Assembly: GCA_013416795.1 (NCBI GenBank)
Contig: RQSC01001375.1
Span: 1-45,718 of the forward strand
Origin: Prasinococcaceae sp. CCMP 1430
Taxonomy: Eukaryota > Plantae > Prasinodermophyta
Direction: 5' to 3'
DNA: 45,718 bases
In this document: piece after piece, positions 1 through 45,718 of the stretch
Layout: every line of letters begins with the position of its first letter
Position numbering within the stretch: position 1 is the first letter of the stretch
Translations under genes and position numbers: made by a program
Notes under the pieces: generated by a model
Databases searched by the model: none
Told to the model about the DNA's origin: nothing
What the model saw: the letters and a program-made list of their open reading frames with translations, nothing else

Positions 1-868
<868 letters not shown>

Positions 869-943
869 CTACGCGGGGGGCGGGGGCGAGGAGAGCGTGA
901 GGGGGAGGGCGCGGCGCGGCAAGGGGCGGCCATCCAAACGTAC

Positions 944-3750
944 CAGTCAGTGTCACGGTGAAGTCGATGACCGTCACCTTCGCCGACAGCTCGGGCGTAA
1001 AGTGCGGGTTGGGCAGGCGCGTGGTGAAGAACAAGCTGAACGTCTCCGCGTAGTCGACCTCCTTATCGGCGAGCGCGATCTTCCAGCCCTTGCCGCTGCG
1101 CACGAAGCGCTTCTCGAGTACGGGGTCGAGCACGGGGTCGACATCCTCCTCGATGTTGGCGCAGAGCATCGGCTTGCCGTAAGAAAGACAGTCCTCGAGG
1201 TGATTGCGGAACTGGCGCTCGAGGAAGCCCGTCGTTCGCAGCTGGTTCGCCTCCTCCCTCGCCTTAATCCACGCGAGGCCCTGACCCTGCGGGTCGATGA
1301 GCAGCGGCCACCGCGTGGCGCGCGTCACGAGGATGCCGTTCTGCACCGACAAGTCGTCGTTGGGCAGCCCCTGGAGCGACCACTCGCCCACCTCGGACTC
1401 GGTGGCCAGGAACTTGGTCACCTGCAGGTCCTCGGTCACAGGCACGCCGCGCTTCACGCAATCCGCGTAGAAGTCGCGCGTGAGCAGCGTACTGCGGAAT
1501 TCCTTGTTGAAGGGGCCCGCGTACGACACGAAGGCGCTCGCGATGGCCGAGTCGCCGGTGAGGCGCGAGATTTGGGACTCGAACGCCGCGCTCTGCTCCG
1601 TCCAGCGCACCTTCTCGCCCGCCAGCGCGCTGATGAGCGAGTTTGCGCTGTCCATCTTCTTCTGCGTGGCGAGGGCGTCATCCTCCAGGCGCTGCTTCTC
1701 GCGCATGGCCTTGTCGAAGCTGGCCTGCATCTCGTCCAGCTCGTCCTGCACCGCCTTCATCTTGGTCTCCGCCTCATCGAGCTGGCCCTGCGCAATCTTG
1801 AGCTCCGCCTCGGACTCGCGCAGCTTGATGATCTTGGGCTCGACGTCCTTGGCGACGAAGTGGTACGTCGACATGGCGCTCGCCCAGTTACACAGGCCGG
1901 CGACGTTGCCCGAGGCCTTCTTGGCAGCCTCGAAGTTGAAGTCGGGCGCCATAAAGTACGGCTCGAGCAGTTCGCACGTCTCGTCGTTGATCTGCTCCTT
2001 GGGGAAGTTCATCAGGTCCGACAGGAACGACGACTTGGACATCATCGTCGCGGACTCGGCGTAGTTCGCGTCGATCACCTGGTTGCCCTTGACGTCGATG
2101 TAGGCCACGGGCAGCACCTTGCGCATCGACAGCACCAGCACCGCGTCGAAAATGCGCTTGACCACGTCGGGCGGGTTCTTGAGCTGCTTGAGCGTGCCGA
2201 TGTCCTTCTGGGTGATCGACGAGAGTGCCGCCACAGCGGCCTCAAGCGCAGGCTTGGCGGCCGCCAGGTCACGCTCGGCGTCGGCCTTGACCGCGCCGAT
2301 CTCCTCGGCTTGCTCCTGGCACGCGTTCTTCACCTTGGTCACCTTGGCCTTCTCCTTCTCTGCGATGGCCGTCTTGGCCGAGATCTCCTTGAGCAACTCG
2401 GCCGACACGGCCTGCGCCTCCGCGAGCTCGGTGTTCTTGATGGCGAGCTCCTTCTTCATCACGTCGACGTCCGCTGTCGCCTGCACCATCTTCTCGAGGC
2501 CCGAGTTGATCGCGGTGGCCAGCTCGTTGACCTCCTTGAGCTTGGCAGAGTACAGCGACTTGTACCCGTTGATGAAGCTCAGGTACGACTTGGGCGTCAC
2601 GTACACATGGCGGCGGAACGCCTGCAGGTACTCGTCGCACGCGGCGGTCACGAACGAGTGCACCGAGCCCATGTGGTTGACGAGCTCGGCCTTGACCTCT
2701 GGCGTGACGGCCTCGGCCATCTCGAAGTCGCCGATGAATTTGTTGGCGACGGCGGTGAGCGCGTCGAGCGGCCACGGAAGGAACCAGTCGATAGTGCACC
2801 CGTTGATGAGCCCCGGGAACTGCTGGGCGCGGCGTGCAAACTTGTCGCCGACCGGCGAGAAGCACAGCATGACGTGCAGGTTGGCGCGCACGCGCTGGAA
2901 GAAGAAGTCCAGCAGATTGTCGTACGAGTCCACAAAGGACGGGCCAAGCTCCTTCTTGGCGATCGGGCGCATGTCGTTCACCTGGCTGTCGATCTCCTCC
3001 TTGGAGAAGAGGCCGGCGACCTGGCCGGTCATCAGGAACTGGTTGAGGTACTCGAGGAAGGCCTCCTCCTTGATCTCGGCGTCGGTGAAGATCCAGCACA
3101 CCTTCTTCCCCTTGTGGCCCGCAGTCTTGTACAGCGCGCGGATGTCGTCGAAGAGGTTGGCCGTGTTGTAGGTCTTCGTAATGGTCACCTGGAAGGTCTC
3201 CGCGCCTCCGACGTGCGACGCCAACTTTGTGAGGCTTTGCTTGCCCGAGCCGCCGACGCCCACTAGGAGGCCGTTGCCGCCGTCCATGGCCAGCACGCGC
3301 ACGATGCGGCACATGTGCTCAAGCGCGTCGCGGAAGAGCACAAGGTCGAGCTTGTTGACCTTGGACGCCGCGTTGAACGCCGCCTGGCGCTCATCGACGA
3401 TCGCCTTGAGCGAGTCGAGGTCCGTGCACGCCTCGTAGAAGCTCGGGTTGGCATCGATCGTCTCGCCGGTCTCCTCGTCCACCACGGGCGGGCGCAAGAA
3501 GTCAACGAAGTAGTTGGGCTCGCTCGTCTCGGCGGCGAGCTCGCCGCCCCACGCGCCCTTCGTGAGCGACGCAATCGTCTCGTCAAACCAGGCCTTGTCC
3601 GCCTTGGACGAAAGCTTGTCCGAGAACGTCCGCGCGCATTCGTGGCGCCAGAGCGACACAAGGTAGCCCGCTGGCGTGGTCACCTGGGCGCCGAAGCCGG
3701 CCGAGGTGTCCGCGCCCGTGCGGAAGCGGTCGCGCGTGGCCAGGATGACG
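944..3750 (-). CDS. ODA2: Axonemal outer-arm dynein heavy chain (gamma/ODA2 type, DNAH5/8-like), internal fragment covering AAA4, the stalk/microtubule-binding domain and part of AAA5
   Basis: About 935 open codons from the N at 3751 to a GTACGT donor at 943. Motifs LLVGVGGSGKQSL, FARRAQQFPGLINGCTIDWF, GLCNW and RWPLLIDPQGQ closely resemble the Chlamydomonas gamma heavy chain as I recall it. Both ends are missing. Confidence 0.9.
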
Positions 3751-3751
3751 N
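3751..3751. other. Single-N assembly gap or junction
   Basis: Only N in the window. The dynein ORF is cut mid-domain on its left, and the CEP162-like ATG lies only 19 nt to its right with no promoter-like sequence. Confidence 0.85.
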
Positions 3752-3770
3752 CGCGGGGCGCTCGGCGCCG

Positions 3771-6700
3771 ATGGCGGGCGCCGGCGTCGCGGGCGGCGAG
3801 GACGACGCGGACGCGATGACGATGATGATGAGCCCGCCACGCGAGCTGGGCTCGACGCTGCCGCCGCCCGTAGCGTCGGAAACCCCGGAGACCCTATCTT
3901 CCAAGGGCAAGGTCGCCACGGGCGACGACTCGCTCGACGCGAGCGACGAGCTCGTGCTCGGCTCCGAGGCCGACATGCTGCAGCGAGCGTCGCGCCGGGG
4001 GCTCTCCTTCGACGACTCGGGCGACGGCGCGGCGCTGAGCGCCGAGGGCGCGGACGCCAGCGGTGGGGATGGCGACGGCTCGCTGCTCGAGCAAGTGGCA
4101 CTCAACGCCAGCGCAGCTGCGGCGGCCGAAGCCGACTCGGCCGAGGTGAGCCTCAGCCTCAGCGCCGAGCTCGCCGGCGGCGAGAGCGCGGCGGCGGGCA
4201 TGGGGGTCGGTGAATCGCTCGTGCTGGACGAGTCGCCCGTGAGGGCGAAGGTGAGGTCCGCGAGGGGCAAGCGCGAAGGCAGCCCGGGCGGGCCGCCGCC
4301 CAAGGCCAAGCCTGCGCCCCGGGGAGGCGCTCGAGGGGGCACGAGCAGCGCCCGCACGAGCCGCGAGGCCCCCGCCACGACCAAATCAGCGGCGAGCAAG
4401 GGTCGCGCTCGCCCGGCATCTGCCTCGAGCGCGTCCGCCTTCCGCAGCAGCGGCGGCCTCAGCACGACGTCCTCCAACGATGCCCTGGCCAGAAGCTTTG
4501 CGGAGCTGCAGGAACAGGTCGCCCATAGCTTCGCAGAGAAGACGGACGCCGGCGCCACCAGAGCGAGCGCGAGGCAGTTCGACGCCGCGCAACGCCAGTG
4601 GGCCAAGCGCGAGGCAGACCTCGAGCGCCAGGTCGAGATGTTTCGGCGCGAGGCCGCCGCGGAGACCGCAAAGGCAAAGAAGGCAATTGACGCGCAGCAG
4701 CGCCGCGCGGTCAAGGAGCGCGCCGATCGCTCGGAGCTCGAGCGACGCAACCGCGAGCTCGCCCGGGAAAAGGCGGAGCTTCTCAAGCAGCTCAGCGAAC
4801 TGCAGAAGGAGCAGCCGCGCGACCGTCTGAAGCGTGCGGCCAACGAGGAGCAGGTCACCCTGGCCGCCACGGAGCTCGAGGAGGTGCGGCGCGGCATCGC
4901 CGAGCAGGAGACGCTCATCGCCGGCTTCCAGCGCGAGAACGAGCGCCTGAGCAAGGAGCTGAAGGAGGCCAAGGCCGCGGCAGAGGATACGTCGACTGCT
5001 TCGGCTGGCCAAGTCGAGGCATTGGAACGTGAGCTCATACGCGCCAGGGACGAGGCCCAGGTGCAGCGCGCGCGCGCGGAAGCGGCGGGCGCCGCTCGCG
5101 AGACCGAGGACGGCGACGACGCGCCCTCTTCCCCTTCCGAGGGGCTCTCGAACGAGCGCGTGCTGTCTGCCGAGGTCGAGCGCCTGCAGACCGAGATCGA
5201 GGCGCACAAGCAGCGTGAGATGGATCTCAAATTCGAATTGGACCGCGCTCGCACCGCTCGCAAGGAACTCGAGCAGCGCTACGAGGGCATCGATCCCCGC
5301 CGCGTTGTGGCCGAGGACGCCGCGCTGGCAGAGGCGCGAGAGACGCTCGCACGCGAGCGCGCGGCGCACGAGAGGCAGCTGAGCGAGCTCGAGGACAAGA
5401 TCAAGTGGTACGCCAACAACCAAGAGCTTATCACTGCCAACGACGAGCAGCTCAAGACGCAGCGCAAACGCATCGCCCAGCTTGAAGAGCAGCTGCAATT
5501 TCACGAGGGCGCGACCGCCTCGAAGCCCGGCACGGGAGCCAGCGCGGGGTCCTCCGACCGCAAGGCGGCTTCCAAGGGCAATGTTGTCGGGCGTGCCAGC
5601 GACAGGCCCAGGGTGAGCGCCGGCGGCGCTGGTGGTGGGGCGGGCGCCAAGCGCGTCAAGGAGCTCGAAGCGCGCGTCCGCGAGCTGGAGATGGCCCTCG
5701 AGGAGCGCGGGTCCTCAAGCATTGCGTCCCTCGTTGCGGCGTCTCGCCCGCGCGTTGAGGAGAGCAGCGAAGTGAAGCGCCTGCATGACAAGATTGGCGG
5801 GCTGGTCGACGAGCTGGAGACCAGCCGTACCGAGTCGCAGCGCAAGCTGCGTGCGCTGCGGCAGGAGTACGATCGCCTGCGAGTCAATTACGACTCGGCA
5901 ATCAACGACTCGAAGAAGAAGGTCGCCGCCGCGGAAAAGCGCGAGGCTGACGTAGCGAAGCGCGGAGGCGCAAATGCCGCCAAAGTGCGTGATCTCGAGA
6001 GGCAGGTCGAGGAGTTGCGGCGTTTCTACAGCCGCAAGTGCCGCGGGCTACAGGAGCAGCTCGACGAGGCGAACAAGACTTTGGGCGTCGAAAAGGAGAA
6101 GGAGGATGCTCGCAAGGCCAAGGCGAAGGAGAACCGCATTGCCAAGCAGATCGAGAAGGAGAGGCAAGAGAGGCTGAACGCGCGCCAGGAAGCACAAAGC
6201 GGCGCTGAGACGGGTGCCGCTGGCGCGCGGCCCCGCGGCGACTCGTTCGACCCGCAGGCGCGGGCCCTCGCCGATGCTGAGAAGCGTCTTAGGTTGGCCT
6301 CGCAGCAGCTAGCGGAACGCGACGCTCAGCTCCTTCAGCTGGAGGGCGAGGCAATGCAGCTGCGGACAGTCGTGCAGAAAGCGAGTACCTTCATGGTCCC
6401 TGATCCAAAGGCGACAGCGGGCGACACCGTCACCTCCGGCACTGAGGCCCTCCGTACGAGCGTCGAGGTCCTCACCCTGCGTGAGGAGCTTTCGCACCTG
6501 ACGGATAGATACAACGAGCTGGTGGAGGCCAGGGCACGCGGGGGAGGGCTGGCGAGCGCGGCACAGGGCGGGCCGGAGCCGGCTAACGGTCGTCAGGCCG
6601 ACGCGCTAGTGGCCTCGCGCGAGGCGGTGCAGCGCCTGTACATGGAGGCGGTGGAAAAGGCCGCATCGCTCAGGCTTCAGCACGCCGAGGAACTCGCAAG

Positions 6701-7256
6701 CGCCAGGCAGGCGCATGCCGCTGAGATGCGAACGGTCGTGGCAGCCGCAGAGGCGCATGCTGAAGAAGCGCGACGAGCGACAACAGCGGCGCAGGCGCAG
6801 GCGTTTGCCTTGCCAGGCGAGGTCGCCCTGCTGCGGCAGCGCGCAGAGAAGGCAGAGCTCGAGCTTAAGCAGGCGCGGGAGCGCATCGAGTCCCTGCAAC
6901 GAGCGTATGAGGCAGCGGCCGCAGCGGCACGGAAGAAGGAGGCGCCTGGGGCGGCGGAGCTCGCCGCGCTGCAGGAGCATGTGGCGCGGCTCGAGGCGCA
7001 GGCGGCGCGCCGCGAGGCGCAGTGGCGTGGTGTGTGCGACGACATCAAACGGATGACCGTTGCTGAGTCCGCGGTCGCCGAGCGCCGTTGGCAGCTGCGT
7101 CTCGAGTCCAAGAACCAAGAGATAGAGCGATTCAAGGCAGAGCTTGACTCGATGCTCGGCGCCGCGGAGCAGTTGCAGGAGCAGCTCGGTACGAGCGGTG
7201 CGAGCGCCGTCGGAGCGGCGGCGGCGTTCGCCGCCGGCGCGGGCGCCGCGAGATAG
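3771..7256 (+). CDS. CEP162: CEP162-like centriolar/transition-zone coiled-coil protein (1161 aa)
   Basis: Intronless coiled-coil ORF with the CEP162-like blocks EQETLIAGFQRENERL, LEDKIKWYANNQELI and KNQEIERFKAELDSML. The start is uncertain because of the gap. Confidence 0.72.
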   Translation: MAGAGVAGGEDDADAMTMMMSPPRELGSTLPPPVASETPETLSSKGKVATGDDSLDASDELVLGSEADMLQRASRRGLSFDDSGDGAALSAEGADASGGDGDGSLLEQVALNASAAAAAEADSAEVSLSLSAELAGGESAAAGMGVGESLVLDESPVRAKVRSARGKREGSPGGPPPKAKPAPRGGARGGTSSARTSREAPATTKSAASKGRARPASASSASAFRSSGGLSTTSSNDALARSFAELQEQVAHSFAEKTDAGATRASARQFDAAQRQWAKREADLERQVEMFRREAAAETAKAKKAIDAQQRRAVKERADRSELERRNRELAREKAELLKQLSELQKEQPRDRLKRAANEEQVTLAATELEEVRRGIAEQETLIAGFQRENERLSKELKEAKAAAEDTSTASAGQVEALERELIRARDEAQVQRARAEAAGAARETEDGDDAPSSPSEGLSNERVLSAEVERLQTEIEAHKQREMDLKFELDRARTARKELEQRYEGIDPRRVVAEDAALAEARETLARERAAHERQLSELEDKIKWYANNQELITANDEQLKTQRKRIAQLEEQLQFHEGATASKPGTGASAGSSDRKAASKGNVVGRASDRPRVSAGGAGGGAGAKRVKELEARVRELEMALEERGSSSIASLVAASRPRVEESSEVKRLHDKIGGLVDELETSRTESQRKLRALRQEYDRLRVNYDSAINDSKKKVAAAEKREADVAKRGGANAAKVRDLERQVEELRRFYSRKCRGLQEQLDEANKTLGVEKEKEDARKAKAKENRIAKQIEKERQERLNARQEAQSGAETGAAGARPRGDSFDPQARALADAEKRLRLASQQLAERDAQLLQLEGEAMQLRTVVQKASTFMVPDPKATAGDTVTSGTEALRTSVEVLTLREELSHLTDRYNELVEARARGGGLASAAQGGPEPANGRQADALVASREAVQRLYMEAVEKAASLRLQHAEELASARQAHAAEMRTVVAAAEAHAEEARRATTAAQAQAFALPGEVALLRQRAEKAELELKQARERIESLQRAYEAAAAAARKKEAPGAAELAALQEHVARLEAQAARREAQWRGVCDDIKRMTVAESAVAERRWQLRLESKNQEIERFKAELDSMLGAAEQLQEQLGTSGASAVGAAAAFAAGAGAAR

Positions 7257-7336
7257 TGACGCGGCGCGCCAAGTCCTGCCTGCTCGACACTGTCACATAA
7301 TCTCTTCAATATTAGAAAGCCGTACATGTACAGGAA

Positions 7337-8572
7337 TCACCCGGGCTGCTCTGAGCCTGAGCCGCAGTCGTCGTAGTCGTCCTCGTCCTCTTCCTTCTGT
7401 GAGCTCTCGCCCAGGATCTGGAGCGCGAATGAGGGCACGGCGGCTTCTTTGGCCGCACCCCCGCCCGCTTCCTGGCCTGCGGTCGCTCGTCGTAGCGTGA
7501 GCTTCCGCTTCCTGCGCAGCGTCGCCCCCGCCATACCACCAGCAGCGCCGCGGCGCTCGCCTGCAACGTTATTATTAATTCCGCCCCCCCAGAGCAGCCC
7601 TCCCTCGCCCGAGTGCGAGAACTCGCACGCGTTGCCTTTCTCGCACCATCCAGCTGCACGAAACGCTGCGCATGGTGCCGCCGCTGCGCCGACGTTCACG
7701 TGCCTGTACAGGCAGTCATCGCCCGCTGCACACGCGCCCGCTAGGAAAAAAGCGCAGTCGGGCATGCGCTCCGGCGAAGGGTCGTGCGAGAGCAAGCAAG
7801 TGTCGGCGGTGGCGGTGCAGCTCCCACGCAGCCATCGCGGGCAGATCGCCACGCGCGCGCGGTCATGCAGCAGCTTGCACGCGCCGCTCGCCTCGCCGGG
7901 GCACGTGCCGCGCTTTGAGAATGTCGCGCACTGCCGCGCAATGAGCGCCCGCCGCCGCACGGGCGCCGGTGCACGCTCCTGCTGCGAGCCGCCTGCCGCC
8001 CGCCCATGCGCCGGCACCGATGCCGGGGCTCCTGACGGCACGCCTGCTGCCCCAGTCGCTTTTGCTGGGCCTGCGGACGCACTCCTCAACCCTGCGGGCT
8101 TGGAGGCGAGCGTGCCCTTGTCCTTGTTCACGCCTGCGCCCGCCACGCGCTTGAGCGCGTTGCCCGACCGGCTCAGCTCAAAGTCGGTGCCAACGCGCTT
8201 GCCTGCACGCGAGCGCGGTTTGCGCGCGGCCGCCGCTGCTGTGGCCGCCTCCGCGGCGGCGGCGGCGGTGTGCCATGCGGCTGCGCGTTCATGGTACGAC
8301 GCGGCGCGCGACCCCCCCCCAGCCCCCCTCCCGCGTCCACGGCTGCGGCCGTATGCCCCGTACCCCCCGCCATACGCATACGTTCCACTGCCGTATGCGC
8401 CGCTGATGCTTGGCGGGTGCCGCCCGCCGCCCCTCCCACGGCCACGGCCGCGGCCGCCGCGGCCGCGGCCGACCGCGCGCGGCGCGTGCGGTGGCACCAC
8501 CTTTTCGCGCACGGACCTTCGCCGCGAGCACGCGGAAAAGTCGCACTGCGTGCTCTTGCGCGTGCACCACAC
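7337..8572 (-). CDS. Tandem CCCH zinc-finger protein, ZC3H3/Red5-like, with an RGG/Tyr-rich N-terminus; start codon unresolved
   Basis: Tandem CCCH-type fingers (e.g. CPRWLRGSC...CLLSH, CAFFLAGAC...CLYRH, CAAFRAAGWC...CEFSH) follow an LSRSGNALKR motif. There is no in-frame ATG upstream of the fingers. Confidence 0.75.
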   Translation of the reverse strand: MWCTRKSTQCDFSACSRRRSVREKVVPPHAPRAVGRGRGGRGRGRGRGGGRHPPSISGAYGSGTYAYGGGYGAYGRSRGRGRGAGGGSRAASYHERAAAWHTAAAAAEAATAAAAARKPRSRAGKRVGTDFELSRSGNALKRVAGAGVNKDKGTLASKPAGLRSASAGPAKATGAAGVPSGAPASVPAHGRAAGGSQQERAPAPVRRRALIARQCATFSKRGTCPGEASGACKLLHDRARVAICPRWLRGSCTATADTCLLSHDPSPERMPDCAFFLAGACAAGDDCLYRHVNVGAAAAPCAAFRAAGWCEKGNACEFSHSGEGGLLWGGGINNNVAGERRGAAGGMAGATLRRKRKLTLRRATAGQEAGGGAAKEAAVPSFALQILGESSQKEEDEDDYDDCGSGSEQPG

Positions 8573-8801
8573 GCTGCACGCTGTGCGCCTGCCGCGCGCC
8601 CGCCCGTGCGCGCGCCCCCACGCAGAGAGAGAGGGAGGGAGGGAGGGAGAAAGAGAGCGAGGCTGAAAGGCGCGGGTGGGCGACGGGGTTGGTGGGTGGG
8701 CAGATTTGGTCCCGGTCGTGGCCAGGGCTCACGCACTGGCAGCCGCGGCGGGTGGGTCGTGGGGTGGGTGTCGTTGGTGGGGAGCGCGGGAAAGGGCGGG
8801 T

Positions 8802-9914
8802 ATGGCGGCGCTCGCGGGGTGCACCGCGCTGGGCGGCTGCGTGGCGAACTCAGTGGCGCTGGAGGCCGTCGTGCGCGCCGACCGCCGAGCAGGCGAGCTG
8901 CTCAACTGCGGGCGCGCGCTGGTCGTCGGGGGCTTCCACCTTGCAGAGCGCGCGCTCGTGTCGGACCGCTTCCGCGGCCCTCCGCTCGGCGCGGCGGCGG
9001 CGCTCCCTCGCACGATCCCGCTCTGGTATCACGCGCTCATGGCGTTCGTGTTTGTGCCGATGTCATTTCTGAACAACTACGCATTCGCGCTTGGCGTCTC
9101 GCAGCCGTTGCAGATCGTCGTGCGCTCGCTGTCGCCACTCACGACCATGCTCGTCGGCCTCGTGCTGCCCGCGGGCTTGCGCAAGTACTACTCGTGGCAG
9201 CAACAGCTCTGCGTAGTGGCCATCACTGTCGGCGCGGTAGCAACTACCGCAGCAGATGCCGTCGTCCAGCTCACGTCGGCAGGCGGTGAAGCAGAGGACG
9301 ACACCGGTGGTGCTAGCGCGATGGCATTCGACGCCGCAGGGCTCGCGCGTGCGTTCGCTAGCGATGCGGAATTCCGGAGCTGGTGCCTCGGTGTGGCGAT
9401 ACTGGTGCTGGCGGCGCTGGTCACTGCCGGTCTCAATCAGCTGCAGGACTACGGTTTCAGGCACTGGGGAAAGGACTGGCAAGAGAGCGTCGTTTTCGTG
9501 CACATACTCTCGCTGCCCGCATACTGGCTGCAGCGCGGCGAGCTGGCGGAGAGTGCAGCGCGGCTCGCCGCCACGCATCCCGCGCCAGCGTTTGGGCGCT
9601 GGCTCCAGGATATCGGGCTGGGCTGGGCGGCGCCATCTGGCCTCGCTTTCATGGGCCTCGACGCGCTCACCATGCTTGGGTGCCAGCGTGGTGTGCACTC
9701 GCTGCTCGCGAAGAGCGGCGGCCTCACTCTCGCTATCACGCTTGCTGTGCGCAAGGTGTTGTCCCTGCTAATCAGCCTCGTGCTGTACTCGCAGCCGTTC
9801 ACTCTCAACCACTGGGCGGGTACTGCGCTCGTCTTCGCGGGCACAATCGCCTTCACGCAGGTACCGAAGGGCGCTGCGCCGGAGCCCGATGCCGAGGCGA
9901 AAAAGGAGCAATGA
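8802..9914 (+). CDS. Nucleotide-sugar transporter, UAA family (SLC35B4/YEA4-like UDP-GlcNAc/UDP-xylose transporter), 370 aa
   Basis: Multi-TM protein with GGCVANSVALE, FLNNYAFALGVSQPLQIVVRS, KDWQESVVFVH and AVRKVLSLLISLVLY motifs. Confidence 0.85.
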   Translation: MAALAGCTALGGCVANSVALEAVVRADRRAGELLNCGRALVVGGFHLAERALVSDRFRGPPLGAAAALPRTIPLWYHALMAFVFVPMSFLNNYAFALGVSQPLQIVVRSLSPLTTMLVGLVLPAGLRKYYSWQQQLCVVAITVGAVATTAADAVVQLTSAGGEAEDDTGGASAMAFDAAGLARAFASDAEFRSWCLGVAILVLAALVTAGLNQLQDYGFRHWGKDWQESVVFVHILSLPAYWLQRGELAESAARLAATHPAPAFGRWLQDIGLGWAAPSGLAFMGLDALTMLGCQRGVHSLLAKSGGLTLAITLAVRKVLSLLISLVLYSQPFTLNHWAGTALVFAGTIAFTQVPKGAAPEPDAEAKKEQ

Positions 9915-10109
9915 CAAACTGGGCGGCTCACTCCTCTACATCCCTAGCGCGATCATAATATGGTATAGTGGATGCCTTACGCGCGGGCTGGCCCCGTTCG
10001 CACTTCTCAGCAGTGCCTCTTCTTGCAGCTGGCTTATCTAAGCTAGAGTGGAGAGGGGGTGGAGCTGCTGGGCGTGCGAGCCGCGCTAGCAAGCGCGCTC
10101 CCGCGGAGC

Positions 10110-11332
10110 TCAGCCTGTAGCCTTCAATACGTCGCGAATGGCCACGGGCGACAGGTGCTGTTTGAGAGCCGCCTCCCACGCCTCCCCCTTCGCCTCGGCG
10201 CCCTCGGCGACCGCGGCGCGCAGCATTGGGAGCGTGGCACGCGCGGCGGCGCGTGCGTCGGCGTCCCGGTCCACGAGAAGCTTGGCGGCGGTCGGCAACA
10301 GCGATGGCAGCACCTTCAGAAGCGTTGGCCTGTCTGCCCGCGAGGCCGCAGTCTGCAAGCACTTCGCAGCGCGGGCGCGCACCTTGGGCGCCTTCGCCGC
10401 CGCTGACTTGCCTTCGGAGGAGACGAGCGCCAACTCGGGCGCGGCGCTCTCGGCCATCGCCTTGAGCGCCGCCGCTGCCTCCTCCGCCAGGAAGCGTTTC
10501 GCATGGGCCGCCTTGTTGAGCAGCTCGTCCACGAGCTTGGAGCCCTCCTCGCAGCGCAGCACTGCGCCCGCATGCGACTTGAAGAGGTCCCCCGAGCACA
10601 GGCATGCCACCCTCGAGAGAGTGGACCGCGGGTTCTTCACCAGCTTTGCCACCAGCGGCAGGAGCGTCACAAGCGGCGCCTGCACGCGCTCGCCGTCGTC
10701 CTCCTCTTCCACTTGATCCTCCTCCTCCGCGAGCAGTGCGGGGTGGTGCGCGGCCACCCTTCGCACGTTGGCCAGCGCGTCCGCTGCGCCCATCCAGTCG
10801 CCGTTGACATTCTCTAGCGCTGCTGGCGCCGCGACGAGCCGCTCGGTCGCGACGCCGTCGTCCTCGAACGGCTGGAGCTCCTCCGTAGAGGGATATTCCA
10901 GCTCCCCCTGGCCGGCGATAGCATTCACATTCCAACCCTCTTTAATGGCCTTGGCAAGCTGGGCCTCGCTCATTCCGGACGCATGCGCCGCCTGCGGCGC
11001 CCCCTGCCCTGAGGCGGACGGCACTGCGGACGGTGTGGGTGCAGCGGCGACGACGGTGGCGACGGCGGCAGGCGCCACGGCAGGAGCTGGAAGAGTGGGA
11101 GGCGCTGCTGCCGGCTTGACGTCCCACACGGTCGCGTTGGCCTTACCCGGCTCAGTCGCCAAATTCGCCTTGCTCTTGAATACCCTCGCCTCCGTGCCCG
11201 AGGGGCGCATGCTAGCCTTGCCGGGCGGGGCGCGCGCGTCGCACGCGTTCTCCTTCCCCGCGGCCGGTGCGGCGGCGTGCTTCGACGCGGCCGCTTCGGC
11301 GCCGCAGCGGCGCTCCGCGTCGCGACGACCAT
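10110..11332 (-). CDS. TOG/CLASP_N (HEAT-repeat) tubulin-binding-type protein; start at 11210 (in frame) or 11332 (needs a 1-nt frame correction)
   Basis: Motifs ELEY..., ALANVRRVAAHHP, VKNPRSTLSRVAC, KRFLAEEA and PKVRARAA are typical of plant single-TOG ARM proteins. Confidence 0.75.
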
Positions 11333-11579
11333 CCCTCCCGGCGCGTCGGGGAGGCTCAACCCCGCGGCTTCCGCCCGAGCCTCGGCCGCGTCCGCACAGA
11401 AGCGGCGGGGTGGGTGGGTGGGGTCGCGTCCCTCCAGCGGTCGGCGTCGGCCCCTTGCCGCCCGGCGCAGTGTGGCGCGCCGCAGCAGCGCGCGCCTCTC
11501 TTCCCCCCGCGCCTCCGACTAACAACAGCCCCCATCAAACGCCATTGCGCCCTCCTCCCAACCTTCGGGGGCGGCCCCG

Positions 11580-12290
11580 CATCCGATTTCGAATTTTCCC
11601 CCGTTTTTTTTTTGAGTTTGGATTTCGCGGATACCCACGACGAAAGCGCCACGCCGCGCGGCCGCGGAGCATTGAATCGCCCCTCTTTTCGCGGCGGCAA
11701 CGCGCGCCGAACCCGCGACGCGGAAAAACGGGCGGTGGTCTTCCTCTTCTTTCCTTTCACCCCCCAGAAAAAAAAATCTAAAAAAAAAACTGCCTTTTCG
11801 GAAGAACGAAAGGGAGAGAGAAGGACGGATCGAAAATCAAAAGTGCCTTCGAAGAATGTGACCGTTGCGGCGGCAGCGTCGGTGCGCCGCGCGCCCAGTC
11901 GTTGCCCCGCATTGGCGGCGGCGTGGCCGGCGCCGACGAGGCGCGGGCGGGCGGCCTCGAACGCGGCTTTTGATCCCAGAACGGCGACGCGGCGTGCGCG
12001 TGCGCGCGTGGGTGTGGGGGGCTGCTTTTTTGAGCTCTCTCGGTCGGCCGTGCGACCGTTCGAATGCTCACCCGTCCCTCTTTCTCGGTGAAGAAAGGCT
12101 CCCGTGGGTACGTTATACGTTTCGATGAATCGTACTGTGCGTTGCGTGGCACTGTGGCGCGCGCGTTGCGTTGGCGTCGCGCGCGCCACAGCGCGCGCGG
12201 CGCAGCGCGCAGCGTTGCGTGCGTGCGCCGCCCGATTATTTTTACAAAATGATTTTAGTCCCATTAAAAAAGTAAATTATACAATTTGTG
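11580..12290. promoter_or_regulatory. Bidirectional promoter between the TOG gene and kinesin-7, with poly(dA:dT) tracts and MSA-like AACGG cores
   Basis: AT-rich island with T and A homopolymer runs of about 9-10 nt. GACCGTT occurs at 11860 and 12054, AACGG at 11727 and 11980. Confidence 0.55.
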
Positions 12291-12320
12291 GGGAGAGCCC
12301 GCGCGGCCCGCTCGCGGCCG

Positions 12321-15300
12321 ATGGCGGCGGCGGCGGGGACGCGCGCCGATGGCGGCGCGGCGGAGACGGCCGTCTCGGTCGGCGTGCGAATGCGCCCGCT
12401 GTCCGACAAGGAGAAGGCCGCCGCGGGAGGAGGCGGCGGTGCGTGGCAAGTAGACGCTGCGTCGAGCGCGATTGCGCCCGTCGGCGCGGCGGTGGGCGAC
12501 GACAGTGGGCGCTTCGTCTTCGACCGCGTCTTCGGCACCGAGACCGGCACGCGCGAGCTCTACGAGGAGCACGCAGCACCGGTCGTGGCCGCCGCCGTGA
12601 GCGGTTATAACGGCTGCATATTCGCCTACGGCCAGACAGCCTCGGGTAAGACCCACACCATGCGCGGCAGCGAAGCCGACCCGGGCGTCGCCCCGCGCTC
12701 GGTCGCCCAGGTGTTCGAGGCGGCCGCGGCCGACGCGTCACGCGAGTACCTCTTCCGAGTGAGCTACCTCGAGCTGTACAACGAGGTCATCCACGACCTG
12801 CTGCAGCCCCAGAGTAAGAGCAAGCTCGCCGTGCGTGAGACCAGCGAGCGCGGCGTCTTCATCGAGGGACTCGCGGAGGAGATCGTGACGGAGGCCGATC
12901 AGGTCATGCGCCTGATGGACGTCGGCGACAGGAACCGCAAAGTGGGGGAGACCAACATGAACGCCCGCTCGAGCCGTTCGCACTCCATCTTCCGGGTGGT
13001 GATCGAATCCAAGGATTCGAGCGGCGAAGAGGGCACGGACGTGGTGCGTGTCTCCACGCTCTACCTTGTCGATCTCGCGGGCTCGGAGCGCCTTTCCAAG
13101 ACGGGCGCCGAGGGCATCCGCGCGAAGGAGGGAGCCTCTATCAATCGCTCGCTGCTCACCCTCGGCGTGGTCATCAATCGCCTCACTGAGGCCAACGCCC
13201 AAGGCCACGTCCCGTACCGCGATTCGCAGCTCACGCGCATCCTACAGCCCAGCCTTGGCGGCAACTCGCGCACGGCGGTCATTTGCAACGTCACGCCCGC
13301 AGCAGAGCACGCCGACGAGACGCACTCGACGCTGCGTTTCGCTGCGCGCGTCAAGCGCGTGAAAAACCACGCTGTCGTCAACGAGACCGCCAGTGCGGAC
13401 GCCGCATTGCTCAAGCGTCAGGCAAACGAGATCGAGAGGCTGCGCGCGGAGCTTGCTGCGGCGGGCAAAGGTGGAAGTGGATCCGCTTCCTCCGCGGACA
13501 TCGAGGCCGATGTCACTGACCTGCGCCGCAATCTGCTCTCGCAGGAGGCATCGAACATGCACATGTCGCTGCTGCTCGAAGCTGAGAAGGAGGCGAAGGC
13601 TGAGAAGGAGCGCACCATCTCAGAGCAGCAACGCAAGATCGAGAACCTGACAAATCTCATGCTCAGGCCCATCGCCAACCCCGCTGCCGAGAGCGAGGAT
13701 ACGCTTTCGGGCAGCCGCTTCAAAAAGCGCTCTAGCAGACGCGCGACGTGCGCGTTTGTGCCTGGAGCGGGCGGTGCTCCCGCGTTGGGCAGGCCGCTGG
13801 TCACGCTATCGGAGCTCTCGGAGACTCCCAGCGAAGGAAGCAGCGAGCGTGCGGCGTCTCCGCTGTCGTCGCAGGAGGCGCAAGTGCCCGGCGAAGACGC
13901 TGCGGTGACCAGTGCGCGTGCCGCGAGTCCGCCGCTGGACGAGATCTCAAGCGCGCGCCTCGCATTCCTCGAGAACGAGCGCAAGTCGCTCAAGGCCGAG
14001 CTCGAGGAGAGCCGCGCAGCGCTGGAGCGCGAGAGAGAGGCCCTCGAGGCGTCCGAAGCAGAGTGCTCTGGCCTGCAGGCGAGCGTGGCAGAGGCTGAGG
14101 CACGCCTTCAAGAGTGGAAGACGGCCGATGACGAGCTGGATGACGACTGCACCGTGCGAATCGAGCTCCGCACCAGCCTTGAGGCGCAAGAGGCCGAGCT
14201 CAAGCGACTTCGTCCGCTTGAAGCTGAGGTAGAGACGTTGCGCACTGAACTTTCTGAGGGCAACGAGGAGCTTGCGACGCTCAAGGCGCGTCTCGAGGCA
14301 GAAAGTGCGCGCGCCGACGAGGCCGCAGAAGCCGCCGCGCTTGCGGCCAACGCCGCGGAGGAAATTGATGCTTCAGCCAAAGCCGACCTCGATGCTTCAG
14401 CAGCCGAGGTAGCGCGCCTTTCAGCGGTATGTGATGAGACAAAGGTCGCTCTCAAAGCCAGCTCTGACGCGTCGGCTTCGCTCGAGGAGCAGGTCAACAC
14501 GTTGGAGGACAAACTCGCGCGTGCGAACGCGGACGCCGTGGAGGCGACCGCGCGTGCCGAGAGTGCAGAGGCTTCTCTGAAGAGCTTCCAGGAGGCGACG
14601 GAGCTGGAGGGCGACGCCGCGGGCAACGCGCTGCGGCAAGCACTGCGTCAGGTGGACACTGAGCGCGAGCGCGCCGACGCCGCCGAGGGCGAGCTCGAGG
14701 GGCTTCACGACGAGCTGGTGGAGCTGCGCGAGGCGGCGTGCGCGAGGCGCTCCGATGGCGCCAACGTGATCGCCGAGCTCAGTGCATCTGGCGAGCTTGC
14801 ACGGATCGAGGCTGCCAAGGCGCGCGAGAGCGTTGCCATGCTCGAGGAAAAGCTCGATGCCGCAATGCAGGGGCGTGCCGAGGAGAGGCAGGCACGTCTG
14901 CGCGCCGAAGAGAAGCTCGAGGAGATGGAGCAGCTGCGCGAGGACGTGGCAGCGCTCGAGGCCGAGAAATCTGCAGCTGAGTCGGAGCGCGACACTGAAG
15001 CTGACAAGGCCAATTCGGCGGCGCGTGACGCCGAGACTTCACGCGAGGCGCTGGAGAACGCCCGCGCTGAGCTCGCAGAACTTGAAGCGGAGGTCACCAC
15101 GCTGCGGGGCGCCGTGGATGACCATGGCACACCCGAAGATCTGGCGGCCTCGCTTGCAGAGGCGCGCGCGGAGGCCACCGAAGCCTCCGCAGCCGTGGCC
15201 GAGCTCCCTGTGGTGCGGGAATCGCTCGAAGCCACTCAGTCGTCGCTGGATGAGGCCAAAGCGCAACTGTCAGAAGCTACCGCATCGAAAGAGACGCTCG

Positions 15301-17270
15301 AGGCAGCGATTGCGGACAAGACAGCCGACCTTGCCAAGGCACGGGACAAGCTCGAAGGTCTCGACCGCGCGTACAGGTCCAAGAGCGAGGAGCTCGAGCT
15401 CGCACAGAAGCTCCTTGAGGAAGCGTCACAGTTTGCCGAGAAGAAGGCGGAGGAGATACACTCGCTGCATGAGGAGATCATTTCGTCCAAGCGAAAGGCA
15501 TCGATGGAGCGCGCGGAGGCGCGCAAGCGCATGTCTATGGCTGAGCGCAATGAGTTTGCGGCGATGGAGCTGCAGGCTGCCAAGGAGTGCGCTGAGGCCA
15601 AGATTGAGGGACTCGAAGCCCAGCTCGCAGAGGCTGCCAAGCTCAGTGTGGAGGCGAGCGAGCGAGTGGAGGCCGCCGAGAGGCGCGTGGAGGAGCTCGA
15701 GGGCTCCGGCGCGGTCAAGGAGCTCAAGGCTGAGATAGCCGCGCTGCACAAGGCACAGAACACCGCCGGCGGGCCCGTGGTGTCGCTGCGCAAGGAGAAC
15801 AATCGCCTCAAGAGGGAACTGGAAAAGGCCACGCGTGCACGCGACGAGCACCTGGACAAGGTCCGTGATATGATGAAGGACAAGACTAAGGTTGTGTCGG
15901 ACAAGGCCGCCGCCGAAAAGGCGCTGAAGCGCCTCGAAGCACAAATGGCGGCCAAGGAGAAGGCCGACAAGCGCGGGGGCATGGGTGCGCTCAAGGAGCG
16001 CGCGGAGAGGGCAGAAGCGGACGCAAAGAGGCACGCCAAGTCCGAAGCCGCCGCCAAGCAGGCCTTGGAGGTCGCCGAAGCACGCGCGCAGGCTGCCGCG
16101 CAGGCCACTGCCGATGTGGAGGCGCGCATGCAAGAGGCGGAGGTCATGAAGGCGGACCTCGCCAAGGCGCTTGCCGACGAGCGTGAGCGCCGGCAACGCG
16201 TCACCGCTGAGGCGCAGGCCGACGCTGAGGGAGCCTGCGCGCAGCGCGATGAAGCCAAGGCGCTCGCCGATAAGGCCGTGGCCGACGCGGAAGACGCCAA
16301 GGTCAAGGCTGCCGACATGGAGGCCAAGCACGCCGCCATCGAGCTGCAGCTGGAGGCCATGCAAGCGCGCGTGGAAGCGGCGGAGGCAGGCGCGACCGCA
16401 AAGGCCGAGGCGGCGCAGGCGGCAGCTGAAGCCTCGAGTGCCGAGCTGCGCCAGGCGGTTGAGCACGCCTCTGCCGAGGCGGAGAGTGCGCGCGCGCGCG
16501 CGGCCGCCGAGGCAGAAAGCGCGCAGGCGTCGCTTGAAGAGGCTCGGGCGGAGCTCGAGCGGGTGACGCAGCGCGCCGACAGGGCCGAGTGCGCCCTCGA
16601 GCGGAAGGAGGCCGAGGCCGAGGCGGCGCTGGCGCATTCCGGGGAGGCCGTAGCCAAGGCTGAGGCAGAGGCCACAGAGCTCAGGCAGCGCATCGAGTCC
16701 GCTGAGCGCGCGTCAGACAGCATGTCTGCGACGCTCACGGAGGTGAGGGCAGCGCTGGCCGAGGCCGAAACCAAGGCTGCCCAAAGCAACGAGCGCGCCG
16801 CGGACGAGGCCGCGCGTGCCACGGTACTCGCTTCCGAGCTCGAGGCCACGAGCGCGCGCGTCGAAAGCAGCACCAAGCTTGCTGAGAGCGAGGGCGCACG
16901 CGCTGCGGCAGCTGAGGCCGAGATGGTCGCGATGCGTGAGGCGGCCCACGCGGAGGCCTCCGCTTCGGTGCAGGCTGCGCTCACAGCTGCCGAGCAGGAG
17001 GCCGAGCAGGAGCGCACTCGCAGCCGCGTCGTTGAGCTCGAGGAAGCCAACCGGACGTTGCTGGCGAAGCTCACCAAGGCAGACGCAACCGTCGCGAAGG
17101 TAGGCGCACTCAAGCAGCAGTACATTCTCCTCAAGTCGAAGCTCGCGGCATACGAATCTGGCAAGGAGCAGGATGCGGTGCCAAAAGCGAGTAAGGCGCG
17201 CGCCAGCATGCCCGCCTCGACAGCAGCGCGCGGTGTGCTCCAGGCGTCAACGAGCGAGAACGCTCAATAA
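12321..17270 (+). CDS. CENPE: Kinesin-7 / CENP-E-like motor, 1649 aa
   Basis: N-terminal motor domain with FAYGQTASGKTHTM, NARSSRSHSIF, LVDLAGSER and HVPYRDSQLTRILQPSLGGNSRT, then an RRAT motif and about 1100 aa of coiled coil. Confidence 0.88.
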   Translation: MAAAAGTRADGGAAETAVSVGVRMRPLSDKEKAAAGGGGGAWQVDAASSAIAPVGAAVGDDSGRFVFDRVFGTETGTRELYEEHAAPVVAAAVSGYNGCIFAYGQTASGKTHTMRGSEADPGVAPRSVAQVFEAAAADASREYLFRVSYLELYNEVIHDLLQPQSKSKLAVRETSERGVFIEGLAEEIVTEADQVMRLMDVGDRNRKVGETNMNARSSRSHSIFRVVIESKDSSGEEGTDVVRVSTLYLVDLAGSERLSKTGAEGIRAKEGASINRSLLTLGVVINRLTEANAQGHVPYRDSQLTRILQPSLGGNSRTAVICNVTPAAEHADETHSTLRFAARVKRVKNHAVVNETASADAALLKRQANEIERLRAELAAAGKGGSGSASSADIEADVTDLRRNLLSQEASNMHMSLLLEAEKEAKAEKERTISEQQRKIENLTNLMLRPIANPAAESEDTLSGSRFKKRSSRRATCAFVPGAGGAPALGRPLVTLSELSETPSEGSSERAASPLSSQEAQVPGEDAAVTSARAASPPLDEISSARLAFLENERKSLKAELEESRAALEREREALEASEAECSGLQASVAEAEARLQEWKTADDELDDDCTVRIELRTSLEAQEAELKRLRPLEAEVETLRTELSEGNEELATLKARLEAESARADEAAEAAALAANAAEEIDASAKADLDASAAEVARLSAVCDETKVALKASSDASASLEEQVNTLEDKLARANADAVEATARAESAEASLKSFQEATELEGDAAGNALRQALRQVDTERERADAAEGELEGLHDELVELREAACARRSDGANVIAELSASGELARIEAAKARESVAMLEEKLDAAMQGRAEERQARLRAEEKLEEMEQLREDVAALEAEKSAAESERDTEADKANSAARDAETSREALENARAELAELEAEVTTLRGAVDDHGTPEDLAASLAEARAEATEASAAVAELPVVRESLEATQSSLDEAKAQLSEATASKETLEAAIADKTADLAKARDKLEGLDRAYRSKSEELELAQKLLEEASQFAEKKAEEIHSLHEEIISSKRKASMERAEARKRMSMAERNEFAAMELQAAKECAEAKIEGLEAQLAEAAKLSVEASERVEAAERRVEELEGSGAVKELKAEIAALHKAQNTAGGPVVSLRKENNRLKRELEKATRARDEHLDKVRDMMKDKTKVVSDKAAAEKALKRLEAQMAAKEKADKRGGMGALKERAERAEADAKRHAKSEAAAKQALEVAEARAQAAAQATADVEARMQEAEVMKADLAKALADERERRQRVTAEAQADAEGACAQRDEAKALADKAVADAEDAKVKAADMEAKHAAIELQLEAMQARVEAAEAGATAKAEAAQAAAEASSAELRQAVEHASAEAESARARAAAEAESAQASLEEARAELERVTQRADRAECALERKEAEAEAALAHSGEAVAKAEAEATELRQRIESAERASDSMSATLTEVRAALAEAETKAAQSNERAADEAARATVLASELEATSARVESSTKLAESEGARAAAAEAEMVAMREAAHAEASASVQAALTAAEQEAEQERTRSRVVELEEANRTLLAKLTKADATVAKVGALKQQYILLKSKLAAYESGKEQDAVPKASKARASMPASTAARGVLQASTSENAQ

Positions 17271-17397
17271 AGAAGAATCATGTACAGTGCCCACAAACAA
17301 TGACGTGATTGGACGACTACGCAGGTGCTGGGTAGGCCCTCTAGCTAGCCGTACAAGCGAGCAGGGCACGAGCAGAGCAGCGCGGCAGTCTCGGGGT

Positions 17398-18678
17398 TCA
17401 ATGCCCTCTACGCGGCACGTACTTGCACACGACGTCGTAAAGCCTACCTCCGAGGCTCTCCGCAACTTCTGGGTGCTTCACCATGCCCAGATTGAGCCTG
17501 TCGCACGTTAGCTCCGCATTCAGGTTGGTCTCGATGCCGCGCCCCATGCCCTCGAGCACGACCAGGTCCGCGTCGGCCGCCGCTTCAGCCAGCTCTCGGG
17601 AAATCTTGCTCAGATCGATGACGGGATCGTCCGATCCGGAGTCTACCACCGATAGCATGCCACATTCGAGCAGACGGTGCACTTGCTCATCGTGCACGCG
17701 CGGCAGCGCGAGCTTGAGCTCCGCGGCGGTCATGTCGTTCAGCGAGGGTGTGTGATTGGAAGCGATCACCACCTTGGTGCCGCGACGGGCGAGTGCTCGG
17801 CAAAGCGGGAGCCTGCAGCGGGCAGGGGAATTTCCGGTCAGCGCGCGTACGCCGCACGGAAGAGCAGCCGCGTCCGAATCGTCAAGCTGAAACAGGCGCA
17901 CTAGCAGGCGCGCCAGATCCGCTGGTGCCACGTACATTCCGAGCCACATGTCCGCACCGGCATTGTCTACGAAGACGATCGCCTTCTTCCAGGGCGTAGC
18001 ACTCGAAGTCCACTTTGCCTTGAACTCATCCAGGCAGTCCACGCACCACGGACGCGGCAGTAGCTTGTCACGCGCGGAGGCGAAGCTCATGTTGCCTGCC
18101 TCGTACATATCCACCGTCGCCTTGGCGCCCAGGTCGAAGATGTTCCCCGCGAAGCACCCGCGGAGGAGCGCCTCGCAATGCGCGGCCTCATCGCCCGCGG
18201 CGGCCAATGCGTCAAGCTCCTCAAGAATCCCTGGCAGCAGTACGAGCGCGCGAGCGTCCTCCTCGGCCTTGACGCTCGCGAACGCGTCAGGGAAGCCAGC
18301 CTCACGCAGGCAGCGATCGCGGATCGCGCAGAGCGACAGGCAGTCGCTCTCACCGCTCGACTCGATGCGCTGGAGCTCGCGCTCGAAGCGCGCGCCAAAA
18401 GACTTGGCACGCGTCGCCGCGGGCTTGAGCTCGCCGGTGGTCTCGCAAGCGATCTCACCGGGCTCGAAGGCATCCGGCACGGCGCCCGAGCACTGCCGCG
18501 AGAGCGACGCGCGCTGCGTCATCGACGCGATCGACGCGCGGAAGACCGCCGTCCACGTGCCCAGCGGCAGCTTGCCCGCCGCATAATCGAACGTCGTCGG
18601 CACGTACGCAGCCGCCTCGCGCAGCAGCGGCAGCGGCACACGCCCACGCGCGTCGGCGCTCGCGTCCGCCGCGCACAT
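17398..18678 (-). CDS. DUF89 damage-control phosphatase (At2g17340/PANK4 C-terminal domain type), 385 aa; exons 18678-17936 and 17812-17398
   Basis: Motifs FAGNIFDLGA, FVDNAGADMWLGM/LP and LVVLEGMGRGIETN. The 123-nt intron has a GTACGT donor, a CTGAC branch point and a TGCAG acceptor. Confidence 0.9.
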   Translation of the reverse strand: MCAADASADARGRVPLPLLREAAAYVPTTFDYAAGKLPLGTWTAVFRASIASMTQRASLSRQCSGAVPDAFEPGEIACETTGELKPAATRAKSFGARFERELQRIESSGESDCLSLCAIRDRCLREAGFPDAFASVKAEEDARALVLLPGILEELDALAAAGDEAAHCEALLRGCFAGNIFDLGAKATVDMYEAGNMSFASARDKLLPRPWCVDCLDEFKAKWTSSATPWKKAIVFVDNAGADMWLGMYVAPADLARLLVRLFQLDDSDAAALPCGVRALTGNSPARCRLPLCRALARRGTKVVIASNHTPSLNDMTAAELKLALPRVHDEQVHRLLECGMLSVVDSGSDDPVIDLSKISRELAEAAADADLVVLEGMGRGIETNLNAELTCDRLNLGMVKHPEVAESLGGRLYDVVCKYVPRRGH

Positions 18679-19179
18679 CCCGAGCGCACTCGCGCACCTC
18701 CCACCCACCCACCCCCTTCGCCAGGCGTCAGCGCGCCTGCGGCCGCCAGTGCGCGCGCAGTGTGGCGCACCTCGGCCCCAAGCCCCCTCCCCCACCCAAA
18801 ACCCTACTACGTAATTCGCGTTTCTGACCCTATATCTCGCTCACGAGCTCCCAGCCTAACCACCACACACCAAGCTTTCATTTTCATGGGCTGCGACCCG
18901 TTTCGGTTCAGCTCGTGAGCTTTCCTGTGGCTTCATTTGTTATATTTTTACATTTTTCATATACACTTGCAAGACGTTGAAGATTCAAGAGCGCGGCGAG
19001 CTGCTGTTGCGCGGGGGCACCACAGGGCGTGCGCGGCGCAGCGGCGGGGGTAGGTAGGTAGGAGGTAGGTGGGGGGCGCGGCGGCGGTGGAGGCTGCGGC
19101 GGTGCCGATGGCGGCCGCGATCGTGCGGGCGTAGCGCGCCCTCCTTGTAACTGTCTGCCTTCTCGACGGTGAGCTTCAG

Positions 19180-20061
19180 ATGGCGCGGTTCGCGCGCGAG
19201 GACCCGCCGCCGCGGCCCGTCCGGCCGGCGCGCATCGTCCTCATCCGCCACGGCGAGTCACTGGGGAACGTCGACGAGTCGGTGTACCAGACGACGCCCG
19301 ACAACCGCGTGCCGCTCACCGCGCGCGGCCGCGAGCAGGCCCGCGCCGCCGGCGAGAAGCTGCGTGAGATCGCCGGCGAGGACGGCCTGTACTACTTCTA
19401 CGTCTCGCCGTACACGCGCACTGAGGAGACCATGTTCGAGGTGTGCAAGGCGCTCGACGTGAGCCGCATCACTGGCGTGCGGGAAGAGCCGCGCATTCGT
19501 GAGCAGGATTTTGGCAACCTGCAGTCGGACGGCTCCGATGGCGGAGCGCCCATGGGGCTGCTCAAGCGGCAGCGATTGGCATTCGGTCGCTTCTTTTTCC
19601 GCTTCCCAGACGGCGAGAGCGCCGCCGATGTGTACGACCGCGTGACTGGCTTCCGGGACACGCTGCTCGCGGACATCAACATGGGCAGGTTCGCGCCCGG
19701 CACAGCCGGCGAGGACGGCGAGGGGAAAGGTGAGCACACTGTGGTTGTGGTAACGCACGGCATATCGCTGCGCGTCTTCCTCATGCGGTGGTACAAGATG
19801 TACGTCAATCAGTTTGAGATGCTGCCCAACCCGCGCAACTGTGAGCTCGTCGTGATGGAGCGCGGCGAGGGCGGGCGGTACAGCCTCATGCCCTTCCACG
19901 GCGAAGAAGAGCTGCGGCGGATGGGTTTTGACGATGCGATGATCGCCGAGCAGAGCTGGCACGCGCGCGGCGATGTGAAGGAGCTCAACCCGAAGGCCGC
20001 AGAGTCGGCCCGCGCGTGGCTCGACAACGTCGAGCGCAAGCTGGCCGCGCAGCGGGACTGA
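19180..20061 (+). CDS. Histidine phosphatase / phosphoglycerate-mutase-like protein (AT74/DET1 type), 293 aa
   Basis: Motifs LIRHGES, PRIREQDFGN, FFFRFPDGESAADVYDRV and VVTHG. Confidence 0.9.
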   Translation: MARFAREDPPPRPVRPARIVLIRHGESLGNVDESVYQTTPDNRVPLTARGREQARAAGEKLREIAGEDGLYYFYVSPYTRTEETMFEVCKALDVSRITGVREEPRIREQDFGNLQSDGSDGGAPMGLLKRQRLAFGRFFFRFPDGESAADVYDRVTGFRDTLLADINMGRFAPGTAGEDGEGKGEHTVVVVTHGISLRVFLMRWYKMYVNQFEMLPNPRNCELVVMERGEGGRYSLMPFHGEEELRRMGFDDAMIAEQSWHARGDVKELNPKAAESARAWLDNVERKLAAQRD

Positions 20062-20150
20062 ATGTGTGAGGCCGCCCTCGCGCCATGCACTAGCTAGACT
20101 ATTGGTGACCATTTGTCGCATCATGATAATATCACGCTCGACCTCGGCAT

Positions 20151-21173
20151 TTACACGCTTTCGGTGAGGCGGCGATACTTGAGCGCGCACGCCTGCTGGT
20201 CGACGTCGTACAGCCCGCGGTCGCACACGTACTCCAGTACGGCAGCGGGCACGGCGTAGCGCGCCGAGCGTCCATTGCCGAGCGCAGCGCGGACCTCCGT
20301 GGAGCTCACATCGGAGCGCGCCCAGTCGTTGACGACGAGCAGCGCCCCCGGCTTGGTCCCAAGGCCGCGCTCGCGCAGGGAGCGCGCTGCCGCGTTCGCG
20401 ACGCCCTCGTCGCCCCGCGTCACGCACACCACACCGTGGTCCTCGCCGAGGATCTCGTGCAGGTGCTCGGGGATCCATACGCCCGGCCGCCCGAACGAGC
20501 TGAGGAGGTCGGCGCCGCACACAAGCACGACTCGCACATCGTCGCCCGCGTTGCGCAGCCGCAGGGCCTCGCGCACGCGCCGCAGCACCGCCAGCGTGCG
20601 CACGTAGGCAGGCTGCTCTGCCTCCCACGCATCGACCATCAGCAGCGGCGAGTCCGCGGCCGCCGCGCGGCACATCGCCACGCGGTGTGCGGCAGGCGCG
20701 AGCGCCTCCTTCCTATAGCCGTCGTTCACCGGCGAAAGGTAAGCGCCGACGACCACAGCGGCGTCAGGGCCGCCCTCGACCGCGTCGCGCGCCGCCTCCA
20801 TCATGCGCAGGTGCGCGGCAGTCGGCGGATTGAACGAGCCGCACGCGAGCAGCACCACCTGCCGCGGAGGCCGGCGCCGCCGCGCCGCGGCCTCGCCGAA
20901 CGGCCATTGCCACGCCGACCCCTTGCCCCCGCCCGCGCCACCTCGTCGCTCGCAGCGCAGCTTGTCAGTTGGCAGCGGCGCCGCCGCCGCCGCTGCCTCC
21001 GCCTTCGTCAGGGCCCGACGCACCGGCGTAGCCGTGCCCGCATCCACGCCTGCCTCCGCCCGCACCGCGCTCGCCCCTGCGGCGGGCGCTTGCCCGTACG
21101 CGGCGGCCATAGCCACCACAGCAGCAGCGGCCACCGGCGCCGCCCTGGCCAGTGCCGGCGCGCGGGCGGCCAT
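20151..21173 (-). CDS. NMNAT: Nicotinamide/nicotinate mononucleotide adenylyltransferase, 340 aa, with an Ala-rich N-terminal extension
   Basis: Motifs GSFNPPTAAHLRM, YLSPVNDGYRK, LVCGADLLSSF and VSSTEVR. Confidence 0.93.
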   Translation of the reverse strand: MAARAPALARAAPVAAAAVVAMAAAYGQAPAAGASAVRAEAGVDAGTATPVRRALTKAEAAAAAAPLPTDKLRCERRGGAGGGKGSAWQWPFGEAAARRRRPPRQVVLLACGSFNPPTAAHLRMMEAARDAVEGGPDAAVVVGAYLSPVNDGYRKEALAPAAHRVAMCRAAAADSPLLMVDAWEAEQPAYVRTLAVLRRVREALRLRNAGDDVRVVLVCGADLLSSFGRPGVWIPEHLHEILGEDHGVVCVTRGDEGVANAAARSLRERGLGTKPGALLVVNDWARSDVSSTEVRAALGNGRSARYAVPAAVLEYVCDRGLYDVDQQACALKYRRLTESV

Positions 21174-21783
21174 GGCGGAGGCGATGCCGCTGCCTCGCAC
21201 GGCGAACGGCCCACGCGCGCGCGAGCACGCCGGCAGCGCGCGCTACGAGGCCCGCGTAGGGAGAGCACGCGCGTGAGTACGCAGGGGCACGAACGAACGG
21301 GCGGGCGTTCGCGCGCGCCTGCGCGTGCGCACGTGCGTGTGTGCGCGCGTGTGCCGCGCGGCGGCGCGCTCGGGGGGCGGGGGGAGGAGCAGCCCGCAGC
21401 GCCGCTGCAGGCCAGGGCGAAGCTGCCGGGTTGGCAGGAAAACGCAAAATAAACCCTACACATTAAACCTTAAACCCGCTACTGGTGTGTCAATGTTCAG
21501 CGACCAAACCCGGCGCGGCGGAGCTCATCGTTGGCGTTCCCCTGACGGCGGATCAAGGTTCCGTCGAGTACGCGCACAAGCATGTGTGCACACACACTGT
21601 ACCTCTGTACCTGGTGCCATCTGAGCTAGCCAGAGCACGATCCAGCGCGCGCGCGCGCGCCCACGCGCGCTGTCTGCATCCGCCGGCCACGGCGCCGCAG
21701 TTGTGGCTACTCACGACCCGGGGCTGCGTGTGTGTGCCAGCTAAATGAGCCTCTCTACTACAGCGCTACTAGGCATCTCAACA

Positions 21784-24700
21784 CTACTTCGGCACGCAGC
21801 CCTTTTTCTTGCTGAACGAGCACAACTTCTTGGCAGTGCCCTTCTTGCATTGCTTCTTGCCCTTGGCGCGCTTGCACACAACCTTTACCGCCTCCAACAA
21901 CTTCTTGGACGCCTTCTTTCGATCCTTCTTTTTGCTCTTCTTGCTCTTCTCGGCATCCTTGGCTTTCTTGGCCTTCTTGGCCTCCTTGGCCTTCTTCGCC
22001 TTCTTGGCCTTCTTGCTCTTCTTGCTCTTCTTGCTCTTCTTCTTCGGTGCTGGCGTGGGTGTGAGGCGAGGAGAGGGTGGCGGGAGTGTCGGAGGGACGA
22101 GGGGAGGTGCGTCTCTCCCCGGGCAGCTCGGCTGCGTCGGCAGCACCAGGCCGTCGATGTGCACCGGCGGCGGCGCGTCGTTGTACCTGCTCGCCGCCTC
22201 GCACGCAAAGTCGCCGTGGCGCAGCGGCAGCGACAGCCCGTCACGCGCGCCGAGCTCGCACACCTCAGCATCGATTGACAGCCCCGTACGTAGGATGTAA
22301 CAGTCGTTGGCCTCGCAGCCTCCGGGGATATCGTACGCATCGTAGCGGATGAAGACGGTCACCGTGGTGGGCTCGTGTTCGACCCGGGCGAGACGCTCCG
22401 AATTTGCGGAGTGCACGCGCGAGGCGCCCTTGGCGATGTCTTTGCCGGAGGCCCAGCGCGTGTCGTAGTTGCCGTACGTTGACAACGATACACGGGGGCT
22501 GCCAGACGTTGACACAGTCATTCGCGCCTCGGGAATCAGCCTATCCATCGATATGCCCAGATCCACAAAGTCGTATCCGCCCTCGAGGTGAAAGTACGGC
22601 CCAACGTACTGCCCCTCAAAGAGCGGCTCGTTGTGGTGCGTCAGTTCTGGCGCAGGGCTCAGCGAGTCGATCGTCGCCTGGATGTACCTCGGCACAATCT
22701 GGCCATCGCCCTGGCCCCAGCTCACGTTGGCTCCGAAGAGCATCGGGGATTCGCCCTCATTCAATTGGGCGCCCTCCACGCCCTCCGGCACCTGGTGAAG
22801 CTTCACGAGCATCGACTTGTCGTCGTTATCGCCACTCATGTGCACGTCCAGCGACATGTAATCAGCTACCATCATGTAGACCACCTCTATCGCGTCCGAG
22901 TCCCAATAGCCGTCCTGGTGCAGGTTGTCAACCTCTACGCTCAGCGAGTTTTGGCCGTCGACGCCGGGCAGTAGGCAGAAGATGCCGTCCATGCCGCGCG
23001 TCACCGTGGCGCCGCTCGCTAGGGCCATCGAGGAGAAGCTGCCGTCCGCCTTATTGCCACTCTCAGAGTGCACCCATAAATCCATCACCAGCCCATCAGG
23101 GTCCCACGTCGTCGCCATGAGTTGCCAGTCGAACAGCATGTCTTCGCCGACGACGGTGAGGTTGTTGCCCATGGCGTCGTCGCGGCGCAGCCCGCCGAAG
23201 GTGACCCTCGTCGGCGCTCCCTCGTCCACGATGATGTCGCTGGTGATGTCGATGCGCTCGCCCGTGTGGTCGGTCCAAGTCCAAGCCTCGCCAGACTGTC
23301 TGTAGACCACGTTCTTGTCCTCATCTTTGACGACCATGGCCATGGTTCCGTGGTCGTCGCCAAGCGCGCCGTCGGCATGAATGCTCGCCACGAGCGGCAG
23401 ATCCTCGTAGCTCGGCTCATCCTCGCCAAATGAGATAGACAAGGTCGAGGAGGCCGCGAGCAGGCTTGGGTCTGTACGATGTGGCTGGTTGTGAAGTCCA
23501 TCGGCGCGCAGCGCGAGCATGTGCCCAGAGCTCTTCCTTTTGGCACTCTTGCTGTTTCGCCGGAGCGGAGCGGCGAGCAGGTCGTGGACCTCGCCATCCT
23601 TGAATGCATCGGCGTCGTCGTGAAAGGTCGCCGTGAGGGAGCCGCCGTGCGTGGTCGGGCCGGCGTAGCCCGTGCCGGCCATCGCCGCATCAAAGGCGTC
23701 TTTGATCCAGATACGGGCGCTGGCGTCCGCCTTCTCCTCGCCTGCCCTGTCCGCGGGGTCCGACTCGGCTTGGCCGGCGGCGTACAAGACGCGATCGCCC
23801 TCCCACTCGGACTCAAACGCGCCGGCGATGTGCGAGTCGCCTGACGAGGCGTTGCCACTCACCTGTAGTGTAGGCACGCCGTCCACCTCCAACTGGTCGG
23901 TGAAGAGGCCAAAGAGGCCGTGGACCGTCACGCCGTTGTCTGAATCCATCGCATAGCGGCCCATCTCGAAGGTGTACGTGAACAGCGGTTCATCGTCGAG
24001 CTGCATTGCCATAGAGGAGTCCATCATGCCGCAGTCGACGCAGGTGAGCATCTCACTGCCCATGAGCACGCCCATTCTCATTTCCATGGACGGGCGCTGG
24101 CTGCCGTCGAGGTAGACCGCCATGCGCATGTCCATGGAATCGTCGTCGCGCTGGAAAGCCCCTTGCGGCTCAGCAAGTCGCGCGCTGTCCATTACGTTGT
24201 TCGCGCGCAGCTTCTCTTCGCCGTCGTAACTGACCAGGATGTCGGCTTGCATTTCACCGTCACCCATGGCGCCGCGGGTGACGCTACCGAGGCCCACGAA
24301 CAGCGGGGTGCCATCCAGGCGCGCGTCCAGCACGAGGGAGCCCGCCTCTTTGTTGCTTTCCAAGCTGCTGCTGGAGCCCTCCAGCCTCGAGTACAAGGTC
24401 TCCTCGTCGTTGACCCAGAGGTCCATCATCGCGGCCATCGCGTCGTCCGTTCGGGAGGCCACGCCGCCCCAACGTACGTCCGTCTTCTCGGGCGTCGCGC
24501 AAGGACCCTCGTCCCACCAGGATTTGCCGCAGTCATAGTCGTAGTTCTCGATATGCACAGACCACATTGCACTGGCTTCGCTAGCGACAATGGTATTGTT
24601 GTAGCCAAAGTGGAAGCGCTCCTGCCAGCGGCTGTCCGGGAGCACGATGAAGATGTTCGAGCCCGCCTCGTGCGGGCCGTACGCGTGGCCGCCGCCCTGC

Positions 24701-26730
24701 CAAAGTTGCACCCCCATTTCGAACGCTGGGTCCAGGACATCGTCGTAATCCTCGTCGAGGTTCACACGAATCGTCATGTTGACGGCCGCGGCGGAGTCGT
24801 CGGGGCTGAAGCCTTCTGCCACGACCTCAAACTCTTTCTGGCCCTCGATGTGGACCGTCAAGTTGGCGTCCATGTGGCGATCGGCGATCTCGTTAAAAAC
24901 GCGCGCTTCGAAGAGGAGCTCATTGTCGCCCCACTCTGGCTCCTCCTCGTCGACCGTGAGAGATGCGACCATGCTGTAGTCCTCCGGATCCACCAGGGCT
25001 CTCATGTTGGCCTGGTAACCAGCTACGGTGGCTACCGCCAAGTAAGCCCTCTTGCCGTCTTCCGCAATCGACGAGACGCTGTCTAGGCGCATCAGGGTCT
25101 CGTCGCCCTCGGCGGTGTTGTCCTTGACGAAGGCTCCTATCGAAGACTTCTTCTGCTCCTGGGCGCCGAAGTACCCAGCCGTGAGGTCGTGCAGTTCGCC
25201 AAGAAGCGCGCCCATCAGCGATCCTTCTACCAGCTGCGCCACCAGCTCAAACTCTCGCTCGGAAAGTTGCGCAGCGGTACGCTTCCCAGTGAGTTTGCCG
25301 TGGTGCGGATCCTCAGCGGGAGGCTCACTGCAGAGGGCGTCTGAGGCGTAGCCGGCGAACGACACATCGATGGGCCCTTCGTAATCGTCCTCGCGTTCGT
25401 ACGTGTACTCACGCTCGAACCCCCATGCGCCCTCGTCATCGGACGTGTCAGCAGGGGTGGGCGAACGCCAATCGTCGTCCTCATTATCGAACATCTCTGA
25501 CTTGTGGAGCTCGTCCGGCCAAGTCGCCAGGAGTAGCGAACGGCCCGTGTCTGCCGCCGTGCCCGGAGTGGCGCCTCCTTCGGGCGCGATTGGCAGCCCC
25601 CACCGCGCCGCGGCGGTGGCCACAGCGGTGGCCATCGTGGCCACGGGGTTGACGTCGGCGCTGAGCTCGCACAAACTTGCGAGCGTCTTAGCCTTGTCGG
25701 CGCATCCCGCGGACGCCGTCGCGTGCGCCGAGGCAGCAGTGCGCCCTCCGTTCGGGGTCGCGCGCAGCTCGAGCGCCGCGCGCTCCGACGCTAGCTCAAG
25801 CTGTGGCACCGAGGCGCCGCTCGACGTCTCGGCCTCCACTGCGTACGCCAATCGGCCGAACTCGAGGCTGACGACCTCCAGATGCATCGCATCCACGGAG
25901 CGCGGCGGTGGTGGCGGCAGCTCCGCGCGCGCGTCGGCTGAGGTCAAAAAGCCGCTGTCGGCCACCGTGAGGCTGCCGCCGCCGCTCAAACGGCCGGTCG
26001 TGATCGTCGGCGTGTCGAGGCTCACGTCCCGAATGTCGAGAGACCGAAGGCTCATGTCAGAGCCGAGCGCCGAGTCGACCATGCTTTCATACATTGCGTC
26101 CCTTGAGAGCGCATAGCTATGGTGAGTGGCCATGCGCACGGGGGCGCCGTATGGCCCCAGCAGCCGCAGCGCGTGCGTCACGGCGCACTCGGCGAGCACC
26201 GGCGAATCGTGGCTCGCGCTGGTCGCCGCGTCGACCAGCGCCTTGGCGTTTGGCGTGCTCGCGAGCAGCTCGGCGGTGTAGCGTGCCTTCGCACTTGGCA
26301 CAAGTGTGTCCGGCGCAGCCCTTGAGATGCGTCCGACCGCCGAAGCCAGTGGCACGGCCTCCCCGCGCGCACCTTGTGAGGGCGCTTCGCTCAGCGTGCA
26401 CCGAATGCTCTCGACTTCGTACGCCGAGCTGCCGGGAAGCCGCGCATAGTACACGTCGGCGTCCATGCGCAGTCCAACCGAGGTGTTGCCAACCGTCGCG
26501 TGCGAAGATACGAGACGCGCCGAGGCGGTGCGGTAAAGTAGCACCGCGTCGCTGATCGCGAGCGCCACGAGCACAGCCATCAGCGCGCCGACTGTGCAAG
26601 CAGCGCCGCGCCAGCGATGGGCCCTCCAATCGGAAGGACGAGGCGCGGCCTTGGCAGCAGCGCCACCGCAGGCCGCTGCGGGCGTTGCTGCCGCCACCTC
26701 ATGGTCGACCACTTGAACGAGCAACCCCAT
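21784..26730 (-). CDS. Hypothetical 1648-aa protein: N-terminal TM/signal anchor, large acidic domain, Pro linker and Lys-rich Cys-containing tail
   Basis: Uninterrupted ORF with coding-type codon bias. The hydrophobic segment VGALMAVLVALAISDAVLLY is near the N-terminus. An alternative start exists at 26580. No family recognised. Confidence 0.8.
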   Translation of the reverse strand: MGLLVQVVDHEVAAATPAAACGGAAAKAAPRPSDWRAHRWRGAACTVGALMAVLVALAISDAVLLYRTASARLVSSHATVGNTSVGLRMDADVYYARLPGSSAYEVESIRCTLSEAPSQGARGEAVPLASAVGRISRAAPDTLVPSAKARYTAELLASTPNAKALVDAATSASHDSPVLAECAVTHALRLLGPYGAPVRMATHHSYALSRDAMYESMVDSALGSDMSLRSLDIRDVSLDTPTITTGRLSGGGSLTVADSGFLTSADARAELPPPPPRSVDAMHLEVVSLEFGRLAYAVEAETSSGASVPQLELASERAALELRATPNGGRTAASAHATASAGCADKAKTLASLCELSADVNPVATMATAVATAAARWGLPIAPEGGATPGTAADTGRSLLLATWPDELHKSEMFDNEDDDWRSPTPADTSDDEGAWGFEREYTYEREDDYEGPIDVSFAGYASDALCSEPPAEDPHHGKLTGKRTAAQLSEREFELVAQLVEGSLMGALLGELHDLTAGYFGAQEQKKSSIGAFVKDNTAEGDETLMRLDSVSSIAEDGKRAYLAVATVAGYQANMRALVDPEDYSMVASLTVDEEEPEWGDNELLFEARVFNEIADRHMDANLTVHIEGQKEFEVVAEGFSPDDSAAAVNMTIRVNLDEDYDDVLDPAFEMGVQLWQGGGHAYGPHEAGSNIFIVLPDSRWQERFHFGYNNTIVASEASAMWSVHIENYDYDCGKSWWDEGPCATPEKTDVRWGGVASRTDDAMAAMMDLWVNDEETLYSRLEGSSSSLESNKEAGSLVLDARLDGTPLFVGLGSVTRGAMGDGEMQADILVSYDGEEKLRANNVMDSARLAEPQGAFQRDDDSMDMRMAVYLDGSQRPSMEMRMGVLMGSEMLTCVDCGMMDSSMAMQLDDEPLFTYTFEMGRYAMDSDNGVTVHGLFGLFTDQLEVDGVPTLQVSGNASSGDSHIAGAFESEWEGDRVLYAAGQAESDPADRAGEEKADASARIWIKDAFDAAMAGTGYAGPTTHGGSLTATFHDDADAFKDGEVHDLLAAPLRRNSKSAKRKSSGHMLALRADGLHNQPHRTDPSLLAASSTLSISFGEDEPSYEDLPLVASIHADGALGDDHGTMAMVVKDEDKNVVYRQSGEAWTWTDHTGERIDITSDIIVDEGAPTRVTFGGLRRDDAMGNNLTVVGEDMLFDWQLMATTWDPDGLVMDLWVHSESGNKADGSFSSMALASGATVTRGMDGIFCLLPGVDGQNSLSVEVDNLHQDGYWDSDAIEVVYMMVADYMSLDVHMSGDNDDKSMLVKLHQVPEGVEGAQLNEGESPMLFGANVSWGQGDGQIVPRYIQATIDSLSPAPELTHHNEPLFEGQYVGPYFHLEGGYDFVDLGISMDRLIPEARMTVSTSGSPRVSLSTYGNYDTRWASGKDIAKGASRVHSANSERLARVEHEPTTVTVFIRYDAYDIPGGCEANDCYILRTGLSIDAEVCELGARDGLSLPLRHGDFACEAASRYNDAPPPVHIDGLVLPTQPSCPGRDAPPLVPPTLPPPSPRLTPTPAPKKKSKKSKKSKKAKKAKKAKEAKKAKKAKDAEKSKKSKKKDRKKASKKLLEAVKVVCKRAKGKKQCKKGTAKKLCSFSKKKGCVPK
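21925..22045 (-). repeat. Imperfect 9-nt coding repeat giving (K-K-[A/S])n
   Basis: The plus strand reads cttcttggc/cttgctctt reiterations. Confidence 0.85.
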
Positions 26731-27152
26731 CGCCGTGCCGCCGCCACGAGCTGCGGCCGCCCGCCCGCGCACTCGCGCAGGCCACCCGCACAGTCAGGCC
26801 GGGCGGCGCGGCTCGCCTGGCGCGCTCGTTCGCGTCCCTCCAACCCCCGCACCCCACCCCCACGCATCCGCCCAAGGGTGGGCCGCTTCGTGGGAGGCTG
26901 CGCGAGTGGCACCGCGCGCCCAGGAAGGTGGGGATAGGTGTGTGTGTGTGGGGGGGGGCGCCCACCACTCGAAGGCGGGCGGGCGAGAGCAGGCGCGGGC
27001 CACTCCACCGCGCGCTTGCCCGCTCGCGCCGCGGGCGGGTGCAGCCCGGGTGGGTAGCTGCAGCAGATTCTGCACGGGAGGCCTGCGGCCACTTTGCGCC
27101 CGGCGCTGGCGAAACCGCGCCCCCGCCCGCGGCTCGGCGCCACTCGCCGCAG

Positions 27153-27285
27153 GTCGCCGCAGCTCCCCGGCGACTACGGCTGCGACCCCTTCGGCCTCGC
27201 CAAGGAGGAGAAGAACCTCCTGCGCTACTCCGAGGCAGAGCTCATGCACGCGCGCTGGGCGATGCTCGGCTGGGCCGGCATGATG
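27153..27285 (+). pseudogene. Isolated exon of a light-harvesting chlorophyll a/b-binding (LHC) protein, helix 1 only
   Basis: Translation LPGDYGCDPFGLAKEEKNLLRYSEAELMHARWAMLGWAGMM, flanked by CAG acceptor(s) and a GTGCGT donor at 27286. No transit-peptide exon or helix 2/3 was found nearby. Confidence 0.7.
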
Positions 27286-27467
27286 GTGCGTGCGGGGGCG
27301 TAGGGGCGCGCGGCGGCGGCGCGTACGGCGGGGCGTACGGCGGCGCGTACGGCGGCCTGCTGTACGCGCAACATGCGTGCATGGGCTCTGTGGCGCACTG
27401 GGTACAGGTCGCCGCAGCTCCCCGCCGCCGGCGCTCGCGCCGAAAGCGGGGGCGGGATTCCTCCGGT

Positions 27468-27499
27468 GCGCGCGCGCGCGCGCGCGCGCGCGCGCGCGC
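27468..27499. repeat. (GC)16 perfect dinucleotide tract
   Basis: Read directly from the sequence. Confidence 0.9.
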
Positions 27500-27873
27500 T
27501 TGCGCTGCGCGCGCTCGGGGAACGGCACCATTCACCTGCATTTTGACCTCTCGAGCCGCAATGAAAAATCACATCCACAGCAGAATGCGAAGCTCTGACC
27601 CCCCTAAGAGGGAGGGTTAAGGTTTTGATGTGATCTCTTGGCGTTGTTTTGGTGTAGGGTTTGTGCTGTGTGGCAGACCGGAGACGCGGTACGAAGCGGG
27701 TGCGGTGGGGGTGCTGGTGAGCGTCACTCGGCGCCGCAGGACTGCCGCGGGGGGCGGGGGAGGGGGGTGGCTGCCGCCGAGAACGGACCGAGCGGGGCGC
27801 GTGGTGGCGCCGAGGCTGACGCTGCGGCCGCCGACACGCGCATGCGGTGGACGCGGGCGCGGGCGCGGGTGCG

Positions 27874-28548
27874 ATGAGCGCCATGACAGAGTACGAGCGC
27901 CAGCGAGACGAGATCATCCGCCGCAACCGCGCCAAGCTCGCCGAGCTCGGCATCAAGCTCGCCTCGGAGCGCCTGCGGGCGCTCGCGCCGCCGGCCGCCG
28001 CGCCGAAGCCGAGGGCGGCTGTGGCCGCCGATCGCAAGCGGGCACGCGAGGCAGCCGCGGCCGCCGGCCCGGAGCGCCGCTCGGCGCGCGTGCGGAAGGC
28101 GCGGGGGGAGGTCCTCGAGGGCGAGGAAGCAGAGCTCGTGGAGCTGGAGGAGGATGAGCCGCGCGCTCAGGGCGTCCGCAAGAGTGGTGATAGGGTGGGC
28201 GGGCAGGTAGGCGCATCGCGAGCGGGCCTGTCATGGGAGGAGCGGCTCGCGGAGGTCAAGCTGGACCATTTGATCGACCTGTCTTCCGACGACGCAAAGT
28301 TCGTGATCCTCGGCAGCGCGGGCAAGCACTACGTAGTGACGCTCTCCGACGAGCGCCACACGTGCCAGTGCATGGACTTCCGCACGCGGGGCAAGCAGAG
28401 GCCGTGTAAGCACATTCGAGTGTCGCAGCAAGAGCTGGGGTTGGAGCAGGGTGCGCTGAAGGGCGGCGGCTGGCGTGCCGCCGTCGAGGCGACGCTCAAA
28501 GAGGACCTGGACAGATTGAATGCCGACCAAGAGGCGGTGGCCGCCTGA
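27874..28548 (+). CDS. SWIM zinc-finger protein, 224 aa
   Basis: YVVTLSDERHTCQCMDF...RPCKHI gives the CxC...CxH SWIM pattern. The N-terminus carries an EYERQRDEIIRRNRAKLAELG helix. Confidence 0.8.
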   Translation: MSAMTEYERQRDEIIRRNRAKLAELGIKLASERLRALAPPAAAPKPRAAVAADRKRAREAAAAAGPERRSARVRKARGEVLEGEEAELVELEEDEPRAQGVRKSGDRVGGQVGASRAGLSWEERLAEVKLDHLIDLSSDDAKFVILGSAGKHYVVTLSDERHTCQCMDFRTRGKQRPCKHIRVSQQELGLEQGALKGGGWRAAVEATLKEDLDRLNADQEAVAA

Positions 28549-28771
28549 CGCAAGCTCGCGCATCGCTGCTGGTGTGAATGCTGTGCTGGCGACTCAGCCC
28601 GTTGGATAATATGTTGTACCCACGAGAGCATGCGCGCGTAGACAATGTGCTCGGCGTGCCGAGAGAGCACGCGTGGCCTTTTGCGTGCGCCGAAACGCGC
28701 CCGCCCGCTGCACTCTCCTCTGGGCCGATCCTCAGTCCGCTTCGGGTCGTTGTCGCACGAGAAGTCGCCTG

Positions 28772-29839
28772 CTATTGATAGCTGCCATTAGGCGACACAG
28801 ATTGCTTGCCGGCGGCGGCTGGCTGGCTGGCGCCGCTGCGAAGCACGTAGACGCTCGTGGTTTCGATGAAGCTTGGGAAAGCGGCTGTTAGCTCTCGAAG
28901 CACGTCGAGAGTCATCGGGGCCAGGATGTGCGGCTGCCTGCTGCAGAGCTGTTGCTCGCGGAAGAGAACGCGGGCAACAGCGCGCGTCAGCGCCGGCGGG
29001 TGTACGCAGACGCGCGCGCAAGATCAGATGGTCGGAGCGGGAGTCATGCGCGCGTGCGGTCGAAGGCGCAAGGCGCGCACCTGCTTCCACTCCTCCATGT
29101 GGATCACGCCGTCACGGGCCAAGTCAGCCTGTTCAAAGGTCTCGTCGACCAGGCTGTCCATGGCCTCCATGGGGAGGGTGAGCCCGCTCTTCTCCTGCAC
29201 GAGGCCTTTAAGCATCGAGCGCACCTCGTCTGGCTCGATGACGCCATTTCCCTTCAGGTCGTACACACTGAACAGGAACTCGCTTTTGCTCTCCTGGTCC
29301 GCTCGGGGGTGAAAGACCTGCAGGCCCCGCACGAAGGCGTCGAACGATAATGTGCCTTCGCTCTTTGAGTCCAGCAGGTCAAACACCCTGTCCGCGAAGA
29401 GGCTCTTTGTACCGCGTGAGTCCGCGCGCGCGCTACCGGGCCTCCCGTTGCTGAGTCGCCCGTTGCCATTGCCGTTGCTCAGCGGCTTCCGCCCTGCGTG
29501 ATGAGCCTCCACCTCGTCGACGGCAGCCAAGGGGGCTCCCGGGCTGTTGGACGACGCCGGCCCGCCCCCCGCTGCCCCTTTGAAGAGCGCCTGCTTGAAC
29601 TCATCGCGGTGCATGAGTCCGTCGACATGAATGGTGTTCGCGGCCGCCTCGTGCATCGTGCGCAGCGCCTCGACCTCGGGCAGCGAGAAGAGCGTCTCGC
29701 GCGAGAGCTTGCGATCCTGTTCGCGCGTCGTGTGCAGCGCGCCGCTCGCACTCGACGCCCGTGCTGCCCTCGCGCTACCTGCACCCGCTGGCTCGCCCAC
29801 AACTGCCGGCCGAGCGCAGCACACGAACCACTTCGCCAT
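28772..29839 (-). CDS. CBL: Calcineurin B-like calcium sensor, 311 aa; exons 29839-29081 and 28948-28772
   Basis: Motifs LSRETLFSLPEVEAL, DGLMHRDEF, SLFADRVFDL, VFHPRA and four EF-hand regions. Removing a 132-nt GT-AG intron restores the C-terminal MTLDVLRELTAAFPSF (FPSF motif). Confidence 0.9.
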
Positions 29840-30063
29840 GACGACAGAGCTGTCCCTCTTCCCGCTTGGGTTGGCCTGCCCCGCGACGCGGAACGGACGC
29901 CGCCGGCCGCCGCGGCCGCCGCAGCCGCTGCCATCCCTGCCGCAGCCACGGGCGTACGCCGCCTGCGCTGTGGCGCCCCGGCGCTCGCACCGCGCCAAAC
30001 CCTCATCAAATTGCACGTTTGAAACTAACCCTGTGCCCATACCTTAATGTGAACCCTAACCCC

Positions 30064-30071
30064 AAACCCTA
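30064..30071. promoter_or_regulatory. Telo-box AAACCCTA (other perfect copies at 18799, 21451 and, reversed, 27655)
   Basis: Exact matches to the plant telo-box in upstream regions. Confidence 0.5.
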
Positions 30072-30409
30072 CCAGCGACCACCAACTGTGCGCCGAGCGC
30101 ACCGAGCCCACCACAGTGCGCGCGCGTGAGGGAGAGCGCAGCGCGCGCCCTGTGGGGGCGGTGGCCACACGGCGCGCGCCCGAGGCTGCCCGCGCAGACG
30201 GGGCCTTCCGGTGGGGGAGAGGGACGCGCACCGCTGCGCCCGGTCGTCCGCGCGCTCGTGTGCGTGTGCCGCGCGCCCCTCGCCGCGCGCTGGCCGCGCC
30301 GCTGCCCCGCCTCTGACTGACTGCTATGTGTCGTGCGCTTCCTTCGAGGCGGCGGTGGCGACCCTTCGGAGCACCCACAGCCGCACGTCCGAAATCGAAG
30401 CCGCCTTCC

Positions 30410-31410
30410 AATGTGCCACAAAAACGAAGGCCAAAATCAAAGTAAAAAAAAAGGGCGATGCGATGCGTTGGGTTTGACGAAGAAGCTTTTCGGGAGGGGC
30501 TGCGCGGCGACGTTCCACGAAGGCAGGGGGGCCGAAAGTGAAGGGTGAAAAGCACAATCAAAATCAAATTAAATCAAAACAAAAACAAAATCATGGGATG
30601 CGATGCTTTCGGTTTGGCGAGGTTTTTTTTTTTGCAACGAGGCGAAGGGAAAGGGGGCGACACAAAAAAAGTGCGCGTGTGCCGGCAGCCCCCGGCGCGC
30701 GCGCGCGCTCCAGCTGGGGCCGGGCGGCGGCGGCTGTGGGACCCGCGGACCACACCACAGCGCTGCTGAGAGCGGGAGCCGCGCGGCGACAGGGACGCTC
30801 GGCGCCTTGGGGTGGGGGCAGGGAGGGGGGTTGGGGGTGGTTGGGCGGAAGCGGGGAAGGGGTCCTGTGGTGGGCGGCGAAGCTGGGACCTGCGGGGCAC
30901 AGCGCGAGCGCGAGCGCGAGCGCGAGCGGCGCGCCCGCGAGGTTGAGGTTGGGGGCTCAGCGTTACGGTATCGGATTTCCTTTTCGCCCGGCGGTCCACA
31001 CGTGGTCCGAGTGCAAAATGACTCCAAAAAACGCAGGTGCGCGCAAAACTTCACCCGTAAAATTCAAACACATCAAAATGCATTGGGTGGCCTCTCCCGG
31101 TTGTTGCCGACGCGGGCCCTCGGGGAATCCGCTGCTTCAATCGGAAGAGGCCGCGACTGTTCGTTTTCGCGTGTTGAGAAATTTAGATCGCTTATGCGCT
31201 GTTTTACACATTCTTTGTGATATATGTGGTTACGGAATTGTGCGATTTCGGCGCGGCCGGGCGGAAGACGGCCCCAACAGCCGGCGCGTGCGCGCGTGGA
31301 CGCGCTGCTGCGGCTGCAAACGAAGGCGGTAATTTCGATGCCCGTGAAACGGTCTGATAATCATATCTGAATATTAAAAGCGCGGTTTGATAGTATTTTA
31401 ATTCGAAATC
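30410..31410. promoter_or_regulatory. AT-rich bidirectional promoter region between CBL and CIPK
   Basis: Two AT-rich islands (about 30410-30670 and 31010-31410) with A/T homopolymer tracts between divergent ATGs. Confidence 0.5.
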
Positions 31411-31510
31411 CGGAGAGCTATGGCGCCCCTCTGCGCGTGCACGCACACGCATGCGGGCGCCACAGTGCGGGCCGCATGCGCCCGTGGGGCCTGGCCGGCG
31501 GGGGAGGGGG

Positions 31511-33187
31511 ATGGCGCGTGGGACGGTGCGAGCGGTGGCGGTGATGCTTGCGGCGTCGGCGGCGGCGATGGTGATGGACCGCGAGGGCTGGCTGGCCGCC
31601 GTGGGCGGCGCGCGCGACGCGCTAAACTTCAACAACAGCGCCACGAGCGGGGAAATCACGCTAGGGCCGCGCGCGCATGCGCGGCTGGGGCGCTTCGAGC
31701 TCGGCCGCACGCTGGGCGAGGGCGCCGCTGGCAAGGTGCGCTACGCCGTGGACTCGCAGGACCCGGCGCGGACGCCGTACGCCATCAAGGTGCTAGACAG
31801 AGAAGCGGTCGACAGGCAGGGCATGATGCCCTGCATCAAGCAGGAGATTCGTGTCATGCGCGCGCTCAGGCACCCGTGCATTGTCAGGCTGCACGAGGTG
31901 CTGGCGAGCCAGAAGAAGATATACCTGGTCATTGAGCTGGTCACCGGCGGCGAGCTGTACGATCGCGTCGCGCACGACGGCCATTTGAATGAGGTCAAGG
32001 TGAGGCGCTACTTGCAACAGCTCGTGGACGCCATCGACTACTGCCACTCAAAGGGAGTGTACCACAGGGACCTCAAGCCCGAGAACATCTTGCTGGATAC
32101 TTCATCCGATACCGTCAAAATCGCCGACTTCGGGCTGGCGGCGGTGGTAGACCCGCACGCGCCCGCGAAGGAGCGCATGCTGCGCACGCTCTGCGGCAGT
32201 CCGAATTACGTCGCCCCGGAGGTCCTGCGCGAGGAGTCGTACGACGGCGCAAAGGCTGACGTGTGGGCTCTGGGCGTGATCGCGTTCATGATGGTGTCTG
32301 GCAGGCTCCCTTTCCATTCCGAAAACATGCCAGAGCTCTACAGGCAGATCAACAAGGCCGAGTATCGCGTGCCAGGCTACGTGAGCAACGGCATGCGCTA
32401 CCTGCTACGGAAGGTATTGGAGCCTGATCCGTCGCTGCGCGCCACAATTGCCGAGGTGCGCAACGACCCGTGGTTCCTCAAAGGCGGCTATGTGCGACGC
32501 GAGCCGCTGCCAGACCCCTCGCAACTCAGGCGACTGCGGTCCCGCCCGCCAGCAGCCACCGCGGGCAGGATCTCGTCGCTCATGCACCAGGTGACCATCA
32601 GCGACGTCCCCCGCGTTGAGGAAGAGAAGTCGACCGCTTGGATATCGGTGGGCGGCCGTGACGGCTCTGCGTCGGACTCCGCAGCGACGAGTGACAGCAG
32701 CGAGCCTGGCACCCCTCGCGTGCGACGCGTCCACTCGCTCAATGCCTTCGAGCTGATCGCCATGGGGAGCATGGGGTTGGATCTGAGCGCAATGTTCGAA
32801 AAGAGAAAGGACGTTGTGGGACGCCACACGCGTTTCTGCGCAGAAGCGGGGGTTGAAGACATTCTGAGCGCCATCACGAGCGCCGCAAGCGACATTGGCG
32901 CGGTGGCGACCGACAGCAGCGACGACGCCGAGGAAGGCGGGGAGGCCGCCGCTGAGCTGCGCCTCGATTGGACGGGTGCGCGTGGCCCCGCTGCCATGCG
33001 CTGCGAGGTCTTCCGCCTCGCACCCGGCATCCACATGTGCGACTGCTGCCGCATTCGCGGCGACGGCTTCGAGGTGCACTCGATGTACACCAAGCTCGTG
33101 GTCGCGCTGGGCGACCTGGTGCTGAAGAACCGAGACGACGTCAGGGCCTTCGACTCGAACGTGCGCGTAGACCGACTGATCTCGTGA
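31511..33187 (+). CDS. CIPK: CBL-interacting protein kinase (SnRK3) with NAF domain, 558 aa; start uncertain
   Basis: Kinase motifs LGRTLGEG, HRDLKPEN, DFGL and CGSPNYVAPE, followed by the NAF motif LNAFELIAMGSMGLDLSAMF and a PPI-like RHTRF. Confidence 0.92.
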   Translation: MARGTVRAVAVMLAASAAAMVMDREGWLAAVGGARDALNFNNSATSGEITLGPRAHARLGRFELGRTLGEGAAGKVRYAVDSQDPARTPYAIKVLDREAVDRQGMMPCIKQEIRVMRALRHPCIVRLHEVLASQKKIYLVIELVTGGELYDRVAHDGHLNEVKVRRYLQQLVDAIDYCHSKGVYHRDLKPENILLDTSSDTVKIADFGLAAVVDPHAPAKERMLRTLCGSPNYVAPEVLREESYDGAKADVWALGVIAFMMVSGRLPFHSENMPELYRQINKAEYRVPGYVSNGMRYLLRKVLEPDPSLRATIAEVRNDPWFLKGGYVRREPLPDPSQLRRLRSRPPAATAGRISSLMHQVTISDVPRVEEEKSTAWISVGGRDGSASDSAATSDSSEPGTPRVRRVHSLNAFELIAMGSMGLDLSAMFEKRKDVVGRHTRFCAEAGVEDILSAITSAASDIGAVATDSSDDAEEGGEAAAELRLDWTGARGPAAMRCEVFRLAPGIHMCDCCRIRGDGFEVHSMYTKLVVALGDLVLKNRDDVRAFDSNVRVDRLIS

Positions 33188-33675
33188 TCGACCGCGCGGC
33201 GGCGCTCGGCCGCTCCTCGCGCTAAGTTTGTGAACATGGTCTGATGTAAACGTACTTTTGCGACTACGCCACTGGCGCCATTCTCAACTAGAAGATGGCG
33301 CTCGCCGCGGCAGAACATAGTGGCCGCGCGCCGTGGCCAGCGCTAACCCGTGCACGCGTGCGACGCGCCTTGGCATTCTTCGCAATAGTCATTCAACTGA
33401 AGACACTTTGATCGGCGCGCGGCCCCTTGTGCGCCATCTAGCTAGGTGCTTCTCTGCGCCCGCCCACTTGAATTGTCCTCTCTGCGTTTCGCCATCCCTT
33501 GTCGCTTCATCGCTCGCTCGGCGCTCGTAGCTTTTATCGCCTCTGCCTCTTGGGCACGGCGCCAATGCTAGACTGCTAGTACTTTGCAGTTGGGGCCTGA
33601 CGCTCATGCGCAGCCCATTGGGCTCCTGGCTACGTAAAAGACATACTTGGATCCTCATACTCGCAAACATGCGCG

Positions 33676-36600
33676 CTAGCCCTCCGACGGTTCGGGCTCC
33701 GAATCAGCCTCAGGCTGCTCAGCGTCGAGGTTGGAGTCCTCTGAGTCGAGGTCCCCGGGCTGGGCTTCTGGCTCCGCCTCGGGTGGGGGCGCTTCCTCAG
33801 CGGGCTCCTCTTCGGGCTCCGCCTCAGGTGGGGGCGCTTCCTCAACGGGCACTTCTTCGGGCTCCGCCTCTGGCGGGGCCACAGGCTCAGGAATGGGCTC
33901 GGATGGCGGCGGGGACTCGGGCTGAGGACCAGGTGGTTGTGGTACAGGTCCTTCCGTCGCCGGCACAGGCGCCGTCGTCATCGGCCCTTTCGTCAAAGGT
34001 CCAGGTTCGGGTGCAGTGTCCACTGGGCATGAGTCGACAGCGCAGCAATAGCAGTCGACCTTGCCGTCGCACGTGTCCTGCTGGCACTGGCCCTCGTACC
34101 ACACGCAGCCGTTGGGCACACAGTCAAAACACGAAGTGTAATCCCCACACTTGGGTGGTAACGGGCAGGTGCCTTCGCAGCAGTAGCAGTCGTCTTTGCC
34201 GTCGCACGTGTCCTGCTGGCACTGGCCGTTCCACCACACGCAGGCCTCCTGCGGCGTGCACTCGCCGCACGTCGTGTAGTCGGCGCAGACCGGCGCCGGG
34301 CAGGTGCCTTCGCAGCAGTAGCAGTCGTCTTTGCCGTCGCACGTGTCCTGCTGGCACTGGCCGTTCCACCACACGCAGGCCTCCTGCGGCGTGCACTCGC
34401 CGCACGTCGTGTAGTTGCTGCACGTGTCCGCGACACCACACGTGTTTGGATCGCTCTTGCAGTTCGGACTGTCTGCGCTGCATGGCCCGTCGCTGCACTT
34501 CCCGTCCGTGTAAACGCATCCCGCCCCTGTGCATTCAACGCACCCACTGGCGCCCAATTCGAGACGTGCTGTCAGAATGCTGCATTGGACACCACCGTCG
34601 CACTCCTCAATTGCTTGGTAACACTGTCCCTGCTCGGGCGCACACGGCCCGTCCTGGCAAAGTCCTTGCCACCACGAGCACGCCCCGTCGCCCAGGAAAG
34701 CACAGTCCTCACAAGTCAAGTAGGCCTCGCATCCGCTTGGCATCGGGCAGGTGTCGTAAGTCGTGCTACAACTCGTTTGAGAGGGTGTGCACCCACCCTC
34801 CTGGCAGGTCCCTGTCTCTGCGTCCCAGGAGCACCCGCTGCCTGCATCTTCCTCGCCGGGGTTGAGCTGGCGCACCGACTGTAGGGCCGTGGTACCGACG
34901 CAAGTACGACACTCGGTGCTCTGCGAACACAGAACAGGGCACATGTCGGGAGTGTCGTGGCACTGGACGCCTGTTACGTTGCACTCAGCGCCGGCCCTGC
35001 ACTCTCCAGTCGAAGGATACCAAGCGCATCCCAATGACGAGGCGGCACACGGAGTGCATGACGTATAGTCCTCGCATACGTCCTGCACAGGGCAGGTGCC
35101 AGGTGCCTGGTAGCAGGCCCCATCGTCTGGTCCGCAAGGCCCGCCCTGACACGTCGCGTTGCCTGTCCACTTGCAGCCGAGTCCTGCGCCCACGCACTGG
35201 CCGCAGTCGTAGATCAGAGCACACTCTACGGGGCACGCCACTGGACTTTCGCGGCATTGCACGTCCGGAGGGCAGGGACCTTGCTCACACGCACCGTCCA
35301 CCCATCGGCACCCTTGCTCACTCCCTGCGCAGCTGGGGCAGCTAGTGTGGTCTTCACACGCAACCACCGGGCACGCCATCCAGTCCGTGTAGCATGAGCT
35401 GTCCGACGCGCCACAAGGGGTGGACGAGCAGGTCTCGTTGACGCTGTGCCATGCGCAGCTTGTCGGCAAGGAAGGATCTGTGCACGATCCGCAGTCGTAG
35501 TGCTGGTCACATGGCTTGGCCGGGCACTCGAGGTCCGAGTCAGGACCCACGCAGCCAGGCAGGCCGTCACACTCCAAGCCGGGCTGGCAAGTTTGCGTCT
35601 CGCCGTCGTCTGTGTAGATGCAGCCGTCCAGATTCAAGCAAGTGTCACAGTCAAAGGCTGTGTTGCATGCGATGGCATCTGGGTCGGACGGGGGCCCATA
35701 CGCCGGGCAAAGCGCCGACTCGTCCGTGCACAGGCCCATACTCAGCGCCGTCGCAGAGCACGCGCCCACTTGGCACACACCAGAGATGTAGGAACATCCG
35801 GTGTCGCCGGCGGTGCAGGATTCGCAGTCGGTGTACGATGAGCAGACGCTGTCCGTGCAGACGTCTGCGTAGCAAATTTGCTCGCAAACTGTCTGACATA
35901 TGGTGGTGCAGTCATCATGTGGGCAATACGGACACTCAGCCACACATTTGGTGATGCACTGTGTGGAGCAATGCGGCACGCAGACGACTTCGTAGCAAGT
36001 GACGTCCGGGCACTCCTCGGGCGCGAAATAGCACCCGGAAATTCCTGGTGCGTCCGGTGCGCCCGGTGCCCCTGGTGCGCCTGGTGCGCCCGGTGCCCCT
36101 GGTGCGCCTGGTGCGCCTGGTGCGCCTGGTGCGCCTGGTGCGCCTGGTGCGCCTGGTGCGCCTGGTGCGCCTGGTGCGCCTGGTGTGCCTGGTGTGCCTA
36201 TGGCGCACTCCTCCACCGAGACGCAGCCTGGTGAGTCCTGCGCTATTGAGTATCCGCACCCGGGCGTGCGCACGCACTCGGCGCAATCCAAAACCTGATC
36301 GCAAGGGGGCGGACACGTCGAGGCGCTGTCGTGGCACGACGGCTGCTCGACGCCGCATTCCTGATCCTGACACACGCTCGCGATCCCGTCCCATGAGCAA
36401 TTCGACGAGGCTCTCGCGCACGAGAGGCAGTCCGTCCAGTCACCGCACACGGGCACGGGGCACTCGTCCTCATTGCCGTAGCAGGCGGTCTGGTCACTGC
36501 CACACGGGCCGTCCTGGCACGCGCCGTCATACCACGAGCAGTCAAGCTGCGAGGAGGCGCACGTGTCGCACGCGGTGTAGTCCTGACAGCTCGGTGCGGG

Positions 36601-37878
36601 GCATTCCTGCCCGCTGTCCTTGTCGTAGCATCCTTCCGTGTCCGCGTCGCACGGCCCTGCGCTGCAGATACCCTGATAGTAATTGCAGCCGCAGCAGCCG
36701 ATGGTTGCGTTGGCGCATGAGACGCAGCCGGTGATGTCGCCGCACTCTTTGACATCGCACGCCTGCGGGTCGCTGTAGCAGTCCTGCTCACCTTCAGAGC
36801 ACGCCCCGGCGTCCTGGCAAAGCCCCTGCCGCCATATGCAGGCAGAAGAGTTGCGTGCCGTGGTGCACGTGTAGCAGTCGGTGTGGACGTCGCACCCTTC
36901 TACCGGGCAAGTACCCTCTTCGCTGTAGCAGTCCAAGCCGTTGTCGCATACCCCGGGCTCGCAGGCACCCGACGACCAACGGCAACCCGCCGAGGAGGCC
37001 ACGCACGACTCGCATGCAAGGAAGTCCTTGCACACGTCCGGTTCGCATGTCTCCGGGATCGTGTGGCATTCGGTCTGCGTCGGCTTGCACGGGCCGGGTC
37101 GGCAGGCGCCCTCGAACCACCGGCACAAGAACGGAGTCACGCACGAGCCCGACGACGGCTCAAGGCACGGCACCGACCCGTTGGTGTTCGACGACGCGCA
37201 CGAGAAACAGTCGAGATAGTCGGAGCAGGCGGGCGGCGGGACGGGCGGTGCCTTGGTTGGCGGCTCGCACTCATTCGCATTGAAGGTCGTGTAGCACTCC
37301 TCGCCGACGAGCGGACACCCGACCCTGCACTCTCCGCCTTGCCACCCACACCCAAAAACTGCCGCACAGTCGGCGCACGCCGAGTATTGCGAGCAGTCGA
37401 GGTCCGGCGGGCACGCGCCGTTGTCGAATTGGCACGCTTCAACGTTGCACACGCTGTCACACTCGGAGTCAACCTCCCAGCCGGGCGCGCACCCAGGGGC
37501 GCAGCCATTCACGCATACGTAGCTATCCCATGCACAGGCGGGCGTGTTGCACTCCGGCTGGCACGTCGTATCGAGGCGGTACTCGGGCAGACACCCAATC
37601 TCACAGAGGCACGCGCCGAGGTCATAGCCACATGCGGAGGTGTCGCACGCGGGGTCACAAATCTCGCTGACGAGCAACTCGGTCGTGCACCCACCGCTCA
37701 TGCACTCCGCCAGGTTCTCAGGTGCCGGAGCGCCGGGCGGAACGACGACCGCGTGGGCACACCCTGGAGCGTTCGCCGCCAGCGCGCCCAGCAGTAGCAG
37801 CGCCGCCGCGAGCGGCGACGGTCCCGCCGCGCGCGACCGGATGCTCGCGCCGAGTGGATGCGAGCGCTCTGATGCCAT
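33676..37878 (-). CDS. Secreted Cys-rich modular protein, 1400 aa: signal peptide, 3 LNR-like repeats, 20 PSI-like repeats, a Gly-X-Pro segment and a Pro/Glu tail
   Basis: Single ORF with the hydrophobic leader PLAAALLLLGALAANA. LNR-like CDPACDTSACGYDLGAC units are followed by repeats of the form C-x5-C-x2-C...C-x-W...C. No TM segment is evident. Confidence 0.85.
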   Translation of the reverse strand: MASERSHPLGASIRSRAAGPSPLAAALLLLGALAANAPGCAHAVVVPPGAPAPENLAECMSGGCTTELLVSEICDPACDTSACGYDLGACLCEIGCLPEYRLDTTCQPECNTPACAWDSYVCVNGCAPGCAPGWEVDSECDSVCNVEACQFDNGACPPDLDCSQYSACADCAAVFGCGWQGGECRVGCPLVGEECYTTFNANECEPPTKAPPVPPPACSDYLDCFSCASSNTNGSVPCLEPSSGSCVTPFLCRWFEGACRPGPCKPTQTECHTIPETCEPDVCKDFLACESCVASSAGCRWSSGACEPGVCDNGLDCYSEEGTCPVEGCDVHTDCYTCTTARNSSACIWRQGLCQDAGACSEGEQDCYSDPQACDVKECGDITGCVSCANATIGCCGCNYYQGICSAGPCDADTEGCYDKDSGQECPAPSCQDYTACDTCASSQLDCSWYDGACQDGPCGSDQTACYGNEDECPVPVCGDWTDCLSCARASSNCSWDGIASVCQDQECGVEQPSCHDSASTCPPPCDQVLDCAECVRTPGCGYSIAQDSPGCVSVEECAIGTPGTPGAPGAPGAPGAPGAPGAPGAPGAPGAPGAPGAPGAPGAPGAPDAPGISGCYFAPEECPDVTCYEVVCVPHCSTQCITKCVAECPYCPHDDCTTICQTVCEQICYADVCTDSVCSSYTDCESCTAGDTGCSYISGVCQVGACSATALSMGLCTDESALCPAYGPPSDPDAIACNTAFDCDTCLNLDGCIYTDDGETQTCQPGLECDGLPGCVGPDSDLECPAKPCDQHYDCGSCTDPSLPTSCAWHSVNETCSSTPCGASDSSCYTDWMACPVVACEDHTSCPSCAGSEQGCRWVDGACEQGPCPPDVQCRESPVACPVECALIYDCGQCVGAGLGCKWTGNATCQGGPCGPDDGACYQAPGTCPVQDVCEDYTSCTPCAASSLGCAWYPSTGECRAGAECNVTGVQCHDTPDMCPVLCSQSTECRTCVGTTALQSVRQLNPGEEDAGSGCSWDAETGTCQEGGCTPSQTSCSTTYDTCPMPSGCEAYLTCEDCAFLGDGACSWWQGLCQDGPCAPEQGQCYQAIEECDGGVQCSILTARLELGASGCVECTGAGCVYTDGKCSDGPCSADSPNCKSDPNTCGVADTCSNYTTCGECTPQEACVWWNGQCQQDTCDGKDDCYCCEGTCPAPVCADYTTCGECTPQEACVWWNGQCQQDTCDGKDDCYCCEGTCPLPPKCGDYTSCFDCVPNGCVWYEGQCQQDTCDGKVDCYCCAVDSCPVDTAPEPGPLTKGPMTTAPVPATEGPVPQPPGPQPESPPPSEPIPEPVAPPEAEPEEVPVEEAPPPEAEPEEEPAEEAPPPEAEPEAQPGDLDSEDSNLDAEQPEADSEPEPSEG
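34163..34415. repeat. Two identical 118-nt copies (34163-34280 and 34298-34415), period 135 nt
   Basis: Compared base by base. A third diverged copy lies at about 34030-34145. Confidence 0.9.
36055..36198 (-). repeat. 9-nt coding minisatellite encoding 16 Gly-X-Pro triplets (2 GTP + 14 GAP)
   Basis: The plus strand reads (cctggtgcg)n with synonymous variants. Confidence 0.92.
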
Positions 37879-39009
37879 GGGCTCGGCGTCTCTCGGCTCA
37901 AGCACGCGATGTCCCGTTGATGCAGGCTCCGCCGCAGCCGCCGCGCAGCACGTCTGCTTGCTGCGCCCGCTGTGCCGCGCCCCGCTTGGCGCGCCCGTGC
38001 GCGCCGACGGGTGCGCTGCAGCATTGCGTGTGCGCATGCGTTTTCCCTGCGCGCGTCGCGAGCGCGCGCGCAGCAGCAGCGCGTCGCCGCGCGCACCGCT
38101 GACGCACGACCTGCCGTATCAAATCCTAACCACCAGCGCGCGTGCCCGCACAGCGCCGCGCCGAGATTTGCACGCGTGGCGCGCTGCCGGCGGCCCGCCG
38201 CCGCCGCAGCGCTGGCCAATTCAGGGCGCAAGCTCGCACGCATGCTCACGAACGCGCGCGCTCCCGCGCCCGCATGCGCGCACTCACACGTACGCGCACG
38301 CACGCACACCACAGTCACACACGGCGGCGGGCTCTCTCCCATGGGACCCGCCGCCGCCTCTCGTGTCGCGGAGGGCGCACGTTGCAACGTTGCACCCACA
38401 CGTTTGGCCCGCATCGTTGACTGAGCCCTGCGCGCGTCCCCACGTTGGCGGCCGTATCGGGCGCGATTCGCACCGGACAGCGAATTCGCACGAGCGATGT
38501 CAGTCCATCATTATTAGTTAGGGGCGTTGCTCGTACTCGTGGCGCCAAATCCGAATCGAGATTGGACTGCCCCGTTCGAGTTTTCACCTCCGTATCGAGA
38601 TCGTGGGCGTGCAGCTCCTTTCGTTTGATATGGCCATCAAAACGCACGTGCGCGAGCGCGCGCGCGCGCCCGGCGGCTCGGAGCGGCGGGCGGGAGGGGC
38701 GGAATTCGATTTGATGGGGGAGACTTCAAGGTCGCAGTGCGCACGAGGTATGACACGAACCCTAAAACCCGATAAATGCGCGGTGTTTGGTTTCGGTTAC
38801 GATCTTGCATCAAAATGCATAGGGGAGTGCGTCGCGCAGGCAAGGCTAGGTCGCAGTGCTCGCCGCTGCGGGTGTGCCACACCTCCTCCTCCGCAAGCCT
38901 CCCGCCTTCCCTCCCTGGCCTGGGCGCGTCGCGACCGCGCGGCCGCCCTCGCGCCGCGCGCCCCCTCAGGGGGCCTCCGGAGACCTCCGGAGGAGCGCCG
39001 GCCGTGCCC

Positions 39010-41166
39010 ATGGAGGAGGGTGAGATCGGCGGTGAGGGCGAGCGCGGGCGCGAGAGCGAGCGCCGCGGCGGGGAGTACTCGGCGCCGCCGCCGCGCCGGC
39101 GTAGCCCCGGGCGCGGCCGCGACCGCGAGCGTGACTACGGCTACGACCGGCGCGACCGCGGCTTCGATCGCGGCTTCGATCGCGGCTTCGATCGCGGCTT
39201 TGAGCGCGGCAGGGGCCGCGAACGGGACCGCGAACGCGAGCAGCGAGGGGCGCCGCGCACGGTGCGTTTCGCAGACGGCGGTGGTCGCGACGAAGGCGCG
39301 CGCACTGGGCCGCGGCGCGATGCCTCCTCCGCCGGCGCGAGAGAGGAGGCACCGCACGCCCGCGCATCCAGCGGCGGATCCGACTCAGATGATCCTGGCA
39401 GCGGGGGCGCGACGCCGCAATTGCTCGAGGACCAGGCCCTCGAGGAGGAGCGGCAGATCGCCGAGCGGCGGCGGCGGCGCGCGGAGATGATGGAGAGGCA
39501 TCGCGCCGCGCAGGCGGCTGCCGCACCCACAGCGACCGCCACCGGCTCTGCTGCTGCAACGCCGTCCACAACTGCCGGCGACGCGATGGCGCCCGCCGCA
39601 GGCCCAGTCCCCGCCGCTCCCCCCGCTCCCGCCCGCGACCCCGCCCAAGCCCCCCCCCCCACTGCAGGCGCTGCTCCGACCGAACCCGCTCCCTCGTCCG
39701 ACGACGAGGCTGACATGTTCGCCGACGACTTCGAGGAGACGGTCGCCGGTCGCGCAGCGGCCGCGGGCGGCGGGGTGGAGGGCCTGAAAGACTCGTGGGA
39801 TGACGCCGAGGGCTACTACAACTTTCGCGTGGGGGAAATGCTCGATGGACGCTACGAGGTGTACGCCAATTACGGCCGCGGCGTGTTCTCAACGGTGCTG
39901 CGCGCGCGCGATCTGGCCCCTGCCCAGCAGCAGGGGCAGCAGCAGCAGCAGCAAGAGCAGCCATCCGAGGTCGCCATCAAGGTGATCCGCGCGAACGAAA
40001 CGATGCGCAAGGCTGCACAGCTGGAGGTGGCCATCGTGCGCAAATTGGCTGGCGCAGACCCCGAGGGTCGCCGCCACTGCGTGCGGCTCTTGGCGCACTT
40101 TGAGCACCGCGAGCACACTTGCATGGTGTTCGAGCCGCTCGCGCGCAACCTGCGCGAAGTGCTCAAGAAGTTCGGACGCAACATCGGGCTAAACCTCGGC
40201 GCGGTGCGAGCGTACGCGCACCAGCTGCTCATCGCGCTGAAGCACATCTACAATTGCGGCGTCATCCATGCAGGTGCGCGACGCCGGCTGCCTCAGGCCC
40301 GCTGGCGGTGTGCCCGCGGTCCTGGCACCCTGACAGACGCGCAGGCACCCGCACAGGACTCTCGCATCGCTCGAAGCTGACTGTCGCGCCGCTCGCTCTC
40401 GCCAACAGATATCAAACCGGACAACGTGCTCGTCAACGAGCGCCACACCACGCTCAAGCTGTACGTCCGCGCGCGCCAGCGCAGCGCACGCTCTGCACCG
40501 CCGCGCCGCGCCTCATGCGCCGACCGCGCGCGCGAAGCGATGCAGCGCTGACCCCCCCCCCGCTCCTCCTCCGGGCGCCGCAGGGCCGACTTCGGGTCGG
40601 CGATGTTCGCTGGGCAAAACGAGCGCACGCCCTACCTCGCGTCGCGCTTCTACCGCGCGCCGGAGGTCATTTTGGGCATGGCGTACGGCGCGCCGCTCGA
40701 CATCTGGGCGACGGGCGCGTCGCTTTTTGAGCTGTACACGGGGCGCATCCTCTTTCCTGGTGCCAGCAACAACGCCATGCTCAGGCTCATGATTGAGCTC
40801 AAGGGACCGCCCTCCAAACGCATGCTGCGAAGCGGCATCTTCGCGGACAAGCACTTCGACCTCGAGACGGGCGCTTTCGGTGCGGTGGGCGAGGATCCGG
40901 TGACCAAGGAGACCGTGGTACGCATGATGCAGACCGTCAAGCGCAAGGACGACATCGCGCGGCGGATCAAGGCCGGCGGCGGCACGGACGAGGCCTCGCG
41001 CATGAGTCGTGCCTTCGCCGACCTGCTCGAGCGCATGCTCGTGCTCGACCCGGAGAAGCGCATCACGCCCGCCGAGGCGCTCAAGCACCCCTTCATCACG
41101 GGCGACCTCGGAGGAAGCGGCGCACCCGCCGGCGGTGGCGGCGGCGCCGGCGCGCACCACGGGTAG
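39010..41166 (+). CDS. PRP4K: Pre-mRNA splicing kinase PRP4, 632 aa; exons 39010-40273, 40409-40460 and 40584-41166
   Basis: RD/RE-rich N-terminus and motifs WDDAEGYY, GRGVFSTV, HA/DIKPDN, L/ADFGSA and TPYLASRFYRAPE. Two GT-AG introns restore the frame. Confidence 0.95.
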
Positions 41167-41622
41167 CTCGGACGGCGGCGCACGTACATTATTATTGCTC
41201 TTTTTTTTCCTGTTCCTTTTTTTTCGCGACGTTCGCGTCTGCCCCGCAGCAGGCGGAACCGCAGGAGCGGCAAAAAGTTTTGCAGGGGCAGGCGGCAGCC
41301 CGGCGTGCATTGAACGACGGGTGCGCTGACCTGGACAGGACTGGCGGTGCTGGCTGGCTGGCCGGTGCGCCTCGCCAGCCAGCCGGCGAGAGGAGCATCT
41401 GCCGTCCGACTGGCGCGAGTACCAGCCGGCGAGAGGAGGAACCTGCTGCCTGGCGCGTATGGAAGGGGCGCGCGTGCGGGCCGGTCTGTCTGTCTGTCTG
41501 TCCGTCTGCCTTTCGTCGTCGGCGGCGGCCGGCGGCGCGTGGCATGCGCGCATGCGCGCGTTCGGGGAACCGCGCGCGCCCACATGGCGTGTGATGGTGG
41601 GAAAGGCGGCACGCACGCCCCC

Positions 41623-41625
<3 letters not shown>

Positions 41626-41655
<30 letters not shown>
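41626..41655. repeat. C30 homopolymer (G30 on the minus strand)
   Basis: Read directly; the exact length may be unreliable. Confidence 0.85.
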
Positions 41656-42042
41656 AGGGCCTAAAATCCCTGCCATATGTTATGTAAGTGCTGCTGCCCG
41701 CAGGAGGAGCAAGGGACACCTCTTCGTTCAACTTGTTGGTGTGTTCATTTGGGGGGGGGGCGGGCGTGGCGGGCGCGTGTGCCAGTGCGCCTTCCTCGGT
41801 CGGGTGCCCGGCGGGCGGGCGCGGGGGCGCGCTCGGCCCGAAGACGCCTACCTCCTGCCTGCGCGCGCGCAGGGGCGCGGGAGCGATCGGGGGCGGCGGC
41901 GCAGGGGAAGGGGTGGGTGGGGGGTGGGGCGGCGAACGGGCCGGTGAGGCGAGGGGGCGCTGGCGCGCGCGGGCGCGGGCCCGGCGGGGAGAGGCACGAG
42001 GCGCAGCGAGACGTGGGCGATCGCGCCCGCCTCGCGCCCAAG

Positions 42043-44503
42043 ATGAGGGCGCAGAAGGTCTCGACGCACAGTGGCACTGGGCCGCCCGTGCCCGACCACG
42101 TGAAGCGGCCTCCCGCCGCCGGCGGTGTCGCGGGCGTCGCGTCCAACATGCCGGGGCTGAGCTCGTCGACGGAACGCCGCCGCAGCGTCGAGCTCGACCT
42201 CAACAAAAAGGTCTCGCGCGACAAACGCATGCTTGAGGTGCTCAATAGCCGCGTGGGGTTACCCAACGCGAAAGCGGAGGACGGCAAAGAATGGCTGGGT
42301 GGCCCAGGTGAGCAGCCGAGCGGCGGCGGCATGCGCGCGCGCGCGCTCCACTCGCGCGACCTCGCTCGTGCGCGTGCGTGCGCCGCCCGCCCCGCCCACG
42401 ACCATCTGCGAGAGCTTGCGGACTGACTCACTCGCGCGTGCGCGCACTCCTCCGCCTCTCTGTCTCTCTGTCTCTTTGTCTCCTCTCCCTTCCTCCCTCC
42501 CTCCATCCCTCCCTCTCTCTCCCTCTCTCTCTCTCGTGTGCGCGCGCTTGGCCCTGTACCCGCCTTCCATCCCCCCCCCCCCCAAAACACACACACACCA
42601 CCGGCTACGTCCTGCTACTATTGCGCACGATCTCACGTGCCCTTCAGGAGACGAGCTGAGCGCGTCGGCGCTGCGCATCAGCCTCGAGCGCCTGAGCCGG
42701 CGGCCCTCCCTGGAACGCAAGTCGTCCGAGCTGCGGTCGCCGCCTTCGCTCGGGGGCTCGGCGCGCACGAGCCGCCGGTCCTCCCTGGAACGCCATTCGC
42801 CGCCTTTGCTCGGGGGCTCAGCGCGCACGAGCCCTTCGGGCTCGGCGCGCACGAGCTTCGACTCGTCGGAGCGGCGGCCGGGTGCGCTGGCAGCCCTCGC
42901 GGCGGCCGGCGCCGCGCAGCGCCTGAGCCGTCGGTCCTCCCTGGAACGCCAGTCTTCCGAGCTGCGGTCGCCGCCTTCGCTCGGGGGCTCGGCGCGCACG
43001 AGCCCTTCGGGCTCGGCGCGCACGAGCTTCGACTCGTCGGAGCGGCGGCCGGGCGCGCTGAAAACCCTCGCGGCAGCGGGCGCCGCGGCGGCGGGCGTGG
43101 GCGACAGCGATACGGACAGGCTGAGCGCCAAGGCGCCCTCCATGAAGGGCCTGGCGAGTTGGCGGCAGAGCGTCGCGCGCGTGCGCCGCCTGTCGGTGGC
43201 GTCCATCCAGAAGGCGCCGTCGCCGAAAGCGGCGGCGGCGTCGGCGGCGGGGGCCGGCGGCGACGGCGCCGACATGGCGTCGTCGCCCGTGCGAAACCCC
43301 GGGGCGCACGGCTACGCCGCGCCGGGCGAGGGGCCGCCCACCGGGGCGAGGCGCTCCGTCGAGAGCATCAGCTACGACCGGAGCGACGAGACGCTGCACA
43401 GCACGCTGGAGGGCTCGGTGGCGGGCGGGCGCATCGGCCTGAGCTGCGCGGTGGTCAGCCGCCGCGGCCAGGAGGCACACTCGTGGAAGAAGAACAACCA
43501 GGACGCCTACCTCGTCGAGTGCGACGGCGCGGCCGCGCTCGTGGGCGCCTTCGACGGCCACGGGAGCAACGGGCACGCCGTGAGCGCCTTCGTGCGCGAC
43601 TACCTGCGCGGGCGCGTGGTGGAGCTCTGCGGCGGCGACGGCCTCGCGCACGAGTGGGAGCCCACCGTCACCTCGCTCTTCGCCCAGTGCGACCAGGAGC
43701 TCAAGCGCTCGACCATCCAGCAGCTCGACGTCAGCGGCACGACGGCCGTCATCGCCGCCCTGCACGACAACCTGCTGCACCTCGCGTGGGTGGGAGACTC
43801 GCGCGCCATGGTCGTGCGCAAGGGCGCGGAGGGCGGGCGCGCCGTCGCGTACGTCACCGAGGACCACAAGCCCGACTCGCTCGAGGAGAGGCAGCGCATC
43901 GTCTCCAACAACGGCAGGGTGGACCACCTGGTGGACGAGCAGGGCCGGAGGGTGGGCCCGCCGCGCGTCTTCCTCAGGTTCGCCTGGACGCCCGGCCTCT
44001 CCACCTCGCGCGCGTTCGGCGACATGCTGGCGCACGAGGTGGGCGTGGTCGCGCAGCCCGACTGCCACACCATCGCGCTGACGGGCGACGAGGAGTACGT
44101 GCTGCTGGCGTCGGACGGCGTGTGGGAGTTCATGGACGAGCAGGCCGTCATCGACGCCATCGCCGGGGAGGGCAGCCTGGAGGGCGCTGCCGACGCGGTG
44201 GTGGCGGAGGCTCGCAAGCGGTGGAACGAGGAGGAGGAGGTGGTGGACGACATCACCGCGGTGATCCTCAAGCTCGGCTTCTCCGACGACTTCAAGGAGT
44301 GGGCCGGGCGAGCCCCCGACGGCGGCGCGCGCGTCGCGGCCGGCGGGGCGGGGGTGGTCGGGGCCAGGCTGAGCGCGCTCAAGCTGGGGGAGAGGAGCGA
44401 CGCGCAGGGGAGCCCCACCGCGTCGCGCCCCGCGCAGCCGGGCTCGCCCATCTGGTCCGAGCTCAAGAGGAATCGGAGGAGCGCGCCGGCGGGGGGCGAG
44501 TGA
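42043..44503 (+). CDS. PP2C-family protein phosphatase with a long Ser/Arg-rich N-terminus, 706 aa; exons 42043-42307 and 42648-44503
   Basis: Motifs NQD, FDGHG, SGTTA, GDSR, DHKP, SRAFGD, LASDGVWE and DDIT. The intron has a GTGAGC donor and a TTCAG acceptor and contains a CT microsatellite. Confidence 0.9.
42691..43060 (+). repeat. Interleaved internal duplications in the PP2C N-terminal coding region (about 80-nt units, periods 171 and 231 nt)
   Basis: 42811-42889 nearly equals 42982-43060, and 42691-42772 nearly equals 42922-43003. Confidence 0.8.
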
Positions 44504-44751
44504 GCGCGAGCGGGCGCGAGCGAGCGTGGACGGGCGATGGGGGGCGGCGAGAGGCGGCGAGGGAGAGAGCGAGAGGCGCGAGGGGCGCGCCAGAGGCGCG
44601 CCAGAGGCGCGCGCGCGCGCGAGAGAGAGAGAACCTCGTGTGCTGAAAGTTGTCATCGTGCGCCTCGCCACGATCGCGCGCGCGCCGTGCCGTAGCAAGC
44701 AAGAATTTAGTGCGCGGCGCGGCGCGGCGCGGCGCGCGCGCGTCGGCTCAC

Positions 44752-45718
44752 TCACGCGCCGTGGGAGGCCCCGCCGCCGGCGCCGTCCCCAGCGTCGCTC
44801 TCCGAGGCGACGCTCGACGCGACCGCCGCGCTGCCGACGGTCGCCATCGCCATGTCAGCCGCGGTGGCGGGCTCGTCGGCTTGGAGCGCGCCGCGCCCGC
44901 CGGCGACCTCGGGGCCGGGCGCGCTGCCGCCGCGCGTGTCGAGGTCGAGGACCATCGAGGACGGGAACGGCTCGGCGGACGTGGTCCACACGAGCCACGC
45001 GCCCTCCGGAAGCAGCTTCACCTGCTCGGTGGTCTCGATGGCCTCGAAGAAGGACCTGCCCCCGATGGAGTGCCACTGGGCGACGCGCCTGACCTCGCGG
45101 AAGGAGAAGAGGGCGCTGCGCTGCGAGATGGCCGCGCGCAGCGCGTTGAGCTCGTTGGAGCGCAGCTCGACGCTGCGCAGCTCGCCCACGGGGCCGCCGG
45201 GGCTGTCGGCGACCTCCCAGCGCACGGTGCGCAGCGCCTTGCGCACGAGCAGCCCCTTGCGCGCCTCCTGCGCGGCGATGATGCCGCCGCCCGAGGAGGA
45301 CCACAGCGTCTGCAGCGCCACCAGCACGCCGCCCACGGTGAGCCCCGCGGTGGTGGTGATGGCGCCCTGCTCCACCTGCTTTATTCGGGCCTCGAGCTTC
45401 TTCACCACGCCGTCCTCCGCGCGCTTCTCGGCGGCGAGCGCCCGCTCGCGCGCGAGCTCCTCCTTGAGCTTGTCCTCCGTCGCCGACAGGTTGGACGCGC
45501 GGACGTCGGCGAGGCTCTTGAGCCGCTCCACCTCGGCGCGCAGCACGTCGGCCGCCCGCTGGCTCTCGGCCAGCTTCCCCTTGGTCTCGCGCTCGCGCGC
45601 CTCCACCTCTTTGACCTCCGCGCGCAGCTTGCTGCGCCCGAGCACCTGCTCCCACGCCGCGCGGTCCGGCTGGCCGGCCCGGCGCGCGGACACGTCCGGC
45701 CGCCGAGGCAGCGCCGCC
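44752..45718 (-). CDS. Hypothetical coiled-coil protein with a hydrophobic segment, 5'-partial
   Basis: The frame is open to the right edge with coding-type codon bias. The segment AGLTVGGVLVALQTLW is hydrophobic. A GTGAGT at the apparent stop may be a splice donor. Confidence 0.65.
   Translation of the reverse strand, partial: AALPRRPDVSARRAGQPDRAAWEQVLGRSKLRAEVKEVEARERETKGKLAESQRAADVLRAEVERLKSLADVRASNLSATEDKLKEELARERALAAEKRAEDGVVKKLEARIKQVEQGAITTTAGLTVGGVLVALQTLWSSSGGGIIAAQEARKGLLVRKALRTVRWEVADSPGGPVGELRSVELRSNELNALRAAISQRSALFSFREVRRVAQWHSIGGRSFFEAIETTEQVKLLPEGAWLVWTTSAEPFPSSMVLDLDTRGGSAPGPEVAGGRGALQADEPATAADMAMATVGSAAVASSVASESDAGDGAGGGASHGA

Follow-up and report, generated by a model that had tools for sequence, protein, structure and literature searches.

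The 45,718-nt stretch of DNA analyzed here (the window; contig RQSC01001375.1 of Prasinococcaceae sp. CCMP 1430) carries a CBL gene and a CIPK gene as head-to-head neighbors, with the following features.

28772..28933, minus strand: last exon of the CBL gene, stop codon included; encodes PHILAPMTLDVLRELTAAFPSFIETTSVYVL..., with the FPSF phosphorylation motif in it (splice model)
28934..29080, minus strand: CBL intron of 147 nt, GTGCGC...GCAG (GT..AG) (splice model)
29081..29839, minus strand: CBL exon 1, 253 aa, with the N-terminus MAKWFVCC, EF1–EF4 and a low-complexity insert between EF1 and EF2 (Pfam, alignment, PDB)
29840..31450, no strand: shared divergent spacer, rich in GC apart from its AT-rich islands; neither a gene nor a tRNA or Rfam family found; strongly polymorphic among strains
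30930..31663, no strand: segment of this assembly only (alignment to a TARA scaffold; N-terminal sequences of 14 cluster members)
31451..33187, plus strand: CIPK ORF of at most 578 aa; kinase at ~31694–32476, NAF at ~32732–32896, then a phosphatase-interaction-like regulatory region (Pfam, PDB)

The CBL gene spans 28772–29839 on the minus strand, with two exons, one intron and an FPSF tail. Its EF-hands are recognized by Pfam (EF-hand_7, E 8.9e-11; also EF-hand_6 and EF-hand_1) in a minus-strand ORF at 29024–30040, and we place its start at the ATG at 29839 (MAKWFVCC...), the one kept among environmental alleles. Retention of the intron would lead to a stop at 29024–29026, upstream of the FPSF motif; in the splice model, once 28934–29080 is removed, the last exon encodes PHILAPMTLDVLRELTAAFPSF, with the C-terminal FPSF (PFPF) motif in LTAAFPSFIE. 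The same motif is present in P0136, a CBL of a sister lineage that is missing the intron and whose uninterrupted ORF runs through the FPSF region (EEWEKLCQRQPHILAPMTLDVLRELTSAFPSF), in agreement with the splice model. In a search of cluster representatives, the window CBL was 100% identical to P0135 and 54% identical to P0136. Its top matches among solved structures in the PDB are AtCBL2 (E 4e-33) and SOS3/CBL4 (E 8e-30), compared with 1e-13 to 1e-16 for calcineurin B and ~1e-11 for NCS proteins, and it aligns to algal and plant CBLs across EF1–EF4. The protein has the four-EF-hand scaffold of the CNB/NCS type and resembles CBLs more than it does CNB or NCS proteins, which bears out the initial annotation, where a CBL had been called from the FPSF motif and EF-hands.

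CBLs are marked by an extended EF1 loop of 14 residues, in which position X is usually Ser, and their EF1–EF2 spacer measures 23 aa in land plants and 19–24 aa elsewhere (PMC4990929). The EF1 region of the window CBL (ANTIHVDGLMHRDEF) gives a gap-free alignment with the extended plant and algal CBL loops, with Ala or Asn rather than Ser at position X. The fixed EF-hand spacing of the family is not kept: the alignment places an insert of ~55 residues after ALFK, between EF1 and EF2. This insert is common to the window and sister-lineage CBLs, and a comparable one occurs in the P0304 lineage; it departs from the family in linker length only, and the EF loops are intact. Family members have a lipid-modification motif at the N-terminus (MGCxxS/T) or a Cys motif of the tonoplast type. 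The window CBL begins MAKWFVCC, without Gly2 or MGCxxS/T, and the sister-lineage CBL may begin MGGVMCC. The conserved N-terminal Cys-Cys suggests that the CBL may be S-acylated.

The CIPK combines an N-terminal CAMKL-type Ser/Thr kinase domain (Pkinase residues 82–342, E 9.8e-67, a full-length match to model positions 1–263/263 in Pfam) with a NAF motif and a regulatory domain C-terminal to it. The NAF/FISL domain (PF03822; residues 428–482; SLNAFELIAMGSMGLDLSAMFE) scores 40.9 bits (E 2.3e-10), where the Pfam cut-off is 25 bits, and residues 426–565 of the regulatory domain align to residues 311–441 of CIPK23 at 56.9 bits. AtCIPK23 is also the top solved-structure match (E 2e-104), with SOS2 structures among the best and AMPK/Snf1 at ~1e-63, and the protein is ~40% identical both to land-plant CIPK23 and to the Klebsormidium CIPK. 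These results uphold the earlier assignment of a NAF-domain CIPK. A search with the regulatory domain returned only the protein's own cluster and that of the sister lineage, an indication that the window CIPK may be single-copy.

Between the two genes, the initial annotation had described AT-rich islands, no credible gene and ATGs 1671 nt apart. The islands are present at 30000–30100, 30400–30600, 31000–31100 and 31300–31400, with 45–53% GC compared with ~68% overall. Rfam families and tRNAs were sought in the spacer, and none was found above noise. The possibility of a hidden gene was also considered, but long GC-rich ORFs (for example, 30538–31332) are not kept in frame or length in L001, a TARA scaffold from the same species, and the genes can be taken as adjacent and divergent, as first described. 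The distance of 1671 nt holds only if the CIPK starts at 31511, which is one of several candidate in-frame ATGs (31451, 31511, 31544, 31568 and 31574) that all fall in a ~740-nt segment seen in this assembly only. The second AT-rich island group lies in that segment, 30930..31663, which stands in place of ~130 nt of the environmental alleles, among them the start codon of the CIPK and its first 17 codons. The CIPK N-terminus is MAGGRRRASGRAPSAPP in 14 of the 14 environmental variants, unlike this strain, in which the ancestral start has been replaced, leaving only candidate ATGs.

The spacer is the least conserved stretch of the locus relative to the same-species scaffold, with 96% identity and large indels compared with 98–99% identity in the flanking blocks. 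It is a strain-level indel hot spot, and one of these indels swaps the CIPK N-terminus in this strain. The called CBL and CIPK starts lie ~760 nt apart in L001, in which the island at 30400–30665 is an N gap; another contig, L004, ends there. Spacer length thus covers a roughly seven-fold range, from ~0.25 kb in the sister lineage through ~0.76 kb in the same-species TARA scaffold to 1.6–1.7 kb in the window. Comparison of the window and L001 spacers with the 250-nt one in the sister lineage revealed no conserved cis-element, only GC-rich low-complexity matches, and the CRE-like perfect TGACGTCA of the relative's spacer does not occur anywhere in the window.

Our results show that the CBL–CIPK linkage is real, above chance and conserved within a clade. 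L001 is 98–99% identical to the window over positions 19885–41131 and has the CBL(−)/CIPK(+) pair too. Because the pair is reproduced in independent same-species TARA metagenome assemblies, it is not a misjoin, a concern that had been raised for the spacer. In the sister lineage, the head-to-head pair is present without gaps in at least eight assemblies from several samples (L005/L006, L097–L103), in the order NAD-binding gene, CIPK(−), CBL(+), Cupin_8, with ~250 nt from ATG to ATG; its proteins are 52–54% (CBL) and 57–73% (CIPK) identical to those of the window. Counterparts of the flanking NAD-binding and Cupin_8 genes are absent from the 45-kb window, and since the flanking genes differ, retention of the pair is not explained by simple block synteny. 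The arrangement of a bidirectional pair, divergent with nothing between the genes, is found in the window, L001, L005 and L097–L103. Two other candidates were set aside: a metagenome contig (L074) considered as a further divergent CBL/kinase pair has an intervening 968-aa ORF and a kinase only 31–36% identical to CIPKs, and a PP2C gene 9 kb downstream, considered as a third member of the module, is not beside the pair in the sister lineage and is best regarded as a coincidence.

Outside this clade, the picture is mixed. In Klebsormidium nitens (DF237136.1), which has one CIPK (PMC10953335), the CIPK(+) at 10001–14117 and a CBL(−) at 15433–18058 with a YPSF tail lie 1.3 kb apart, tail-to-tail. 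No NAF/CIPK-like kinase was found near the CBL in ~17 other lineages, for 12 of which ~10 kb was available on both sides, and there is likewise no CBL–CIPK linkage in the DNA near two bryophyte loci (a liverwort CBL and a Sphagnum CIPK). The unlinked lineages include several abundant, gene-dense picoeukaryotes at 58–61% GC, traits from which a Mamiellales-like affinity may be guessed. Linkage is found in the sister lineage and, in convergent form, in K. nitens, but not in the remaining lineages; it is not universal, nor does our survey establish it as ancestral. Assuming ~7–10 thousand genes for a genome of ~25 Mb, the chance adjacency of two single-copy genes is ~2–3e-4. A second adjacency of the K. 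nitens type has a chance of ~1e-4 to 4e-4 per genome, with ~0.005 expected across the ~20 lineages tested.

These observations are consistent with a model, which we consider probable, in which a canonical CBL–CIPK calcium-decoding module is encoded as divergently transcribed neighbors, and in which the linkage is lineage-specific or has been repeatedly lost and is favored in some lineages. By analogy with family biochemistry, the Ca2+-loaded CBL would bind the CIPK at its NAF motif, relieving autoinhibition; the CBL would probably bring the kinase to a membrane via its N-terminal double cysteine (MAKWFVCC in the window, MGGVMCC in the relative); and the CIPK would phosphorylate the Ser in the FPSF tail of the CBL as well as downstream targets. 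Linkage could be favored in some lineages through balanced co-expression from the shared upstream region, or through co-inheritance of partners that would be useless alone. The operon-like cassette under a single bidirectional promoter that the initial annotation had put forward is a conjecture, and it gains no support from the spacer, whose length varies ~seven-fold and in which no conserved motif was detected. Since the Klebsormidium pair is convergent, linkage cannot in general be put down to a shared promoter.

Alternatively, the two genes of a compact genome could have become neighbors by neutral accident, an arrangement that the sister lineage merely inherited as local gene order and that means nothing for selection or regulation. 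The majority of sampled lineages are unlinked, large indels are tolerated in the spacer, which differs between genomes in both length and sequence, and some striking neighbor pairs are to be expected when very many windows are screened. Against this, the genes that flank the pair are not common to the window and the sister lineage, and the second adjacency, in K. nitens, came from a test set in advance in which so few were expected. We therefore regard a neutral accident as rather unlikely, if still a serious contender. More doubtful is an ancestral two-gene cassette, dating at least to the green-plant ancestor, that would have survived head-to-head in this isolated clade of prasinophyte grade and in changed order in Klebsormidium, and fallen apart elsewhere. 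Such a cassette would explain joint gain, retention and loss as well as patchiness, and it draws on the linkage in two very distant green lineages and on the single pair reported for most algae and the joint presence or absence of the two genes across eukaryotes. The initial annotation had proposed a possible ancestral arrangement, but this is not sustained by our survey, in which ~17 lineages and the two bryophyte loci are unlinked and the Klebsormidium pair is convergent rather than divergent, a difference that no single simple inversion interconverts. Finally, the idea that the pair is an assembly artefact, or that the EF-hand gene encodes calcineurin B or an NCS protein, might draw on the AT-rich islands that break or gap metagenome assemblies and on JGI auto-annotation of homologues as 'phosphatase 2B regulatory subunit', but it is already effectively refuted, and scarcely credible, given the join on an independent same-species scaffold and at least eight gap-free sister-lineage contigs, the FPSF tail, an EF1 region that can be aligned to the extended loops of CBLs and a far stronger similarity to CBL2/CBL4 than to calcineurin B.

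CBL–CIPK is a central plant calcium decoder; published work (PMC4990929) discusses how it arose, why its partners strictly co-occur and why its distribution is patchy, questions that are still open. What is new here is a head-to-head pair kept in a sister lineage amid unrelated flanking genes, and a tail-to-tail pair in Klebsormidium nitens. The initial annotation knew of no description of this linkage, and our literature search likewise found no published account of it; a phrase in the moss literature, 'cognate pairs at genomic loci', was considered as prior art but means paralogue pairs from whole-genome duplication, not CBL–CIPK adjacency. A linkage conserved in a minimal, probably single-pair system would provide a genomic mechanism, concrete and open to testing, by which both genes are kept or lost together. 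It would also be a natural setting for studies of how expression of the partners is balanced and, as a two-gene cassette that brings its own control region, a compact tool for functional studies in algae. It leaves the accepted working of the CBL–CIPK module unchanged.

The window pair has the same domain plan as the Arabidopsis modules SOS3(CBL4)–SOS2(CIPK24), CBL2–CIPK14 and CBL–CIPK23 (PDB 2ehb, 2zfd, 1uhn, 1v1f, 4czt, 4d28): an FPSF-tailed sensor with four EF-hands, and a kinase of CAMKL type followed by NAF and then the regulatory domain. Unlike the Arabidopsis CBLs, the window CBL has the ~55-residue insert between EF1 and EF2, begins MAKWFVCC without the MGC myristoylation/palmitoylation start and has no Ser at position X of EF1. 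In the activation loop, the window CIPK has Ala at the position of Ser156 of SOS2, which we take to be the counterpart residue. Land plants have large, dispersed CBL and CIPK families, whereas the window genes are neighbors.

Most algae carry a single CBL–CIPK pair, and across eukaryotes the two genes are either both present or both absent (PMC4990929, PMC4030171). GC content, size and a green-type LHC gene suggest that the window comes from an early-branching marine green alga. Its module, in a unicellular alga, is likewise apparently low-copy, and it shares the invariant NAF motif and conserved CBL hallmarks with the single pairs of green algae and protists (Ostreococcus, Bathycoccus, Naegleria and Trichomonas; PMC4990929, PMC4030171). 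Genomic adjacency of the two genes is not mentioned in either report (Beckmann 2016, PMC4990929; Kleist 2014, PMC4030171), and the picoeukaryote CBL loci recovered from metagenomes are, unlike the window, unlinked to a CIPK. The closest parallel is K. nitens, for whose CIPK–CBL neighbors we found no description in the literature: as in the window, the CBL directly adjoins the CIPK, there the genome's only one, with nothing between, although the pair is convergent, intron-rich and without a shared promoter.

Histone H2A and H2B provide a familiar case of head-to-head, bidirectional genes for subunits of one complex. Similarly, the CBL and CIPK genes encode predicted interacting partners and diverge around a short shared upstream region, ~250 nt in the sister lineage. 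Bidirectional promoters are usually taken as roughly 1 kb or less; the spacers of the sister lineage and of the same-species TARA scaffold lie below this, and that of the window, at 1.6–1.7 kb, above it.

Sequence comparisons indicate that the linkage of CBL (calcineurin B-like Ca2+ sensor) and CIPK (NAF-domain kinase switched on by CBL) is real, conserved within its clade, and echoed in Klebsormidium. The window is ~68% GC and has the character of an intron-poor eukaryotic alga. The features relevant to the argument are:

27094-27303: green-type chlorophyll a/b-binding exon
28772-28933, minus strand: last CBL exon, encoding PHILAPMTLDVLRELTAAFPSF
28934-29080, minus strand: CBL intron of 147 nt (GT..AG), joining EEWKQ to the last exon
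29024-30040, minus strand: CBL ORF with EF-hands (Pfam EF-hand matches)
31451-33187, plus strand: CIPK ORF, with a complete kinase domain (E 1e-66) and a NAF domain exceeding the Pfam cut-off
38776-40380, plus strand: weak protein-kinase ORF
42233-44503, plus strand: PP2C phosphatase gene (PF00481, E 1.2e-35)

The CBL starts at the ATG at 29839, giving MAKWFVCC, a start kept in environmental alleles, and its spliced product is 306 aa long; we adopted the splice model because the closest relative, the sister-lineage CBL P0136, has an uninterrupted ORF reading EEWEKLCQRQPHILAPMTLDVLRELTSAFPSF. Its top solved-structure matches were AtCBL2 (E 4e-33) and SOS3/CBL4 (E 8e-30), with calcineurin B and neuronal calcium sensors scoring far behind. 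The kinase best matched AtCIPK23 (E 2e-104) and SOS2 (E 1e-98), its regulatory domain being alignable too, and its named database matches were Klebsormidium and land-plant CIPK23 (~40% identity). It falls in a cluster of environmental proteins >90% identical (TARA and Logan assemblies), and a search with the regulatory domain alone found no second close CIPK of this species in the databases. The initial annotation had described a divergent CBL and CIPK around AT-rich islands, with no credible gene between them. Pfam, structure matches and spacer composition bear out this description, and searches of the spacer for tRNAs, Rfam families and conserved ORFs were empty.

A misjoin is excluded at the species level, since an independent TARA scaffold (L001, 14.9 kb, 98-99% identical to window 19885-41131) keeps the same CBL(-)/CIPK(+) adjacency. 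Between these two assemblies the locus varies most in its spacer. Window 29928-30092 is missing from L001, and the AT island at 30400-30665 is an N gap there and the point at which contig L004 terminates. Within this first AT-rich island, where metagenome assemblies gap or break, lie two copies of a repeat (30444-30480 and 30584-30620; 76% identical, 140 nt apart), each an A-rich tract followed by GATGCGATGC-TT-GGTTTG-CGA. The 740-nt segment at 30930-31663 occurs only in the window assembly; in its place L001 has ~130 nt that include the environmental CIPK start codon and first 17 codons, encoding the N-terminus MAGGRRRASGRAPSAPP common to all 14 environmental variants reaching that end. The divergence ends exactly at cacgctag, followed by GGCCGCGC; this could reflect an insertion or a 5' intron that went unrecognised. 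The previously proposed CIPK start at 31511 is an in-frame ATG of an open ORF, but it lies inside this window-only segment, which makes the start-to-start distance 1.6-1.7 kb here versus ~0.76 kb in wild alleles. Given the open ORF and its five in-frame ATGs, the gene is probably intact, with a strain-specific 5' end.

The linkage recurs in a sister lineage. When 1.8 billion cluster representatives were searched exhaustively with the CBL, a single close relative emerged, P0136 (54% identity), followed by ordinary CBLs at 48% or less. The contigs of the P0136 lineage (L005/L006 and L097-L103; 70% GC) were assembled from a number of marine samples, TARA ones among them, and all carry the order NAD-binding gene, CIPK(-), CBL(+), Cupin_8(-). 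Read from the DNA, the sister CIPK begins MTRKESRQRQVARLGRFE, then an intron, then LGRTLGEG, and is 57-73% identical to the window CIPK; the CBL probably starts MGGVMCCAAPA, and the two ATGs are ~250 nt apart. The flanking genes have no counterpart in the whole 45-kb window (tblastx, Pfam), and the pair has stayed linked while its surroundings changed. With the CIPK regulatory domain alone as query, only the window species and the sister lineage were matched, and the clade is isolated.

A second instance lies in Klebsormidium nitens, for which a single CIPK has been reported (PMC10953335). In DF237136.1 (L093 10001-18058), a 220-aa EF-hand gene lies on the opposite strand 1.3 kb downstream of the CIPK P0003; its exons encode a 66-residue stretch and a YPSF tail, marking it as a genuine CBL. 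This arrangement is convergent, so a shared promoter cannot be its basis.

For a genome assumed to hold a single CBL and a single CIPK in a total of some 7-10 thousand genes, the chance of adjacency is ~2-3e-4, and of divergent adjacency about one quarter of that. The window was picked from a first-stage scan, which entails multiple testing, and alone it therefore proves little. However, K. nitens was examined in a test specified in advance, and its adjacency against ~0.005 expected across ~20 lineages tested, together with sister-lineage retention despite different flanks, indicates that linkage is commoner than chance.

It is plainly not obligatory. The survey was probed with CBL, since finding a NAF domain next to it is diagnostic. 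Direct look-ups of three further CBL lineages showed no kinase in the 10 kb to each side: L007-9 (59% GC, gene-dense, very abundant), L010 (70% GC) and L011/12 (47% GC). The algal CBL of L010 (10001-10951, P0304 lineage) has an MGLCASS start, a YPSY tail and a long low-complexity EF1-EF2 insert, positioned as in the window CBL. A CBL on Logan contig L094 was likewise unlinked. In JGI metagenomes, a pattern scan recovered 80 CBL loci, 44 of which were 5 kb or longer; tblastn using three CIPKs, together with HMMs for NAF and kinase run on six-frame translations, detected NAF domains in the window species and the sister lineage alone. After clustering at 80% identity, the unlinked loci comprised 12 lineages with ~10 kb of both flanks and 5 with less or one-sided flank, all known from CBL contigs alone, in which CIPK presence or linkage beyond 10 kb is not visible. 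One candidate, L074, was rejected: a 968-aa ORF separates kinase from CBL, and the kinase is not CIPK-like. A liverwort CBL and a Sphagnum CIPK had no partner gene nearby. Outside the window species, linkage holds for the sister lineage and, convergently, K. nitens; no NAF kinase was seen in the available flanks of these 17 metagenomic lineages or of the two bryophyte loci. The suggestion that the arrangement is ancestral is unproven and disfavoured, most sampled lineages being unlinked. Separately, metagenome contigs from compact eukaryotic genomes (P0137-P0145, P0165, P0169 and others; L105/L106 3001-10824) encode proteins of 1600-3070 aa in which CBL/calcineurin-B-like EF-hand modules are repeated 8-14 times in tandem; one of them, P0137, is a single intron-less ORF of 7.8 kb.

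By analogy with the family, Ca2+-bound CBL would bind the NAF motif and free the kinase from autoinhibition, and the FPSF Ser would be phosphorylated; the conserved N-terminal Cys-Cys suggests S-acylation as a membrane anchor. The arrangement plausibly supports balanced co-expression via a short upstream region common to both genes (250 nt in the sister lineage), and may help two genes that are of no use singly to be inherited together. Three points count against a tightly built bidirectional promoter: spacer length differs ~seven-fold among genomes, indels are tolerated in the spacer, even ones replacing the start of the CIPK, and no conserved motif emerged among the window, L001 and sister-lineage spacers. 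The single bidirectional promoter originally proposed is unproven, and we consider functional co-regulation about an even bet.

Plant CIPKs bind PP2Cs, and the PP2C gene and weak kinase ORF lie ~5-11 kb downstream of the CIPK. As the sister-lineage pair has neither gene beside it, their proximity is probably coincidental. Directly downstream of the CIPK, 33360-38740 (5.4 kb) is missing from L001, a strain-level presence/absence variant carrying an ORF of 1453 aa that is rich in Cys and has a collagen-like Gly-Ala-Pro repeat (PF01391, E 4e-9). Adjoining the CBL 3' end, a 233-aa ORF (27847-28548, plus strand) has a SWIM-zinc-finger-like CxC...CxH pattern (CQCMDFRTRGKQRPCKHI) and no Pfam match at E 0.01.

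CBL-CIPK pairs of algae and protists have been documented well, mostly as single pairs, and their strict co-occurrence, patchy distribution and possible lateral transfer have been discussed (PMC4990929; PMC4030171); physical adjacency is absent from both papers. Full-text searches on CBL and CIPK returned nothing relevant on head-to-head, bidirectional-promoter or Klebsormidium linkage, in keeping with the initial impression of novelty, and the searchable literature held no mention of the convergent K. nitens pair. Moss 'cognate pairs' are paralogue pairs from whole-genome duplication, and we rejected them as a prior description. As far as can be told, the conserved linkage is an undescribed organisational variant; the window CBL and CIPK themselves are unremarkable additions to known families. 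The CBL aligns with plant and algal CBLs across EF1 to EF4, but differs from plant CBLs in a ~55-residue insert between EF1 and EF2, the lack of Ser at EF1 position X, and an N-terminal Cys-Cys in place of MGC.
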